A stretch of DNA of 56,440 nucleotides from a virus (taxonomy: Duplodnaviria > Caudoviricetes), in the IMG/VR virus record IMGVR_UViG_3300036983_000059, positions 1 through 56,440 of that record. One strand, written 5' to 3'. Each line of letters begins with the position of its first letter. Position 1 is the stretch's first letter. The translations under genes and the position numbers were made by a program. Of the stretch, positions 1 through 56,440 are shown in pieces. Below the pieces are notes generated by a model. It was given only the letters and a program-made list of their open reading frames with translations. It made no database searches and was not told where the DNA came from.

Positions 1-1394
1 TTGTTCTTGGAATTAATGGTTTAACAACTTGGGTAATTGGGGAAGTTAAAGCTTTTTGTGAACGAGTAGGAAAAACGGTTAAAGATTTCTTTAAAATTAA
101 ATCACCCTCAAAGTTAATGGAAGAATATGGAGCTTATGTTGGAGAGGGTTTTGCACAAGGTATGGACTCAAAACAAGAGCGTACTAAAGGCGCAGCTTAT
201 CAAATGTCAAAAGCAATTGTTGAAGCCGCAGATAAAATTATAGAAAAAGCACGAACGATGTCAGATATAGCATCAGCTAAATATGATATTGTTTCGAGTA
301 AAATGCTAGATAGTGGAAAAACAGCAGGACTTCTTGACGCTAAATTGGGAATGTTAACAGCTCAAATGAATAATCATAACGATACTTTGCAAATTTTAAA
401 TAAAGCTTACAAAGACGTCGTTAAGGTTAAGGGAGCAACGTCTTTAGCAGCAAATGAGTTAACACTTAAAATTGCCAATGAAACAAGAGTAATAAATGCT
501 TTAAAAATAAGTTACTCTGATGCAAAATTAAAAACAGAAGAATATAATTCATCAATTCAAAGGACTTCTTCGTTGGCAGATTTGGTAAACGCAAAGTATG
601 CATTATCGGCAATGAGGCTGGGAGAAAACGCTTCTGCTGCAGCAAAGAATAGTCTTGAATTGCAAAGGCTAAATGAAATAAAAACGCTATCTGCTACAAA
701 AATTCAAACATTGCAAGATAAGTATAGTAATTTAGTTACTCAAAAAGGTGTATTTAATACTCTTACTATTGCTGCAGGAATTGAGTTAGTTAAGGAACAA
801 ACTGAAATGCAAAAATTAACTAACGAAATAAATACAAGTACAAACGCTATTAAAAATCAATCTGCTGCTTGGACGGATATGGCGGGTACAGTCTATAATA
901 AATCCAAAGAAATAGTTAGTTCTGTTTTAGGAGTTACTTCAACACTAATGACAAATGGTAATGCTATGGGAACGTTTTTGTATAGCAATGGAAATTCATA
1001 TAATCCAAACACTGGGGCTATAAATCAATATCCAAATGCATTGTCAGGTGGAAGCAATTATATAGAATCACAACAAAAGTTGTATAATGCAAATAAAACG
1101 CTATTAGATGGAATTTCAAAAAAGGAAAATGTAGACCTTAGTGTAGCAACGTCAATAGCAAGTTCTAGAGGGTTGCTAAAAGTTCCAGCATTTGGTGGTG
1201 GTGGGTATGTTGATAAACCAACTTTAGCATTAGTTGGAGAAGCAGGACCAGAATATATTGTTCCAGCTAACAAAGCTAAAAATGGTGGTGGCATAAATAT
1301 AACGATAACAGGAAACAATATTAGCAGTGCTTTGGATATTAATAAAATTGGTGATTTAATCGTTAAAAGATTGAAGTTAGCAGGGGTGAGATAA
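1..1394 (+). CDS. Tape measure protein, C-terminal part (5' truncated; N-terminal part at 54616-56440)
   Basis: Frame is open from position 3 (VLGINGLTTWVIGEVKAFCERVGKTVKDFFKIKSPSKLMEEYG). Contains typical TMP C-terminal motifs IKSPSK, PAFGGGGYV and LVGEAGPEYIVP. Confidence 0.9.
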   Translation, partial: VLGINGLTTWVIGEVKAFCERVGKTVKDFFKIKSPSKLMEEYGAYVGEGFAQGMDSKQERTKGAAYQMSKAIVEAADKIIEKARTMSDIASAKYDIVSSKMLDSGKTAGLLDAKLGMLTAQMNNHNDTLQILNKAYKDVVKVKGATSLAANELTLKIANETRVINALKISYSDAKLKTEEYNSSIQRTSSLADLVNAKYALSAMRLGENASAAAKNSLELQRLNEIKTLSATKIQTLQDKYSNLVTQKGVFNTLTIAAGIELVKEQTEMQKLTNEINTSTNAIKNQSAAWTDMAGTVYNKSKEIVSSVLGVTSTLMTNGNAMGTFLYSNGNSYNPNTGAINQYPNALSGGSNYIESQQKLYNANKTLLDGISKKENVDLSVATSIASSRGLLKVPAFGGGGYVDKPTLALVGEAGPEYIVPANKAKNGGGINITITGNNISSALDINKIGDLIVKRLKLAGVR

Positions 1395-4300
1395 TGGCAT
1401 TTACAATGACGATTGGGGGCTCATCTAGGTCTTGGGCAAAAGGAACTTTGCAAATAAGCGATGAGCTTAATAGTAGAAATACATGTTCATTTACATTGCT
1501 AGATGGCGGAGATCAATTTAATGGAATTGAAAACAAAGCGATAGACGGCAATTTTACAACTATGAATAATTGGATCCCAGCTTATGGTAGTGGCTCTATT
1601 GCTAGTAATGTTTATTCTCTCACTGGAGACGGCTCGCAAACTGTGCCCAGGCTATACCAAATAAAAAGTTATTCGTCTTCAATTGAAGGGAAAAAGTTCT
1701 ATGTTAGAGCAACTGTGCGAGTAACTAATTCAAGTTGTCTAAATTTGGCTTTGACTTTGTGCGATGGCTTAACTCCTTATCGCGAATCAGTTGTAGCCGA
1801 AGAAATAGATAATCCAACTATAAATGTATGGTATGAGCTGAGTGGAATAGTTACAATACCAAATGCGTGGAATACAAATGATGTTATTATTTATCCTTAT
1901 CATTGCTATGGATCTGCAGGCGATGCAACAGGAAAAGTAATGCAAATAAAAGAAGTTAGTCTTTTTGATTTAACAGAAAAGTTTGGAGCAGGAAAGGAGC
2001 CACCTGTAAACGATGTAAACGCATTAATGAACGCCATTGGCTGGTTTGATGGGGCATATACTCGTGACCTAATGTTCAACATAGGTTCAGAAGTAATCAT
2101 TACAAAAGATACTATAAAAATCTTTGCTGGGAATATATATGAGTTTGACGAAACAAAATTTGGCTCAATAGGCGTTGAATATAGTATTTCTTGTGTAGAC
2201 TATAATCAATTGCTTGATCGGTTTTTTGTGGCTGAAGCATATGAAAATCAAACAGCAGATGTTATCATAAAAGCAATTATTGATACTTTTGTAAGTGGTG
2301 AAGGATTAACTTACGCAAATGTGCAAGTTGCTCCAATTGTATCAAAGGCAGTCTTTAGTTATCAAAAAATTTCAGATTGTATAACCGAATTGGCTGATTT
2401 GTTAGGATATGCTTGGTATTTAGATTATGATAAGGACTTACATTTTGTGTCAAGAGAGAGCAACTCAGCTCCAATATATTTGTCAGACAATAGTTTAAAT
2501 TTTAGAGACTTGAGTATAAAAAGCACTATGGCAGATTACAGGAATTCGCAATATGTTAGGGCAGGGAATGATATTACAAGTGCCAGAACTGAAATCCTCA
2601 AGGGCGATGGAGCAAAGAAATCTTTCACACTCAAATATCCAGTTGCAAAAGTGCCAAGTGTTGCAAGTGTGGTGTATAGTGACCTAACAAATATAGTGAC
2701 AAACGGAAGTTTTGAGAGTGCATTAAGCACAGGATGGGCGGTAACGTTAAACGCAACAATACAATCAACTACTAAAAAATATGGATCAAGTGCTGTAGAA
2801 GTAGTTGCAAGCACAAGCAGGGCATATTGTGCGTGTGCTAGGGATGGAGTATTTTTTGTTCCAAATGCAAACAGCAAATATTATATGTGTGCTTTCGGTT
2901 ATTTAAAAAGCTATACCAGCGGAACACTTAACATCACAATCAGAGCAGCTACAGAAGGCACAGCATCAACCACCAACTACGATACAACAAAGTTGAATCA
3001 GTGGCAAAAGGTTAGTTTAATTTGGGATAGCACTGGGGCAACACTAACAAATGTTGATTACTTTTGTTTGCGTGATAACGGTATTGCAACAGGTGTTTTT
3101 GATATAGTTGTTGATGGTGTTGTGCTTATAAATCTAACTGCAAAATACGGACCTGGTAACGAACCAACACAAGTGCAAATGGATGATCTATTTGATGATT
3201 ATTTTGCTACATTCCCAACAGTTGCAAAAACAATAGGCATTCAAGGCGTTGAAGAAAATAAAGATTACTATTGGAATAAAGGTGCAAAAGAAATAACTCA
3301 AGATGATAGCTCAGCCTCATTAACTTCGGCTGATACGCTTTCAATTACTTATCAAGGCTTATTTCCGATAATTGTTGAAGCTTCTAGTGATAATGAAATT
3401 GCAGAGCGCAAAGCAATAGAGGGTGGCTCTGGAATCTATGAAGAAGTAATTGAAGCAATGGAATTAGATACACAGGAATCGGCTTTAGAATATGCTGAAA
3501 GTATATTGAGAAAAAAAGGTAAAATAGCTAAAATTGTAACTTTTGAAACTGATATAGATGGCTTGAGGGCAGGACAATTAATTGACATCAATATTGTATT
3601 GCATAATTTAAGTGGACAATATCTAATAAGTCAGGTTGATAAGCAAGACTTGAGTTCTGCAACTATGCGCTATAAAGTTACTGCATTAAGCGGAGAATAC
3701 TTAGGAGGCTGGGTAAGCTTCTTTAAACAGCTTGTAAAAAAAGATCAAACTTTTGTTATAAGAGAAAATGAAGTTTTAATACGCTTAAGAAAATTTTCAG
3801 AAAACGTTACTTTAACTGAAACGTTTAAAGCAACTTCTGCCGTAGCAAATAGCTTAACTAACTTCGCAGTAAATCCATATAATCCTTCAAAAGACATAAT
3901 TATATTTAACAATGAATTGTATGATGTTCACGATTATACAACGAACTATGGAATTTTGACAAAAGCAACAGAGGTTGATCAATCTTGGTCATCAGCATCA
4001 TATAATGGCGATGCAGGCTACTCTATATGCAATATGATTGTGCATAGCAATAAATTATATGGAGTTGCAACAAATTCAAAGCTTTTCGAATGGAATGGCG
4101 TGGATGCTTGGGTGCAAAAAGCCGCTCAATATGGAAGCCATACTTGTGCAGGAGTATCTTTGGCTATTGCAAACAATAAATTGTATGCTTTAACAGTTGC
4201 AGGAGGTTTGTTAGAGTGGAATGGAACTAATGCATGGGCTGAAAAAATAGCATCTAATGGATATAGTTTGCATAACTTGTTTTCATCTGGTTTAAATGTA

Positions 4301-4720
4301 TTTGCTTCTAGCGGAAGTAGCTCCCCATGCGTAACTTGGGATAATTCAGCTTCAAGTTGGTCAAACTCTTCCCCCTCTGGCTTATTCATTAAGTCATCTG
4401 TAGGCTTTAGAAGAGTATTATATGGAGTAACAGATACAGGCTGTTTAAGGCCATGGGGAAGTGCTGTAGTTGCTAGTGCACCAAGTACCAATGGGTCAAA
4501 TGCGAAATTATGTGTTTTATCAAAAAGCATATATATGGTTTTGAGAGACATTCCAGAAAATAAGGTAAAATGGTATAAATGGAGCGTAGGCGATTCATCG
4601 TGGACATTGTTATTCGATAAAACAATTTCTGCGTCATGTCCGCAAGACTTTTTACTCTCAGATAACACCAGGCTGTTATTAACTTATGATGATGGCAAAA
4701 TAGGGGTTTTTTACCCTTAG
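1394..4720 (+). CDS. Tail tip/hub protein with two inserted carbohydrate-binding-like domains and a C-terminal beta-propeller-like region
   Basis: Directly follows TMP. Hub-like segments (IFAGNI, SCVDY, WYLDYDKDLHF, GLRAGQLIDI). Two inserts start NKAIDGNF / NIVTNGSFE and end DLTEKFGAGKEP / NLTAKYGPGNEP. WNG/W repeats at the C-terminus. Confidence 0.75.
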   Translation: MAFTMTIGGSSRSWAKGTLQISDELNSRNTCSFTLLDGGDQFNGIENKAIDGNFTTMNNWIPAYGSGSIASNVYSLTGDGSQTVPRLYQIKSYSSSIEGKKFYVRATVRVTNSSCLNLALTLCDGLTPYRESVVAEEIDNPTINVWYELSGIVTIPNAWNTNDVIIYPYHCYGSAGDATGKVMQIKEVSLFDLTEKFGAGKEPPVNDVNALMNAIGWFDGAYTRDLMFNIGSEVIITKDTIKIFAGNIYEFDETKFGSIGVEYSISCVDYNQLLDRFFVAEAYENQTADVIIKAIIDTFVSGEGLTYANVQVAPIVSKAVFSYQKISDCITELADLLGYAWYLDYDKDLHFVSRESNSAPIYLSDNSLNFRDLSIKSTMADYRNSQYVRAGNDITSARTEILKGDGAKKSFTLKYPVAKVPSVASVVYSDLTNIVTNGSFESALSTGWAVTLNATIQSTTKKYGSSAVEVVASTSRAYCACARDGVFFVPNANSKYYMCAFGYLKSYTSGTLNITIRAATEGTASTTNYDTTKLNQWQKVSLIWDSTGATLTNVDYFCLRDNGIATGVFDIVVDGVVLINLTAKYGPGNEPTQVQMDDLFDDYFATFPTVAKTIGIQGVEENKDYYWNKGAKEITQDDSSASLTSADTLSITYQGLFPIIVEASSDNEIAERKAIEGGSGIYEEVIEAMELDTQESALEYAESILRKKGKIAKIVTFETDIDGLRAGQLIDINIVLHNLSGQYLISQVDKQDLSSATMRYKVTALSGEYLGGWVSFFKQLVKKDQTFVIRENEVLIRLRKFSENVTLTETFKATSAVANSLTNFAVNPYNPSKDIIIFNNELYDVHDYTTNYGILTKATEVDQSWSSASYNGDAGYSICNMIVHSNKLYGVATNSKLFEWNGVDAWVQKAAQYGSHTCAGVSLAIANNKLYALTVAGGLLEWNGTNAWAEKIASNGYSLHNLFSSGLNVFASSGSSSPCVTWDNSASSWSNSSPSGLFIKSSVGFRRVLYGVTDTGCLRPWGSAVVASAPSTNGSNAKLCVLSKSIYMVLRDIPENKVKWYKWSVGDSSWTLLFDKTISASCPQDFLLSDNTRLLLTYDDGKIGVFYP

Positions 4721-4733
4721 AAAGGAGTTAAGC

Positions 4734-5201
4734 ATGATTTTTAGTGATCAAGACAAAGCAAATGCAAACGTAAAAATTGAAGTAATAGATGTAAACACAA
4801 AAGAAATATTGCAAGTAATCGAAAAACATAATTTAGTTGTCACACTTGGAAGGTCTTTAATATGCGATCTTTTAGCAATGACAGTAGGTGTTACAGGTTT
4901 AAATTATTTTGCAGTTGGATTATCAACAACGGCAGTTACCCTTGCTGATATAAAACTAGGCACTGAGGAATTCAGAGACAGTTTTACTAAGGTTACCGTA
5001 TCTGGCAATAACGTCAAGTATCAATATTATCTAGCTTCTAGTGATGCAAATGGTCATACGCTTACGGAAGCAGGGCTATTTGGGGACAATGCCACGGGAA
5101 CGGCAGATACTGGAACTTTATTTGCAAGAGTTACTCATGATGGCATTTCAAAAGCAATTAATGTTGCAATAAATTATAGTTGGGATATAACATTTAATTA
5201 G
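4734..5201 (+). CDS. Tail/baseplate protein (tail-fibre N-terminal/collar-like fold)
   Basis: HNLVVTLG...YFAVG...TLTEAGLF...LFARV...YSWDITF pattern typical of tail-collar/baseplate proteins; AAGGAG RBS. Confidence 0.6.
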   Translation: MIFSDQDKANANVKIEVIDVNTKEILQVIEKHNLVVTLGRSLICDLLAMTVGVTGLNYFAVGLSTTAVTLADIKLGTEEFRDSFTKVTVSGNNVKYQYYLASSDANGHTLTEAGLFGDNATGTADTGTLFARVTHDGISKAINVAINYSWDITFN

Positions 5202-5212
5202 GAGGAAAGTTT

Positions 5213-5533
5213 ATGAATATTTATAATTTGCAAGAAATTATACTATTAATATCAGTAATTTTAGTTATAATTTTAATTTTTTTAAAATGGCAGCAAGCCA
5301 AGGCAATATTGTTTGCGTTAATGTTGCAAGCTAAAAGATATGCAAAAGATTCAATTTTAAATTCTGGGAAAGAGCAAGAGGATTGGGTCATAAAGCAAGC
5401 AATGAAATTTTTACCAATATCATTTAAATTGCTTGTGCCAGAGGAAATGATTAGAATTATAGTTATAAGGCTCTACAAGTCTCTTAAGGATTACTTAGAC
5501 GATGGGATAATAAATAACAGTAATAGCAAATAA
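5213..5533 (+). CDS. Putative holin
   Basis: N-terminal transmembrane helix; AKRYA...SGKEQEDWV resembles LL-H-type holins; lies upstream of the endolysin. Confidence 0.55.
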   Translation: MNIYNLQEIILLISVILVIILIFLKWQQAKAILFALMLQAKRYAKDSILNSGKEQEDWVIKQAMKFLPISFKLLVPEEMIRIIVIRLYKSLKDYLDDGIINNSNSK

Positions 5534-5576
5534 AAGTTTAAAGAAAAGCTTTTTAAAAACAATGGAGGGCGAGAAA

Positions 5577-5873
5577 ATGGAAGAAAACATGAATGCACTA
5601 TTGAATGAAAAAATTGAAAATCAAAGAAAAGATATTGATAGGTTGTATAATTTGTTTAACGAAACGCAATGTAAAATGAATGATACAGTGATTATTGTTA
5701 CAGAAATAAAAACATCTTTTGGCTCAGTCGTAAATACTGTTAACGAGATGAAAATAAAAATAGATAAAATTACAGAAGCTCCAGCTAATAATTGGACTAG
5801 CTTAACATCAACAATTTTGACTACATCAATTGGATTAACTTTAGGATATGTAGCAAGTAAGTTATTAAAATAG
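5577..5873 (+). CDS. Coiled-coil protein with C-terminal TM helix (XhlA/BhlA-like lysis accessory)
   Basis: Heptad coiled coil plus hydrophobic C-terminus; GGAGG RBS favours ATG 5577; adjacent to the endolysin. Confidence 0.5.
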   Translation: MEENMNALLNEKIENQRKDIDRLYNLFNETQCKMNDTVIIVTEIKTSFGSVVNTVNEMKIKIDKITEAPANNWTSLTSTILTTSIGLTLGYVASKLLK

Positions 5874-5884
5874 GAGGATAATAT

Positions 5885-6508
5885 ATGAACATAATAGAAG
5901 AAAAATACACATGGAAAGAAAGTTCAAAATTTGTAATTAGGCAAGAAACTAATTTTATTGTTGTGCATCATGCAGCTGCTATGTCGTGTACAGCTCAAGA
6001 TATTCATGGCTGGCATAGGCAAAAGGGTTGGACTGGCATAGGCTATCACTTTTTTGTAAATAAAAAAGGTGAAATATATAGAGGAAGGCCAGTTGAGGTA
6101 GAAGGCTCACACACTCTAGGCTTCAATAGCCAATCGATTGGAGTTTGTTTTGAAGGAAATTTTGAGCAAGAAGTAATGGATAGCAAAGAGCAAATAGCCT
6201 CAGGAGTGGAGTTAATTCAAAGCTTATTTAACCAATATAAAAAAGTTAGAGTCATTAGCCATAAAGGGTTAACCTCTACAGATTGCCCAGGAAAGAATTT
6301 TGATATATCTATTTTAGGTGTAATTAAAAAAGTTTCATTTAGATATAAAGATGATGAAAAAATTTCTGATTGGGCTAAAGAAGCAATTTATAAGTTGAAA
6401 GAAAAAGGCATAATGATTGGTGATGAAGAAGGGAATTTTAATCCAAAAGATATCATAACTAGAGAAGAGGTTGCAAAAGTTATTGCAAAATTGATAAATT
6501 TAATATAA
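5885..6508 (+). CDS. Endolysin: N-acetylmuramoyl-L-alanine amidase (Amidase_2) plus SLH domain
   Basis: IVVHHAA, GWTGIGYHF, IYRGRP, SIGVCFEGNF, SHK, DCPGKNF. C-terminal SDWAKEAI...GIMIG...FNPKDIITREE is an SLH motif. Confidence 0.93.
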   Translation: MNIIEEKYTWKESSKFVIRQETNFIVVHHAAAMSCTAQDIHGWHRQKGWTGIGYHFFVNKKGEIYRGRPVEVEGSHTLGFNSQSIGVCFEGNFEQEVMDSKEQIASGVELIQSLFNQYKKVRVISHKGLTSTDCPGKNFDISILGVIKKVSFRYKDDEKISDWAKEAIYKLKEKGIMIGDEEGNFNPKDIITREEVAKVIAKLINLI

Positions 6509-6518
6509 GTCAAACATA

Positions 6519-6548
6519 ACCCTCACTAACAAGTGGGGGATTTTTTTA
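6519..6548 (+). terminator. Rho-independent terminator after the lysis genes
   Basis: CCCTCACT...AGTGGGGG stem followed by a T run. Confidence 0.75.
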
Positions 6549-6554
6549 TAGTTT

Positions 6555-6648
6555 TTTATAAAAATATTTAAAAAAGTTTATAAAAAAGTGTTTACTTTTG
6601 CTCAAGAAAGTGTATAATAATATCAAGAGAAAGAAACAAACAAAAAAA
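6555..6648 (+). promoter_or_regulatory. sigmaA-like promoter cassette, copy 1
   Basis: -35 TTTACT 6591-6596, -10 TATAAT 6613-6618, AT-rich upstream element. 93/94 identical to 26825-26918. Confidence 0.85.
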
Positions 6649-6665
6649 CTTAGGAGGAAAATATT

Positions 6666-7094
6666 ATGCACATTGTTTTAAAAGATTTTTCAATAGCAGG
6701 GATAGAAAAGAAAAAAGGTGAAATAACAGCATACGATGGTGAGAAAAAAGATTATTTAATAGCAAATGGTTTTATGAAAAAATATGAGCCAAAAGTTTGG
6801 ACAAAAGAAAATATAATCGAATTATTAGAAACAAGAAGAGATGCAATAGAAAGAGCAATATTAGCATTATACAGATTGCAAACAGAAGATGAACAAAGTT
6901 CACAAGAAACAAAGCATTCAAATGGTGTTGGGTTTAACGGAGCAGATGCAAGATTTATGAGCTCATTAGTTGATTGGATGATTAATAAAGGAAGAAGGTT
7001 GAGCTTTAAACAAGCAGAAGCAGCTAAAAATAAATTGAAGAAATATGCGAACCAACTTGCAAATATTGCTAATAAAAAAATAACAATAGTGTGA
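6666..7094 (+). CDS. Conserved phage protein (NGVGFN..DA...LS.KQ...KY..QL motif)
   Basis: AGGAGG RBS; first gene after promoter copy 1; motif recalled from phage proteins of unknown function. Confidence 0.6.
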   Translation: MHIVLKDFSIAGIEKKKGEITAYDGEKKDYLIANGFMKKYEPKVWTKENIIELLETRRDAIERAILALYRLQTEDEQSSQETKHSNGVGFNGADARFMSSLVDWMINKGRRLSFKQAEAAKNKLKKYANQLANIANKKITIV

Positions 7095-7115
7095 TAGAAA
7101 AATCTGGCAAAATGC

Positions 7116-7176
7116 TAAAAATATTTAAAAAAAGTTTTAAAAAACTATTTACAAAAGCAAAATGTTTGTGTATAAT
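7116..7176 (+). promoter_or_regulatory. sigmaA-like promoter
   Basis: TTTACA 7148-7153, 17-bp spacer, TATAAT 7171-7176; shares the AAAAATATTTAAAAAAAGTTT upstream block. Confidence 0.8.
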
Positions 7177-7208
7177 AAAAATACTAAATTTATTAAGGAG
7201 GTAAAAAA

Positions 7209-7676
7209 ATGCTTTACTTTATTATTAGTGGTAATATGCAAAAAGGAAGAATAAAACAAATTTGTTTAACTGCTAGAAGTGAAGGACTCGCTAGCATTGA
7301 GAATGCAAAATTAGTTTTTAAAGGTGAATATACGTTTGGTTGGCCAAGTATTGAAAAATGTAAAGGAAGTTCGGTTAATGGAGTATTATATGATATTGCA
7401 GAATCTGATTTTATTAACATAGAGAAACAAGAGATGTTTAGAAAAGACATAAAGAAGAAAAGAGCCACTATAATAAAAAAAGATGGTAAAGAAGTGAAAG
7501 CAGTAATTTTTGTAGTTGAGTCAGAAAAAAGTAGATATGAAATGCCTCTAAAAGAATGCATATTAGGAATGGCAAGGGGGTATTATGACTATAAAATAGA
7601 CATTGGCGTTTTAGAAAAAGCTTTAGAAGAAAATTATAAAAATTATTATGATTTAACGATTTTAGAACAATATTAA
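7209..7676 (+). CDS. Divergent gamma-glutamylcyclotransferase (GGCT/AIG2-like) protein
   Basis: Aligns by eye with the GGCT at 28023 (ENAKLVF vs ENAKLCF; VNGVLYDI vs VYCAIYEV), but the YGSN motif is replaced by ISGN. Confidence 0.6.
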   Translation: MLYFIISGNMQKGRIKQICLTARSEGLASIENAKLVFKGEYTFGWPSIEKCKGSSVNGVLYDIAESDFINIEKQEMFRKDIKKKRATIIKKDGKEVKAVIFVVESEKSRYEMPLKECILGMARGYYDYKIDIGVLEKALEENYKNYYDLTILEQY

Positions 7677-7698
7677 AAAATAGAAAAGAGGAAAAATA

Positions 7699-7941
7699 AT
7701 GGTAAGAGTATTTGACAAATCGCCCGCATATTTAAATGATATTAAAAAAAGATTGGCAAGAGAATATTATTCTTTAAGTTTAATATCAAAAACTGAGTTC
7801 GATGAAATAGAACAAAAAATTGAAGAGCTAGAAGCTTCAATTACCAAGCTGAAAGGAGTAACTAAAGATGTCACCATCGAAAGCAGTGAAAACAGCAATA
7901 ATTCAAATGGAAAAAATAAAAGAAGACAAAAAAGTTCTTGA
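7699..7941 (+). CDS. Hypothetical protein
   Basis: GAGGA RBS; operon-like spacing. Confidence 0.5.
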   Translation: MVRVFDKSPAYLNDIKKRLAREYYSLSLISKTEFDEIEQKIEELEASITKLKGVTKDVTIESSENSNNSNGKNKRRQKSS

Positions 7942-8353
7942 CAAAAATTACGATGAAAACAGAGCATTATTGCTAAAAGAATTTAATGAAAAAAATGTAA
8001 CAGAATTTATAGTAGAAGATGGCAAAGATAGTGAAATTTCGGCAATAACTTATGATTCAACCCAAATAATATATGATAAAGAAAAATTAAAAGAAAAACT
8101 TCCGAAAGACATATTAAATAAAATAACTCGTAAAGAGTTTTCGGTTGACGTTAACAAGTTAAGAGAACTAAAATCAAAAATTGATAAAAATATTTTGAAG
8201 CAGATAATTAATATAGAAAAAGTAATTGACACTTCTTTGCTAGACTATCTTTATGAAACAGAACAGTTAGATCCAGCATCTTTAAAAGGTTGTTTTGATT
8301 TAAAGAAAACAACGTTTGTAAAAGTCACTAGACGAAAGAAAAAATCAAAGTAA
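7868..8353 (+). CDS. Hypothetical Lys/Glu-rich protein upstream of the primase
   Basis: AAGGAG RBS; 161-aa ORF with phage-like codon usage. Confidence 0.6.
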   Translation: MSPSKAVKTAIIQMEKIKEDKKVLDKNYDENRALLLKEFNEKNVTEFIVEDGKDSEISAITYDSTQIIYDKEKLKEKLPKDILNKITRKEFSVDVNKLRELKSKIDKNILKQIINIEKVIDTSLLDYLYETEQLDPASLKGCFDLKKTTFVKVTRRKKKSK

Positions 8354-8420
8354 TATAGCTTAACATTTATTGTGTTAAAGTTTCCAGATTATGTTTTAGG
8401 AAACACGAGGTGATAAAGTT

Positions 8421-9323
8421 TTGAAAGATACAATGGTTAGAATTTTAGATTATTATGGGTTATTAGAGAACACTAGTTTGCAAGCATCTGTAAAAATATT
8501 ATGCCCATTCCATGAAGATCTAAAGCCAAGTTTATTGGTAAATTTTGAAAAAAATAATTGGTATTGCTTTGGTTGTGGTAAAACAGGATTTGCAACAGAT
8601 TTTGTAAGGCAAGTTGATAGTTTAAATTCAATAGAAGCTTTGCATAAAGTTCACAAAATAATGAACTCAAAAAATAAATCAAAAATTCAAATTACAATAC
8701 AAGAGAAAAGACCACCAAAAGAATTAAGAATAGAAGCTAAAGAATATTTTTATAGTTTGCCAAAGCCATCATGGAAAAACATTTCAAAACATTACATGAT
8801 AAGTAGAGGCTTTACAAATAAAACGTTAATTGATCACGATGTTAGAATAAATCAAAACACAACTTATCCAGTAATATTGCCAATATTAGATATGGGGAAA
8901 TTCAAAGGTTGGGTTTGTAGAAGTGATAAAGATATTGATAGAAAGTATTTATACAATACTGGTTTTAGTAGGCAAAGCACCTTATTAGGTGAATATGATA
9001 AACCTTGGGTATTTATTGCAGAAGGCTACATGGATTGGCTTAAAGCTAGACAATTTGGAATATTAAATTCAGCAGCAATACTTGGTTGGAAAATAACACC
9101 AAAGCAAATAGAAAAATTGTCTAATTATACAGATAAAGTTATATGCGGACTTGATAATACTGATTCTGGAACTAAAGGATATTTAGAATTAAAAAAACAT
9201 TTTAAAGTTCGTAAGTTTAATTATCCAGAAACGATAAAAGATATTGGTGAAATGGATAAGTTCGCATTTCAAAAAGCTTGGCAAGATACAATACAAAAAG
9301 CAAACAAAAAAAGTTTGTTTTAA
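8421..9323 (+). CDS. dnaG: DNA primase (CHC2 zinc finger plus TOPRIM)
   Basis: CPFHED...WYCFGC zinc finger; KYLY; IAEGYMD; GLDNTDSG; KDIGEM. Confidence 0.92.
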   Translation: MKDTMVRILDYYGLLENTSLQASVKILCPFHEDLKPSLLVNFEKNNWYCFGCGKTGFATDFVRQVDSLNSIEALHKVHKIMNSKNKSKIQITIQEKRPPKELRIEAKEYFYSLPKPSWKNISKHYMISRGFTNKTLIDHDVRINQNTTYPVILPILDMGKFKGWVCRSDKDIDRKYLYNTGFSRQSTLLGEYDKPWVFIAEGYMDWLKARQFGILNSAAILGWKITPKQIEKLSNYTDKVICGLDNTDSGTKGYLELKKHFKVRKFNYPETIKDIGEMDKFAFQKAWQDTIQKANKKSLF

Positions 9324-9357
9324 TAAATAATAAAAAACATTAGGAGGAAAAAGAAAA

Positions 9358-10170
<813 letters not shown>

Positions 10171-10171
10171 T

Positions 10172-10510
10172 ATGAATGACAGGTTTCAAGAAATTTTTGA
10201 TAAACAAAAATCTTTGCAAACTCTGTTAACTGAGAAGGAGCATCCTGGAGAATATCCAGAGCTTCTTCCAGGCCATATAACGGGCTTAATGTCAGAGTTA
10301 GGTGAAATATTAGCAGAACATCAAGGCTGGAAACACTGGAAGAAAAATAAAAAAGAAGTTGTATGGGAAAATGTAAAAGAAGAAGTTGTGGATGCTTTTC
10401 ATTATATGATAAACATTGCATTGGTTTTAAAAATGGATGCTGATGATTTGTATGATGGTTTTATAAAGAAAAATAAAGAAAACATAGAAAGACAAAATTC
10501 TAATTATTAG
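10172..10510 (+). CDS. All-alpha dNTP pyrophosphatase (dimeric dUTPase/dCTPase family)
   Basis: Q..LQ, SELGEIL, WKHWK, KEEVVDAFHY, KNKENIERQ..NY motifs. Likely start is ATG 10172; the poly-Met extension is an artefact. Confidence 0.85.
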   Translation: MNDRFQEIFDKQKSLQTLLTEKEHPGEYPELLPGHITGLMSELGEILAEHQGWKHWKKNKKEVVWENVKEEVVDAFHYMINIALVLKMDADDLYDGFIKKNKENIERQNSNY

Positions 10511-10523
10511 GAGGAAATAACAA

Positions 10524-10826
10524 ATGAGAAAGGCAATGATAGTTCAACCGATGAATGGGTTAGCCGATGAAGAAATATTGGAAGTTAAAGCTAAAGCCAC
10601 AGAAAGATTAAACCAATTAGGGTTTGATGTTGTTAATACATTTTTTGAACATGGTATTACAGCATTAGGAGTGAAGAATAGACTATTGTACTTATTGGCA
10701 AAATCACTTGAGAAAATGAGTCTATGTGATGCAGTTTATTTTTGCAAGGGGTGGGAAAATGCTAGAGGTTGTAAAATTGAACATGAAGTAGCAGAGGCAT
10801 ACGGAATAGAAATAATCTATCAATAA
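10524..10826 (+). CDS. DUF4406-like / nucleoside deoxyribosyltransferase-fold protein
   Basis: QPMNGL...CDAVYFCKGWENARGCKIEHEVA. Confidence 0.75.
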   Translation: MRKAMIVQPMNGLADEEILEVKAKATERLNQLGFDVVNTFFEHGITALGVKNRLLYLLAKSLEKMSLCDAVYFCKGWENARGCKIEHEVAEAYGIEIIYQ

Positions 10827-10845
10827 TTAAATTTTAGGAGGGAAT

Positions 10846-11379
10846 ATGATAATAATTTTAGAAGGAGTTAACAGAGTTGGAAAAACTACTTTAGCACAAT
10901 ATTTGCAAAATAAATATAATATAACTTATTTTAACGATAGATGCTTTATAGATAATACTAGAAGCGATGTAAGCAGAGTAATGCAAGATATAAAAACAGC
11001 AACTATTGCAAACTTTAACTTGTTAAAGTGTTTGAAGGAAGATATAATAGTTGATAGATTCCATTTAACTGAATTTGTGTATGGCTATATGGATAGAAAT
11101 TATTATGCTGGATATTTTTATGATTTAGATGCTGAATTAAGTAAGATTGGCGCTAAATTAATCTTATTAACAGATGATATAAGTGAAATAAATAAAAGAG
11201 CATCAAGAAACATGATACAACACTTTACGATGATGAACAATGCATTTGATGCTAGCTTGATGAACAAAATTAAATATAATTTAGGTAAAGATGATTTGAA
11301 CAAATTAGTTGAATGGCTTGGGCTAAAACCTAATGAAACTAAAAGCTATGAAGAAGAACAAATTGCCATAATTAATTGA
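10846..11379 (+). CDS. Deoxynucleoside monophosphate kinase (thymidylate-kinase-like)
   Basis: IIILEGVNRVGKTT P-loop; IIVDRFHLTEFVYG...R. Confidence 0.85.
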   Translation: MIIILEGVNRVGKTTLAQYLQNKYNITYFNDRCFIDNTRSDVSRVMQDIKTATIANFNLLKCLKEDIIVDRFHLTEFVYGYMDRNYYAGYFYDLDAELSKIGAKLILLTDDISEINKRASRNMIQHFTMMNNAFDASLMNKIKYNLGKDDLNKLVEWLGLKPNETKSYEEEQIAIIN

Positions 11380-11398
11380 AAACAATAGGAGGCAATAA

Positions 11399-12334
11399 AT
11401 GAAAATTGGAATGTACAAAATTGGGAAAAAAATAATATTTGGAGATGAGCATGATGATAAAAATTGTTATGCTCATGAATTTATAACATTAGCAAAAATC
11501 TTTGTTAAATTTGGTCATGAAGTAGTAATACTTAGTGAAGTTGAGTTTTGCAAAGATTTTGGAATTAGAAAAGCAACTTCATTAGAAAATTTCGATATAA
11601 TTTATTTTTTAAGTGGTGGCTTAGAAGATAATTTATTTTTTACATTTACAAATTTAAGGCAAAGGTCTAGAAGAATTGGATTTATAATAACTGACTTAAG
11701 ATGTACTCTTGAAGATCGATTTTATCAATTCGTAGATAAAGTTTTTACACAATCTAATTTTAACATATCGGATATAAAAGCAATGCAAGGTTATAATGGA
11801 ATGCCACAATCAATATTTTTTGAAGAAGATCAATATAGTTTTTATAATAATGTAATACAAGATAAAACAAAAGAAATTGTTTTTGGTGGAACTGAAAGAA
11901 ACAGAACGCAACACTTTTGTGAATACGTTTATAGGCCTAATGTAGAGTTTTATGGCAAGTCAGATACATTTAATTTAAAAGATAATAGAGTTGGCTTTAA
12001 TGAGTTTGCGAAGGTGCTGAGAGGGGCAAAATATTCTATAATAATAGCCGATGATTATTATTATGAAAATGGCTTTGTAACTCAAAGGTATTGTGATTGC
12101 ATTTTAAATGATGTAATACCATTAGTTGATGAAAACTATGATTTTGGTGAAATTTTTATAAACAAATATGATTATAGAAGAGTTGCTAACTTTACTGATG
12201 TAATTGAAAAAATTAATACATTTAATAAAAATGATAATATTCGTATAGATATTTTGTTTAAACAAAAAGAAAAAATACCAAAATCTGCATTCACTGGAGA
12301 ACTAACAATTGGATGCTTAATGGATTGGAGATAA
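11399..12334 (+). CDS. bgt: DNA beta-glucosyltransferase homolog (T4 BGT-like, GT-B fold)
   Basis: Colinear matches to T4 BGT as recalled: FIITDLR (YLFTDIR, catalytic Asp); KTKEIVFGG..R (KTLDVIYGG..R); NVEFYG (NIEFFG); IIIAD..Y...FVTQR...LVDENYD (LIIGD..Y...FITLR...LIDEEFD). Confidence 0.8.
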   Translation: MKIGMYKIGKKIIFGDEHDDKNCYAHEFITLAKIFVKFGHEVVILSEVEFCKDFGIRKATSLENFDIIYFLSGGLEDNLFFTFTNLRQRSRRIGFIITDLRCTLEDRFYQFVDKVFTQSNFNISDIKAMQGYNGMPQSIFFEEDQYSFYNNVIQDKTKEIVFGGTERNRTQHFCEYVYRPNVEFYGKSDTFNLKDNRVGFNEFAKVLRGAKYSIIIADDYYYENGFVTQRYCDCILNDVIPLVDENYDFGEIFINKYDYRRVANFTDVIEKINTFNKNDNIRIDILFKQKEKIPKSAFTGELTIGCLMDWR

Positions 12335-12336
12335 AA

Positions 12337-13239
12337 ATGATAAAAGTAGAAACATTTGCTGAAGTGTATGAAAAAATGAGGCCATTGTTATTAAATGCTG
12401 ATGAAGTTTCTCCTAGAGGAATGAAAACGAAAGAAATTTTAAATGGTTCATTTTGCATAACTAACCCGAGAAGTAGATTAGTGTATCATAAAGATAGAAA
12501 GTTTAATTTAATTTATGCAATAGCAGAGTCGTTATTATTGTTTGACTCTAGCAATGAAGTAAAATATTATTCTTTCTTTAATCAAAAAATGTATGATTTT
12601 TCAGATGATGGGAAAACATTAAATGGCTGTTATGGCAAAAGAGTTAATCACTTGATTAGTAGATTTGTTGATAAGTTAAAAAATGATAAAGATACTCGTC
12701 AAGCAATTTTAACAATATATTGTAATGATTTCAAAAGTAAAACAAAAGATACTCCATGCACGTTAAACTTGCATTGTATGATTAGAAATAATAAGTTAAA
12801 TTTACATGTATATATGAGATCAAACGATTTTATATGGGGAACTCAATATGATGTATTTAATTTTACAATGTTTCAAGAAGTAATTGCAAATGAACTTGGA
12901 ATTGATGTTGGCGAATATTATCACACAGCAAGTTCATTACACGTTTATGAGCAACACTTTGAAATGTTAGAAAATATTGAAAAAGTAGAACAAATAGATT
13001 TTGTAAATCCATGCAAAATATATGAAATGAGATCAGCAGCGTTATTAATGAAAATGAAAATTGATGGAATTGTTGGAGCAACTATTGAGCATAGAAATAA
13101 GTTTGTTAGAATGATAACAAATGAGATGAGATATAAAAAGAAACAAACGGTAAAAGAGTTAGAAAATGATTTAATGTTTGCAAAAAACTTTGTCAAAAGA
13201 TGGTACAAGGATGGAGATGAAAAAAATGTCATTTTGTAA
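12337..13239 (+). CDS. Thymidylate-synthase-fold enzyme, dCMP hydroxymethylase type
   Basis: DTRQA, catalytic TPCT, MRSNDFIWGTQYD, SLHVYE. Asp stands at the base-specificity position where ThyA has Asn. Confidence 0.8.
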   Translation: MIKVETFAEVYEKMRPLLLNADEVSPRGMKTKEILNGSFCITNPRSRLVYHKDRKFNLIYAIAESLLLFDSSNEVKYYSFFNQKMYDFSDDGKTLNGCYGKRVNHLISRFVDKLKNDKDTRQAILTIYCNDFKSKTKDTPCTLNLHCMIRNNKLNLHVYMRSNDFIWGTQYDVFNFTMFQEVIANELGIDVGEYYHTASSLHVYEQHFEMLENIEKVEQIDFVNPCKIYEMRSAALLMKMKIDGIVGATIEHRNKFVRMITNEMRYKKKQTVKELENDLMFAKNFVKRWYKDGDEKNVIL

Positions 13240-15853
13240 TAATCATCGGCATGATCAATACTCTACTTTTGACGGATTTGGAACGCCAAAGAATGCTGCT
13301 AAGTATGCTAAAGAATTAGGTCAAACTGCTCTTGGAATTGCAAATCATGGGAATGTTAATGGAATAATAGATCATTACTTCGCTTGCAAGGAAGTGGGAA
13401 TAAAGCCAATACTTGGCGTTGAAGCATATTTTCAACCAAAGTTTGATAAAGAAAAGAAAAATAGTCACTTATGCCTATACGCTCAAAACAAAATAGGTTA
13501 TTCCAATATTATGAAAATAATTTCGAAAGCCAATGAATGTAATTTTTATAGATATCCAGTTGTAGATTTTGATCTCTTAGAGCAACACAATGAAGGAGTA
13601 ATAGCAACTTCTGCTTGTGTTGCTGGATATATTCCAAGATTATTGGAAGCAAAAAAATTTGATGTTGCAGAAAAAGCTCTTATTAAATTTAAAACTATTT
13701 TTAAGAATAGATTCTTTTTAGAAGTAATGTCAATAGAAATAACAGATGATGGACTTCAAAAAAGATCTAATGAAGCAATAATTAAATTAGGCAAAAAGCA
13801 TAAAGTGCCTATAATTTTAACTTGTGATAGTCATTTTATAGAGAAAGATGATTATGATAGCTATTTAATAATGCATGCAATTGGTAATAAAACTCCTTAT
13901 GGAGATTATTCAAAAAAGTATATGCCTTCTGAAAAAGAAGTTTTATCACAGTTTAAACAAATGCATGGTTATTCAGGTCAAGAATTTGCTGACAACACGC
14001 AAAAGATAGCAGATATGTGTGAAGATGATTATTTACATTTTGATGAGATGATCACAAAGCTTGATTGGGGAAAACCATCTAAAGAAAAACTAAAAGAATT
14101 AGCAGTTAAAAGTTTAAAAAAGCAAAATAAATTTAGTGATGTTTACAAAGCTAGATTAAAGAAAGAACTAGAAACAATATTTGGGCTTGGATTTGAAGAT
14201 TATTTTTTATTATGCTATGACATTATAAAATTTGCAATTGATTCAAATATAGCAATTGGAAAAGGCAGAGGCTCAGTGTGTGGAAGTCTATTAGCATATT
14301 CATTAGGATTAACTGATGTTGATCCAATAATATTAGGAACAATGTTTGAAAGATTTTTAAGGCCTGATAAAAAGAAAATGCCTGATATTGATATGGACTT
14401 TGGTCAAGATAGACGTGGAGAAGTAATTGAATATGTAATGAATAAACACAAAGGGAAAGCAGCACAAATAGCAACATTTGGGTATTATAAAGTAAAAAAT
14501 TTAGCAAATGATTTAGCAAAAGTATTCAAAATGGAAAAACAAGAGATTGTATTATTTAAACACATCTTAGAGTTAAAAGTAGGAGAAAAAGAATCAGTAG
14601 ATTTTAATTATTTAATAAAAGACATAAACTTAAAGACATTAAACTCAAAATACAAAAACATAGTGAAGCATTTTTCTAAATTATATGGTCAAATTCGCTT
14701 CATAGGAAAGCATGCAGCTGGTGTAGCAATAACAGTTGATGACATAACAAATTACACAGCAGTTATAAGATCTTCTGGAGGATTTCAAACAGCCTTTGAT
14801 TTAAATTGCTTAGGCAAAATAAATGTTTTAAAAATGGATATATTAGGATTAACCACAGCTTCAGCCATACATGAAGCAGAACAAATGGCTGGAACAGAGT
14901 TTTCATATGATATGTTAGAAGATGAAGAGCTTTTAGAAGAGTTTAGAAATGGCAATACAAATGGAATTTTTCAGTTTGAAAAAGAATCCGCAAAAGATAT
15001 TTTAAGAAAAATAAATGTTGAAACAATACAAGACGTAATTTCAGCAAGTGCATTAAATAGACCCGCTCCAATTCAATTAGGTGTATTAGATAAATTTATA
15101 GATGCAAAAATAAATGGAAATATAGACAAGAAAGCTGCTTGGTATAAATATACTAAAGATACTTATGGAACTATAATATACCAAGAACATGTAATGAAAA
15201 TTTGCAGAGGGTTAGCAAAAATGGAATGGAATGACGTTGATAAAATAATGAAAAATTTAAGAACAGGAAATGAAGAAGGAATTGATCCTCTTGAAATAAA
15301 ATTTATTGAAGGAGCTAAAGAACATTCAGGAATGTCAAGGAAAGAAGCAAAAAAATTATATGAGTCAATGACATTATATTTGTTTAATAAAGGGCATGGG
15401 GCTGGCTATGGTTTATTATCTTTTTATCAAATGCATTTAAAACATTATCACCCTTTAGAGTTTTGGTATGCAATGTTAAAATTTGAAAGTGATGATATAA
15501 AACGAGATATTTATAAGAGTTGTGCAGTTCAAGGAGGAGTTGTTTTGTTATTGCCTCATGTTAATGGTAAAGCAGAATATTCAATTTCAAAGCTGCAAGG
15601 AGATGAAGTTGTTCAAGAGGGGTTGTCTTCAATAAAAAATGTAGGATTAAAATCTGCTAAAGAAATAGAAAGACTTGGTCCGTTCAAAGACAAAGCAGAC
15701 TTTTTAGCAAAAGTTCCGAAAAGAGCAGCAAACTCAAGAGTTGTACAAGCGTTAGAAGATGCAGGAGCCCTAGAGTTTGATAGAAAAAGATTTTTAAACA
15801 GAACAATAAGATGGAACTCGTCTTTAAACAATAGACAAATCAAAGTTTGGTAA
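13226..15853 (+). CDS. dnaE: DNA polymerase III alpha subunit (DnaE-like)
   Basis: PHP domain (HRHDQYSTFDG, IKPILGVEAY, DSHF); GRGS..GSL; FERFL; MPDIDMDF; KMDILGL; IFQFE; IIYQE; FNKGH. Confidence 0.95.
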   Translation: MSFCNNHRHDQYSTFDGFGTPKNAAKYAKELGQTALGIANHGNVNGIIDHYFACKEVGIKPILGVEAYFQPKFDKEKKNSHLCLYAQNKIGYSNIMKIISKANECNFYRYPVVDFDLLEQHNEGVIATSACVAGYIPRLLEAKKFDVAEKALIKFKTIFKNRFFLEVMSIEITDDGLQKRSNEAIIKLGKKHKVPIILTCDSHFIEKDDYDSYLIMHAIGNKTPYGDYSKKYMPSEKEVLSQFKQMHGYSGQEFADNTQKIADMCEDDYLHFDEMITKLDWGKPSKEKLKELAVKSLKKQNKFSDVYKARLKKELETIFGLGFEDYFLLCYDIIKFAIDSNIAIGKGRGSVCGSLLAYSLGLTDVDPIILGTMFERFLRPDKKKMPDIDMDFGQDRRGEVIEYVMNKHKGKAAQIATFGYYKVKNLANDLAKVFKMEKQEIVLFKHILELKVGEKESVDFNYLIKDINLKTLNSKYKNIVKHFSKLYGQIRFIGKHAAGVAITVDDITNYTAVIRSSGGFQTAFDLNCLGKINVLKMDILGLTTASAIHEAEQMAGTEFSYDMLEDEELLEEFRNGNTNGIFQFEKESAKDILRKINVETIQDVISASALNRPAPIQLGVLDKFIDAKINGNIDKKAAWYKYTKDTYGTIIYQEHVMKICRGLAKMEWNDVDKIMKNLRTGNEEGIDPLEIKFIEGAKEHSGMSRKEAKKLYESMTLYLFNKGHGAGYGLLSFYQMHLKHYHPLEFWYAMLKFESDDIKRDIYKSCAVQGGVVLLLPHVNGKAEYSISKLQGDEVVQEGLSSIKNVGLKSAKEIERLGPFKDKADFLAKVPKRAANSRVVQALEDAGALEFDRKRFLNRTIRWNSSLNNRQIKVW

Positions 15854-15889
15854 ACTAGAAACACTAGAAGACTAATGATTAAAAGTTTA

Positions 15890-15918
15890 TTTACATTTAA
15901 TAATAAATATTATATAAT
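15890..15918 (+). promoter_or_regulatory. sigmaA-like promoter upstream of recA
   Basis: TTTACA-17 bp-TATAAT. Confidence 0.7.
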
Positions 15919-15961
15919 AAATTTGAATTAGAAAAGAGACTTTTAGAAATAGGAGGAATAT

Positions 15962-16888
15962 ATGGCAAAAGTTGATAAAGCCAAAATATTAGAAGCAATG
16001 AAATCTATAGAAAAGCAATATGGGCAAGGATCAATATTTACGCTTGATTCACAAAAAGCTGTAATGAATATAAAAAGATGGTCAACTGGAATAGATGATT
16101 TAGATGAAATCCTTGGCGGAGGAATGCCAGAGGGAAGAATAATAGAAGTGTTTGGACCAGAAAGTTCAGGCAAAACATCAATTGCTTATCATTTATTAGC
16201 TCAGCATGAATTGGCTTTAGATATTCCAATTGAGGGAACATTTGATGCTGAAAGGGCTAAGGCCTTTGGAAACAAAAAAGGTCAACTTGTAGTTAGAAGA
16301 GCTGAGTGTGGCGAAGAAGTAATAGAAATTGGAATGAAATTCTCAGCAGCAGGCTGTCCAATATGTGTTGTAGATTCAGTTCCTTCTATGATAACAAGAA
16401 AAGAGTTTGAAGAAGATGATTATGAAAAAGAAGGACAAAGAGGTAGAATTGCAGCTTTACTTTCAAGACAATTGCCAAAATTAGTACATGCTTGTGAAAA
16501 ATCTGGAACATCATTTATTTTCATAAATCAAGTAAGGGATAAAATGGATGCAATGTTATTTGGAGAAAAAACAACAACTCCAGGTGGTCGTGCACTTAGA
16601 CATTATTGCAGTATACGATTGCAAGTTGGCAGAAAAGCTTGGATCAAAATACCTAATAAAGATCCTAGAAACTCCTCTAACGAAAGAGTTGTTGGTCTGA
16701 TAATGAAAATAAAAGTTATAAAAAGTAAAATATGTAACCCTCTTGGCGAATGCGAAGTGCCAATGTTTTTCCATAAAGGGTTCGTAAAACATGAAGAAAT
16801 AAAACAAATACGATTGGAAATGATGAATGCTCAAAAAGGAGGAAAACTAAATGCTAAAGAAAGAGATAACGAAGAAGACGAAGATTAG
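15962..16888 (+). CDS. recA: RecA-family recombinase
   Basis: IEKQYGQGSI, STG..LD..LGGG.PEGRIIEVFGPESSGKT, VVDSV, FINQVRDK, TTPGGRALRHY. Confidence 0.93.
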   Translation: MAKVDKAKILEAMKSIEKQYGQGSIFTLDSQKAVMNIKRWSTGIDDLDEILGGGMPEGRIIEVFGPESSGKTSIAYHLLAQHELALDIPIEGTFDAERAKAFGNKKGQLVVRRAECGEEVIEIGMKFSAAGCPICVVDSVPSMITRKEFEEDDYEKEGQRGRIAALLSRQLPKLVHACEKSGTSFIFINQVRDKMDAMLFGEKTTTPGGRALRHYCSIRLQVGRKAWIKIPNKDPRNSSNERVVGLIMKIKVIKSKICNPLGECEVPMFFHKGFVKHEEIKQIRLEMMNAQKGGKLNAKERDNEEDED

Positions 16889-17648
16889 CAAAAATCTGAA
16901 AGATGTTATAGTTTGCCAAGAATCAGATGGCGATACTAGGCCTCTTTTGTTTAAAAGCAAATTTGAGCAATTAATAGTTAAAGATAGTGAAATGAGAGCT
17001 GAAAGAGGGGGATTGCATGCCTCTAGTATAATAGCAGCAGAAGATGATTTTTGCTATAGAGAGCATGTTTTAAGTTTCTTTTACAAGAAAAATAAAGTTA
17101 GGCTCCCAGCAGGATTATTAAGAATCTTTGCAGCTGGGGAATCTATACACGAGAAATGGCAAAGGTTATTCGTAAAACACGGCTTAGCGGAAGAAAAAGA
17201 TATCGAATGCAGAAAGCATGTTGAAAAGTTTGATCTATATATGACTCCAGACGCTAAGATAAAAGTTGGAGATAAAAAAGTAATTGTTGAAATAAAATCA
17301 ATGAGTACGTGGCAATTTCAAAAAGTAAATACACATCCATCCGGAGCAAAACAATGTAGATTTTACTTATATTTTCATCAAGATTTCGATTATGGAATAG
17401 TTTTAATGGAAGATAAAAACAACCAAGATATAAAAGTTCAAATAATAGAAAGGGACGATGAACAAGTTGAGCCGTTTATTGAAAGATTAATTTTAATAAA
17501 AAGGCATAAAAAAGTTTTCGAAAAAGATAAAAAAGCTCCAGAAAGAAAATGCAAAAATGCAGATACGAAAAGAGCACAAGGGTGCTGCATGAGAGAGGCT
17601 TGTTTTGGTATAAAGAGGGAAAAGCTAAATAAAGAGGCTATTATATGA
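16851..17648 (+). CDS. Cas4/AddB-like PD-(D/E)xK exonuclease
   Basis: One N-terminal Cys (FCYRE), GESIHE, TPD...VEIKS, Q...Y, and a C-terminal Cys cluster consistent with an Fe-S staple. Confidence 0.8.
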   Translation: MLKKEITKKTKISKNLKDVIVCQESDGDTRPLLFKSKFEQLIVKDSEMRAERGGLHASSIIAAEDDFCYREHVLSFFYKKNKVRLPAGLLRIFAAGESIHEKWQRLFVKHGLAEEKDIECRKHVEKFDLYMTPDAKIKVGDKKVIVEIKSMSTWQFQKVNTHPSGAKQCRFYLYFHQDFDYGIVLMEDKNNQDIKVQIIERDDEQVEPFIERLILIKRHKKVFEKDKKAPERKCKNADTKRAQGCCMREACFGIKREKLNKEAII

Positions 17649-18184
17649 TATGCATAGGAATTGATCAAAGTTATACCGATACAGGAATTGCTATAAGCAT
17701 AGATGGTGCTATAAAGTATTATACAAATGAAAACTTTAAGGGTTGCCAAAATAGAACTGAAAAAAGAAAAAAAATAAAAGATAGATTAGAAAAAATTATA
17801 AAAAAGTGTACAAGCAAGTCGGACAATGTTATAATAATTTTAGAAAGGATTAGGACATTTACAAGCGGAAGCCAATTGCTTCCCAATTACTTAAAAATGA
17901 CAGGGGCTTTAATTTCAGTAATAGTGGATTTAGCATATGATTATGAAATTAAAGTATATTCGGTAGATACGAGAGCATGGAAATCTAAAATAGTAGGAAA
18001 AGCAAATTCAAAAGGTAAAGATAAAAAGCTAGAAACAATAGAGTTTGTTAAAAATAAATACAATATTGATGTATCGCAAATAAACTCTAAAGGGAAAGTA
18101 AAGCAAAATGACAATATTGCAGATGCAATTTGTATTAGTTTGTATGGATTTATAAAAAATCCAAAATTAAATTTAGAAGAGTAA
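17645..18184 (+). CDS. RuvC-like Holliday junction resolvase
   Basis: IGIDQS...TGIA, IILE, WKSKIVGK, DNIADAICI. Confidence 0.8.
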   Translation: MICIGIDQSYTDTGIAISIDGAIKYYTNENFKGCQNRTEKRKKIKDRLEKIIKKCTSKSDNVIIILERIRTFTSGSQLLPNYLKMTGALISVIVDLAYDYEIKVYSVDTRAWKSKIVGKANSKGKDKKLETIEFVKNKYNIDVSQINSKGKVKQNDNIADAICISLYGFIKNPKLNLEE

Positions 18185-18194
18185 ATGGAGAATT

Positions 18195-18530
18195 ATGAAA
18201 AAACGAAATTCAAAATTTTATTTTAAAAATGAAAAAAAAGTAATGACTAAATTAGGCTTTACTCCAACAAAAGGATCAGGATCAAGATGGCTTGAAAAAG
18301 AAGATGGAGAAAGTGAATATTTTATTGCTCAGCTCAAAACCACAGAGCGTGAGTCAATAACAATTAAAAAAGATGATTTAAAGCAATTAATTTATCATGC
18401 TAATGTATCTCATAAGATTCCAGTTTTTGTATTAGAATTTTTAAAAGAGTATCAGTTATTATGCGTGCAAGTAGATGATATAGATGAGTTTTTAGAAAAA
18501 ATGAGCAAAAGCGAAGAGGAGGATATATAG
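18195..18530 (+). CDS. Hjc-like PD-(D/E)xK nuclease/resolvase
   Basis: EKKV...GSGS....KED....FIAQLKTT...SITIK...KIPVFVLEF. Confidence 0.65.
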   Translation: MKKRNSKFYFKNEKKVMTKLGFTPTKGSGSRWLEKEDGESEYFIAQLKTTERESITIKKDDLKQLIYHANVSHKIPVFVLEFLKEYQLLCVQVDDIDEFLEKMSKSEEEDI

Positions 18531-18531
18531 C

Positions 18532-18834
18532 ATGGGGCTAGTTAAAATTAATAAAAGCTTTTATGTTGATCTAGATAAGCATAATAAAACGTTACATGAG
18601 GTGAGATTTAGCAAGAAAAGACAAAAAGAAATTGATAGTATAAGAGGGCATTTTAAAAACTGGACTGGAGTTATGAATGCAATCCTTGAAATAACCATAA
18701 ATAGAAAAGTAGAGTTAAAAGAAGAAGTAACTTTAAAAGAGTTAATACAAATAACAGAAGAATCAACCAATAAAATAAATAACTTCTGTAAAGAAAATTT
18801 AGATAAAAAGGTAAAAATAGCAAATGAGAAATGA
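18532..18834 (+). CDS. Hypothetical protein
   Basis: GAGGAGG RBS; tight operon spacing. Confidence 0.55.
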   Translation: MGLVKINKSFYVDLDKHNKTLHEVRFSKKRQKEIDSIRGHFKNWTGVMNAILEITINRKVELKEEVTLKELIQITEESTNKINNFCKENLDKKVKIANEK

Positions 18835-18969
18835 AACTGAGATAAAAGCAAAAATAGAAGAGCTTTTTAAGAAATTAAAGAAGAAATCGTAAAAACAAAT
18901 AAAATAACTTGTGTATCAACATCAAGCAAAATTAGAATTTTAAATTGGGTTTTGGGCGATGAAGAATAG
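18824..18969 (+). pseudogene. Small phage gene broken by a 1-nt frameshift near 18869
   Basis: MRNETEIKAKIEELF in one frame continues as EIKEEIV...KIRILNWVLGDEE* in the -1 frame; adding one A restores a 48-aa ORF. Confidence 0.5.
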
Positions 18970-18994
18970 CATAAAATTTAAAGGAGAAATATTT

Positions 18995-19354
18995 ATGAAA
19001 TTAAAGATTGTAGGAACATGTGAAGGAGTAGCAATAAAAAAGAATGGGCTTTCAACTATTAAGTTTAAAAGCTCAATTTTAGAATTAGCAGACTGCATAA
19101 AAACTTTACAAACAATTCAGCACGAAGTAGTAATTGGAGTTAAGTATAAAGATGAAGATGATAAAGAAATATCAATTAAGATTGGCAAAATGATGTTTGA
19201 TAATTTAGCTATAGACAAGCACGGGGAATGTGTATTAAGATTTTTGTCAGATGAGAATTCGCATGATTTTTCTAGAATAAATGAAATTTGCGAAAAAGAA
19301 ATTGATATTTATATAATTGATAAACTAATAAAAGAAGAAGGCCAAAGCGATTAA
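18995..19354 (+). CDS. Hypothetical protein
   Basis: AAGGAG RBS before ATG 18995. Confidence 0.6.
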   Translation: MKLKIVGTCEGVAIKKNGLSTIKFKSSILELADCIKTLQTIQHEVVIGVKYKDEDDKEISIKIGKMMFDNLAIDKHGECVLRFLSDENSHDFSRINEICEKEIDIYIIDKLIKEEGQSD

Positions 19355-19363
19355 GGAGAAATT

Positions 19364-19636
19364 ATGGGTAAATTTTTAGAGTTAGAAAAAGTAAAAATAG
19401 AAGATAACAAGAATTTAGTTTTCAGTGTAACAGATGAAGGAAAAATTTCGATAGCCCAACAATTGGTAGTAAAAGATGGAAATAGAGAAATGAATTTGTT
19501 TTTAAAAAATTCAGTAGTTGTTGACATTAATAGGCTTAGCGATATTTATAAAGCAATTGAAAATGTTATAAATAAACTTAGCGACAATAACAATGTTATG
19601 CGAGAGGCTCCAGGTGAATCTAGATTTAAAAAATAA
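19364..19636 (+). CDS. Hypothetical protein
   Basis: AAGGAG RBS. Confidence 0.6.
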   Translation: MGKFLELEKVKIEDNKNLVFSVTDEGKISIAQQLVVKDGNREMNLFLKNSVVVDINRLSDIYKAIENVINKLSDNNNVMREAPGESRFKK

Positions 19637-19708
19637 ACAAAAACAATATAATGATAAGGCTTTTAACTAAATGTAAGATATAAGCCTTTTAAAGGCAAAG
19701 TAGGCAGC

Positions 19709-19769
19709 TAAAAAATATTTTAATTATTTTATAAAAAGTTGTTTACTTTTCCTGCATTTAGGATATAAT
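19709..19769 (+). promoter_or_regulatory. sigmaA-like promoter
   Basis: TTTACT 19742-19747, TATAAT 19764-19769, AT-rich upstream block. Confidence 0.7.
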
Positions 19770-19820
19770 AGGATTATAGAAAAAAACAACTCGAAAACAA
19801 TAAGTTAAGGAGAAAACAAA

Positions 19821-20006
19821 ATGAAAAAATTATTTAAAGTAGAATTGGGCATGTGGGTAGAAATTAAATTAGATTTTAATTGGATTTTAGGAAATATAGT
19901 TGATATTTCAAAAGACGGAAAAACATTGCATATTGAAACGCATGAAGATACTTACAAAATAAACAGACTTACAGAAGCAGAAATAATAAGAAAAGTAGAA
20001 ATGTAA
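19821..20006 (+). CDS. Small hypothetical protein
   Basis: AAGGAG RBS; downstream of a promoter. Confidence 0.55.
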   Translation: MKKLFKVELGMWVEIKLDFNWILGNIVDISKDGKTLHIETHEDTYKINRLTEAEIIRKVEM

Positions 20007-20101
20007 TTGCTTAAAATTTAGGGTTGTGAAATTGAATCACATTAAATTGAATTGAAAGGACTCATTCAAGCCTTAACTATAATGTAAAATAATCAATTTT
20101 T

Positions 20102-20216
20102 TCTGAATTTATCTTAATGGTTAGATGCCTTGTATGCATTGAGTTTTTAAATTTAACCTAATTACGTTAAATGTAATGTATGCATGGCCGTATAGGTTCG
20201 AATCCTATAATTCAGA
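20102..20216 (+). ncRNA. tRNA-like RNA 1 with an extended hairpin replacing the anticodon arm
   Basis: Acceptor TCTGAATT/AATTCAGA; D-arm TCT-TAATGGTT-AGA; T-arm ATAGG-TTCGAAT-CCTAT; about 62-nt paired arm at 20127-20188. Confidence 0.75.
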
Positions 20217-20252
20217 AATAAAATATATTAAAAATAAAAAGGAGAAAATTAA

Positions 20253-20747
20253 ATGGCGAAAAATTGGTTACCAAAAGAAGCTTTTAAAGCGATCAAAGAA
20301 AACGACAAAGAAGGAATTAATGATTTTGCAAGAAGATTTCCAAATGCAGCAATTGCAATAGCAACACAAAATATTGAAGCAGTTTTAAATGCTCTTCCTG
20401 ATTACATGACATTGAGGAAGCTAGAATCAACTTTAAAAGGTGATATTGAAAATGTTGAAGAAGATTCAGAAGAAGAAGTTGCAGAAGAAAAGCCTGCTAA
20501 AAAAGAAGTAAAAAAGGAAGAGCCAAAGAAGGCTGTTAAAAAAGAAGAAATTAAACCATCAAAGAAAAAAGTAGTAGTTGAAGAAGAAGACGAAGATGAG
20601 GACGAGGACGAAGATTTTGATGATGAAGATGAGGACAAAGAAGAGGAAGAAGTAAAGCCTGCTAAGAAAAAAGTTAAAAAAGAAGAGCCAAAAAAACCAC
20701 TAAAGAAAGCAAAAAAAGTTGAAGATGATGATTTAGATGATTTTTAA
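20253..20747 (+). CDS. Hypothetical protein with a blocky acidic/Lys-rich disordered C-terminus
   Basis: AAGGAG RBS; repeated KKEEPKK and poly-D/E blocks. Confidence 0.7.
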   Translation: MAKNWLPKEAFKAIKENDKEGINDFARRFPNAAIAIATQNIEAVLNALPDYMTLRKLESTLKGDIENVEEDSEEEVAEEKPAKKEVKKEEPKKAVKKEEIKPSKKKVVVEEEDEDEDEDEDFDDEDEDKEEEEVKPAKKKVKKEEPKKPLKKAKKVEDDDLDDF

Positions 20748-20784
20748 TCTCTGAAAATAAAAGAGATTACAACATAAGATGATA

Positions 20785-20820
20785 AAAAAAAGCGCAGATA
20801 AAATTTCTGTGCTTTTTTTA
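20785..20820 (+). terminator. Rho-independent terminator
   Basis: AAAAAAGCGCAGA...TCTGTGCTTTTTT. Confidence 0.8.
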
Positions 20821-20889
20821 TTTATAAAAATATTTAAAAAAGTTTTCAAAAACATGTTTACTTTTGCTCAAGAAAGTGTATAATAATAT
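20821..20889 (+). promoter_or_regulatory. sigmaA-like promoter cassette, copy 2
   Basis: TTTACT 20857-20862 and TATAAT 20879-20884; spacer TTTGCTCAAGAAAGTG is identical to copies 1 and 3. Confidence 0.85.
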
Positions 20890-20924
20890 TAGGAAGTAAA
20901 AAAAAACGTTGGAGGAAATAAAAA

Positions 20925-21161
20925 ATGAGCATTAAAATAAACAACATGATAATTAATTCGTCATCATCAAAGCATATTACGTTTACTTATCCAGGATTTG
21001 AAAACATGATTGATTATAACAGCAAAATGGTAACACCTGATTTAAACATGGCTATATACAGAGATTTGGAGCAATTTGGAATACACAGCAACAACGTAAA
21101 AGAAATAAGCTTCAATAATCATTATAAATATATGATTGCAATACTGGAGGGGGAGCAATGA
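20925..21161 (+). CDS. Hypothetical protein
   Basis: GGAGG RBS after promoter copy 2. Confidence 0.55.
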   Translation: MSIKINNMIINSSSSKHITFTYPGFENMIDYNSKMVTPDLNMAIYRDLEQFGIHSNNVKEISFNNHYKYMIAILEGEQ

Positions 21162-21736
21162 AAAAAATATTTTTATTTATTGCATTAATTATATTTTTTT
21201 ATATTCCAAAAGTAGTTATAGCGGAAGAATTAATTAATTCTATTCAGAACGAAGTATATAAAGAACAAAATTTTAAAAAGTTTTTATTGCCAGCAAAAGA
21301 AATAGAATCGGATAATGAAGAAATAATAAAAATAAGTAAGTTTATAACAGAAGGATTAAAAACAGATAAAGAAAAATTTAAAGCAATTTATATTTGGGTG
21401 ATAAGCAATATATCTTATGATTTCGATAAATATAAAAATATTATTAATAAAAATTACTCAGATGAGTATGGAGCTTTAGTTACATTAAAATCAAAGAAAG
21501 GCGTTTGTTATGATTTTTCTGCCTTAATAGCAGCGTTGTCTAGAGCAGAAAATATACCAGCAAAATTATCAATGGGTTATAGTGAAAATGTATTTGGTTA
21601 CCATGCTTGGGTTGAATTTTATGATATAAATAAAAAAGAATGGAAAGTTTACGACCCAGCAAATGATTCATTTAAAAGTAATAAAAAAGCAAAAGCAAGA
21701 AATAAAAACGAATATAGAGAAACATCAAATTTATAA
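21158..21736 (+). CDS. Secreted or membrane-anchored transglutaminase-like cysteine protease
   Basis: Signal peptide; AIYIWV..NISYD; triad GVCYDFS / YHAWVE / VYDP. Confidence 0.85.
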   Translation: MKKIFLFIALIIFFYIPKVVIAEELINSIQNEVYKEQNFKKFLLPAKEIESDNEEIIKISKFITEGLKTDKEKFKAIYIWVISNISYDFDKYKNIINKNYSDEYGALVTLKSKKGVCYDFSALIAALSRAENIPAKLSMGYSENVFGYHAWVEFYDINKKEWKVYDPANDSFKSNKKAKARNKNEYRETSNL

Positions 21737-21747
21737 GGAGGCAAGAT

Positions 21748-22197
21748 ATGGGTGTGCTGCTTGATTTTAACAAATGGAATATTTATTTAGATAGCCATCA
21801 AAATTTTGTAACAGCTACAGTGTTAACAATAGGGCTTATAATATTTCTAATTACGTTTATAAGCTTGGAAACAGATAATTCTGCTGATGATATGAATTTT
21901 TTTATTAAGTGCGGAATATCAATATTTATTTCTATGGTGTTAACTGCTGTTATGATGGTATTATTAGTATTTATGCCTGTTTTTATAATATTATTATTCT
22001 TATTAATATCTGCATTTATAATATCTATTATAATTAAGCATGTTGGTGATAGAAAAGCTAAAACAAGAGATTCGCAGATAGAGGCAGATATAGATTATAT
22101 AACTAATAAAGTTTATGCAGAGTTGTCAAAACGTTCACCGCAATTAGATGTGAATGTAATAAGAGCTCAAGTATCAAAAACGCTTAAGAAAAATTAA
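21748..22197 (+). CDS. Membrane protein (about 3 TM helices)
   Basis: Long hydrophobic segments; AAGGAGG RBS. Confidence 0.65.
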   Translation: MGVLLDFNKWNIYLDSHQNFVTATVLTIGLIIFLITFISLETDNSADDMNFFIKCGISIFISMVLTAVMMVLLVFMPVFIILLFLLISAFIISIIIKHVGDRKAKTRDSQIEADIDYITNKVYAELSKRSPQLDVNVIRAQVSKTLKKN

Positions 22198-22214
22198 TTG
22201 TAAGGAGAAAAAAT

Positions 22215-23216
22215 ATGAATGCAAAATTAGATTTGAACAATATACCAAAATTAGTTGGTGAGAAGCCAAAAGAGAAATTAGAGGAATGCTTCAAGTTGAT
22301 TGACAATACAAGGTATCCGCTTTACTTCGTAGGACCTTCGGGATCTGGCAAATCAATAATGGCTATGAATTTAGCAAAGAAATACTCAGAAGAAAAAAGC
22401 GTGCCAGCATATTATGTTCAATTAAGCCCTGAGCAAACTAAAACAAGTTTAATTTTAGGGTTAAGATTAATAGATGGAAGTTTGAAAGCTCATAAAGGTG
22501 TTGTAGCTGAGTGTATGGAGAATGGTGGAATAATAGTAATAGACGAAGCAACGCATACAACACAAGAAATGCTATTGATGTTTAATTCAATTTTAGACAG
22601 AACTTCAATAACATCCATCGGCGATGAAATAGTTTATGCAAAAGAAAGCTTTAGGATTATTTTTTGTAGCAATGATAGTTCATATGCCGGAAATATTAGG
22701 TTGCCACAATCGTTTGCACAACGATTAGTTACATTTTATTTTGATTATCCAACTTTTGAGGATGAATGTAAAATAGTTAACAGAATTGCTAAAGATGAGT
22801 GTAATATAGATTTTAAGATGAGTGCAAACATAATAAAATATGTTACTAGTTTGCTAAGAGATTTAAGAACGAAAGATTTTCCATTATCAGCAAGAAACGG
22901 CTCTATAGCTACAATAAGATTAGCTTTAGCAACTAAAAAGGAAGTTAATAAACCCGATCCTTACTTTACAGTGAATAGCAACGTTGAATCAATAAGAAAA
23001 AAGATAGCAATTAGAATCTTTAATAATGTTGATAATATTGGAATTGCTCAAATAGCCTCAAAAGAAGTTAATGCATTTATAGATTATATTTCTTCGGTTG
23101 GCATTCAAGAGTTCAAAGATATAATATTTAGTTCGTTCATGTATTTTTTAGACGTGGATGGAAGTGAATTAATGAATGATAAAATAAAAAATAACATACA
23201 AAGTTCTATAATTTAA
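22215..23216 (+). CDS. MoxR/CbbQ-like AAA+ ATPase
   Basis: GPSGSGKS Walker A; IVIDEA Walker B; FRIIFCSN; LPQSFAQR. Confidence 0.88.
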   Translation: MNAKLDLNNIPKLVGEKPKEKLEECFKLIDNTRYPLYFVGPSGSGKSIMAMNLAKKYSEEKSVPAYYVQLSPEQTKTSLILGLRLIDGSLKAHKGVVAECMENGGIIVIDEATHTTQEMLLMFNSILDRTSITSIGDEIVYAKESFRIIFCSNDSSYAGNIRLPQSFAQRLVTFYFDYPTFEDECKIVNRIAKDECNIDFKMSANIIKYVTSLLRDLRTKDFPLSARNGSIATIRLALATKKEVNKPDPYFTVNSNVESIRKKIAIRIFNNVDNIGIAQIASKEVNAFIDYISSVGIQEFKDIIFSSFMYFLDVDGSELMNDKIKNNIQSSII

Positions 23217-23240
23217 AAATAAAGAAATGTAGGTGAATAA

Positions 23241-24707
23241 ATGAGGGAGCAAATAAGACCAATTTTATTAGTAAGTGATAAAAGTGTAAAGATAGTAGAA
23301 AATTCATATGTTAATTTAGCGTCAGTAGAAATTACAAAAAACGATTCATATGTAATTGTGCTAAATAACGATAATATAAAAAAGTTACATGAAGAGAGTT
23401 GGGTAAATAAATATATATCTTTGGAGGAAATGACAATTGGATTTTTATTCCATGAAGTTGCGCATATAAAATATGATAGTTTTTTAGTGAAAACGCCAAA
23501 TTTAAGTATAGCGAAATATATAACTAATTTACTTGAAGATGTAAGGGTGGAATATAAATTAGCAGTTGATTATCCGGCTTGCTCAATATACTTAAAATGG
23601 ATTATATTTGCTATCAAAAAGAAAATAATTAGAACGTTTGGCTCATTTAACGGAAAGCAATTAAGCAAAGCTGATAAAATGTTAGATGATTTATTTAAAT
23701 TTGTAAGATTTGATGTAATAGATGGAGTTGATGAAGAATTTTTAAATTTTATTTTTCCGCTAGTAATGTCTGCAAAAAGAGGGGATGAAAACAATTGTGC
23801 ACAGATCGCTAGTATGATATGCTATTTTATAATAGAAAAAAGTGGCATTGATGATAGTGATAAGAAAAATAGTTTCGAAGAAAAAGAAGTTAGCACAAAA
23901 GAGCAAGAATTTTCAGATGCAGGAAAAGAAATATTAAAAGAATTAAAAGAGTTAAAAGAAAAAACTACAGAAATGAAAAGCAAATCTAACTATGATCTAG
24001 TTATAAAAGAAGAAGAAAATGATTTATATAGGTTAACAGTTTCTAAGCATAGCGAAACTATAAACAAAATTAGAAGTGTGTTTAAAAAACTATTCGAATC
24101 TACAAGAAAAATAAGAGCATATGATGGCGACCTAAATTTAATGAAACAACAAGAAGCGTATTTAGGATCAAAAATAAATGAAGATACACTGAGTTATTTG
24201 CAAACTAAATTAGTTGATCCAAGTTTAGATTTTATTTTAATACGGGATGTGAGTGGTTCAACAAGTGCAATGAGCATGCCGTATGTCGAAGCAACAATTT
24301 GCTTTTTAGCAGCAGTCGAAAGAATAAAAGGAATACGCACAATGCAAATAGATTTTAGCGATAAACATATAGTTAATAAAACATTCGATGAAGACCTAAG
24401 GACCTCAAGGATAAACGAAAATGCCAATGGGGGTACACAATTATTCTCGGCAATAAATAAAGTAAATTCGTTATCTTTTAAAGGATATTCAAAGTTGTGT
24501 ATAGTAGTAACAGATGGAGAAATTGAGGATATTGCAGAATGTAAAAGTATAATCAAAGAGTTGGAAAAAAAAGGGGTTGTTGTTGCTTTTATAAGTGTAG
24601 AAGATCAAGTAAAAAGGCAAACTTCTGTGAATGTCAAAAGTTGCAAGATTGAAGAATTAAATGTTGTTTTATGTGAAGTATTAATAAATAATTTAAGAAG
24701 GAGGTAA
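23241..24707 (+). CDS. vWA-domain protein with N-terminal HExxH metallopeptidase-like domain (MoxR partner)
   Basis: HEVAH...NLLEDVRVE; MIDAS motif DVSGS...GGT...VVTDG. Confidence 0.85.
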   Translation: MREQIRPILLVSDKSVKIVENSYVNLASVEITKNDSYVIVLNNDNIKKLHEESWVNKYISLEEMTIGFLFHEVAHIKYDSFLVKTPNLSIAKYITNLLEDVRVEYKLAVDYPACSIYLKWIIFAIKKKIIRTFGSFNGKQLSKADKMLDDLFKFVRFDVIDGVDEEFLNFIFPLVMSAKRGDENNCAQIASMICYFIIEKSGIDDSDKKNSFEEKEVSTKEQEFSDAGKEILKELKELKEKTTEMKSKSNYDLVIKEEENDLYRLTVSKHSETINKIRSVFKKLFESTRKIRAYDGDLNLMKQQEAYLGSKINEDTLSYLQTKLVDPSLDFILIRDVSGSTSAMSMPYVEATICFLAAVERIKGIRTMQIDFSDKHIVNKTFDEDLRTSRINENANGGTQLFSAINKVNSLSFKGYSKLCIVVTDGEIEDIAECKSIIKELEKKGVVVAFISVEDQVKRQTSVNVKSCKIEELNVVLCEVLINNLRRR

Positions 24708-24712
24708 GTAAA

Positions 24713-25237
24713 ATGGATTGCCCGCATTGCAAGAAAATAAAAATAAAAGTTAACTATGGTCTTAAATTATATTATCATGAAGAAGGAGGGTTGTGCAATA
24801 TATTAAATTCTATGGAAACTGCAGGTGGAGAAATATTAAGCAAGATGTATGGGGTAAGCGACGTTATTAATGAAATGTCATATTTGTTTGTAGATTCGAT
24901 AAGGAAAGATGTTCATCTATTTTTATCGAAAATAAATGATAAAAGCGAACTTGCAGAAGAGGTAAAGAAAATAGTTAAAATATTTACAAAGTCTGATGGG
25001 TTGATTGAGTGTAACATGGCTTTTAAAGACTTTATTGATGATTTTGGGCAAACTGGAATGAATAATCTTGCATATTTTAATTATAGAAATTTGCCTACAG
25101 CTTATAGAAATATGCGTGCAAGATTAAGTATGCTAGAGATTAAAGAATTATATAAACAAAATTTTCATAAAAATAGCTTTTATGAGCAGAATAAAGGTTT
25201 AAAGGAAATGTTAAGCAAATTAGGTAAAAATAGTTAG
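24713..25237 (+). CDS. Hypothetical protein with N-terminal CxxC
   Basis: AAGGAGG RBS; CPHC...H...C. Confidence 0.55.
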   Translation: MDCPHCKKIKIKVNYGLKLYYHEEGGLCNILNSMETAGGEILSKMYGVSDVINEMSYLFVDSIRKDVHLFLSKINDKSELAEEVKKIVKIFTKSDGLIECNMAFKDFIDDFGQTGMNNLAYFNYRNLPTAYRNMRARLSMLEIKELYKQNFHKNSFYEQNKGLKEMLSKLGKNS

Positions 25238-25245
25238 GAGGATTT

Positions 25246-25488
25246 ATGGATGATTTCAGTGAAGCAATATTTTTGCAAATAATTCAGAAGTTTTCATATA
25301 AAGATGAAGATGCTAAAATGAAAGAATATTTAAGGATGCTATTGAAATGTGGTATAATCACAGAAAAAGAAAAGAAAGAGCTTGAAAAAGAATGGTTGGA
25401 TAAAATTTATTATAATAAGAAAAAATATTATAATAAAGGGTATTTTAATAGAAAGAAAGTAGGGTTATTCGATGTAGTTGGTAAATAA
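25246..25488 (+). CDS. Hypothetical protein
   Basis: AGGAGG RBS. Confidence 0.5.
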   Translation: MDDFSEAIFLQIIQKFSYKDEDAKMKEYLRMLLKCGIITEKEKKELEKEWLDKIYYNKKKYYNKGYFNRKKVGLFDVVGK

Positions 25489-25512
25489 AAAAAAAGGGAT
25501 GAGGAAAATTTA

Positions 25513-25647
25513 ATGAAACTTGTAGGATTTGTTTTTATATTAATTGCTTGCTATATTCTTGATTTTAAAGAAAATTTTGCAGTATGGTTAATAGTTTTAG
25601 GGTTTAATTTAATTTTATATACAAAAGGGGGAAAAGCTGATGAATGA
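25513..25647 (+). CDS. Small 2-TM membrane peptide (44 aa, below ORF-track cutoff)
   Basis: GAGGA RBS; MKLVGFVFILIACYILDFKENFAVWLIVLGFNLILYTKGGKADE. Confidence 0.45.
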   Translation: MKLVGFVFILIACYILDFKENFAVWLIVLGFNLILYTKGGKADE

Positions 25648-25825
25648 TTTGATTGCAATAATAAACGAAGCAATAAATAAAAACAATATATATGAAGGAA
25701 AATGGATTAATTTAATAGATACGCATCATAATAGAACGATAGTAAAAGTTGAAGAAACTGCATATGATGAGTATCGCAGTGTTAGAAAAAGTAAAATGTT
25801 TAAAGTAACAGTGGAGGAAATATGA
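25640..25825 (+). CDS. Hypothetical protein
   Basis: GGGGG RBS; stop overlaps the next start. Confidence 0.5.
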   Translation: MNDLIAIINEAINKNNIYEGKWINLIDTHHNRTIVKVEETAYDEYRSVRKSKMFKVTVEEI

Positions 25826-26802
25826 TGGGAAGAAAAACTTGGGATGAATATTTTATGGACATAGCAAGCAAAGTAGCTGAAAGATCAACATGCGATAGAG
25901 CAATGATTGGTGCGGTGATTGTAAAAGATAAAAAAATAATAGGAACTGGGTACAATGGAGCGCCAAGTGGCCAAGAGCAATGCGATGAAGTTGGACATTT
26001 GCTAATAAACAATCACTGCGTTAGAAGCATACATGCTGAAGTAAATGCAATACTCCAAGGGCTTGAAAAGCACTCTCTAGAAGGTGCAACTTTATATTGT
26101 ACGCATAGGCCATGTATAGAATGCAGTAAATTGATTATTCAAGTAGGGATAAAAGAAGTTTGGTATGAAAGTGAATATGTAGATAATCGTTGCAAAGAAT
26201 TTGGGGTTAGTATTCAAGATGAATTGCTAGAAAAAGCAGGGATAAAAGTTGTTAATATTAATAAAAAAAATAAAGACGTAATTGTTTGCATAGTTGGCGA
26301 GTCAGGAAGTGGTAAAACTTCTATAGTAAAAAATCTTGAAGCAAGAAGATTTAATGTAATTCATTCATACACAACGAGAGAGCCAAGGGAAGAAAATGAA
26401 TATGGGCATATTTTTTCAAACATAGGTCAATATGAAAAAGACTTGTCGTCTAATTCAGTAATAGCAGAAACAATTTTTGGAGCAAATGCTTATTGGGCGA
26501 CAAAAGAGCAATATGAAGGGAAAGGAATTACTTTTTATGCAATTGATCCAAAAGGCGTTGATAAATTAAGAAAAGCTATAAAAGATAAAATAGTGGTAGT
26601 TCAAATTACAGCCAGTCGTTTAACGAGAATAAAACGTTTATTTTTGCAAGGCTTTACAGAAGAGCAAGTTAATGAAAGGATTGAAAGGGATGAAGGAAAA
26701 TTTACTAATTTTTATAAAGATTATACTATAAGTAATGATGGGGATTTTCATGAAGCCATTCTTGGAATAGAAGACATTTTATTTAAACTATTTTTAAGCT
26801 AG
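25822..26802 (+). CDS. dCMP deaminase fused to a guanylate-kinase-like domain
   Basis: WDEYFM..A...RSTC, GYNG, IHAEVNAI, PCIEC; then GESGSGKT, SYTTREPRE, IDPKG. Confidence 0.9.
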   Translation: MMGRKTWDEYFMDIASKVAERSTCDRAMIGAVIVKDKKIIGTGYNGAPSGQEQCDEVGHLLINNHCVRSIHAEVNAILQGLEKHSLEGATLYCTHRPCIECSKLIIQVGIKEVWYESEYVDNRCKEFGVSIQDELLEKAGIKVVNINKKNKDVIVCIVGESGSGKTSIVKNLEARRFNVIHSYTTREPREENEYGHIFSNIGQYEKDLSSNSVIAETIFGANAYWATKEQYEGKGITFYAIDPKGVDKLRKAIKDKIVVVQITASRLTRIKRLFLQGFTEEQVNERIERDEGKFTNFYKDYTISNDGDFHEAILGIEDILFKLFLS

Positions 26803-26824
26803 TTAAATCAACTAGCTTTTTTTA
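26797..26824 (+). terminator. Rho-independent terminator
   Basis: AGCTAGTT-AAATC-AACTAGCT followed by a T run. Confidence 0.8.
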
Positions 26825-26918
26825 TTTATAAAAATATTTAAAAAAGTTTATAAAAAAGTGTTTACTTTTGCTCAAGAAAGTGTATAATAGTATCAAGAGA
26901 AAGAAACAAACAAAAAAA
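26825..26918 (+). promoter_or_regulatory. sigmaA-like promoter cassette, copy 3
   Basis: 93/94 identical to 6555-6648. Confidence 0.85.
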
Positions 26919-26938
26919 ACATTTTGGGGGGAAAAAAC

Positions 26939-27745
26939 ATGGAAATAAAATTTGATTTTACTAGAAAATTTGGGGTTGAAATTGAGTTTAATGAAATGGC
27001 AGTTTCAAAAAGTCAATTAGCAAGTTTAATAAGAGCAAAAGGGATTGAATGCAGAGAAGAAGGATATAATCATAGCACAAGATCACATTGGAAGATAATA
27101 ACAGATTCAAGCTGTGGATTAGAGTTAGTAAGCCCTCCAATGATTGGTCAAGATGGATTTAATCAAATCGAAATAGTATGCCAAGTATTAAATGAAGTTG
27201 GAGCAAAAGTAGATAAAAGATGTGGATTACATGTTCACCATGATGCTTCGGATTTAACAATTAATAATTTTAAAAATTTATATAAAATATATTCAAAATA
27301 CGAAAATGGCATAGATTATTTACAACCTGAATCAAGAAGAAAAAATAATAATACTTATTGCTACTCAATAAGTGCTAATGATTTAGCTTTAATCGAAAAA
27401 GCTACAACAATATACCAAATAGCAAATGATATTTTAAGTGGCAAAAGATTTTATAAATTAAATGTTCAATCATATTTGAGGCATGGCACAGTTGAATTTA
27501 GACAACATAGTGGAACAACTGATGCACAAAAAATAATAAATTGGGTTATGTTAACGAATTTAATAGTAGTAAAATCTTTTGAAAAAATTCCATCAACTAA
27601 ATTGAATACAGAAGAAAAACATGTTTGGTACTATATGAAAAAAATGTTAGGATTGTATTATACAGAAGATGCTAACAAAATACAGTTGAGAAAATTCTTT
27701 GATTCAAGATATAAAACATTAAATAAAAATATATTAGCTGCTTAG
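26939..27745 (+). CDS. Putative amidoligase (Amidoligase_2, carboxylate-amine ligase)
   Basis: FGVEIE, WKIITDSS, ELVSP, CGLHVH, RFYKLN, TVEFRQHSGT. Confidence 0.88.
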   Translation: MEIKFDFTRKFGVEIEFNEMAVSKSQLASLIRAKGIECREEGYNHSTRSHWKIITDSSCGLELVSPPMIGQDGFNQIEIVCQVLNEVGAKVDKRCGLHVHHDASDLTINNFKNLYKIYSKYENGIDYLQPESRRKNNNTYCYSISANDLALIEKATTIYQIANDILSGKRFYKLNVQSYLRHGTVEFRQHSGTTDAQKIINWVMLTNLIVVKSFEKIPSTKLNTEEKHVWYYMKKMLGLYYTEDANKIQLRKFFDSRYKTLNKNILAA

Positions 27746-27771
27746 GCAGCTTCCTATGGAGGGAAAGCAAA

Positions 27772-28026
27772 ATGATTAAAATAAGATTCAAAAATGGAGA
27801 ATGTGAAAAATTTAATAGTTTCGAAGATGCAGTTTTGTTTTTAAAGTTAGATGCATTTGTGTCAGCATCAACAACAAAAGAATATATGAGCGATGTTAAA
27901 GGCAGATCAAAAATAATGTTTGGTAAAAAGCATATATCTTTTAGAAATGAAGAGGAATTTTGCTATGAATTGTTGAGAATAAAAGAGTTTTTAGAAATAG
28001 AAGTTTTTAATGAGGGGGAAGTATGA
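27772..28026 (+). CDS. Hypothetical protein in the amidoligase operon
   Basis: GGAGG RBS; lies between the amidoligase and GGCT genes. Confidence 0.6.
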   Translation: MIKIRFKNGECEKFNSFEDAVLFLKLDAFVSASTTKEYMSDVKGRSKIMFGKKHISFRNEEEFCYELLRIKEFLEIEVFNEGEV

Positions 28027-28445
28027 TGTTATATTTAGCATATGGCTCAAACTTAAATAAAAAGCAAATGAAAATAAGATGCCCAAAATCAGTTCCATTA
28101 AAATCAGTTGTTTTAGAAAATGCAAAATTATGCTTCGAGCAACATGGGGTTGCTAACATAAGAAAGGGGGATAGCAAAGTTTATTGTGCAATATACGAAG
28201 TGTCAGATGATTGTATTAAAGCTTTAGATAGATACGAAGGCTATCCTTATTTATATAAAAAAGTCAAAGTAAAAATTGAGGGTTTAGTTACTTTTGCATA
28301 TGTGTTAAACTCTAAAATGCTTCCTAGTGCACCAAGTGTTGCATATTATAATATTATAAAGAAAGGTTATTTAGATTGGGAAATGAATCCAAGGAGCCTT
28401 GATAAGTGGTTAAAAGAAACAAAAGAATTGATAAGAGAGGGATGA
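28023..28445 (+). CDS. Gamma-glutamylcyclotransferase (GGCT/AIG2-like)
   Basis: YLAYGSNLN..QM..RCP; LDRYEGYP..Y; PS..YY..I..GY. Confidence 0.9.
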   Translation: MMLYLAYGSNLNKKQMKIRCPKSVPLKSVVLENAKLCFEQHGVANIRKGDSKVYCAIYEVSDDCIKALDRYEGYPYLYKKVKVKIEGLVTFAYVLNSKMLPSAPSVAYYNIIKKGYLDWEMNPRSLDKWLKETKELIREG

Positions 28446-29779
28446 TTAAAATCATAAAAGTTAAAAAACCAAAAGGACTTGTTGTGCAGCCATATAAACA
28501 TCAAATACAAGCAGCTAAATTCTTAATTAAGAAAAAAGCTGCTATTTTGGCTGATGAAATGGGAGCAGGCAAGACAATGTCTAGCATATTGGCTGCAAAT
28601 ACTATGGGGTTCCCTGTTTTAATCGTTTGCCCTGCCAGTGTAAAATACAATTGGGAAAAAGAAATCAAGCTAGTAGACAGTTTTGCACAAATACACATAT
28701 TGACAGATAATAAAGAAATAACAGATTGGAATATCATAAATTACGATATTCTTAAAAATTTTAGTTTATTAAAAAAGTTGAAATGGAAAACAATAATTTT
28801 TGATGAAGCACATTATTGCAGAGGAGTTACAAATTATGGTAGTCCTAAAACACAAAGAGCAAAAGATTTTTTAGCTTTATCAAAAAGAACTGAAAACCTT
28901 TATGCACTAACAGGTAGTCCAGTATTTGACAGGCCAAAAGATTTATACAATGTGCTTAAAGCAATTAAGCATAGCATAGGCAGTATGAGATTTATACAAT
29001 TTGCAAAGCGATATTGCGGTGCATATAACAACGGCTTCGGCTGGGTTGCAAAAGGATCAAGCAATACAGAAGAACTTAATAATGAGTTAAAGTCATGTAT
29101 GCTTAGAAGATTAAAAAAAGATCTATTAGATTTACCAGATAAAATAAGAACTTTCTTACCTGTAGAAATTAACATAAAACAATATAACAAAGAAGTAAAA
29201 CAATATGAAAAAGAAAAGAAAGAAGAACTTTTAGAAGGAGGCTTTGAATTAGCTCTTCAAAGTTTTAAGAAGCATTTAATTGCAAAATTAAAAATAAAGC
29301 ATACAATAGAATTAGCAAAATCGTTAGTTGAAAATGATCAGCAAGTAATAATATTTACTTTTTACTCAGAAGTGATAAAACAAGTGCAAGAATATTTTGG
29401 CGATATAACTGTTAAACTTGATGGGAATTGCACGGCTAAACAAAAGCAAGAAGCTGTAGATTTACTTCAATCGGGAAAAAAGAAAATATTTGTTGCTAAT
29501 ATGATTGCAGGAGGTGTAGGAATAACACTAACTGCAGCAAATAATTTAATATTCAATGATATGGATTGGACCCCAGAAAATCATAGGCAAGCAGAAGATA
29601 GGCCACACAGGATTGGCCAAAAAAATAATGTTAATATATTTTATATGTATGCTAAAAATTCTGAAATGGATGAAAAGCTTATTGTGTATTTAAAGGAAAA
29701 ATTAACAGCAATATCTGAAATCTTAGATGATGGAGAGAACAATGATTTAGCTTTAGATATTGTGGAAGCAATGAAGTAA
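28442..29779 (+). CDS. SNF2-family (HARP/SMARCAL1-like) helicase/ATPase
   Basis: ILADEMGAGKT, IVCPAS, DEAH, LTGSP, MLRRLK, GVGITLTAA, WTP...QAEDR.HRIGQ. Confidence 0.92.
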   Translation: MIKIIKVKKPKGLVVQPYKHQIQAAKFLIKKKAAILADEMGAGKTMSSILAANTMGFPVLIVCPASVKYNWEKEIKLVDSFAQIHILTDNKEITDWNIINYDILKNFSLLKKLKWKTIIFDEAHYCRGVTNYGSPKTQRAKDFLALSKRTENLYALTGSPVFDRPKDLYNVLKAIKHSIGSMRFIQFAKRYCGAYNNGFGWVAKGSSNTEELNNELKSCMLRRLKKDLLDLPDKIRTFLPVEINIKQYNKEVKQYEKEKKEELLEGGFELALQSFKKHLIAKLKIKHTIELAKSLVENDQQVIIFTFYSEVIKQVQEYFGDITVKLDGNCTAKQKQEAVDLLQSGKKKIFVANMIAGGVGITLTAANNLIFNDMDWTPENHRQAEDRPHRIGQKNNVNIFYMYAKNSEMDEKLIVYLKEKLTAISEILDDGENNDLALDIVEAMK

Positions 29780-29789
29780 AAAAAATAAT

Positions 29790-29838
29790 AAAAAAGTTTA
29801 TAAAAACTGTTTACTTTTATCTATAAATTGTTTATAAT
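29790..29838 (+). promoter_or_regulatory. sigmaA-like promoter
   Basis: AAAAAGTTTATAAAAA upstream block; TTTACT 29810-29815; 17 bp; TATAAT 29833-29838. Confidence 0.75.
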
Positions 29839-29879
29839 AAAAATGTAAAAAATAATACATAAACAAGGGGGAAAAAAGT

Positions 29880-29981
29880 ATGCAAGAGAAATTGGTATTT
29901 TTTTGTTTTGGTATGGCGGTGCTATTGTTTGTTTTAAGTTTTGCAGATATAATGATGGATAAAGTTATCAAAACTAAATAA
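29880..29981 (+). CDS. Small membrane peptide (33 aa)
   Basis: AAGGGGG RBS; hydrophobic core; first gene after the promoter. Confidence 0.45.
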   Translation: MQEKLVFFCFGMAVLLFVLSFADIMMDKVIKTK

Positions 29982-29996
29982 CAAAGGAGAAAAGCT

Positions 29997-30191
29997 ATGC
30001 TAAAACAAACTATAATAAAAACCGCAACAATCGAAGACACGACGGCAATAATAGAAATGTTTGGAAATGGTTTTGCAGAAATAAAAGCTTATAAAGGAGG
30101 ACAAGTTATAGATGGTGATGTTTTTGCAGAAAGTGAAATTGATTCAAAAATGGAAATATTTGCACCATTAAATGAATGGAAAATATTATAA
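29997..30191 (+). CDS. Hypothetical protein
   Basis: AAGGAG RBS. Confidence 0.55.
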   Translation: MLKQTIIKTATIEDTTAIIEMFGNGFAEIKAYKGGQVIDGDVFAESEIDSKMEIFAPLNEWKIL

Positions 30192-30204
30192 ATGGGAGGC
30201 TTTA

Positions 30205-30285
30205 ATGAAAATATCAATAATAGCAATAGTGTTGATAGCAGTTGCGCTTATAGTATTAGCAATTATATGTCAAAATACACTTTAG
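30205..30285 (+). CDS. Small membrane peptide (26 aa)
   Basis: GGGAGG RBS; MKISIIAIVLIAVALIVLAIICQNTL. Confidence 0.45.
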   Translation: MKISIIAIVLIAVALIVLAIICQNTL

Positions 30286-30294
30286 GGGGAAAAC

Positions 30295-30453
30295 ATGAAT
30301 CAATTGATATTTACAAATCCTTCAAATCACAAAGATTTGCAAGCAATTTCAGATATTAGAAATATCATTAAAGATTTCAATTACTCAGAAAAAATAAACA
30401 TTTTAAAGTACATTAGAGAAACTATTGAAATTGAGGTGGAAAATGGCAGATAG
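30295..30453 (+). CDS. Small hypothetical protein (52 aa)
   Basis: AGGGGG RBS; fills the gap and overlaps the next gene. Confidence 0.45.
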   Translation: MNQLIFTNPSNHKDLQAISDIRNIIKDFNYSEKINILKYIRETIEIEVENGR

Positions 30454-30868
30454 CAAATTAAACTTTACTGATGATTATAATGCTTCTATTCGTAATATGA
30501 AAGTAGAACAATTGATTTGTGGCAAATGCATATATTATAGTGAGTCAAACTATTTTTGCCACAGTGAAACAGGTAAAATGGCTAATTGTAGCAAAGGATA
30601 TATGCGCGGGAAAGATATGCGTGATAAAAGTTTCAAAAATAAATTATTTGAAGGGTGTATGGAAGGAAAAAATGGAGTGGAGCTTTGGAAGGCAATTGTT
30701 TCTCGTGCATCTAGTATTAATAACATGAAAGATGATAACATAAAAATTCTCGCCGTTGGGGTGGGCAAGCAATTTGATAAAAATAAGCATATTAAAGAAG
30801 CAATGGAATCAATCTATGAAGCCGAAAAAGTCGGGCATAGATGGGACAAAGGGAGTTTGAGAGAATGA
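30443..30868 (+). CDS. Cys-rich hypothetical protein
   Basis: GAGGTG RBS before ATG 30443; CGKC...C...C. Confidence 0.5.
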   Translation: MADSKLNFTDDYNASIRNMKVEQLICGKCIYYSESNYFCHSETGKMANCSKGYMRGKDMRDKSFKNKLFEGCMEGKNGVELWKAIVSRASSINNMKDDNIKILAVGVGKQFDKNKHIKEAMESIYEAEKVGHRWDKGSLRE

Positions 30869-30898
30869 AAAAATGTAAAGGTATAGAGGTGAAATCGG

Positions 30899-31105
30899 AT
30901 GAATAAATATCAAAAGTTAATTGCAAGAATGACACACAAAGAAATGGGTTATAAAATGAATCAATATTTTTGGAATAATTTCTTTATAACGAAAAAAGAA
31001 ATTAAAAGTTGTTGCAGATTTCAAACTGAAAGAAAAGAAGTAAAAAAGACTATTAAAAGGAGAGATTATGAGATTTGTAGGGCTTTTAGAATTAGTGGCG
31101 AATAA
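30899..31105 (+). CDS. Hypothetical basic protein
   Basis: GAGGTG RBS. Confidence 0.4.
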   Translation: MNKYQKLIARMTHKEMGYKMNQYFWNNFFITKKEIKSCCRFQTERKEVKKTIKRRDYEICRAFRISGE

Positions 31106-31165
31106 AGAAATATCGTTTGAGGATTTAGTTGCAGTTTGTGAAAGAGATTTAAAAATAAAAGTATC

Positions 31166-31438
31166 ATGAGGTGTACAATGGAAGCGGTAGAAATATACTT
31201 TAATCATATGAATAGAAACAGAAAATTTCATGAGATGTGTGAAAAAGCTTCAGGCAGAAGCGAAGATATAAATTTTTTGTTTAATGATCAAACTTTAGAA
31301 TTATCAGTATTTGCTCATGGCGAAGCTGCTTTAGAAATTAAAGAAATGCTAAAGAAAATAGGAGTAAAAAATGAAACGAACAAAAATAATAGAGTTGTCA
31401 AAGTTAGAAAGAATAGAGCAAACGAAATCGAAAATTAA
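31166..31438 (+). CDS. Hypothetical protein
   Basis: Operon context; GAGGTG RBS favours the internal Met (MEAVEIY). Confidence 0.5.
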   Translation: MRCTMEAVEIYFNHMNRNRKFHEMCEKASGRSEDINFLFNDQTLELSVFAHGEAALEIKEMLKKIGVKNETNKNNRVVKVRKNRANEIEN

Positions 31439-31541
31439 AATGCTAGAAAATACAATTAAAACTTTAGGAAAAGAAGTTGAGCAATTAACACAAATAAGAA
31501 ATGAATTTATTAAATTTTTAGAAAAACTGGAGGAATAAAAA

Positions 31542-31784
31542 ATGGAAACATTAGCGATAATATTTGGAGTAGTTTTATTTGGGGCTTTAATCATGCTTTT
31601 GAAGGTTTATGGGTTTTGGGCAAACTCAGAATATGAAAGAGAATTTTATGAAAATTGCACAAAAGAAAAAAATGAAGCAATAAAGCTGTTAAATGATGAC
31701 ATTTATATTTTGCACAAGCAAATTGATGAATTAAATGATGAAGTTAATAGAAAACAGGTTGGAGCACTTGGAAGCAATAGATAA
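31542..31784 (+). CDS. Membrane-anchored coiled-coil protein
   Basis: GGAGG RBS; N-terminal TM helix. Confidence 0.55.
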   Translation: METLAIIFGVVLFGALIMLLKVYGFWANSEYEREFYENCTKEKNEAIKLLNDDIYILHKQIDELNDEVNRKQVGALGSNR

Positions 31785-31798
31785 TAAAGGAGAAAACA

Positions 31799-32095
31799 AT
31801 GGCAAAAATTACAAGTTTTGAAGGTATAATAATTGGCAAATTTGTAAGAGCAAAAATTGACTATGTTCTATTTACGCAAAAAGATGAAAAGGTTAGAGAT
31901 ATAGAAGTTGGAGATAGGGCTAAGATAACAGATCTGCTGTTTAATAGGCTAAAAGAGTTAACACATATAGAAGTGACATTTGATGATAGAATATGGTTTT
32001 CAGACAATCAGAAGAGCTATTTTACTCCATCAGAGTTTAGAAAAATATATAGTAAAAATGCACAAAAGGAGGTAAAAGGATATACAGACGAATAG
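31799..32095 (+). CDS. Hypothetical protein
   Basis: AAGGAG RBS. Confidence 0.55.
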   Translation: MAKITSFEGIIIGKFVRAKIDYVLFTQKDEKVRDIEVGDRAKITDLLFNRLKELTHIEVTFDDRIWFSDNQKSYFTPSEFRKIYSKNAQKEVKGYTDE

Positions 32096-32274
32096 GAATG
32101 TTTAGAGTCCCTGCAGAATATGTGTACACAAGAAATGGAAATAATTTAGAAGAAATTAAATCCGTAATGCACAAAGTAATAGTAGTTAGATGTGAGTTTT
32201 TATATGCAGAAAGTCAATTCGAATTTTTCAAACAAAGTATATTTCTAAATTTTTAAGAAAGTGGGAGAACAAAA

Positions 32275-32874
32275 ATGGAATTTCATAAAAAACTAGTTTG
32301 TGAACAAATGATAATAAAAAGTATTGCAAATAAATATAATGATTATTTAGAGAAAATGAAAAATGAAGCGTTCCAAAAAACTGCAATAATGTTGTTTGAA
32401 GAAATCAGAAATAATGAAGGCGTGATGCTAGTTCCAACTTATAAAGAAGAAATGATAAATGTGTATGATGATATTTATAATGAGCCGATGCTTGAGTTTA
32501 AAATTACAATAACAATTTATAAGCTAGAAGAAGTTTTAAGATTCCAAGATTGGGACATCACAAAGGTTACTGATTTAAGCGGTTGGGGAAAAATTGGGAA
32601 AGCTGGCTATGATGTGACTCAAAAGCGAAAAGAATCAGAAACGCAAGAAGTGCAAATTTTAAGAAATGAGATTTTTGATGAATTGCGTAACGAAATAGTG
32701 TCAGCATTGAATGGAATTGATAAAGAAGATTGCAGCGTTGATGGATGGTGGGAAACTTCAACTGGTGCAGAGTTTGGAACTGAAAGATTAAATGCTGTAT
32801 TAAAAGCAATAGATAAGGCGGAAGAAGAATATGCAAATAAAAATAAAACAAATAAAACCAAACAAGATAACTAA
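32275..32874 (+). CDS. Hypothetical protein (C-terminal GWWETSTGAEFG motif)
   Basis: GGGAG RBS; 199-aa ORF. Confidence 0.6.
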   Translation: MEFHKKLVCEQMIIKSIANKYNDYLEKMKNEAFQKTAIMLFEEIRNNEGVMLVPTYKEEMINVYDDIYNEPMLEFKITITIYKLEEVLRFQDWDITKVTDLSGWGKIGKAGYDVTQKRKESETQEVQILRNEIFDELRNEIVSALNGIDKEDCSVDGWWETSTGAEFGTERLNAVLKAIDKAEEEYANKNKTNKTKQDN

Positions 32875-33130
32875 TTTTATACAAATGTTTCAATATTACA
32901 AAATACAAAATAGATACAAAATGTTATGTGAAGAAGAAATTGCAAAAGCAGCTATGATGACAACATATAGCCAAGAAGAAATTGCAGAAGTAGCAAGAAA
33001 GATGTGTTTAAAATCTCAGCATAGTTTTGTGGGAGCAATAGTAAGAATAAGAGAGCTTTGTGCGGCAGGTTTTTCTTTAAATAATATTAAAAAAACATAT
33101 AATCTTGAGGAGGATAATAAAAATGTATAA
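32831..33130 (+). CDS. Hypothetical protein
   Basis: ORF overlapping its neighbours in an operon. Confidence 0.45.
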   Translation: MQIKIKQIKPNKITNFIQMFQYYKIQNRYKMLCEEEIAKAAMMTTYSQEEIAEVARKMCLKSQHSFVGAIVRIRELCAAGFSLNNIKKTYNLEEDNKNV

Positions 33131-33380
33131 TCAAGAAAAATTAAATAACTTAATTGATGATTTTATTTTTGCTAAAGTTAATGCCAAAGATATGTTTAAC
33201 GAAGAAATAATTTTAGCAAGGGAGCAATATGCCATAGCTTTACAAGATTTTAATTATGCAGAACCTAGTTTTATAGATACCGCAATATATAATCTATTTT
33301 TATATCAATGTATTGTCCATGCTAATATTCTTTTATTCTTTCCAGATAGTGCTTCCAATCTCTTTTCTATAGTTGATTAA
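33123..33380 (+). pseudogene. DUF2508/YaaL-like gene disrupted by an 82-bp inversion (33296-33377)
   Basis: A...FNYAEP..IDTAIYNL matches DUF2508; re-inverting the segment restores in-frame STIEKRLEAL...IH*. Confidence 0.6.
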
Positions 33381-33504
33381 ACACTACGAGGCTCAAGGAT
33401 GATTAAAAACTAAGTTGCCAATATAATTTAAAGTATTGATAAAAAGTTCAATCTTGAGCCTTGTATTGATAAGCTAGAGTTGAAATAATAATTGTAAAAA
33501 ACTA

Positions 33505-33533
33505 TTTACAAAGTGACGAAATAGGTATATAAT
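33505..33533 (+). promoter_or_regulatory. sigmaA-like promoter
   Basis: TTTACA-17 bp-TATAAT. Confidence 0.7.
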
Positions 33534-33745
33534 TAAACCAAGAACAAACAAGTTTTAAAAAAGCTTGATGATTTGTTGCACAAGAGGCCAGGTTGTTGAC
33601 TATAACTATTATACATTTAGTTGGGGCTAAACTATATCTTGCGAGTTATATTCTCATAAAACAAATGTTATCCTAGGCCATCATCTTGAAATTAATTTAT
33701 AATATTTACTAGTTAAAGCAAACTAAATGAATTAAATGAGGTGCT

Positions 33746-33773
33746 TTTTAGCATTTTTATAAAAATGCTAAAA
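33746..33773. repeat. Perfect 28-bp palindrome
   Basis: TTTTAGCATTTTTATAAAAATGCTAAAA equals its own reverse complement. Confidence 0.9.
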
Positions 33774-33840
33774 CAAAAGTTTATTAATCAATTAATAAAG
33801 GGACAAACCAAAATTAAAAATATTTTAGGAGTTGATTCAA

Positions 33841-34053
33841 ATGTCTAATTTTAAATCTCTTTTTAAAAATCAATATAACAAATTAGTTGATCATCCATCA
33901 GCCAAACCTACTATTTGTAACAATCATCTACAAAAAGATAATTTTAGTTTTGTATCTGAGTATGAAATTAAATCAGTTGATATTTCACCTGCTAGCTCTG
34001 ATAAAACAAGAAATGAAAATAATAGATATAAAAATGAATTAATACTCAAATAA
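33841..34053 (+). CDS. Hypothetical protein
   Basis: AGGAG RBS before ATG 33841. Confidence 0.4.
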   Translation: MSNFKSLFKNQYNKLVDHPSAKPTICNNHLQKDNFSFVSEYEIKSVDISPASSDKTRNENNRYKNELILK

Positions 34054-34144
34054 AAGAAGGAAATATTCGACTATTGATATAATTGACTCCAAACTCCATT
34101 GCTTTAACTCGCAAGTATTATAAATTCAAATAAAATTCTATTAA

Positions 34145-34360
34145 GTGGTGAAAAATATGAACATAACAAAAGAGCAATTTGTTAGTTTAGCCATGAAAGA
34201 ATTACAACGAAGAAAAGATAAAAAAGAAATTGAAAAAAATAAACCAAAAGAAAATAAACCAAAAGATGAAACGCAAATTATTGAATATATAAGAGAAAAA
34301 TCGAGAAAAAATAAAGCAAGATTTGCAAACACAAAATTAACTGGAAAAAATAATTTTTAA
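34145..34360 (+). CDS. Hypothetical basic protein
   Basis: Lys-rich ORF; start uncertain. Confidence 0.4.
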   Translation: MVKNMNITKEQFVSLAMKELQRRKDKKEIEKNKPKENKPKDETQIIEYIREKSRKNKARFANTKLTGKNNF

Positions 34361-34569
34361 TCAATAAAGAAAAAAAAGAAAGTTTACACGCTTTTTAAGA
34401 AGGTAAACTTTTTTCATTTTTCTTTTTGCCATAAAATAATCTTTTTTCAGCGAAAACGCAAAACAAAAAAATCAATAAAAACTACTGTATCTAAATTTGT
34501 AAAAAATAAAAGATAATAAATAGCGAATAAGACGAATAAAACAAATTGTAAAATAGGAGTGAATAAAAA

Positions 34570-35187
34570 ATGGCTAAAGGTAAAAAGAAATCGTGCAAGG
34601 TTTGTGAAAGTCAAAATCGTCTTGAAATAGAAATATGGAAATTAGTAGATGGCTTATCGCCAAGACCAATAGAGGATAAGCTATACGAAGAAAAGGGGGA
34701 AGAAATAAGCCATGCTACTATTAATACTCACTTTAGAGATCATGTAGATAAAAAACGTGAATTAACTGTTAAATATATGGCTCACAAACGTGCTATAGCT
34801 GATGGCACAGCAATAGATGATTCAGATGAAACAGGTATTAAGTTAAAAGAGTTAAATAGATTAGATGACTCAATAGGGGAAGCACATATTTTAGTGCAGG
34901 CTGCCAGCAGGGAGATTAGGAATCAGCTTAAGATGAAAATCGCTAAAACTACTACTAGTGTTAAAGGTAGTAAGATAAAGTTAAGCGATGAGAATGGAAA
35001 CTTGGTTACCTATACACCTCTACAACAGGTACTAGTGCAGCTATATAAAACAGCATCAGAAGAGTTAAGACAATCGGTTAAAACTAAGATGGAAATATTA
35101 GGTGTAGATTCAGCCAGCAGAGCAGTAGATACTCAATCAACGCTAGTTGACCTTATTATGCAAGTAGAGGAAGCCGGTGATGAGTAA
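34570..35187 (+). CDS. terS: Terminase small subunit (putative)
   Basis: Directly upstream of and overlapping terL; CKVC...HTH-like...H..H N-terminus; helical body. Confidence 0.7.
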   Translation: MAKGKKKSCKVCESQNRLEIEIWKLVDGLSPRPIEDKLYEEKGEEISHATINTHFRDHVDKKRELTVKYMAHKRAIADGTAIDDSDETGIKLKELNRLDDSIGEAHILVQAASREIRNQLKMKIAKTTTSVKGSKIKLSDENGNLVTYTPLQQVLVQLYKTASEELRQSVKTKMEILGVDSASRAVDTQSTLVDLIMQVEEAGDE

Positions 35188-36650
35188 TGAAGTCTAATGC
35201 TAATGCAAAGGCTAAAATGATCTCTACTAGGCTGAAGCAAGATGGCGTATACTTTATTAGAGAAATACTAGGCGAAAAGCTATGGAGTAAACAAAGGGAA
35301 ATAGTAGAATCAGTTTGGAATAATAAAAAAACAACAGTTAAAGCTTGCCACGGTATAGGTAAAAGCTTCACTGCAGGAAAGATTATATTGGCTTTTTTGT
35401 TTAGCTTTAAAAACAGTATAGTTCTTAGTACAGCTCCTACATGGAGACAAGTAGAAAAACTTATATGGAAAGAAGTGAGAGCAGCCTATGCTAAATCAAG
35501 AGTTCCATTAGGTGGAGAATTAATGCCAAAGAGCCCTGAATTGCAAATAATACAAGATCAATGGTATGCTGCTGGTATTAGTACAAATGATCCTAATAGA
35601 TTTCAAGGGTTTCATGAAGAGCACATATTGGTTATAGCAGATGAAGCTGCTGGTATTAATGAAGATATATTTATTGGTATGGATGGATTGCTTACCTCTG
35701 CCAATTCAAGGCTTTTGCTAATAGGAAATCCAACTTCAACAAGTGGATCATTCTATGGATCATTTAAAGATCCCAGCTTTAATAAGATATCTATTAGTTG
35801 TTATGAAACACCAAATTTTAGAGCATTCAATATATTGCCTGCTGATATTGCTAACGGGAATTGGTTTAACAAGATAGGCAATAGGAAAATGATAGCACCT
35901 AAGATGATAACACCCGAATGGGTGGCAGATAAGCATAGAAAATGGGGAGTTGATTCTCCACTATATCAAAGCAGAGTATTAGGGCAATTCCCAACAGAAG
36001 GTGATGATACTTTAATTCCACTTAGTTGGGTTGAGTTAGCAATGGAAAGATGGGAAGAAACTCCCGAAGGCAGCGTTATAGAGCTGGGTGTTGACGTTGC
36101 TGAATTTGGTTCTGACAGCACATGTATAGCTACTAGAAAAGGGAGAAAAGTTCTTCCACTAGAAGTTTATGCAAAACAAAGCGTTATGGAAACAGCAGGC
36201 AAGGTAATGGCTAAATATTTCCAAGACAATCCTTCAGCTATAAAGATAGATGTTATTGGTTTAGGAACTGGAGTTGCAGGAAGATGTGCTGAGCAAGGTG
36301 CACCAATAACAAGGGTAAATGTTGCTGAATCTCCTGGCGGTGGCGATGATCAAAAAGAAAGATTTATAAATAAAAGATCGCAATTGTGGTGGGCATTAAG
36401 AGAAGCCTTAGATCCTGATGCAGAAAACAATCCAAACCCTTTAGCTTTGCCTAAAGATGAAGAGCTTTTGATGGACCTATCTTCTGTTAAATATAAAATA
36501 AATTCGAATGGTAAAATCCAAGTAGAGAGTAAAGATGATATGAAAAAGCGAATACATAGATCCCCAGATAGAGGGGATGCAGTTGTTTTAGTAAACGCAC
36601 CTCAATCTTTGCTAGAAGAAAAAGAAGCAGCAACGCCAAACATTAGGTAA
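35187..36650 (+). CDS. terL: Terminase large subunit
   Basis: LWSKQ, ACHGIGKS, TAPTWRQV, IADEAAG, IGNPT, LGVDVAEFGSD, SPDRGDA. Confidence 0.95.
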   Translation: MKSNANAKAKMISTRLKQDGVYFIREILGEKLWSKQREIVESVWNNKKTTVKACHGIGKSFTAGKIILAFLFSFKNSIVLSTAPTWRQVEKLIWKEVRAAYAKSRVPLGGELMPKSPELQIIQDQWYAAGISTNDPNRFQGFHEEHILVIADEAAGINEDIFIGMDGLLTSANSRLLLIGNPTSTSGSFYGSFKDPSFNKISISCYETPNFRAFNILPADIANGNWFNKIGNRKMIAPKMITPEWVADKHRKWGVDSPLYQSRVLGQFPTEGDDTLIPLSWVELAMERWEETPEGSVIELGVDVAEFGSDSTCIATRKGRKVLPLEVYAKQSVMETAGKVMAKYFQDNPSAIKIDVIGLGTGVAGRCAEQGAPITRVNVAESPGGGDDQKERFINKRSQLWWALREALDPDAENNPNPLALPKDEELLMDLSSVKYKINSNGKIQVESKDDMKKRIHRSPDRGDAVVLVNAPQSLLEEKEAATPNIR

Positions 36651-36653
36651 ATT

Positions 36654-36774
36654 TATGTGGTGGTGGAATAAGTAGACACTTGGCATAGGCATAAGAATGC
36701 TTCGAAGCGTAATAAAAATGTTAGAACTGCCTAAATCCTGCATTCATGTAAGGTGCGAATCCTTGCCCACATAA
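36654..36774 (+). ncRNA. tRNA-like RNA 2 with an extended structure replacing the anticodon arm
   Basis: Acceptor TATGTGG/CCACATA; Leu-like D-arm TGGTGGAATAAGTAGACAC; T-arm GTAAGG-TGCGAAT-CCTTGC; 68-nt insert containing TAGGCA/TGCCTA. Confidence 0.7.
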
Positions 36775-36807
36775 CGAAATAATATTAAGTGAAAAGGGGG
36801 AAAAACA

Positions 36808-36984
36808 ATGTCATATAGTATTTTTAGTCAATGCTCACTTTGTGATAAAAAGAGCGATTGCACAGATTTAAAAGAAATTGAAAAAGCAGTAATAGCAATT
36901 CATTTCAAAGGTTTTGAAGATGGCCATAAAGGTGGTGGAGTAATAAATTTGCATTGTGTAAGACAATCAAGCAGTGCAAATTAA
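36808..36984 (+). CDS. Small Cys/His-rich protein (missed by the ORF track)
   Basis: AAGGGGG RBS; MSYSIFSQCSLCDKKSDCTDLKEIEKAVIAIHFKGFEDGHKGGGVINLHCVRQSSAN; TAATG overlap with the radical SAM gene. Confidence 0.65.
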   Translation: MSYSIFSQCSLCDKKSDCTDLKEIEKAVIAIHFKGFEDGHKGGGVINLHCVRQSSSAN

Positions 36985-37955
36985 TGAAAAATGTAGTAAT
37001 TGAAATTACAAACAAGTGCAATTTAAATTGTAAGCATTGCGGCTCAACAAAAAATAATGACGAATTAAGCGTTGAAGCAATTAAGACATTATTGAGTGAT
37101 TTAAACGAAGTAAAGCATATTTCAATTACAGGTGGTGAGCCAACCCTCCACAAAGATATAGTTGAAATAGTTAAATTATGCTCAGCCAAATGCAATACAA
37201 GTATAATCACAAATGCAACATGCAGTGAAAAATTATTAAGGGAAATTATAGATGCAGGTATTGACTTAATTTCTTTTAGTGTTGATGGACTCCCAAAGAC
37301 TCATGATGAAATCAGAAATAAAAAAGTAAGTATTAATATGTTTAGATTAATAAATGTTGCTAAGTGGTATGTAGAGATTTCTGCAGTGACGACGGTAACT
37401 AAGCAAAATATAAATGAATTAAGAGAAATTCGAAGTTGGTTATTTGAAAATGGTTTTGATAGGTGGCAACTTCAATTAGGAATTCCTTATGGTAACATGA
37501 CAAAAGAAAACATGATAGAGCCAAAGCAAATAATTGACATAATAAAAGTTGCTCATGAAACTCAAAGTTTAATTGTAGATTTAGCTGATTGTGTTGGCTA
37601 CTATAGCAAGCTAGAGCATGAAGTTAGAACGAAGAACAATTGTGCTTGGAGTGGATGTCAAGCAGGTAAATCTGTTTTAGGAATATTAGCAAATGGTGAT
37701 GTTGTTGGTTGCACTTCAATAAGGGATAAAAATTTTATTGAAGGGAATATTTATAATGAATCAATTAAAGATATATGGCAAAACAAGTTTAATGCATTAA
37801 GAAATTTATGCCAAGCAGATTTATCTGGTAAATGCAAAAATTGTAAATACACAATGTGTTTAGGAGGTTGTCACAGCATGAAAATAGCCCTCAATAATTC
37901 TTTATATAGTGAAAATAATTATTGTATGTATAACTTGGCTAGAACGGAGGGTTAG
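36984..37955 (+). CDS. Radical SAM enzyme with SPASM domain
   Basis: CNLNCKHC; ITGGEP; FSVDG...HDEIR; SPASM CQAG...GDVVGC...GNI...CKNC....CLGGC. Confidence 0.92.
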   Translation: MKNVVIEITNKCNLNCKHCGSTKNNDELSVEAIKTLLSDLNEVKHISITGGEPTLHKDIVEIVKLCSAKCNTSIITNATCSEKLLREIIDAGIDLISFSVDGLPKTHDEIRNKKVSINMFRLINVAKWYVEISAVTTVTKQNINELREIRSWLFENGFDRWQLQLGIPYGNMTKENMIEPKQIIDIIKVAHETQSLIVDLADCVGYYSKLEHEVRTKNNCAWSGCQAGKSVLGILANGDVVGCTSIRDKNFIEGNIYNESIKDIWQNKFNALRNLCQADLSGKCKNCKYTMCLGGCHSMKIALNNSLYSENNYCMYNLARTEG

Positions 37956-37957
37956 AG

Positions 37958-38740
37958 GTGAAAGAACTTGAAGTGTTAAAAGAACTCCTAGATTTTATAG
38001 GTATTAAAGAAGCGATAGAAATGCTTAAGAAAGAAGGTGGAAAACCAAAATGGGGAAGTGGTGGTTCTAGTGGAGGAGGCGGAGGATCAGGAAGCGAAGA
38101 GCCAAAACAGTTAGAGGTTAGCGAAGTTGAAGAACAAGTAAATAATTTTTATAATAAATTAGATAGTGAAGAATTGGAAACTCTAAAAGAATATATAGAT
38201 TCTGAAAACTCATTTGTAATCAATGACATGCTTAATTCTGGAGTTTATAATGAAATAAAAAATAATACTTATGGAATAGTAGACGATCTCGAAGCCAGAA
38301 ACTTTAAGAACATAGATAATCTATCAAGTATTATTGATAAAGCGGATGCAATTCCTCGTGATATTAAAGTGTTTCGGTATTCTGATGAAAAATTCATTTA
38401 TGCAGTTAGCAAATCTTTTGGAGATAAGGATTTTTCCAATAATGTTTTGAAAGCAATAAAAGATAAAGATCATGTTGAAATGGCAAAATTAATGAACTCA
38501 AAAGGTGCGTCTAGCTTTACTAATAAATCGTTTGTAAGTACAAGCTTTAATAAAAAGAAAAATGAATTTACTGATAGAAAAGTATTAATTGAATTAAGTG
38601 TAAAAAAAGGTCAAAAAGCTTTAATAACAAATAATTTTAAAGAGTCTGAAATATTGTTTGACAAAGGGACAAAAATGAATATAAGCGGTTACAAAATGGA
38701 TGGTGAAAAAATGATAGTGAAAGTTGAGGTAACCCAATGA
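37958..38740 (+). CDS. ADP-ribosyltransferase (VIP2/C3-like, R-S-E clade) with helical and Gly-rich leader
   Basis: L.EY...IN..L; IKVFR; FVSTS; IELSVKKG.KA; KESEILF.KGTK. Confidence 0.85.
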   Translation: MKELEVLKELLDFIGIKEAIEMLKKEGGKPKWGSGGSSGGGGGSGSEEPKQLEVSEVEEQVNNFYNKLDSEELETLKEYIDSENSFVINDMLNSGVYNEIKNNTYGIVDDLEARNFKNIDNLSSIIDKADAIPRDIKVFRYSDEKFIYAVSKSFGDKDFSNNVLKAIKDKDHVEMAKLMNSKGASSFTNKSFVSTSFNKKKNEFTDRKVLIELSVKKGQKALITNNFKESEILFDKGTKMNISGYKMDGEKMIVKVEVTQ

Positions 38741-39092
38741 GTAAAAAAATAATACGGTTTCTTCAATCGGAAGACAGTGTTGAATTTGATGATAATAAAA
38801 AAATGTTAAATAAAGATAAAACAGAAAATATTGATAGAGAAGAGCTTGAAGAATTAAAAGAGTTAATAGAATTTGTTGAAATTAGGTTAGCTATTGAAGA
38901 GCTTAAAAAAAGAAGGTGGCCACCCTAAGTGGGGATCAGGTAGTGGAGGCTCTGGCGGCGGAGGAAGTGGAGGAAGTCCTGCTGAAGATAGAAAAAGAAG
39001 TTGTTATGGCTAGAAATGCACCAGTAAAAATTAAAGATGTAACCTTTGACGATAAAACAAAAAGAATAGTTATGCATGCTGAACCGACATAA
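38737..39092 (+). pseudogene. Collapsed second ADP-ribosyltransferase (leader plus last strands, two frame breaks)
   Basis: Leader ...KELIEFVEIRLAIEELKK, then EGGHPKWGSGSGGSGGGG in the +1 frame, then IEKEVVMARNAPVKIKDV...RIVMHAEPT* in the third frame. Confidence 0.7.
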
Positions 39093-39107
39093 AAAGGAGG
39101 TGATAAG

Positions 39108-40418
39108 TTGTTTGAAGGAATAAAATCTTGGTTTATTAAAGAAAATCCAGTAGCAAAAATAATTGTTGAACAAAAATTAGGACAACCTATATGGACAGAT
39201 GTAGCAAAGTATAATGCATTATCTACTGCAGGTTATAAATCAAATGTTTATGTGTTTGCTTGCATAGATAAAATAGCAAAAGCATGCGGTGGCATTGATT
39301 GGTTATTGTACAACAATTCAAGTAATAAAGATGGTAAAACTGAAATAACTAAGCACCCATTATTATCACTAATCAAAAGACCGAATCCGCTGCAAGGGCA
39401 ATCAAAGTTCATTCAAGATGTTTTTGGTTATTTAAAATTATCTGGCAATAGCTTTATATTAAAGGTAGGCCCAGAAAATAAACCACCTCTTGAGTTGTAT
39501 GCACTAAGGCCTGATAGAATGCAAGTGATAGCAGGAACAACATTAGGTACTGTAAGTGGTTATAAGTATAAAATTGGTGCAAATGAAGTATCATTTAAGC
39601 CTGAGGAAATATTGCATTTAAAAACATTTAATCCAACAGATGATTTTTTAGGAATGAGTCCCGGAGAGCCAGCAGGAAAGAGTTTAGACCAAAGCAATAT
39701 GTCTAAATCATGGAATGTCAGTTTATTGCAAAATAGCGCTAGACCTCCTGGAGTATTAAAAACAGAACAAAATTTAAATGATGCTCAATTTAATAGGTTA
39801 GAGAATAAATGGTATTCGAAGTATGCTGGGTATAAAAACGCTGGAACACCCCCAATATTAGAAGGTGGCTTATCTTGGCAAAGTATGGGATTAAGCCCAG
39901 CTGATATGGAGTGGCTAGAAGGTCAAAAGCTGAGTGCTAGAGAAATTGCTATTGCATTAAGTGTTCCACCTGAGCTAATAGGTGATAACAGCAATAAAAC
40001 ATATTCTAATTATAAAGAAGCTAGATCAGCATTTTATGAAGAAACAATTCTTCCCGACATGGATTGGTTTAAAGATGAATTAAATAATTGGCTAACTCCG
40101 TTGTATGGTGAAAATCTTTATTTAGATTACGACAAAGACGACATTGAAGCTTTGCAAGAGGATAGAAACGATGTTTGGAAAAGAGTAATGACTTCTAATT
40201 GGCTAACAGTAAATGAAAAAAGAGTTGCAACTGGTTATGATGAGCGAGATGATGGTGACGTTATATTAGTAAATGGCACATTAGTATCTTTGGATGCTTT
40301 AGGAGACTCATCTGAAAACAATAATGCTAATACTAATGATAATATTGATAACACCGATAAAGTTGAGCAGGAAGGCAATCAGAGCGAAGACGATGCTAAA
40401 AAAAAACTAAAAACCTAA
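39108..40418 (+). CDS. Portal protein, HK97 family
   Basis: VFACIDKIA, HPLLSLIKRPNP, LSGNSF, LRPDRM, EILHLK, GMSP, ILEGGL.W, LTVNEKR. Confidence 0.95.
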   Translation: MFEGIKSWFIKENPVAKIIVEQKLGQPIWTDVAKYNALSTAGYKSNVYVFACIDKIAKACGGIDWLLYNNSSNKDGKTEITKHPLLSLIKRPNPLQGQSKFIQDVFGYLKLSGNSFILKVGPENKPPLELYALRPDRMQVIAGTTLGTVSGYKYKIGANEVSFKPEEILHLKTFNPTDDFLGMSPGEPAGKSLDQSNMSKSWNVSLLQNSARPPGVLKTEQNLNDAQFNRLENKWYSKYAGYKNAGTPPILEGGLSWQSMGLSPADMEWLEGQKLSAREIAIALSVPPELIGDNSNKTYSNYKEARSAFYEETILPDMDWFKDELNNWLTPLYGENLYLDYDKDDIEALQEDRNDVWKRVMTSNWLTVNEKRVATGYDERDDGDVILVNGTLVSLDALGDSSENNNANTNDNIDNTDKVEQEGNQSEDDAKKKLKT

Positions 40419-41194
40419 ATATATCTACTGAGGAAGAAAAAGAAATATGGTGGAAAAAAGTAGATAGCAAAAGAGCAAAATGGGAATTGATAATTGAAAA
40501 GCTAATTGCAAATAGATTCTCCAAAGAACAAGATAATGTAATAAATGCAATAAATAAATCTGATTTAAAAAATGTTACTAATAATGCTTTGAAAGAAATA
40601 GATAAGCAAGAAGCTGATTGGGTTAAAATGTTTAAAGCTTTATACTTATCTGTAGGGGAAGAGTTTGCAAAAGAAACATATGATAATTTAAAAAAACAAA
40701 AGTCGATTGATTTAAAAGGTAATGTAGATAGTTGGTTGAAATATGTATTAGAGTGGTTAAAGCTTTATGCAGGTAATAAAATTGTAAATATATTAAAGAC
40801 AACAAAAGAAACAGTAAGAGCCCAGTTAGAAGAAGGCGTTCGATTGGGTGAGAGTATTAAGCAGTTAGCCAAAAGAATAGATACATTGTATTTAGCCCAA
40901 ATAATAAAGAATAGATCAATAGTAATTGCAAGAACAGAAGTTATAGCAGCAAGCAATTTGGGCAACAGAGCAGGTGCACTATCAACTGGATTGAAGCTAG
41001 ATAAAGAGTGGATAAGTACAAGAGATAAAAGAACTAGATCAGCTCACGAAGCAGCAGATGGCCAAAGAACAAATATGGAAAAACCATATACAGTTATGGG
41101 TGAAAAATTAATGTTCCCTGGTGATACAAGTTTAGGTGCAGGAGGATCAAATACGATTCAATGCAGATGCACAGAAGGCTATCATGCGAAATAA
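40400..41194 (+). CDS. MuF/SPP1 gp7-like minor head protein (no in-frame ATG near the 5' end; possibly fused to the portal)
   Basis: R...IARTE, KEWIST.D.RTR..H, DGQ, LMFPGD, IQCRC. Frame is open from 40400. Confidence 0.88.
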   Translation, partial: KKTKNLNISTEEEKEIWWKKVDSKRAKWELIIEKLIANRFSKEQDNVINAINKSDLKNVTNNALKEIDKQEADWVKMFKALYLSVGEEFAKETYDNLKKQKSIDLKGNVDSWLKYVLEWLKLYAGNKIVNILKTTKETVRAQLEEGVRLGESIKQLAKRIDTLYLAQIIKNRSIVIARTEVIAASNLGNRAGALSTGLKLDKEWISTRDKRTRSAHEAADGQRTNMEKPYTVMGEKLMFPGDTSLGAGGSNTIQCRCTEGYHAK

Positions 41195-41252
41195 GGAAGA
41201 TGGATTTCATGAATACGATGTTTAAAATAATTTAGAAAGGAAGTGATATGGT

Positions 41253-41861
41253 TTGGATATAAATAGAATGGAGCCAAAATCGGGTAGGTATTTAAAAGAA
41301 AATAGTACAGTTGTAAACGTAATTGATTTAATTAGTGGAGAAACGGGTAAAGCGTTAAAGGTTGGTCAAAAAACGTGCAAAGCAGTTAAAAGTATTACAA
41401 GGCCAGCAAATGTAACTGCTTATGTGCCAGGACAAATATTAAATGCTGATGCAGCCACTACATTAATTGAGTTAGATTTTTCAGCATATGGTTTAGTAGC
41501 AGGAGATACAGTGGATTTAGAGTCAATCTCATTATCCAGTGATTGTACAAATGTTTTAAAAATTGCTTGTCAAATACATTTGTGTAATACAGCAACATTG
41601 CAAGGACAAACAATTACTGATGCAACAACATTTGTATTGAGTCAATCAGAATTGGCATCAAAATCAGAAGCACATTTTGAGGATGTTTCGAATGCTGTAT
41701 TTTTATCATCTAATGCTTATAAAGTTGCTCAAATGGATGTTAGCCGAAAGGCTACATTAGGTGCTGGTGGTAAACTCTGGGCAGCGGTAATCATTTTAAA
41801 CGCTTATATTCCTAAAAGTGGGGAGGCAATTACTCTCATTACAAAAGGGGTGATTGCATAA
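41253..41861 (+). CDS. Putative virion structural protein (beta-rich)
   Basis: In the head module; ITRPANVTAY motif; translationally coupled to the giant adhesin gene. Confidence 0.5.
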   Translation: MDINRMEPKSGRYLKENSTVVNVIDLISGETGKALKVGQKTCKAVKSITRPANVTAYVPGQILNADAATTLIELDFSAYGLVAGDTVDLESISLSSDCTNVLKIACQIHLCNTATLQGQTITDATTFVLSQSELASKSEAHFEDVSNAVFLSSNAYKVAQMDVSRKATLGAGGKLWAAVIILNAYIPKSGEAITLITKGVIA

Positions 41862-44800
41862 TGAAAATATCGCAAGCTAAAAAGAAAGAAAAAGACTTAG
41901 CAATAAAAAATATAGCGGCTGCTTTTTCTTTAGCAAAAGAAGTACCCTATGCAAAAACATGGGGAACACTTAGAAATTATTCGGGGATTGAAAAGGAATT
42001 TGGATTCTGCGGTGATAACGCAGATCTTCTTAGTATGTATAATTTCTTGAAGCCAAATCTATCCCCAAAATATGGTGTTGATTTAAATGGAGATGGCAGA
42101 AGCGATGGGTGGGATCAACTAATTGAATCTGGAACGTGTCTAAAGTCTTGCATTAATGGCGCTCAGTATTTTAAGATAGTTAACACAACAGCACAATATC
42201 AAGGTATAGGCTTGCGAACAGCAAAGATTGATTTTTTGGTAGGTGATAGGGCAGATTTTGAGTTTACGTATAGAAATTTTTCTATTATTAGTGGTACAGC
42301 CACTATGCAATTAAATGTGGCTTATTATACTTCTGGTGATTCGTTAATTAAAATGGACTATATAAGCATAGCAAGCAGTACAACTCTAGCTGAAACTGTT
42401 TTTAAAACTTCCGTAATAATGCCCTTAACTTGTGCAAAAATAACCTTTGAGCCTCGTATGCAAGATAACGCAGTAGGCGGTGGAAGTGTTATTGAAGCAA
42501 CATTTGTAGATTGCAAATGCTATAGAAGTCTCATATTAAAAGCTGATCCATTTTTTACTACTGATAGCAATGCAAATGGTGTATGCGACACTAACATAGT
42601 AAATTATCAAGGTAATACAGTTACTCCAACAATGTTAAGCAATGAGCAAAGATTCAATGTAACTAATGTAGTCAGTACAAATGGGATGGAGCTACAAACA
42701 AACAATTGGTGGATGCAATGCACGCCAAACCAAACTTATATTGTAAGCATAGAGGGAAAAACAGATACATCAGCAACAAGTCAAATTGGAATGTTTGTTA
42801 GTTTCTTTAATAACTCAGGAACCTATTTAAGTAGTGCACTTTCATCAAATTTTACAGGTGGAAATATATCGGGAAGCTCATCAAATAGTAATACTTTAGT
42901 AAAAATAACAGGCACAATCGTAGTTCCTGAGCTTGCAACAAGGATGATGGTTGCAGGATCGTTTAAAATGAATGTGTTGGGTGCATGCAATGTTAATTTT
43001 GTTTTTAGAAACTTTTTTATCCATGAGAATACTGTCAGTGGATTAGTGCCAAGAATAACAGATCAGAAAAATAAAAGAGAAAATTTAGTTCATTCTTTAA
43101 CAGACAGAGATTTAAATGGTGTAAGTGATGGCTGGGGTGGGTATTTTTCTAACCTTAGCTATGATGGTGACTTAACTCTTTCTATGGAAGATGGAACACA
43201 AAAAATCTATACTACTAATACAGGTGGTGGGGTATCTAATTATGAGTTTACATGTGCTATAAATAATTTTCTACCGAATGAAACAATAACAGCCAGAGTA
43301 ACAGGTAAAAATAGTGGAGATTCAAGAGTGCAATTAACAGTTCTATTTTTTAATGGAGCTAGTTTTATTTCGGCAAACAATACAACTGTTGCTGATTATG
43401 CTTCGTTTACTTCAATGTCCTTAACAGCTGTAGCTCCTGCAAATACTACAAAATGTTATATAGCAATAAAAAATTATATGAATGCAAACAATGGGGCAGG
43501 CACAGTTTGGTATAAAGATGTTTATGCATACAAAGATACAGATATTATTCAAACAACAGTAGGCTATATGCCAAAACTTTGCTTTACAAGCGATATACTC
43601 GGAATTTTTTATGATGGCGTAGACGATTTTTTACAAAGTGCTGATAATCCAAATTTAAAAGTAACTTCGGAAATGTCTATGTTGACTAGCTTTAAAGCGT
43701 CTTCGGCAGTTAATGGAACAGGCATGGCAGGATATGTTGGTAGTTCAGACGGGGATTATAAGTATATGTCGTATTTAACTACTAATTCTACTGGTATTAG
43801 TGGATACTGCAAAGCAACTAGTGGAGCATCTTTTGCTAATATGGCTCCAATAAATTATAATGATGGGAAATTTAAAACTTTAGTTCAATCATTTAATAAA
43901 GCACAACCAATTGATATTGTAAACAATCTATTAAGCAACAGCCAAGTAGGCATTGATGGAGATGAACTTGCAAGTACCTCGCTAGGTATTGATGGAAATG
44001 ATCTTTCAAATATTCCTCTTGGAACTAGTAGTGATGGTTTAACAAGCACTGGCTGGGTGCACACAAGCAATGCAGGAATTACTGCAACACCATTAATAGA
44101 AGAAGCGGCACAAAAGGTATTATTGACAGCAAGCTCTAGTGTAGATAGATCAGCAATCAGTATTAGTGGAAGAAAACCATGTGTAGCAGGTGACACAATA
44201 ACTATTAGTGCTCTAGGTAAAATTTTAAATTTAGTTGGCAGTTTAAAAATCCGAATAGAGATTGACTGGGCAACAGCAGTGAGTGGAGGATATCTCACAA
44301 GCTCATATGGAGCATGGATTACAAGTGCATCAGAGTTTGCGAATCTAACAGTAACAGGTGTTGTGCCAGCAACTGCAACATACCATAGCGCAATATTGGC
44401 TATTTACCCAAATGCAATAGGTAACACTGGTAATGTATGGTTTAAAAATGCAATTCTCAATAATGGTATTAGCGATGGATGGACTTTTGCAGAAAATGGT
44501 GTTACAACAGTATCTAAAAATATCAATGATTCTGCACAAAGAATTGCTATAGCGAATGCCAACGTAAACAATGCAACAGTTACGCTTACTAAAACAGTTA
44601 TTAATGTAAGAGTAGGTGATATAGTTACTTTTACTTTGAAGTATAAAACTAATAATTGCTACTTTAGGTATGCAATTCAAGAGTTACCATCAAATGGTAC
44701 CTTGATTGCTGCGAGTAACTACACAAGCGATGGTGTCTATACTACAGTAACCCATACATTGCCAATCGTAACTGCTGGGACTACAGCCGTAAATGTTATA

Positions 44801-46789
44801 GTTGGAGCAAGGGCTATTAACATTGGAGATACTGGTGAGGTTTGGGTTAAAGATACAGTAGTATCTAATGGCATTTCTCTTGGGTGGGTTAGTTATCAAC
44901 TCAATCCAACAACATTTAGTATAGACAATGGGGCACAAAAAATACAACTAACCTCTAATTTAGGTAATGGAACAAGTTCAAGAATATATGGAAATGCTGT
45001 TACTTCAAATATATATGCCGGACAAAAGTTTACTCTTAGTGGGTATTATAAAAACGATACAGTTAATGCATCATTGGAGATTGATTTTTTAGATAGTGCA
45101 GGAACTGTGCTAAATTCACCTTCTATTATCACTAACAACACGCCTAATGCAGATTATGTGTTCGCAACTATTTCTGGAACAGCTCCTGCTAATACGGTAG
45201 TGGTTCAAGCGGTTTGCAAATGCTTACCTATATCGCAAAGTGCTGGTAGTGCTTGGTTTAAGGATTTAACTATGTATAAATCGGCTAGACCAAAAATACT
45301 TTTTGAAGGAAAAGAAGGAAACTCTTTTGCTGAATATAATGAGGACATTCTTACAACTGGGACTAGATTTTTAACAGGAAGTAAAGTTTTTGGAGGTTAT
45401 TTCTGTGGGTATATAAATTCAGCAATAGTGTATAACAAAGATGTGCAAAACAAACTAAAACTATATATGAATCAAAAGAAAAGGTGGAATCCAAGCTTTA
45501 ATAACGTTTATCAGAGCCAAGTTGTTTCAGACACTACCTCAACTTGGATGACAGTTAAGACTGATAATACAGGTACATCAGCTAGTAACCAATTTACATT
45601 ACCACTTGAAAATGGTGGTGTATACAGCTTCACTGTAGATTGGGGAGATGGCACAACGAGTAGTACTATAACTATTTATAACGATTCACAAATTACACAT
45701 ACATTTGCTAATGGTGCAGGAACATATGATATTAAGATTACTGGAACCATAAGAGGATGGAGATTTAACAATGGTGGAGATTGTAAAAAGTTAACTGAAA
45801 TTAAAAGATGGGGTGTTGGATTCAGACTTGGTAACAACAATGGTTATTTTTATGGTTGCTCAAATATGGTTGCATCTTATACAGATGTATTAGATATGAC
45901 TGGCACAACAACAATGTTTAACGCTTTCTATGGTTGTTCATTGTTTAATGGCTTGATGAATATGAATACAGCAAGCGTCACTAATATGTCCGCAATGCTT
46001 CAAGGATGTGCGGCTTTTAATCAGTCAGTGGCAAGCATGAATATGGCAAGCGTCAGCACGATTAGAGAAATGTTCTATGGTTGCTCAATATTTAATCAAT
46101 CAGTTAGTGGCTGGGTATTAACAAGCTGTACAAATTATACAAATATGTTTTTTGGTTGCTCAGCATTTAATCAACCCCTTGTGCCTTTTGATGGAAGCAA
46201 TGTTACATCATATCAAAACATATTAATGAATTGTACAAATTGGTTACAAGATGTTTCAGGTTGGAGTTTTGCAGGGATTACAGGGGCAAATGCTAATGCT
46301 TTTTCTGGCGCTTTTACAGGTACTAAGCTTGCAAATTACGCAAGTGGGGATCAAATAACATGCAGAGCTTATTATAATGCATTGTTAACGAGCATAAACG
46401 CAAGAAGCACATCCACAGGGACACTTTTAAGCATTGGATCGTGCAAATATTCCGCGGGAACTCCTAACGGGCTAACCGCCAAAAATGCTTTATTAGCTCG
46501 CTCAACTCCTTGGACATTCACAGATGGTGGCTTGTATGTAATAACAGTCACAAATATTAGCCCATCAAGTGGAACAACAGCAGGAGGAACAAGTGTAACA
46601 ATAACTGGAACAAACTTCACAGGGGCAACTTCTGTAACAATAGGTGGAGTGCCTGTTACTGGATTTACAGTTGTGAGTAATACAAGCATAACAGCTACAA
46701 CACCAGCAGGAACAGCAGGGGCTAAAGATGTCGTAGTAACTACACCAGATGGAAGTGGAACAGGTACAAATCTATACACATATGTATAA
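41861..46789 (+). CDS. Giant multidomain adhesin/fibre: LamG-like scaffold, six CBM-like inserts, PKD-like, DUF285/BspA-like repeats, IPT/TIG
   Basis: FYDGVDDFL and FCGYINSAIVYN (LamG); repeated DG.SDGW...WFKD units; VDWGDG; MFYGCS.FNQ repeats; ISPSSGTTAGGTSVTITGTNF. Confidence 0.8.
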   Translation: MKISQAKKKEKDLAIKNIAAAFSLAKEVPYAKTWGTLRNYSGIEKEFGFCGDNADLLSMYNFLKPNLSPKYGVDLNGDGRSDGWDQLIESGTCLKSCINGAQYFKIVNTTAQYQGIGLRTAKIDFLVGDRADFEFTYRNFSIISGTATMQLNVAYYTSGDSLIKMDYISIASSTTLAETVFKTSVIMPLTCAKITFEPRMQDNAVGGGSVIEATFVDCKCYRSLILKADPFFTTDSNANGVCDTNIVNYQGNTVTPTMLSNEQRFNVTNVVSTNGMELQTNNWWMQCTPNQTYIVSIEGKTDTSATSQIGMFVSFFNNSGTYLSSALSSNFTGGNISGSSSNSNTLVKITGTIVVPELATRMMVAGSFKMNVLGACNVNFVFRNFFIHENTVSGLVPRITDQKNKRENLVHSLTDRDLNGVSDGWGGYFSNLSYDGDLTLSMEDGTQKIYTTNTGGGVSNYEFTCAINNFLPNETITARVTGKNSGDSRVQLTVLFFNGASFISANNTTVADYASFTSMSLTAVAPANTTKCYIAIKNYMNANNGAGTVWYKDVYAYKDTDIIQTTVGYMPKLCFTSDILGIFYDGVDDFLQSADNPNLKVTSEMSMLTSFKASSAVNGTGMAGYVGSSDGDYKYMSYLTTNSTGISGYCKATSGASFANMAPINYNDGKFKTLVQSFNKAQPIDIVNNLLSNSQVGIDGDELASTSLGIDGNDLSNIPLGTSSDGLTSTGWVHTSNAGITATPLIEEAAQKVLLTASSSVDRSAISISGRKPCVAGDTITISALGKILNLVGSLKIRIEIDWATAVSGGYLTSSYGAWITSASEFANLTVTGVVPATATYHSAILAIYPNAIGNTGNVWFKNAILNNGISDGWTFAENGVTTVSKNINDSAQRIAIANANVNNATVTLTKTVINVRVGDIVTFTLKYKTNNCYFRYAIQELPSNGTLIAASNYTSDGVYTTVTHTLPIVTAGTTAVNVIVGARAINIGDTGEVWVKDTVVSNGISLGWVSYQLNPTTFSIDNGAQKIQLTSNLGNGTSSRIYGNAVTSNIYAGQKFTLSGYYKNDTVNASLEIDFLDSAGTVLNSPSIITNNTPNADYVFATISGTAPANTVVVQAVCKCLPISQSAGSAWFKDLTMYKSARPKILFEGKEGNSFAEYNEDILTTGTRFLTGSKVFGGYFCGYINSAIVYNKDVQNKLKLYMNQKKRWNPSFNNVYQSQVVSDTTSTWMTVKTDNTGTSASNQFTLPLENGGVYSFTVDWGDGTTSSTITIYNDSQITHTFANGAGTYDIKITGTIRGWRFNNGGDCKKLTEIKRWGVGFRLGNNNGYFYGCSNMVASYTDVLDMTGTTTMFNAFYGCSLFNGLMNMNTASVTNMSAMLQGCAAFNQSVASMNMASVSTIREMFYGCSIFNQSVSGWVLTSCTNYTNMFFGCSAFNQPLVPFDGSNVTSYQNILMNCTNWLQDVSGWSFAGITGANANAFSGAFTGTKLANYASGDQITCRAYYNALLTSINARSTSTGTLLSIGSCKYSAGTPNGLTAKNALLARSTPWTFTDGGLYVITVTNISPSSGTTAGGTSVTITGTNFTGATSVTIGGVPVTGFTVVSNTSITATTPAGTAGAKDVVVTTPDGSGTGTNLYTYV

Positions 46790-46812
46790 TGAATTAAAGG
46801 AGATGAAATAAT

Positions 46813-47154
46813 ATGATATTACAATGCTATACAAAGGCAAGATTACTTTCAATTTCACACGAAAGTTTTATAAATGAATTAGAAGCAAATGGGGTTAATT
46901 ATGATCCAATTCATTTTACGGGCAGTTACTTATATGGGTGCATTAAGCACCCTGTAAGTGGTGAGCATGCTTTAGTAGTTAATGACCCCACTTATCTCCC
47001 AGAAGTTTTTAAAACTAGATTAACTGATGATGAAATCGCAAGAGATGAAGGATGGTTTGAAGTTCCAATCGTAGAAGATATAGAGTATATAGAGATGCCT
47101 GTAGAAGAACCACCAGTTATTGAAGAAAATGAGGAGGTGCCAATCAATGAATAA
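46813..47154 (+). CDS. Hypothetical acidic protein (possible fibre assembly chaperone)
   Basis: AAGGAG RBS; directly after the adhesin gene. Confidence 0.5.
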   Translation: MILQCYTKARLLSISHESFINELEANGVNYDPIHFTGSYLYGCIKHPVSGEHALVVNDPTYLPEVFKTRLTDDEIARDEGWFEVPIVEDIEYIEMPVEEPPVIEENEEVPINE

Positions 47155-48070
47155 GAAAAGCGTAAAGTTGGAAGTAAAAGAATTAAATGATCAAGGTGAG
47201 TTTGTTGGATATGCTTCAATGTATGATAACACAGATTTACAAGGCGATATAGTTGAAAAAGGAGCGTTTACTAGAACTTTGCAACATAAAGGTGGTCAGG
47301 TAGTAATGTTATGGCAACATAAAACTGATGAGCCTATTGGAATAATGGAATTAGAAGACGGGGATAAGGGTTTAGTTGCCAAAGGCAAATTAAATATGGA
47401 AGTTTCAAGAGCAAAAGAAGCTTATGCTTTATTGAAGCAAGGTGCTCTAAAAGGAATGTCAATCGGATATGACGTTGTAAAACAAGCTTGGGAAGGTACT
47501 ACTAGAAAATTAAAAGAGGTTAAGCTGTGGGAAGTATCACTCGTTACTTTCCCAGCTAATCCACTAGCAACAGTTGTTGGAGTCAAAGATATGGAAGGTA
47601 AAGATTTTAATTCGGAGTTAACATCAACTGAAATTGAAAGAGATTTAATGGAGCGTCGTTGGACGATGGAAGATGCAATAAGAAAGATAATATACAATAT
47701 GATGGATGACTCTACAATGCAACCTGATGAAAGATTATTGAACTTAAGTATTAGCATAGACCAATACAAAACGGCAATGCTAGAGTGGTTCAAGGAGTAT
47801 TTCGCAGCAGGCGTAAATGAAGTAACACAAGGGCGAAATATTGCAATGGGTAAGAGTGCAAAGGCAGGAAGAATATTATCTAGCAGTAATTTAAAGTTAA
47901 TTGAAGAAGCAATGACAGCTTTGCAAGCCCTTCTAAGTGCAGCATCACCAAAAGACTCGAGCGAAGGCTCCTCAGATGGTGGTAAAAGTGCAAAAGAACT
48001 CGGCAAAAACAAAGTTGATGACATAGAAATGAAAGAGTTGTTTAGTTTTATAAAAGAGTTAAAAAAATAA
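47147..48070 (+). CDS. Prohead maturation protease (HK97 family) with C-terminal extension
   Basis: GEFVGYAS, DIVEKGAF, LWQH, GMSIGY, LWEVSLVTFPANP; GAGGAGG RBS before ATG 47147. Confidence 0.93.
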   Translation: MNKKSVKLEVKELNDQGEFVGYASMYDNTDLQGDIVEKGAFTRTLQHKGGQVVMLWQHKTDEPIGIMELEDGDKGLVAKGKLNMEVSRAKEAYALLKQGALKGMSIGYDVVKQAWEGTTRKLKEVKLWEVSLVTFPANPLATVVGVKDMEGKDFNSELTSTEIERDLMERRWTMEDAIRKIIYNMMDDSTMQPDERLLNLSISIDQYKTAMLEWFKEYFAAGVNEVTQGRNIAMGKSAKAGRILSSSNLKLIEEAMTALQALLSAASPKDSSEGSSDGGKSAKELGKNKVDDIEMKELFSFIKELKK

Positions 48071-48093
48071 TAATTAATTGGAGGATTTGAAAA

Positions 48094-49239
48094 ATGGATA
48101 TCAAAGAAATAAAACAAGAATTGGGTAATGTAGTAAGTCAATTTAGAGATATGGTAGATAAGCAAGAAGCAGAAATCAAGAAATATGGTGAGGCTTCTGG
48201 CGAAACAAAATCAGCAATTGACAAAATGAATGAAAGAATGAATCAACTTGAAACAAAATTGAATAGACCAGCCGTCAGTGCTGCAAGTGCGATTGATGCA
48301 GAGCAAGCTGAAAGAAAAGCAGCTTTCAATGCGTTTTTAAGAAAAGGGCTTGATAAAATGACACCTGAGCAAATAAAAACAATGACTGTATCAAATGATG
48401 CAACTGGTGGCTATTTAGCTCCAACAGAAATGCTTAACGAAATGCTTAAAAATATTGTTGAGTTTTCACCAATACGAAGCGTTGCTAGAATAAGAACAAC
48501 AAATTTAAGAGCTGTTAAAATTCCAAAGAAAACTGGGAATGTTTCGGCTGCATGGGTTACTGAAATTGGTGCAAGACCTGATTCACAAAGTGGCTTTGCT
48601 TTTGGGTTAGAAGAAGTTCCAGTTCACGAAATGTCAGGCTATGTTGATATTTCAAATCAAGATTTAGAAGACCCAACATACAATTTAGAGCAAGAGTTAA
48701 ATTTAGAGTTCTCAGAGCAATTTGGTAAAGCCGAAGGAACAGCATTCGTTGGAGGAAATTCAGTTGGAAAGCCTCAAGGTATTTTGTTTAATTCGTCTGT
48801 ATTATCGGTTAATAGTGGGGCTGTAGCAACAATAACAGCAGATGGTTTAATTGATCTATTGTTTGCTCCTAAAACTGCTTATGCTTCTAATGGAAAATTT
48901 TTGTTAAATAGACCAACCTTGAAAGAAGTAAGACAGTTAAAAGATGGAAATGGCCAATATTTATGGCAACCAGGCTTGCTAGTTGGTAAGCCAAACAGCA
49001 TATTAGATAAAGAGTATATTGAATGTATCGATATGCCAGATGAAGGTGTAAACACATATCCAATAGCTTTCGGGGATTTCAAAAAAGGTTACATGATAAT
49101 TGATAGATTGATGATGGAAATGATGAGGGATCCTTACACACAGGCAACAACTGGCACAACTAGATTTATTGCTAGAAAAAGAGTTGGTGGCCAAGTCATT
49201 CTTCCGGAAGCAATATATAAATTGAAATGCAGCGTATAA
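48094..49239 (+). CDS. Major capsid protein, HK97 fold with delta domain
   Basis: N-terminal coiled coil; DATGGYLAP; SPIRSVA; KPQGIL; LKDGNGQYLWQP; FGDF; RVGG. Confidence 0.95.
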   Translation: MDIKEIKQELGNVVSQFRDMVDKQEAEIKKYGEASGETKSAIDKMNERMNQLETKLNRPAVSAASAIDAEQAERKAAFNAFLRKGLDKMTPEQIKTMTVSNDATGGYLAPTEMLNEMLKNIVEFSPIRSVARIRTTNLRAVKIPKKTGNVSAAWVTEIGARPDSQSGFAFGLEEVPVHEMSGYVDISNQDLEDPTYNLEQELNLEFSEQFGKAEGTAFVGGNSVGKPQGILFNSSVLSVNSGAVATITADGLIDLLFAPKTAYASNGKFLLNRPTLKEVRQLKDGNGQYLWQPGLLVGKPNSILDKEYIECIDMPDEGVNTYPIAFGDFKKGYMIIDRLMMEMMRDPYTQATTGTTRFIARKRVGGQVILPEAIYKLKCSV

Positions 49240-49262
49240 TAAAGGAAGGGAGGGCAATATAA

Positions 49263-49793
49263 ATGTATAATGCTAAGAATTATGAGCAACAAGGTGGAGA
49301 AAGAACGGTTATAGGCGGAGAAATTGATATTATTTCTGGAGGAGTTTTAAAAATTGCTGGTGCACAAGTAACAGCATCAGCTGCAGAAATTAACAAAGCA
49401 ACTTTATTGGCTTCTACAGATAGAGTAACTAAAATAGTTAAAGTTGCCCTTGGAGCATTAGATGCTGGTGGTGGAGTTTTAGCTTGGGCAAATCCTGAGT
49501 CAACATCAATTATAGTTACAAGATTAGTTTTAGATATTACTACAAAAGCAACTGGAGCTTGTACATTAGATGCAGGTACAACTGCTTCTAGTGCAACAAC
49601 TGTGGTTGACACATTGATTGACGGAGTGGATGCAGGTACAGCAATTGGAACATTTGATAATATATCAGATGCAAGCACTAATGGTAAATCAAGACAAAAG
49701 CTAGCTACAGGAAAATGGGTAACAGTTTCAATGAAAACTGGGGCCGCTGCTGGGATAGTAGGATTTGCTTACATTCATTACAATACAATATAA
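49263..49793 (+). CDS. Head fibre/decoration-like protein
   Basis: Follows the MCP; YNAKNY..QGGERTVIGGE N-terminus; Ala/Thr/Gly-rich. Confidence 0.55.
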   Translation: MYNAKNYEQQGGERTVIGGEIDIISGGVLKIAGAQVTASAAEINKATLLASTDRVTKIVKVALGALDAGGGVLAWANPESTSIIVTRLVLDITTKATGACTLDAGTTASSATTVVDTLIDGVDAGTAIGTFDNISDASTNGKSRQKLATGKWVTVSMKTGAAAGIVGFAYIHYNTI

Positions 49794-49814
49794 TTAATTT
49801 TTAAGGGGGATATT

Positions 49815-50258
49815 ATGAAAGATTTAAAAAACAATTTAGGTTCGGTTTTGCTTCAAACTCCAGCAGATATTGGAGCTGTAGATGCTTATTCAAATTTATT
49901 AGATTTGCAAGGGTTTGAATCGGCGCAAATTACTGTTTTAGTGGGGCTAGTTACTGGTGGTGATGGCACAAACAAATTAGATTTTGTTATTCAAGAAAGT
50001 GATACTACAGCAACAGGAACATTCACTGCAGTAGCATCAACAGATTTGATGGGTTCATTTACTCAAAATGCAGGCACAGATAATTACAGAGAATCCGTTG
50101 GGTATGTTGGAGCAAAAAGATATATTAGGGTAAAATTTGATTTTACAACTCCTGGTGGTGGAGCAGCTATTTCGGCAGCAATTGTTGGAGTTCTTGGCCT
50201 TTTAGGAAATCCAAGAGTATATCCAGTTGTTTCACCTGCAGCAGTAGCAGCAACTTAA
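49815..50258 (+). CDS. Capsid decoration-like beta-sandwich protein
   Basis: DLQGFES...IQESD...GYVGAKRYIR pattern seen after HK97-type MCP genes. Confidence 0.6.
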   Translation: MKDLKNNLGSVLLQTPADIGAVDAYSNLLDLQGFESAQITVLVGLVTGGDGTNKLDFVIQESDTTATGTFTAVASTDLMGSFTQNAGTDNYRESVGYVGAKRYIRVKFDFTTPGGGAAISAAIVGVLGLLGNPRVYPVVSPAAVAAT

Positions 50259-50272
50259 GAAAGGAAGATTAG

Positions 50273-50566
50273 ATGAGCAACTTTAGAGTAAAAATATTAA
50301 AAACTACTAAAGGCTCACCTGATGGAATACAAGTAATTGAATACAAGGAAGGAGCAATATATGAATGCCCAAATCAAATTGCTCCTTCACTTGTAGAAAT
50401 ATTTGTTGAACATGGATGGGCTATTAAAGGGAAACAGCCAGTTAATCCAGTTGACTCAGAGCAAGATAAAAATGAAGTAATCAATAATAATATTGTTGGT
50501 GAAAATAAAATCAAAGAAGAGTCGCCTAGGGGTGTTAAGAAAGTTTTCAACAAAAATAGAAAGTAG
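50273..50566 (+). CDS. Small head-module protein
   Basis: Position in the head module; AAGGA RBS. Confidence 0.55.
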   Translation: MSNFRVKILKTTKGSPDGIQVIEYKEGAIYECPNQIAPSLVEIFVEHGWAIKGKQPVNPVDSEQDKNEVINNNIVGENKIKEESPRGVKKVFNKNRK

Positions 50567-50574
50567 GTGAATGA

Positions 50575-51489
50575 ATGTTCGCCAAAGTAATATTAGAGCC
50601 ATCAGCAGAGCCATTATCATTATCAGAAGTAAAATCTTTTTTAAGGTTAGATAGTAATAGTTTTGAAGATGACACAAGTTTAAACCAAAGTATACTAGTT
50701 GGTAATCACATAGTAGCGGCAAATTATACGCTGATAGGAAATTCAGTTGATATATTGGGGTGCATGGCACTCGTAACTTTAAACTCGGGAGCAAATGGAA
50801 CAAGTGGGACAGTAGACGTAAAAATTCAAGAATCAGATAATAATTCTACATGGACAGATTTTGCTGGAGGAAGTTTTACACAAATAACAACAGTTAATGA
50901 TAATGCTGTGTATGAAAAATTATATACTGGTGTAAAAAGATATATAAGGGCAGTTGCAACTGTAGCAATATCAGCTTCAGATTTTTCAGTTGATGTAATA
51001 AAAAATTTAGCCACCAACGTTGAAGATAATATTTTAACTAATATTATTGTTTCTGCAAGGCAAGCTGCGGAAAACTTCATTAGAAGGCCTTTGATGACGC
51101 AAACATGGAAATGCATATTTGATGAAACGCCAAGTAAAATTTTAGAGTTAGAAATGGCAGCACCATTGCAATCTGTTTCTTCGATAAGTTATTATAATTC
51201 AGATAACGTTGAAGTGGCTATTGCGACAACGAATTTTATTATTGATACAGTTTCAGAGCCTGGCAGAATATGCACTAAAAGTACATTTACTTGGCCTAGT
51301 GATCCTAGAGAATTAGCAGGCTACCAAATAACTTATGTTGTTGGATATGGTGACGCAGAAGATGTTCCTAGGAGAATAAAAGAAGCAATGTTGCAAATAA
51401 TTGGGCATATGTACGAAAATAGACAAAGTCAAGAAATGCCACAACAAGCTTTGCGAATGTTAGAAAACTATAAAGTTATTAGAATATAG
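50575..51489 (+). CDS. Head-tail adaptor (gp6/gp15-like) with an inserted decoration-like domain
   Basis: EPLSLSEVKSFLRLD...II.SARQAAE....R.LMTQTW; GYG...VP..IKEAML..IGHMYENR. Confidence 0.85.
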   Translation: MFAKVILEPSAEPLSLSEVKSFLRLDSNSFEDDTSLNQSILVGNHIVAANYTLIGNSVDILGCMALVTLNSGANGTSGTVDVKIQESDNNSTWTDFAGGSFTQITTVNDNAVYEKLYTGVKRYIRAVATVAISASDFSVDVIKNLATNVEDNILTNIIVSARQAAENFIRRPLMTQTWKCIFDETPSKILELEMAAPLQSVSSISYYNSDNVEVAIATTNFIIDTVSEPGRICTKSTFTWPSDPRELAGYQITYVVGYGDAEDVPRRIKEAMLQIIGHMYENRQSQEMPQQALRMLENYKVIRI

Positions 51490-51497
51490 GTGATGGC

Positions 51498-51824
51498 ATG
51501 AAGTTTGAAACTTTAAACGAAAGAATAACGCTTCAAAAAGAGATAAAAGTTTTGGATTCTTTAGGCGGGGCAGTTACTTCTTGGGTAGATATTGCAACGA
51601 TATGGGCAGGTATAATTGAAGAATTAAGCAACGATACAAGCAAAGAAAAAGATCAAGTTCAAAGCTTTATAAAAGCAAAAATAACAATAAGGTTTAGAAC
51701 TGGAATATCTACTTTGCAAAGGGTAAAATATGGCAATAGATATTTCTCTATTTTATCTGCAATAAATAAGGACGGAAAAAATGAACAATTAGTTTTAAAA
51801 TGTAAGGAGGCGCCATCATGCTAA
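51498..51824 (+). CDS. Head closure protein (SPP1 gp16-like)
   Basis: LNERITLQ...D..GG...W.D.ATIWA...ITIRFR...L.C.E. Confidence 0.85.
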   Translation: MKFETLNERITLQKEIKVLDSLGGAVTSWVDIATIWAGIIEELSNDTSKEKDQVQSFIKAKITIRFRTGISTLQRVKYGNRYFSILSAINKDGKNEQLVLKCKEAPSC

Positions 51825-52192
51825 TAAGGGTAGAATTGAATGGGGCTAATTATGCAAGAAGAACTTTATTTGGATTGAGTAGTAAAGTTAAACAAAAAAT
51901 TAACCAAGAGACTATGAAATCAGCAATAAATATACAAACGCAAGCTAAAAGGTTATGTGCTGTAGATACTGGTAGACTCAGATCAAGTATAATGGTGCAA
52001 CGCTTAGATAAAGGTTTAATTTCTATTGGAACTAATGTAACATATGCTCCTTATTTGGAGTATGGAACAAGAAGGCAAAGAGCGCAACCATTTTTAACGC
52101 CAGCATTCAATCAAGAAAAGCCAAGATATATTGAGGCTATTAAAGAATTAACAAAGTCCAATGCATTAGAAAGATTGCTTGGTATACGATAA
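51818..52192 (+). CDS. HK97 gp10-like tail completion protein
   Basis: VDTGRLRSSI, YAPYLEYGT, AQPFLTPA. Confidence 0.88.
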   Translation: MLIRVELNGANYARRTLFGLSSKVKQKINQETMKSAINIQTQAKRLCAVDTGRLRSSIMVQRLDKGLISIGTNVTYAPYLEYGTRRQRAQPFLTPAFNQEKPRYIEAIKELTKSNALERLLGIR

Positions 52193-52590
52193 TGAGCTCA
52201 ATATATGCAGTACAAGCTGCGATATATGCGACTCTTACAGTAGATTCTCAATTAATGGGCTTAGTAAAAGGTGTATTTGATGACGTTGAAAAAAACCAAC
52301 AATTGCCATACATTACTTTTGGTCAACATGCGGAATTTAGGTTAGATACGTTTGATAAAATAGGAAAAGAAGTTGAAACAGAGTTGCACATATGGAGCTC
52401 ATATAAAGGCTTTAAGGAGTCGCTTGATATAATCAATAGAATTAATTCTTTGCTTGATTATCAAGCTTTAAGCGTCTCTGGCAATACATTAGTGTATTGT
52501 AGACTTGACGAAGTAATAAACACGAGAGATCCCGATAAAATAACAAGACATTCAATAATTAAAGTAAAAACAGTTGTCCAAAAGACATGA
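52192..52590 (+). CDS. Tail terminator (DUF3168-like)
   Basis: VQAAIY..L, VFDDV, PYITFG, LHIWS...G.KE, RH.I. Confidence 0.82.
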   Translation: MSSIYAVQAAIYATLTVDSQLMGLVKGVFDDVEKNQQLPYITFGQHAEFRLDTFDKIGKEVETELHIWSSYKGFKESLDIINRINSLLDYQALSVSGNTLVYCRLDEVINTRDPDKITRHSIIKVKTVVQKT

Positions 52591-52598
52591 GGTGAAAA

Positions 52599-52793
52599 AT
52601 GAATCAATCAACTATAAAAATAGTAATAAACTTATTATTAGCAATTCAAAATTTATGTGCTGCAGCGATTGAAGCAATATCGCAAGAGCAAGAAATAAAA
52701 TGTGATCACAAGAACAAAATGAGCACGACAGTTATGGGTGGGCCCATTTCTTGGATGTGCTCAGATTGTGGAGAAAATTACACAGATAAATAA
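52599..52793 (+). CDS. Small hypothetical protein with CxH...CxxC
   Basis: GAGGTG RBS. Confidence 0.45.
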   Translation: MNQSTIKIVINLLLAIQNLCAAAIEAISQEQEIKCDHKNKMSTTVMGGPISWMCSDCGENYTDK

Positions 52794-52805
52794 GGAGGAA
52801 ATAAA

Positions 52806-53201
52806 ATGTATAAAGGTAAATCGTCTTTAGTTCAAGTAGGTACAGATAACACAACTTGGAATACTGTTGCAGAAATGAATGATTTTTCGCTGAGTTTTAA
52901 AGGTAATAATATAGATTCAACAGTTTTCGCAGATACTTATGTAGGCAGAGTTCAAGGTTTAAAAGACACATCATATAAGTTTTCGGGTTTTTGGAAATAT
53001 AACGATGCTACCGGGCAAGTAGTAATACAAAATGCTTTTTTAAACGATACTGCATTGTATGTAAAAATATTGCCTGATGGAACAAATGGATGGAAGCAAC
53101 AAGTTAGAGTTTCTAATTTTGAAATAAGTGCCGCAGTTGATGGTGGTGTTGAGGTGTCTTTTGACCTTGAAGGCACTGGTGCTGTTACAGCACAACCATA
53201 A
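52806..53201 (+). CDS. Major tail tube protein
   Basis: Follows the terminator gene; W.TVAE...FSL...IDST.F......GLK...SG...FEISAAVDG..E.SF.LEGTG. Confidence 0.82.
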   Translation: MYKGKSSLVQVGTDNTTWNTVAEMNDFSLSFKGNNIDSTVFADTYVGRVQGLKDTSYKFSGFWKYNDATGQVVIQNAFLNDTALYVKILPDGTNGWKQQVRVSNFEISAAVDGGVEVSFDLEGTGAVTAQP

Positions 53202-53215
53202 GGAGGTGATTTAAA

Positions 53216-54022
53216 TTGATAGCAGGACGAAAAGCGCAAGTTTATGTAAGCGGAGTTGCTACTGCTTTTGTAGGTGAAGCAACAACAAATGTTGCAGCTG
53301 ATAATAAAACTTATCAGGTAACAGATACGGTAAAACAAGTTTTTGATAGAAGTAACACAGTCAGAGTGCACGTGTTAGGAACAAATGGAACGGCTACTAC
53401 AGGAACAACAACTACAACTGTTAAATTAACAACTCATGGCTTAGTTAATGGCGATCTAATAGTAAATACAACAAGAGGCAATGCAGCAAGGATTATCACT
53501 TATGTGGATGTTGACACATTTACAGTAACAGCGATAACATCTCAAGCGTCAGGCGACACCTTACAAAGATGGCCTTCGGCTGCAACAACTCTATATGCCT
53601 TGAATAGGTTAAAAGGCCAAGTTGTTTTTGCTTCAGCAACTTCAAGAACTGTGAGAATTTCTGGAGATTATTTGCCAATGTCAGTCGCAGCTGAAGCTAA
53701 AGGATATTCATATTCATTAAAAGCGAATAATGCTGATAATACAGTTTTTGGTGCTGTTTGGGTATCTAGAGCACAAATATTAAAAGATATATCAGGAAAG
53801 TTAGAAGCGTTTTATTTAAATAGTTATTTTGTAGACGCTTTAGCAGCTGGGGTGCCAGTAGTTATTGAACTTTGGACAAACTCGGCTCTCTCATCTGATA
53901 TAAAAATTTGGGGACTTATAGCGTCAGAAGAAATAAGTGCGGCTGTAGATGGATTAGTAGAAGAAGGAGTCGATTTTGAAGGTGCTCCCGATATAGATGG
54001 CAGATCTGTTTCAATAGGTTAG
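53216..54022 (+). CDS. Second tail-tube paralog with a large internal insertion
   Basis: C-terminal half aligns with 52806 (NNADNTVF/NNIDSTVF; LKDIS/LKDTS; EISAAVDG identical). Confidence 0.75.
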   Translation: MIAGRKAQVYVSGVATAFVGEATTNVAADNKTYQVTDTVKQVFDRSNTVRVHVLGTNGTATTGTTTTTVKLTTHGLVNGDLIVNTTRGNAARIITYVDVDTFTVTAITSQASGDTLQRWPSAATTLYALNRLKGQVVFASATSRTVRISGDYLPMSVAAEAKGYSYSLKANNADNTVFGAVWVSRAQILKDISGKLEAFYLNSYFVDALAAGVPVVIELWTNSALSSDIKIWGLIASEEISAAVDGLVEEGVDFEGAPDIDGRSVSIG

Positions 54023-54027
54023 TATAA

Positions 54028-54063
54028 AATCCTGTGATATAAAAATTATCACAGGATTCTTTC
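54028..54063 (+). terminator. Hairpin/terminator after the tail-tube genes
   Basis: 12-bp stem AATCCTGTGATA/TATCACAGGATT followed by CTTT. Confidence 0.7.
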
Positions 54064-54096
54064 AATTAAATAAAAAATATTAAAGGAGAAAAAGTT

Positions 54097-54444
54097 ATGA
54101 ATTTAAGAGAAAAAATATTAAATATGAGTGATGTAAAAAAAGAATTAGTTGAAATTGAAGAATGGGAATGCAAAGTTGAAGTTAGAAGTTTATCAGGAAA
54201 AGAAAGAGCAAAAATATCAAGCAGTGCCGTAGATGGTAATGGAAAAGTAGATATGGAAAACATGTATCCAACAATCTTGATAGCGTCTTGCTTTGATCCT
54301 GAAACTGGTGAAAAGTTATTTACAGAAGGGGATAGAGATATTTTAAATACAAAAAATGCTTCAGCTCTAGAAAAGATTGCAGTAGTTGCAATGAGGCTTT
54401 CAGGGCTTAGCCAATCAGCAGAAAAACAAGCAATAAAAAACTAG
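54097..54444 (+). CDS. Tail assembly chaperone (gpG-like)
   Basis: VEIEEW...V.VR.LSG.ER, DPETGEKLF, LSGL; ends in the slippery A AAA AAC TAG. Confidence 0.88.
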   Translation: MNLREKILNMSDVKKELVEIEEWECKVEVRSLSGKERAKISSSAVDGNGKVDMENMYPTILIASCFDPETGEKLFTEGDRDILNTKNASALEKIAVVAMRLSGLSQSAEKQAIKN

Positions 54445-54611
54445 AAACGCACCCCGAATTAATGTTTTATTATGATTTAGCGGAGAAATTGGGGTGCACA
54501 GTAGATCAATTGCTTTCTAATATAACGTCAGAAGAAATAACATATTGGAAAGCTAGAAGAATAATAAAGAATGAAGAGCAACGAAAAGCAGAGAAAGCAG
54601 GAAGGAGGTAA
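54435..54611 (+). CDS. gpT-like extension reached by -1 programmed frameshift
   Basis: -1 frame reads KLETHPELMFYYDLAEKLGCTVDQLLSNITSEEITYWKA...RR*; 3' stem GCACCCC/GGGGTGC. Confidence 0.85.
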   Translation, partial: KKLETHPELMFYYDLAEKLGCTVDQLLSNITSEEITYWKARRIIKNEEQRKAEKAGRR

Positions 54612-54615
54612 ATGT

Positions 54616-56440
54616 ATGGGACTAGGGTTAGAACTAATCTTGGGGGTTGACATATCTGCCTTAAGCTCAGGTTTTTCTAGAGCAAGCGACCAATTGCAAG
54701 CTTTTTCAGATAGAATACAAGAAACATCAAGTAACTTTATGACAGTAGGAAAAGTCGCAACAGCTGCAGGCTTAGGCATAGCAACTGGTTTAGGAATTGC
54801 TGTAAAAAAAGCTGCGGATTTTGAAGAACAATTATCAAGTATAAAAGCTGTTACTGGCTCAACAGAAGCTCAAATGGAAAGCTATAAAAAAATAGCAATT
54901 CAAGCTGGGATAGATACTAAATATTCAGCTGTTGAGGCGGCAAAAGGGATTGAAGAACTTGCAAAAGCAGGCGTATCAACAAAAGACATTGTAGGTGGTG
55001 GGCTAACAGCGGCGTTAAATTTAGCAACAGCTGGAGATTTGGATTTAGCCAGTGCTGCAGAGATCGCGTCTACAGCACTTAATGCCTTTAGAGACGATAA
55101 CTTGTCAGTAGCAGATGCAGGAAACATACTTGCAGGAACAGCTAACGCATCTGCTACTTCTGTAATTGAATTAAAGTCTAGTTTATCTGCAGTAGCTTCA
55201 GTTGCATCGGGTATAGGAATGACTTTTAAAGATACTAATACGGCTTTAGGAGTTTTTGCAAATAACGGGTTAAAAGGTTCTGATGCAGGAACGTCTTTAA
55301 AAACAATGTTAATGAACCTACAGCCAAATACAGATAAAGCTGCTCAGCTATTTAAGAAGTTACACTTAACAACGGCTCAGGGAGGAAGTGCTTTCTTCGA
55401 CGCTAGTGGAAAACTAAAAAGTTTATCTGATATAGCTGGACTACTACAGAGTAGCATGTCTGGGTTGAATCAAGCTCAGAGAATGCAGGCAATGCAAACA
55501 ATGTTTGGGTCAGATGCAATTAGGGCATCTAACATTCTGTTCAAAGAGGGCGCAAAAGGTGTCGCCAAGATGCAAGCAGAATTATCTAAAGTAACTGCAG
55601 CACAAGTTGCAGCCGACAAAATGAAAAATTTAAATGGAGCAATGGAACAATTAAGTGGATCATTTGATACAGCACTTATAGCAATAGGAACAGCCTTTTT
55701 GCCAGTATTAACTCAGTTAACTGCTTTGATTCAAAAAGGTGTTGATATGTTCAATAAGTTATCACCATCAATGCAAACTAACATAGCGATAGCAGCTGCA
55801 ATTACTTCAGGAGTTTTATTGTTAGGTGGAGGATTGGCTCTTTTAATTGGATTCTTGCCGATGATAACGGCAGGTTTTGCTTCTTTAAGTGGCGTTATGG
55901 CTGTATTAACAGGGCCTGTTGGATTGACTATAGCCGCAGTTGTTGCCCTAGGTGCTGGACTTGTTTATCTGTGGAATACTAACAAACAATTCAAAGATGG
56001 TGTAATGAAACTTTGGAATGAAATAAGTTATGAATTGGGCAATTTATCTAAATGGTGGAATAGCGTATGGCCAGGAATCAGCAAAACAATAATGGATGTA
56101 TGGAACAAAATAGTTGGTTATGTTGGCCCAATAGTGAAACAAGTGTGGGCAATTATATCGTCTCAATTTACTCAATTGCACAGTTGGTGGTTGAAAATAT
56201 GGCCAGACGTAAAGTTAGCCTTTGAAAATGTCTGGAATGCGATAATGGCTTTTGTAAAACCGCTTTTGGCAGGATTAAAGACTATTTTCGATGCTTGTTG
56301 GAATAATATTGACAACATAATAAAAACAGCAATGCGAACAATAACAACAGTAATTATTGCTGGGTTTGATATCGTAAAAGGTGCTGTAGAATTAGTTGTT
56401 AATGTTTTAACTGGTAAATGGAGTAAGGCGGGCGAAAGTT
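54616..56440 (+). CDS. Tape measure protein, N-terminal part (TP901 family; absent from the ORF track because it runs off the end)
   Basis: AAGGAGG RBS; AADFEEQLS.IKAVTG, TKYSA.EAA.GIEELAKAG, NGLKGSDAGTSLKTML, FGSDAIR, then Trp-periodic repeats. Confidence 0.95.
   Translation, partial: MGLGLELILGVDISALSSGFSRASDQLQAFSDRIQETSSNFMTVGKVATAAGLGIATGLGIAVKKAADFEEQLSSIKAVTGSTEAQMESYKKIAIQAGIDTKYSAVEAAKGIEELAKAGVSTKDIVGGGLTAALNLATAGDLDLASAAEIASTALNAFRDDNLSVADAGNILAGTANASATSVIELKSSLSAVASVASGIGMTFKDTNTALGVFANNGLKGSDAGTSLKTMLMNLQPNTDKAAQLFKKLHLTTAQGGSAFFDASGKLKSLSDIAGLLQSSMSGLNQAQRMQAMQTMFGSDAIRASNILFKEGAKGVAKMQAELSKVTAAQVAADKMKNLNGAMEQLSGSFDTALIAIGTAFLPVLTQLTALIQKGVDMFNKLSPSMQTNIAIAAAITSGVLLLGGGLALLIGFLPMITAGFASLSGVMAVLTGPVGLTIAAVVALGAGLVYLWNTNKQFKDGVMKLWNEISYELGNLSKWWNSVWPGISKTIMDVWNKIVGYVGPIVKQVWAIISSQFTQLHSWWLKIWPDVKLAFENVWNAIMAFVKPLLAGLKTIFDACWNNIDNIIKTAMRTITTVIIAGFDIVKGAVELVVNVLTGKWSKAGES

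What the first reader, a model, noticed from the sequence alone, without database searches (positions are those of the whole stretch)
10172..13239. T4-style glucosyl-hydroxymethylcytosine pathway in a Gram-positive siphophage using DnaE
Seen: one operon next to DnaE encodes an all-alpha dNTP pyrophosphatase, a dNMP kinase, a GT-B protein colinear with T4 beta-glucosyltransferase (TDLR with the catalytic Asp) and a TS-fold enzyme reading RSNDFIWGTQYD. Established: Asp at this position selects dCMP (T4 gp42), whereas Asn selects dUMP (ThyA, SPO1 hydroxymethylase). T4 uses dCTPase, gp42, dNMP kinase and BGT to make glucosyl-hmC. A dCMP deaminase at 25822 would complete the T4 logic. Inference: cytosines in this genome are replaced by glycosylated 5hmC as protection against restriction and CRISPR. 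This is best known from T-even myoviruses with PolB, not from a 56-kb Bacillota siphovirus with DnaE.
Basis: partly seen in the sequence, partly recalled or inferred. Interest (0 to 1): 0.85.

Follow-up and report, generated by a model that had tools for sequence, protein, structure and literature searches.

The report
Phage hydroxymethylcytosine-plus-sugar DNA modification operon
An uncultured low-GC tailed phage carries, next to its DNA polymerase, a gene set predicted to replace cytosine in its DNA with sugar-decorated hydroxymethylcytosine, a known anti-restriction strategy that a lineage of related phages shares.

Summary
Positions 10172-13239 encode, in order:
- a gp56-like all-alpha NTP pyrophosphatase;
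- a thymidylate-kinase-fold kinase;
- a true sequence and fold homologue of T4 beta-glucosyltransferase, with the catalytic Asp in TDLR;
- a thymidylate-synthase-fold enzyme.

DnaE follows directly.

Every published specificity determinant of the TS-fold enzyme points to 5-hydroxymethyl-dCMP synthesis:
- Asp at the E. coli N177 position (cytosine);
- Asp at the L143 position (hydroxymethyl rather than methyl);
- Asp169 kept (not a 5-hydroxy-dCMP synthase);
- Ser and Arg at the MilA Ala176 and Lys133 positions (deoxyribose).

The block order MazG-kinase-GT-TS-DnaE-RecA recurs in 16 of 80 related IMG/VR loci. A homologous GT and TS also sit beside DnaE in the cultured Agathobaculum phage AB434P2.

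The sugar is unknown, and no chemistry has been tested. A 2023 preprint already surveys BGT-like GT-B enzymes paired with TS homologues in metaviromes. This is a new member, and a lineage, of a known kind, with moderate interest.

The parts
7127..7180 (+). Promoter-like repeat (TTTACA...TATAAT type). It is the nearest such element upstream of the replication/modification gene block.
   Evidence: It is one of 3 copies of a 54-nt direct repeat (7127, 29789, 33484). A second family of 4 copies lies at 6552, 19703, 20818 and 26822. That it acts as a promoter is inferred, not tested.
10172..10510 (+). All-alpha NTP pyrophosphatase (MazG / dimeric-dUTPase superfamily). Predicted dCTPase/dUTPase that supplies dCMP and keeps dCTP out of DNA.
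   Evidence: Pfam dUTPase_2 at 2.4e-19. PHROG 173 at 3.8e-21. BLASTP to T4 gp56 gives 3e-11 with 27% identity over 142 columns, and the two share the C-terminal KNKxNxERQ..Y motif. Homologues sit upstream of the TS homologue in L002 and L004. Substrate specificity is inferred.
10524..10826 (+). DUF4406 protein (nucleoside 2-deoxyribosyltransferase-like). Its role is unknown and it is not part of the conserved module.
   Evidence: Pfam DUF4406 at 2.7e-10 and PHROG 355 at 1.1e-18. There is no significant PDB sequence match (one hit at E 0.2, taken as chance). It is found in 58 unrelated phage records. It is absent from 0 of 80 related loci, meaning none of the 80 holds it.
10846..11379 (+). Thymidylate-kinase-fold dNMP kinase. 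Predicted to convert 5hmdCMP to 5hmdCDP.
   Evidence: It aligns with the kinases next to the GT in L002, L003 and L004, sharing the P-loop E6/G7/G12/K13 and the DR motif D70-R71. The profile's best PDB hits are SPbeta YorR 2axp at 4e-9, then thymidylate kinases. A homologue lies within 7 kb in 47 of 80 related loci and in 20 of the 23 with a GT. The substrate is inferred.
11399..12334 (+). GT-B DNA glycosyltransferase of the T4 beta-glucosyltransferase family. Predicted to glycosylate 5hmC in DNA. The catalytic Asp99 codon is at 11693-11695.
   Evidence: The A1 profile matches T4 BGT residues 1-333 at 3e-16, with TD(L/I)R on D100. The AF2 model has pLDDT 81.4, and Foldseek's top PDB hits are 1qkj and 1nzd, both T4 BGT, at 1.8e-11 and TM 0.65/0.59. 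In tblastn against 50,697 phage records, 26 of 26 hits are T-even-type phage records, 23 annotated as a beta-glucosyltransferase and 3 as hypothetical or unannotated.
12337..13239 (+). TS-fold pyrimidine hydroxymethylase, predicted 5-hydroxymethyl-dCMP synthase. Key residues are Cys141 (12757-12759), Asp138 (L143 position), Ser162, Asp164 (D169 position), Asp172 (N177 position, 12850-12852) and Arg121.
   Evidence: The best PDB sequence hit is MilA CMP hydroxymethylase at 6.5e-24. The AF2 model has pLDDT 93.1, and Foldseek's top hits are MilA at 7e-22 with TM 0.81-0.84. All 120 of the 120 best database homologues have Asp at the N177 position.
13214..15853 (+). DnaE-type DNA polymerase III alpha subunit, the replicative polymerase that would have to accept 5hmdCTP. 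The start codon is either ATG 13214 or TTG 13178, and both overlap the end of the TS gene.
   Evidence: NCBIfam polc at 3.3e-174. The closest phage relatives are MT837767 (44.6%) and Agathobaculum phages AB434P2/P3 (42%).
25822..26802 (+). dCMP deaminase fused to a guanylate-kinase-like P-loop domain. A likely dUMP/dTMP supply arm, analogous to T4 cd, in a separate transcription unit.
   Evidence: Pfam dCMP_cyt_deam_1 at 1.6e-28 over residues 6-115 and Guanylate_kin at 1.8e-7 over residues 155-321. PDB hits are 2hvv at 1.1e-34 and guanylate kinases around 6e-6. A deaminase lies within 7 kb of the TS homologue in 28 of 80 related loci. The kinase domain is found in 0 of 80.

Best explanation
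The block 10172-13239 is a nucleotide-level cytosine-replacement module plus a DNA glycosyltransferase.

Proposed sequence of events, all inferred from homology:
1. The gp56-like pyrophosphatase hydrolyses dCTP (and dUTP) to the monophosphate. This depletes dCTP and feeds dCMP onward.
2. The TS-fold enzyme transfers a methylene from methylene-tetrahydrofolate to C5 of dCMP through Cys141. Water then attacks the intermediate, giving 5-hydroxymethyl-dCMP.
3. The thymidylate-kinase-fold kinase makes the diphosphate, and host NDP kinase makes 5hmdCTP.
4. The phage DnaE polymerase incorporates 5hmdC in place of dC.
5. After replication the BGT-family GT-B enzyme flips out 5hmC and transfers a sugar to its hydroxyl, using Asp99 as general base. 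The donor is a host nucleotide-sugar, possibly UDP-glucose, but its identity is unknown.
6. The distant dCMP deaminase fusion supplies dUMP for thymidylate.

The expected benefit is resistance of virion DNA to restriction enzymes and possibly to Cas nucleases.

What is shown here is the homologies, the determinant residues and the conserved synteny. Substrates, the sugar, the extent of replacement and the protective effect are all inferred.
For: TS-fold enzyme:
- Asp172 lies in the column that is Asp in T4 gp42 and Asn in SPO1 gp29.
- Asp138 lies three residues before the catalytic Cys, as in T4 gp42, SPO1 gp29 and MilA.
- Asp164 is kept, where the 5-hydroxy-dCMP synthase RB69 gp48 has Asn.
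- These rules were read in PMC13326640, sections 24 and 28.
- Ser162 and Arg121 occupy the positions of MilA Ala176 and Lys133, which set ribo versus deoxy preference (alignment; PMC5175136 passages).
- The best structural match is the hydroxymethylase MilA at 7e-22 with TM 0.81-0.84. Thymidylate synthases score around 1e-14 and the phage HY126 dCMP hydroxylase around 1e-14 to 1e-13.
- All 120 of 120 listed homologues have Asp at the N177 position.

GT:
- The profile gives a full-length match to T4 BGT at 3e-16 with the catalytic Asp aligned.
- Foldseek's top hits are T4 BGT.
- Asp99, Arg167, Arg169 and Arg230 are invariant in the 9-member family.
- All 26 phage-database hits lie in T-even-type phage records, 23 of them annotated as a beta-glucosyltransferase.

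Pyrophosphatase: BLASTP to T4 gp56 gives 3e-11.

Context:
- All 4 of 4 loci found with the GT profile also hold a kinase next to the GT and an Asp-type TS homologue in the same record. Two of them (L002, L005) gave identical gene lists.
- Of 80 loci found with the TS profile, 23 hold a BGT-family GT within 7 kb and 19 hold both GT and DnaE.
- 16 hold MazG, kinase, GT and DnaE together, in the window's order.
- The cultured Agathobaculum phage AB434P2 has a GT homologue (hhalign probability 95.5%, E 1.4e-8), an Asp-type TS, DnaE and RecA side by side.
Against: - No chemistry has been done. Everything rests on homology.
- The GT is only about 18% identical to BGT in the structural alignment, so its acceptor (hmC versus hmU) and its donor are not fixed by homology.
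- The sugar donor is unidentified. A search of the window for the one sugar-nucleotide family I looked for, the cytidylyltransferase-like family, found none. Relatives L002, L004 and AB434P2 do carry such genes, which argues that sugars other than glucose are used in this family.
- The pyrophosphatase's Pfam name and best PDB hit are dUTPases, so dCTP hydrolysis is assumed from the gp56 analogy.
- The kinase's single-sequence evidence is weak and its specificity is unknown.
- C-containing palindromes are under-represented: GCGC at 0.44, CGCG at 0.30, CCGG at 0.54 and GATC at 0.66 of expectation. This is not what complete protection of cytosines would predict, although it is weak evidence.
- The closest relative by DnaE, MT837767, has no intact GT at the corresponding position. 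It has only a 3e-7 partial match.
- The record is rated 66% complete.
Confidence: 0.7

Rival explanations
1. The enzyme makes 5hmdCMP, but the dCMP-deaminase fusion converts much of it to 5hmdUMP. The modified base in DNA would then be 5-hydroxymethyluracil replacing thymine, and the GT would glycosylate hmU, in the manner of base J.
For: A dCMP deaminase fused to a nucleotide kinase is present. The window holds no ThyA or ThyX besides the Asp-type enzyme. Passages of bioRxiv 10.1101/2024.12.05.627091 report that some phage deaminases from cytosine-modifying contigs yield 5hmdU when 5hmdC nucleotides are supplied.
Against: The deaminase lies 12.6 kb away, behind two further promoter-like repeats. 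Only 9 of the 23 GT-bearing related loci have a deaminase within 7 kb. The GT's only sequence and fold relatives of known acceptor act on 5hmC. In T4 and Xp12 a dCMP deaminase coexists with cytosine replacement (roles recalled).
Confidence: 0.08
2. 5hmC is made and incorporated, but the GT-B protein glycosylates something other than DNA, such as a cell-envelope polymer or a protein. The DNA would carry bare 5hmC.
For: GT-B enzymes are very diverse. Foldseek also lists BshA, MshA and WaaG at 1e-6 to 1e-5. The 2023 preprint notes that about 65% of GT hits in metagenomes have no neighbouring base-modification gene.
Against: T4 BGT is the only PDB sequence hit and the best hit by about five orders of magnitude in Foldseek E-value. 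The gene is wedged between the nucleotide kinase and the hydroxymethylase inside the replication operon, and that position is conserved in 16 to 19 related loci.
Confidence: 0.1
3. The TS-fold enzyme makes a different C5 product: 5-methyl-dCMP as in Xp12, 5-hydroxy-dCMP as in RB69, or ordinary dTMP. The GT would then use another acceptor.
For: All of these activities occur within the same fold, and residue rules are imperfect. In my control alignment Xp12 has Asn, not a bulky hydrophobic residue, at the L143 position.
Against: Asp at the N177 position excludes a normal dUMP preference. Asp164 is kept, whereas every tested 5-hydroxy-dCMP synthase has Asn there (RB69 gp48). Asp at the L143 position matches the hydroxymethylases T4 gp42, SPO1 gp29 and MilA. 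The fold is closest to MilA. A methyl group would leave a BGT-type enzyme nothing to glycosylate.
Confidence: 0.07

Closest known systems
Phage T4 glucosyl-hydroxymethylcytosine system (gp56 dCTPase, gp42 dCMP hydroxymethylase, gp1 dNMP kinase, beta-glucosyltransferase, cd dCMP deaminase)
   Same: The logic and the set of activities are the same. The pyrophosphatase is detectably similar to gp56 (3e-11). The GT is a true BGT homologue with the catalytic Asp. The hydroxymethylase has the same determinant residues as gp42. In T4, b-gt and gene 42 are also adjacent.
   Different: - The hydroxymethylase belongs to the longer MilA/SPO1 gp29-like branch, not the gp42 branch.
- The kinase has the thymidylate-kinase/YorR fold.
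- The polymerase is DnaE, not family B.
- The genome is about 56 kb with a siphovirus-type tail module.
- No alpha-glucosyltransferase was seen.
- The sugar is unknown.
Metavirome GT-B 'BGT-like' DNA glycosyltransferase clusters paired with thymidylate synthase homologues (bioRxiv 10.1101/2023.12.21.572611; section 9 and passages read)
   Same: That survey reports GT-B DNA GTs with T4-BGT-like structure in IMG/VR and gut phage databases. About 28% are next to a TS homologue, and dCMP deaminase is an associated annotation. The window is an IMG/VR record of exactly this kind.
   Different: The enzymes tested there came from methyltransferase/TET-type clusters and added heptose, Kdo and other sugars. 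The pre-replicative TS-linked clusters were only counted. Whether this contig is in their lists could not be checked, because the supplements are closed.
MilA (CMP 5-hydroxymethylase, mildiomycin pathway) and SPO1 gp29 (dUMP hydroxymethylase)
   Same: These are the closest characterised relatives of the TS-fold enzyme. MilA scores 6.5e-24 by sequence and TM 0.81-0.84 by fold, including the C-terminal extension. SPO1 gp29 is 32% identical over 91% of the query.
   Different: MilA has Ala176 and Lys133 and prefers ribo-CMP, whereas the window has Ser162 and Arg121. SPO1 gp29 has Asn at the N177 position and uses dUMP, whereas the window has Asp.
RB69/DLP3 arabinosyl-5-hydroxycytosine system (PMC13326640) and Xp12 5-methylcytosine system
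   Same: All three use a pre-replicative TS-homologue route that starts from dCMP (Asp at the N177 position), followed by a dNMP kinase. In RB69, DNA glycosylation follows.
   Different: RB69 gp48 has Asn at the D169 position and Glu at the L143 position, and it makes 5-hydroxy-dCMP with a flavin. Xp12 has Asn at the L143 position and makes 5-methyl-dCMP. The window matches neither pattern.
Agathobaculum phages AB434P2/P3 (cultured gut Clostridia phages, GenBank OP172633/OP172634)
   Same: DnaE is 42% identical. The locus holds a thymidylate-kinase-like gene, a GT homologous to the window's (hhalign 95.5%), an Asp-type TS homologue, DnaE and RecA in the same order.
   Different: AB434P2 adds an APH/choline-kinase-like gene and a cytidylyltransferase between the kinase and the GT, plus a second 361-aa protein after the TS. 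This suggests a self-made, non-glucose sugar donor. Its GenBank annotation calls the TS homologue a deoxyuridylate hydroxymethyltransferase, although the residue is Asp.

Membership tests
T4 beta-glucosyltransferase family (inverting GT-B DNA glycosyltransferases) | Two-Rossmann-domain GT-B fold that superposes on T4 BGT better than on other GTs | tested here: met
   The AF2 model has pLDDT 81.4 and pTM 0.81. Foldseek ranks 1 and 2 are T4 BGT at 1.8e-11 and 2.5e-10. The next hit, BshA, is at 1.3e-6.
T4 beta-glucosyltransferase family (inverting GT-B DNA glycosyltransferases) | Catalytic general-base Asp (T4 Asp100) | tested here: met
   Window Asp99 in TDLR aligns with T99-D100-I-R of BGT and is invariant in 9 of 9 family members. 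The importance of D100 is indicated by the title of PDB entry 1nzd, 'BGT-D100A mutant'.
T4 beta-glucosyltransferase family (inverting GT-B DNA glycosyltransferases) | Nucleotide-sugar binding residues of the C-terminal domain (the GGS-R-x-x-x-R and R-x-x-E motifs of BGT; residue roles recalled from the BGT literature, not from a call) | tested here: met
   GGTERNR (Arg167, Arg169) aligns with the GGSFRSGQR of BGT, and FVTQRYCD (Arg230, Asp233) aligns with FITLRVWE. The Arg residues are invariant in the family. The window has Asp where the other 8 members have Glu.
T4 beta-glucosyltransferase family (inverting GT-B DNA glycosyltransferases) | The acceptor is 5hmC in duplex DNA and the donor is UDP-glucose | not testable with these tools
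   Only context supports a DNA acceptor. The donor is unknown.
Pyrimidine (d)NMP hydroxymethylases of the thymidylate synthase fold, dCMP-specific type (T4 gp42 function) | TS fold with the catalytic Cys nucleophile | tested here: met
   Pfam Thymidylat_synt at 5.6e-22. Cys141 is invariant in alignments A2, A5 and A6. The model has pLDDT 93.1.
Pyrimidine (d)NMP hydroxymethylases of the thymidylate synthase fold, dCMP-specific type (T4 gp42 function) | Asp at the E. coli ThyA N177 position (cytosine rather than uracil) | tested here: met
   Asp172. The controls behave as expected: T4 gp42 has Asp and SPO1 gp29 has Asn. The rule was read in PMC13326640 and PMC5175136.
Pyrimidine (d)NMP hydroxymethylases of the thymidylate synthase fold, dCMP-specific type (T4 gp42 function) | Acidic residue at the L143 position (hydroxymethyl rather than methyl product) | tested here: met
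   Asp138 in the motif D-T-P-C. The same holds in T4 gp42 and SPO1 gp29 and in MilA. Xp12 has Asn. The rule was read.
Pyrimidine (d)NMP hydroxymethylases of the thymidylate synthase fold, dCMP-specific type (T4 gp42 function) | Asp169 retained (an Asn here marks flavin-dependent 5-hydroxy-dCMP synthases) | tested here: met
   Asp164 in RSND, whereas RB69 gp48 reads RSQN. The rule was read.
Pyrimidine (d)NMP hydroxymethylases of the thymidylate synthase fold, dCMP-specific type (T4 gp42 function) | Ser and Arg at the MilA Ala176 and Lys133 positions (deoxyribo substrate) | tested here: met
   Ser162 and Arg121 lie opposite MilA's Ala and Lys in the phmmer alignment. The rule is from passages of PMC5175136.
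Pyrimidine (d)NMP hydroxymethylases of the thymidylate synthase fold, dCMP-specific type (T4 gp42 function) | Close kinship to T4 gp42 itself | tested here: not met
   The protein is 25-26% identical to gp42. T4 dCMP hydroxymethylase is not among the 60 best of 130 PDB sequence hits nor among the listed Foldseek hits. MilA and SPO1 gp29 are closer.
T4 gp56-type dCTPase/dUTPase (all-alpha NTP pyrophosphatase) | All-alpha dimeric-dUTPase/MazG-type domain with detectable similarity to gp56 | tested here: met
   Pfam dUTPase_2 at 2.4e-19. BLASTP against T4 gp56 gives 3e-11. Twelve invariant columns are shared with the L002 and L004 homologues and with gp56.
T4 gp56-type dCTPase/dUTPase (all-alpha NTP pyrophosphatase) | Hydrolysis of dCTP | not testable with these tools
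   Specificity cannot be read from these alignments.
T4 gp1-type dNMP kinase | Sequence membership in the gp1 family | tested here: not met
   No T4 gp1 chain appears among the PDB hits of the protein or of its profile at E up to 1. That the PDB holds a gp1 structure is recalled, not checked. The best hits are SPbeta YorR and thymidylate kinases, so the protein may work like gp1 without being a member of that family.
5-hydroxymethylpyrimidine DNA kinases (5-HMUDK) | Similarity to the P-loop kinases of SP10, ViI, M6 and PhiW-14, and co-occurrence with aGPT-Pplase genes | tested here: inconclusive
   tblastn of the kinase against the phage collection gave only 2 hits, both annotated thymidylate kinases of Bacillus phages, and none in SP-10, which is in the collection. 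I made no direct profile comparison with a 5-HMUDK and did not search for aGPT-Pplase.

The most novel reading that the evidence does not exclude
A lineage of gut siphophages replicates fully 5hmC-substituted genomes with a bacterial-type DnaE polymerase and then glycosylates them. The lineage comprises at least 19 IMG/VR contigs with GT plus DnaE, together with the cultured Agathobaculum phages AB434P2/P3. Hosts are probably Clostridia. The sugars would differ between members: a host-supplied sugar here, and a self-made NDP-sugar where cytidylyltransferase, APH or HAD genes are present. This would be the first T4-like glycosyl-hmC system shown in phages of Gram-positive bacteria, and it would show that Pol III alpha enzymes can replicate with 5hmdCTP.
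Probability: 0.55. Interest if true: 0.55.

Novelty: new member of a known kind. Interest (0 to 1): 0.4.

Why it matters
If the prediction holds, glycosylated hydroxymethylcytosine is not a peculiarity of T-even myoviruses of enterobacteria. It would be a modular cassette (pyrophosphatase, kinase, GT, hydroxymethylase) that sits beside the polymerase gene in a lineage of low-GC DnaE phages, including cultured phages of human gut Clostridia.

This bears on three practical matters:
- how well such phages are recovered by sequencing and cloning;
- their resistance to restriction and CRISPR, which affects phage therapy or editing in gut commensals;
- new DNA glycosyltransferases and hydroxymethylases as reagents.

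The cultured relatives make the question directly testable by nucleoside mass spectrometry. The concept itself is already in print at survey level, so the gain is a concrete, well-annotated example and a lineage, not a new principle.

Tried and rejected
- DUF4406 (10524-10826) as part of the pathway: no significant PDB sequence match (one hit at E 0.2). None of the 80 related loci holds it. Its homologues are scattered over 58 unrelated phage records. I treat it as an accessory insertion of unknown role.
- The amidoligase, GGACT, transglutaminase, AAA_5 and vWA genes as part of the DNA modification: none of the 80 related loci holds the amidoligase, and these genes sit in other transcription units. 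I did not pursue them further.
- Clostridium phages CS266P1-4 share a 42% identical DnaE, but the 19.5-kb region I fetched shows no GT, kinase, pyrophosphatase or TS motif at E up to 1e-3. DnaE kinship does not always bring the module.
- MT837767, the closest DnaE and TS relative, has primase, SSB-like, MazG, kinase, a 383-aa HAD-like protein, two short ORFs, TS and DnaE. Only a partial 3e-7 match to the GT profile falls in one short ORF. The GT may be degraded there, or the record may be misassembled. This is unresolved.
- Host assignment from the capsid protein failed. The best hit is a Rhizobium phage at 44% and the rest are mixed. The endolysin is also mixed. Only DnaE and the kinase domain of the deaminase fusion point to Bacillota phages. 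No tRNA genes were found.
- Palindrome statistics show under-representation of several C-containing sites. I record this as weak counter-evidence, not as a test. Counts were made on both strands, so the printed z-scores are inflated.
- The C-3 residue count used a crude text pattern: 67 of the 76 loci with a motif gave Asp. The other 9 may be pattern errors and were not checked by alignment. In 4 of the 80 loci the motif pattern found nothing.
- Supplementary tables of bioRxiv 10.1101/2023.12.21.572611, bioRxiv 10.1101/2024.12.05.627091 and PMC13326640 could list this very contig or its relatives.
- Literature absence claims rest only. No paper in the held library combines 'Agathobaculum', 'phage' and 'hydroxymethyl'. 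None combines '5hmdC', 'phage', 'Gram-positive' and 'glycosyltransferase'.

Full report
WHAT THE WINDOW IS. The window is a whole IMG/VR virus record of 56,440 bp. It is classed as linear, and CheckV estimates 66% completeness. G+C is 0.26-0.38, and almost all long ORFs are on the + strand.

A tape-measure-like ORF runs off the 3' end (623 aa, from 54571). A frame with tape-measure similarity is open from base 3 to 1394. The contig is therefore cut inside that gene and may be close to a closed genome; this is an inference.

Between the head-tail adaptor and the tape measure the ORFs are 108, 124, 132, 64, 131, 268 and 115 aa long. Nothing there is the size of a tail sheath, which fits a siphovirus-type tail. 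Not every one of these ORFs was scanned against PHROGs.

Terminase, portal, protease and major capsid protein are present. Two families of promoter-like direct repeats (TTTAC.-N17-TATAAT) divide the early region into units. The finding lies in the unit that starts near 7127 and also holds primase, an SSB-like protein, DnaE, a RecA/UvsX-like protein, a Cas4-type nuclease and a RuvC-like resolvase.

THE OBSERVATION. It is confirmed in every named detail. It needs two additions. A DUF4406 gene (10524-10826) lies between the pyrophosphatase and the kinase. The dCMP deaminase at 25822 is fused to a guanylate-kinase-like domain.

THE TS-FOLD ENZYME (12337-13239). By sequence, the best solved relative is MilA, the CMP 5-hydroxymethylase of mildiomycin biosynthesis, at 6.5e-24. 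Thymidylate synthases follow from 1.8e-14.

Among phage records the best full-length hits are an unannotated human-faecal contig (40.6%) and SPO1 gp29, the dUMP hydroxymethylase (32%).

The AlphaFold model (pLDDT 93.1) matches MilA over nearly its whole length, at 7e-22 with TM 0.81-0.84. That is well ahead of thymidylate synthases and of the flavin-dependent dCMP hydroxylase of phage HY126, which score around 1e-14 to 1e-13.

I took the published residue rules from text I read:
- PMC13326640, sections 24 and 28, gives three rules in E. coli numbering. N177D selects dCMP. An acidic residue at L143 goes with a hydroxymethyl rather than a methyl product. D169N marks 5-hydroxy-dCMP synthases.
- PMC5175136, in passages, states that MilA Ala176 and Lys133 give ribo preference, whereas the deoxy-specific enzymes have Ser and Arg.

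The three residues listed are those at the L143, D169 and N177 positions.

| Enzyme | L143 | D169 | N177 | Known product |
|---|---|---|---|---|
| T4 gp42 | D | D | D | 5hmdCMP |
| RB69 gp48 | E | N | D | 5hodCMP |
| Xp12 TS | N | D | D | 5mdCMP |
| SPO1 gp29 | D | D | N | 5hmdUMP |
| Window enzyme | D | D | D | predicted 5hmdCMP |

The window enzyme also has Ser162 and Arg121. It therefore carries the full signature of a 5-hydroxymethyl-dCMP synthase, while belonging to the MilA/gp29 branch rather than the gp42 branch.

All 120 of the 120 best homologues in the 5.8-billion-protein collection also have Asp at the N177 position.

THE GLYCOSYLTRANSFERASE (11399-12334). The word-index search found only 8 relatives. 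The exhaustive profile search found 697 representative clusters at E up to 1e-3, of which 73 are at 1e-30 or better.

The 9-sequence profile aligns with T4 beta-glucosyltransferase from residue 1 to 333 at 3e-16. The family's invariant Asp99 falls on the catalytic Asp100, Glu27 falls on BGT's N-terminal Glu, and the GGTERNR and R-x-x-(E/D) motifs fall on BGT's corresponding motifs.

The model (pLDDT 81.4) has T4 BGT as Foldseek ranks 1 and 2, at 1.8e-11. Other GT-B enzymes follow from 1.3e-6.

In the 50,697-record phage collection, all 26 hits lie in T-even-type phage records. Of these, 23 are annotated as a beta-glucosyltransferase and 3 as hypothetical or unannotated. At tblastn sensitivity, then, no cultured phage outside that group shows the gene.

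The more sensitive profile comparison does find a full-length homologue in the cultured Agathobaculum phage AB434P2, at probability 95.5% and E 1.4e-8 over 289 columns.

THE OTHER TWO GENES. The 112-aa pyrophosphatase belongs to the all-alpha dUTPase_2/MazG superfamily. It is pairwise similar to T4 gp56 at 3e-11.

The kinase is weakly recognisable on its own. It is clearly homologous to the kinases beside the GT in other loci, with which it shares a P-loop and a DR motif. Their joint profile hits SPbeta YorR at 4e-9 and then thymidylate kinases.

CONTEXT. The four loci retrieved with the GT profile are phages with a family-B polymerase (Pfam-confirmed for the L002 protein only). Two of them, L002 and L005, gave identical gene lists. 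All four have a kinase next to the GT and an Asp-type TS homologue in the same record. L002, L004 and L005 have the order pyrophosphatase - TS - PolB - kinase - GT.

Local hmmsearch/phmmer at E up to 1e-5 found the following within 7 kb.

| Gene | Loci out of 80 |
|---|---|
| Thymidylate-kinase-like kinase | 47 |
| DnaE | 34 |
| dCMP deaminase | 28 |
| MazG-like pyrophosphatase | 26 |
| RecA | 25 |
| BGT-family GT | 23 |
| GT plus DnaE | 19 |
| GT, kinase, pyrophosphatase and DnaE together | 16 |

The 16 loci with all four genes have the window's order. None of the 80 loci held DUF4406, the amidoligase or the guanylate-kinase-like domain.

The window is thus one member of a lineage in which this cassette sits immediately upstream of dnaE.

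The nearest cultured DnaE relatives are phages of Agathobaculum and of a Clostridium-like genus, at 42% identity. AB434P2 carries the cassette with extra sugar-activation genes. The CS266P phages do not carry it. This is the best, though indirect, support for a Bacillota host. Capsid and endolysin comparisons were uninformative.

MECHANISM. The steps are set out under Best explanation. All enzymatic assignments are inferences from homology and determinant residues. The conserved cassette is direct sequence evidence that the four genes work together.

The sugar is open. The window has no cytidylyltransferase-like gene. Relatives L002, L004 and AB434P2 do have one. The 2023 preprint reports that a GT-B enzyme with a HAD/APH-like enzyme and a cytidylyltransferase makes heptosyl derivatives of hydroxymethylcytosine. 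A host-supplied donor such as UDP-glucose is therefore plausible here but unproven.

COUNTER-EVIDENCE. There is no chemistry. GT identity to BGT is low. The pyrophosphatase could be only a dUTPase. Kinase specificity is unknown. C-containing palindromes are under-represented. The closest relative lacks an intact GT. The record may be incomplete.

COMPARISON WITH WHAT IS KNOWN, AND NOVELTY. The logic is that of T4. The components are a mix: gp56-like and BGT-like proteins, a MilA/gp29-like hydroxymethylase, and a thymidylate-kinase-like kinase.

That TS homologues with Asp at the N177 position, dCMP deaminases and BGT-like GT-B enzymes co-occur widely in metaviromes is already in print:
- PMC8670742, passages;
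- bioRxiv 10.1101/2024.12.05.627091, passages;
- bioRxiv 10.1101/2023.12.21.572611, section 9 and passages.

My searches found no paper that ties such a pathway to Gram-positive phages or to the Agathobaculum phages. I therefore rate it a new member of a known kind, with interest 0.4. The main value is a cleanly annotated cassette, a defined DnaE-phage lineage and cultured relatives in which to test it.

Noticed in passing
window 10524-10826: A DUF4406 / nucleoside 2-deoxyribosyltransferase-like gene is inserted between the pyrophosphatase and the kinase. It is absent from all 80 related loci but 54% identical to a gene of an Aeromonas phage. A role as a nucleotide N-glycosidase acting on an unwanted nucleotide is conceivable but untested.
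   Followed up: partly
window 25822-26802: A dCMP deaminase is fused to a guanylate-kinase-like domain. The kinase domain has relatives annotated as guanylate kinase in Bacillus, Clostridium, Fusobacterium and Staphylococcus phages, but none in the 80 related loci.
   Followed up: partly
window 21158-24707, 26924-28445 and 7209-7676: Several genes suggest a peptide or amide-bond modification system of unknown target. They are a transglutaminase-like protein, an AAA_5 (MoxR-like) ATPase with a vWA protein, an Amidoligase_2 enzyme (7.8e-38) and two gamma-glutamyl-cyclotransferase-like (GGACT) proteins. PMC8989533 notes amidoligase matches in thymidine-hypermodification contigs.
   Followed up: no
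window 36954-38740: A radical SAM-SPASM enzyme and an ADP-ribosyltransferase (PF03496, 1.6e-19) lie between the terminase and the portal genes.
   Followed up: no
window 6552-6648, 19703-19799, 20818-20914, 26822-26918: A 97-nt promoter-like repeat occurs four times. The copies at 6552 and 26822 are 98% identical. A second 54-nt family occurs at 7127, 29789 and 33484.
   Followed up: no
window 41861-46789: A 1642-aa ORF sits inside the head module, between the head-morphogenesis and protease genes. It has only one PHROG match, of unknown function.
   Followed up: no
window 9358-10170 and 20568-20662: An SSB-like protein has a long Asp/Glu/Lys-rich tail that includes a run of Asp codons. A similar acidic repeat occurs in a second gene around 20.6 kb.
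   Followed up: no
window 54571-56439 and 3-1394: The tape-measure gene is split across the two ends of the record. This suggests a circularly permuted or nearly closed assembly despite the 66% completeness estimate.
   Followed up: partly
L008 (MT837767) 4120-6600: In the closest DnaE and TS relative, the GT position holds a 383-aa HAD-like protein and two short ORFs. One of the short ORFs keeps a partial (3e-7) match to the GT profile. This could be a decayed or frameshifted GT, or an alternative modification.
   Followed up: partly
L010 (OP172633, Agathobaculum phage AB434P2) 3838-4500: GenBank annotates this TS homologue as deoxyuridylate hydroxymethyltransferase, but it has Asp at the N177 position (RSCDLWYG-FPYD). 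That predicts a dCMP substrate.
   Followed up: yes
window, whole: Several palindromes are under-represented against a maximal-order Markov expectation: GAATTC 0.28, CGCG 0.30, GCGC 0.44, CCGG 0.54, GTAC 0.60 and GATC 0.66.
   Followed up: partly

What the first reader, a model, noticed from the sequence alone, without database searches (positions are those of the whole stretch)
20102..20216. tRNA mimic 1: canonical elbow and acceptor, anticodon arm replaced by a 62-nt rod
Seen: acceptor stem, U8-A9, a D-loop with GG and a perfect GGTTCGAATCC T-arm. In place of the anticodon arm is a 15-position stem (GCCTTGTATGCATTG/TAATGTATGCATGGC, 14 pairs including G-U) capped by ATTTAAC/GTTAAAT. No CCA is encoded. 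The G-U-rich pairing suggests selection on RNA structure. Inference: a non-decoding tRNA-shaped RNA, perhaps a decoy for anticodon nucleases or other tRNA-sensing defences, a stabilised carrier for an aptamer, or an RNase P/Z processing signal. The insert is too short to be a self-splicing intron.
Basis: partly seen in the sequence, partly recalled or inferred. Interest (0 to 1): 0.78.

Follow-up and report, generated by a model that had tools for sequence, protein, structure and literature searches.

The report
tRNA-shaped RNA replacing a ribozyme
A phage carries a tRNA-shaped RNA that cannot decode, placed between two genes exactly where its closest relatives carry self-cleaving ribozymes, so it is most likely a cutting signal for the host's tRNA-processing enzymes.

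Summary
Window 20102/3-20216 (+) folds into a cloverleaf with a 7-bp acceptor stem, a 4-bp D stem with a GG loop and a canonical GGTTCGAATCC T arm. A 62-nt rod (20127-20188) replaces the anticodon arm, and no CCA is encoded. Rfam tRNA scores 32.5 bits (cut-off 29); ARAGORN finds nothing, even in intron mode; no single deletion restores an anticodon arm.

The window is a 56-kb, 29-35% GC phage contig. The element lies inside a two-gene unit: promoter, 61-aa ORF, element, 164-aa ORF, terminator. In the four RecA-tree sisters and a fifth close relative, the homologous downstream gene is preceded at the same distance by Twister-P5 (3 contigs) or Hammerhead-II (2 contigs). Those relatives carry no tRNA, and the window carries neither ribozyme family.

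My best reading (about 0.5) is a "t-element"-like signal cut by host RNase P and RNase Z, doing what the ribozymes do in the relatives.

No homolog of the element was found, so covariation could not be tested. No RNA data exist. Cleavage is inferred, not shown. A trans-acting decoy role or a captured tRNA relic remains possible.

The parts
19742..19769 (+). Promoter-like site (TTTACT-N16-TATAAT) that would start the two-gene transcript
   Evidence: Consensus scan, (10 of 12 matches). Relatives have TTTACA-N17-TATAAT sites at the same relative position. Function is inferred.
19821..20006 (+). Upstream cistron, 61-aa ORF of unknown function
   Evidence: ORF list. No PHROG. Not homologous to the upstream ORFs of L006 or L008.
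20102..20217 (+). Whole tRNA-shaped element, including the discriminator A (20216 or 20217 depending on register)
   Evidence: RF00005 at 32.5 bits on 20103-20216. Cloverleaf MFE with z -4.04.
20102..20109 (+). Acceptor stem, 5' strand (TCTGAAT or CTGAATT); predicted RNase P cut just upstream
   Evidence: Sequence and fold. The cut site is inferred.
20111..20126 (+). D arm: ATCT / TAATGGTT / AGAT with G18-G19 equivalents
20127..20188 (+). 62-nt rod in place of the anticodon arm: 3 bp, U-U mismatch, 11 bp, internal loop, 7 bp, 8-nt loop CUAAUUAC
   Evidence: No anticodon arm is recoverable.
20191..20209 (+). T arm: TATAGG / TTCGAAT / CCTATA
20209..20216 (+). Acceptor stem, 3' strand; no CCA follows; predicted RNase Z cut after the discriminator
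   Evidence: Sequence. The cut is inferred from B. subtilis RNase Z rules (PMC1874595 Introduction).
20217..20252 (+). A/U-rich 36-nt leader with Shine-Dalgarno AAGGAG (20239-20244)
   Evidence: Sequence.
20253..20747 (+). Downstream cistron: 164-aa protein beginning MAKNW, with a conserved ~70-aa N-terminal domain and an acidic/basic low-complexity tail; family of unknown function
20785..20819 (+). Terminator-like hairpin with A and U runs, ending the unit
   Evidence: Inverted repeat I6, 93% complementary. Partial terminator-type Rfam alignments.

Best explanation
The element is a cis-acting, tRNA-shaped RNA-processing signal, a phage counterpart of plant-mitochondrial t-elements. It sits between the two cistrons of a short operon.

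Proposed mechanism:
1. The nascent RNA folds into an L-shape whose acceptor/T-arm stack and D-loop/T-loop elbow are intact.
2. Host RNase P cuts at its 5' edge, near 20102/20103.
3. Because no CCA is encoded, host RNase Z cuts just after the discriminator, near 20216/20217.
4. This separates the 61-aa cistron from the 164-aa 'MAKNW' cistron and gives the latter its own 5' end, 36 nt before its start codon.

That is the job done autonomously by Twister-P5 or Hammerhead-II ribozymes at the same spot in sister phages. The rod removes the anticodon, so the product cannot act in decoding. It may also stabilise the fold.

Shown: the structure, the gene context and the positional equivalence with ribozymes. 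Inferred: transcription as one unit, cleavage by RNase P and RNase Z, and the benefit to the downstream gene.
For: 1. tRNA-shaped core with a canonical elbow and acceptor/T stack.
- RF00005 scores 32.5 bits against a cut-off of 29; the fold has z -4.04.
- RNase P binds the T-arm/acceptor stack and measures from the elbow, not the anticodon arm (PMC4919913, passages read).

2. No CCA is encoded.
- In B. subtilis, RNase Z cuts CCA-less precursors endonucleolytically 3' of the discriminator and is blocked by CCA.
- RNase P acts first when the 5' leader is long (PMC1874595 Introduction).
- A Firmicute host is suggested by an Amidase_2+SLH endolysin at 5885-6508.

3. Operon layout: promoter-like 19742-19769, ORF, element, ORF, terminator 20785-20819, then the next promoter-like site at 20857-20884.

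4. Positional equivalence with ribozymes.
- The homologous downstream gene is preceded by Twister-P5 in L006/L007/L008 (50.8-54 bits, cut-off 37.6) and by Hammerhead_II in L003/L005 (40.8-44.6 bits, cut-off 37).
- The gap to the start codon is 34-49 nt in those five, against 36 nt here.
- The upstream ORFs are not homologous, so the RNA module goes with the downstream gene.

5. RecA tree of 82 rows.
- Window + L003 + L006 + L007 + L008 form one clade with SH-aLRT 100. L005's locus lacks RecA.
- All four sisters in that clade have a ribozyme at this site.

6. Census of the downstream-gene family in 45 other viral contigs.
- 5 of 45 have an above-threshold ribozyme directly upstream.
- 1 more (L110) has a sub-threshold hammerhead (24.3 bits, E 0.006 in a 271-nt search).
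- Many others have a promoter directly upstream.
- So the gene usually gets its own 5' end by one route or another.

7. The window has no Twister-P5 or Hammerhead_II at E<=1. The five close relatives, two of them at least 95% complete, have no tRNA match at E<=0.01. The module types therefore substitute for each other rather than co-occur.

8. A review states that processing of polycistronic transcripts has been suggested for bacterial self-cleaving ribozymes, and that their specific purpose still needs to be defined (PMC6765202 section 13, passage read).
Against: - No RNA evidence: no RNA run was available, so transcription and cleavage are untested.
- The element is an orphan. There is no homolog in viral or metagenome contigs or in 85 related loci, so there is no covariation and no proof of selection.
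- The case rests on one phage.
- Cleavage chemistries differ. From established knowledge, ribozymes leave 5'-OH and 2',3'-cyclic phosphate, while RNase P/Z leave 5'-phosphate and 3'-OH. If the 5'-OH is what matters, the equivalence fails.
- Ribozymes in this phage group are gained and lost easily. A nearly identical 425-aa gene has a twister upstream in 2 of 4 contigs and none in the other 2. A shared insertion hot spot could therefore mimic functional equivalence.
- Leader and trailer are complementary (20097-20109 with 20209-20221, 12 of 13). This could extend the acceptor helix and hinder RNase P/Z (inference).
- The acceptor+T stack is 13 bp rather than 12, and the 8-9 linker and D-stem register are ambiguous.
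- By my reading, a weak TTGAAA-N19-TATAAT lies at 20053-20083. The scan tool, which allows only 16-18 nt spacers, did not call it. If it is active, the element is a 5' leader rather than an intercistronic spacer.
- The tree tool warns that the long branches of this clade may join falsely.
Confidence: 0.5

Rival explanations
1. Trans-acting tRNA mimic. The released ~114-nt RNA, possibly after CCA addition, acts as a decoy or sponge for a host factor that recognises the tRNA elbow or acceptor end, such as a tRNA-targeting defence nuclease or modification enzyme. This does not exclude processing, because release would still need RNase P/Z.
For: The elbow and acceptor stem are intact and the structure is stable. 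It is the only tRNA-like RNA in a phage clade that otherwise lacks tRNAs. The rod would keep it out of translation.
Against: No anticodon loop is present, so anticodon nucleases, the best-known tRNA-directed defences (recalled), have nothing to cut. No linked defence or anti-defence gene was recognised among its neighbours. The sister phages put ribozymes at this site, not tRNA mimics, and ribozymes cannot serve as tRNA decoys.
Confidence: 0.2
2. Relic. A tRNA gene captured from a host or another phage, whose anticodon arm was destroyed by a duplication or insertion, and which now has no function.
For: There are no homologs and hence no evidence of conservation. A 20-nt direct repeat (20120-20139 and 20166-20185, 80% identical) hints that the rod arose by local duplication. 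Intergenic modules turn over quickly in these phages.
Against: In a 26-29% GC region, every stem outside the rod is fully paired by standard pairs: 7 of 7 acceptor, 4 of 4 D, 6 of 6 T. The T loop is the full consensus, and the new rod is itself a stable helix. It sits precisely at the ribozyme position, 36 nt before the start codon of the same gene. The clade has no tRNA set from which it could have decayed.
Confidence: 0.17
3. An intron-containing or otherwise unusual decoding tRNA, either spliced to a normal tRNA or reading with its 8-nt apical loop.
For: Metagenomic tRNA arrays do contain tRNAs with 32-48-nt inserts that ARAGORN reads as introns (L133, L144, L151, L152, L002). The apical loop CUAAUUAC fits Y-U-NNNN-R-N by my reading.
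Against: ARAGORN intron mode finds nothing here. No single deletion yields a canonical anticodon arm. No group I/II intron or other Rfam match appears. Known natural tRNAs have anticodon stems of 5-6 bp (PMC7609411, passages read), whereas here more than 22 bp separate the D stem from the loop.
Confidence: 0.03
4. The rod is the functional part, for example a double-stranded RNase III site like the intercistronic sites of T7 early mRNA (recalled), and the tRNA-like frame is incidental.
For: The rod offers about 22 bp of interrupted helix between two cistrons.
Against: This does not explain the exact T-loop consensus, the GG D loop, the 7-bp acceptor stem or the above-threshold tRNA score.
Confidence: 0.1

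Closest known systems
Plant mitochondrial t-elements (Forner et al. 2007, PMC1920247; abstract read)
   Same: They are tRNA-like structures next to mRNA 5' or 3' ends. They do not decode, and they are proposed as cis signals for endonucleolytic cuts by RNase P and/or RNase Z.
   Different: Those are in plant organelles, and their mRNA ends have been mapped experimentally. This one is in a bacteriophage, has a long rod instead of an anticodon arm, and has no mapped ends.
MALAT1 mascRNA and MEN-beta tRNA-like modules (listed as RNase P substrates in PMC4919913; details recalled)
   Same: A tRNA-shaped module embedded in a longer transcript recruits RNase P, and RNase Z, to create the ends of the flanking RNA.
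   Different: Those are in the mammalian nucleus and define a 3' end of a lncRNA. No sequence relationship is implied.
Twister-P5 (RF02684) and Hammerhead type II (RF02276) ribozymes of sister phages
   Same: Same genomic slot, same downstream gene, and similar distance to the start codon. The presumed outcome is the same: a break in the transcript.
   Different: They are unrelated in sequence and fold. Ribozymes cut themselves and leave 5'-OH and 2',3'-cyclic phosphate, whereas the tRNA mimic needs host enzymes and would leave 5'-phosphate and 3'-OH. The window has no match to either family.
Canonical tRNA (RF00005)
   Same: Acceptor stem, D arm with GG and T arm with GGTTCGAATCC. The score is above the Rfam cut-off.
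   Different: There is no anticodon stem-loop and no anticodon. ARAGORN does not call it.
Bacterial Y RNA / YrlA tRNA-like domain (PMC4201824; search listing and start of abstract only; topology recalled)
   Same: A non-decoding RNA with a tRNA-like elbow joined to a long helix; also found in phages.
   Different: YrlA is circularly permuted: the acceptor end is closed by a loop and the termini lie in the long stem. Here the termini are at the acceptor stem and the long helix is closed. No Rfam Y RNA match appeared. A permuted tRNA-like element of the YrlA kind was seen in an unrelated phage locus (L002).

Membership tests
tRNA (RF00005) | Score at or above the Rfam gathering cut-off | tested here: met
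   32.5 bits against 29, at 20103-20216. It was missed with default filters on the whole window.
tRNA (RF00005) | 7-bp acceptor stem, D arm with G18G19, T arm with the T-loop consensus | tested here: met
   Sequence and MFE fold. The acceptor+T stack is 13 bp, not 12.
tRNA (RF00005) | 5-bp anticodon stem with a 7-nt loop (U33, purine 37) | tested here: not met
   Replaced by a 62-nt rod. ARAGORN gives 0 genes.
Intron-containing tRNA | Removal of one contiguous insert restores a canonical anticodon arm | tested here: not met
   0 candidates across all single deletions; shuffles give a mean of 0.9-1.3. ARAGORN -i gives 0 genes.
Intron-containing tRNA | Recognisable self-splicing core (group I/II) | tested here: not met
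   No Rfam match other than tRNA in 19000-23000 at E<=10 that overlaps the element.
t-element-like processing signal | Non-decoding tRNA-like fold embedded in an mRNA precursor next to a cistron boundary | tested here: met
   It lies between ORFs 19821-20006 and 20253-20747. No terminator is predicted between them, and one follows at 20785-20819. Co-transcription is inferred.
t-element-like processing signal | RNA ends mapped at the borders of the tRNA-like fold | not testable with these tools
   No RNA sequencing run holding this DNA was listed.
t-element-like processing signal | Cleavage by RNase P and/or RNase Z | not testable with these tools
   Needs an enzyme assay. The only evidence is substrate features: the elbow, the acceptor/T stack and the absence of CCA.
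Self-cleaving ribozyme (Twister-P5, Hammerhead II) | Match to the family covariance model | tested here: not met
   No match at E<=1 in the whole record, and none at gathering level for any Rfam family.
Y RNA / YrlA | Permuted topology with a closed acceptor end and termini in the long stem | tested here: not met
   The fold has open termini at the acceptor stem and a closed rod. No Rfam match.
tmRNA | tRNA-like domain plus tag reading frame | tested here: not met
   ARAGORN reports no tmRNA.

The most novel reading that the evidence does not exclude
Phages treat 'RNA scissors' as interchangeable cassettes. At one and the same gene junction, closely related phages use a twister ribozyme, a hammerhead ribozyme, or a tRNA mimic with its anticodon arm replaced by a rod, which outsources the cut to host RNase P and RNase Z. 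If true, this natural swap is direct comparative evidence that phage and bacterial twister and hammerhead ribozymes serve simply to sever polycistronic transcripts at defined points. It would also define a phage class of t-elements.
Probability: 0.45. Interest if true: 0.75.

Novelty: new variant of a known kind. Interest (0 to 1): 0.62.

Why it matters
A review read here says the biological purpose of most self-cleaving ribozymes in bacteria and phages is still undefined, with processing of polycistronic RNA only suggested (PMC6765202). Here a substrate for protein- or RNP-based tRNA-processing enzymes sits in the slot that sister phages fill with two unrelated ribozyme classes. This works as a natural substitution experiment: what the three modules share is the ability to break the RNA chain at that point.

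It also extends tRNA-like processing signals from organelles and mammalian lncRNAs to bacteriophages. I found no paper describing this in five full-text searches.

It gives a compact, easily tested construct of about 1.1 kb. It also warns annotators that such elements escape ARAGORN and default-filter Rfam scans.

Tried and rejected
**Homologs and covariation**
- A D-loop/T-loop pattern with a 45-75-nt gap found 1 locus in viral contigs (L002) and 21 in metagenome contigs.
- None is a homolog of this element. Most are a chance D-loop-like word upstream of a normal tRNA.
- An exact 21-nt 3'-part pattern gave 0 hits in viral contigs.
- blastn-short and nhmmer against 85 related loci gave only the window itself.
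- No covariance model was built, because there was nothing to align.

**Expression**
- No RNA holder was listed for 19000-22000. One DNA run was listed, possibly the source.

**Intron reading:** rejected.

**Mobile-repeat reading of the rod**
- The word TGTATGCAT is not enriched in the window: 24 matches against 25.3 expected.
- The rod has no other copy in the window.

**'Mimic 2' (about 36655-36775)**
- I tested whether it sits where relatives have ribozymes. The upstream 487-aa protein has no homolog in four relatives.
- The radical-SAM neighbour found only 5 distant partial matches.
- The tRNA model does not match mimic 2 at E<=10, and its fold is no better than shuffles (z 0.12).
- I left it as unconfirmed.

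**Generality test with the second twister of L005:** relatives of its downstream 425-aa gene were only near-identical contigs, so no tRNA-for-ribozyme swap could be looked for.

**Real tRNAs in more distant relatives** (L041, L045, L049) are not next to the MAKNW-family gene.

**Function of the downstream protein:** no Pfam or PHROG family.

**Not used:** Complex prediction, structure prediction, the search for homologous proteins and the search of protein representatives, as no claim here depends on them.

**Supplements:** supplementary files of the papers were not opened, and none bears on a claim made here.

Full report
**What is there**

Window 20102-20217 (+) reads as follows:
- acceptor 5' strand TCTGAAT
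- two U
- D stem ATCT, loop TAATGGTT, D stem AGAT
- G
- a 62-nt rod (20127-20188)
- CG
- T arm TATAGG-TTCGAAT-CCTATA
- acceptor 3' strand ATTCAGA
- A

The rod has 3 pairs, a U-U mismatch, 11 pairs (three G-U in all), a 9-nt/1-nt internal loop, a 7-bp stem and an 8-nt loop.

The MFE fold of the 115 nt is exactly this cloverleaf: -29.3 kcal/mol, z -4.04, with 0 of 200 shuffles as stable. The fold survives when 264 nt of context are folded.

Detector results:
- ARAGORN finds no tRNA or tmRNA in the window, with or without intron mode.
- The default Rfam scan of the whole window finds nothing.
- With laxer filters, RF00005 matches 20103-20216 at 32.5 bits, above the 29-bit cut-off.
- A whole-record search gives the same single match at E 1.4e-6.
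- The alignment covers the acceptor, D and T parts and treats the middle as an insertion.

Two details differ from a textbook tRNA. The acceptor plus T stack is 13 bp (7+6 or 8+5). The 8-9 linker reads UU in the register that keeps the perfect D stem.

**It does not decode**

- No 5-bp stem with a 7-nt loop exists.
- Testing every single contiguous deletion between the D and T arms gave no product with at least 4 of 5 stem pairs, Y32, U33 and R37. That is 0 candidates, against 0.9-1.3 in shuffles.
- No intron family matches.
- Natural tRNAs reviewed in PMC7609411 have anticodon stems of 5-6 bp (passages read).

**Context**

The window is a complete IMG/VR viral record of 56,440 bp, estimated 66% complete. 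GC is 26-38% and essentially all long ORFs lie on the + strand.

It encodes:
- DnaE-type polymerase, RecA, a SNF2-family helicase, portal and tail tape measure
- Holliday-junction resolvases
- primase and thymidylate synthase
- an Amidase_2+SLH endolysin that points to a Firmicute host

Around the element the layout is:
- a promoter-like site at 19742-19769
- a 61-aa ORF at 19821-20006
- the element
- a 36-nt A/U-rich leader with AAGGAG
- a 164-aa ORF at 20253-20747
- a terminator-like hairpin at 20785-20819
- the next promoter-like site at 20857-20884

**The key comparison**

Relatives were fetched through the AAA ATPase (3 loci) and RecA (80 loci). The region is syntenic in the nearest ones.

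In L006 and L008, the gene homologous to 20253-20747 is preceded by a conserved structured RNA that Rfam identifies as Twister-P5. It scores 50.8 and 54 bits against a cut-off of 37.6, with compensatory changes between the two copies. L007 carries the L006 sequence. In L003 and L005, the same gene is preceded by Hammerhead type II, at 40.8 and 44.6 bits against a cut-off of 37.

| Locus | Module | Gap from module end to start codon |
|---|---|---|
| L003 | Hammerhead II | 34 nt |
| L005 | Hammerhead II | 35 nt |
| L006 | Twister-P5 | 41 nt |
| L008 | Twister-P5 | 49 nt |
| window | tRNA-like | 36 nt |

The small ORFs upstream of the module are unrelated to each other. The module therefore travels with the downstream gene.

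**How general**

An HMM of the gene's N-terminal domain found it in 15 of the earlier loci. A pattern-plus-tblastn search found 39 loci, 9 of them on contigs already counted. That makes 45 other viral contigs in all.

Rfam coverage:
- Rfam was run in E-value mode on 40 of these: L003 and L005, L006 and L008, and 36 loci.
- L007's record was searched for three families only.
- L021, L024, L028 and L058, plus three MAG contigs found later, were read by eye only.

Results:
- 5 of 45 contigs have an above-threshold ribozyme directly upstream. These represent three distinct sequences.
- 1 more (L110) has a hammerhead-like core at 24.3 bits, below the cut-off, with E 0.006 in a 271-nt search.
- None of the 45 has a tRNA or tRNA-like element there, by my scanner or by Rfam where it was run.
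- Many have a TTTACA-N17-TATAAT-type promoter immediately upstream instead.

In a RecA tree of 82 rows, the window groups with L003, L008, L006 and L007 at SH-aLRT 100. The other 77 rows form the sister group, also at 100. The tool warns that the long branches in this clade could join falsely, but gene order and ATPase identity (54-61%) agree with the grouping.

So the four RecA-tree sisters, plus L005, have a self-cleaving ribozyme in the slot where the window has the tRNA-shaped RNA. The window has no Twister-P5 or Hammerhead II at E<=1. The five relatives, two of them at least 95% complete, have no tRNA match at E<=0.01.

**Interpretation**

What a twister, a hammerhead and a tRNA-shaped RNA have in common is that each leads to a site-specific break in the RNA chain.
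- RNase P binds the T-arm/acceptor stack and measures from the elbow. It already processes non-tRNA substrates with tRNA-like folds, such as MALAT1 and MEN-beta (PMC4919913, passages read).
- In B. subtilis, RNase Z cuts CCA-less precursors right after the discriminator and is blocked by an encoded CCA. RNase P acts first on long 5' leaders and can cut CCA-less precursors (PMC1874595, Introduction and Results passages).

The element has what these enzymes need, lacks what the ribosome needs, and encodes no CCA.

The closest described analogue is the plant-mitochondrial t-element. These are tRNA-like structures at mRNA ends, proposed as cis signals for RNase Z and/or RNase P (PMC1920247, abstract).

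I therefore read the element as a phage t-element that separates the two cistrons and gives the downstream mRNA its own 5' end. Relatives solve the same need with a ribozyme or with a dedicated promoter.

The structure, the context and the positional equivalence are shown. Co-transcription, the two cleavages and their benefit are inferred. I put this reading at about 0.5.

**Against it**

- There is no RNA evidence and no homolog, hence no covariation. The case rests on a single phage.
- The end chemistries of ribozymes and of RNase P/Z differ.
- Ribozyme modules in this group come and go between nearly identical phages. A shared insertion hot spot is therefore a real alternative to shared function.
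- Leader and trailer complementarity (12 of 13) might extend the acceptor helix and impede the enzymes.
- A weak promoter-like site with a 19-nt spacer (20053-20083, my reading; not called) could make the element a 5' leader rather than a spacer.

A curiosity that may or may not matter: 20090-20101, just upstream of the predicted RNase P site, is complementary (11 of 12) to codons 3-6 of the downstream ORF at 20259-20270. The two segments pair in the context fold. I did not see the corresponding pairing in L006 or L008 (my reading).

**Rivals**

| Rival | Confidence | Main point |
|---|---|---|
| Trans-acting decoy | 0.2 | Compatible with processing; nothing specifically supports it |
| Functionless captured tRNA with a duplicated or inserted arm | 0.17 | Argued against by the flawless stems and the exact placement |
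| RNase III site in the rod | 0.1 | Does not explain the tRNA features |
| Spliced or odd decoding tRNA | 0.03 | Tested and not supported |

**Novelty**

tRNA-like processing signals are known in organelles and mammalian nuclei. Ribozymes near phage genes are also known. I found no description of a tRNA mimic standing in for self-cleaving ribozymes at an orthologous phage locus, nor of a phage tRNA-shaped RNA with a rod for an anticodon arm. This rests on five full-text searches, in which I read listings and the passages cited above, not whole papers.

I rate it a new variant of a known kind, with interest 0.62.

Noticed in passing
window 36655-36775 (+): A second, weaker tRNA-like candidate ('mimic 2'). 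It has a 7-bp acceptor-type stem (TATGTGG/CCACATA) and a 6-bp T-type stem with loop TGCGAAT, but no GG D loop. There is no RF00005 match at E<=10 and the fold is no better than shuffles (z 0.12). It lies just upstream of a 58-aa Cys-containing ORF (36808-36984), a radical SAM/SPASM enzyme (36954-37955) and an ADP-ribosyltransferase-family ORF (37958-38740). That arrangement looks like a RiPP-type cassette.
   Followed up: partly
L002 about 13190-13330 (+): In an unrelated AT-rich phage contig, a T arm plus acceptor 3' strand comes first. About 32 nt later come the complementary acceptor 5' strand and a D arm. This is a circularly permuted tRNA-like layout of the YrlA/Y-RNA kind. Neither ARAGORN nor Rfam called it.
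   Followed up: no
L133 2040-2146 (-), L151 3879-3982 (-), L144 1797-1919 (-), L152 1561-1679 (+), L002 7154-7283 (+): Metagenomic and phage tRNA genes, several of them inside dense tRNA arrays, carry 32-48-nt hairpin inserts in or beside the anticodon arm. ARAGORN calls them only in intron mode. L133 and L151 keep a Trp-type anticodon sequence (UCA, CCA) that is paired into a long rod. Whether these are spliced, and by what, is open.
   Followed up: partly
L161-L164, about 60-160 nt upstream of the 425-aa gene (starts at 1501 in L161-L163, 1167 in L164); L129 about 1500-1568: Ribozyme turnover. A 96-100% identical 425-aa gene is preceded by Twister-P5 in 2 of 4 contigs and by unrelated sequence in the other 2. 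One of the latter phages has a twister in front of a different gene instead.
   Followed up: partly
window 20090-20101 and 20259-20270: A 12-nt complementarity (11 of 12) joins the leader just upstream of the tRNA-like element to codons 3-6 of the downstream ORF. The two segments pair in the 264-nt MFE fold. It could mask the start region until RNase P cuts. I did not see it conserved in L006 or L008, by eye.
   Followed up: partly
window 20120-20139 and 20166-20185: A 20-nt direct repeat (80% identical) spans the D-arm/rod junction and the 3' strand of the rod. It hints that the rod arose by local duplication.
   Followed up: no
L033 15750-15988, L158 and L159 1240-1500: More distant homologs of the downstream gene have a strong promoter followed by a ~190-nt leader that is conserved between L033 and L159. 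This is a possible unrecognised structured leader. There were no Rfam hits for L087, which is the same contig as L033.
   Followed up: no
L082 / L109, about 100-200 nt upstream of the gene: A GC-rich hairpin-forming stretch (GCTGCCGGCTCC ... GGAGCCGGCATC) lies upstream of the gene homolog, with no Rfam match. It could be another structured module at this junction.
   Followed up: no
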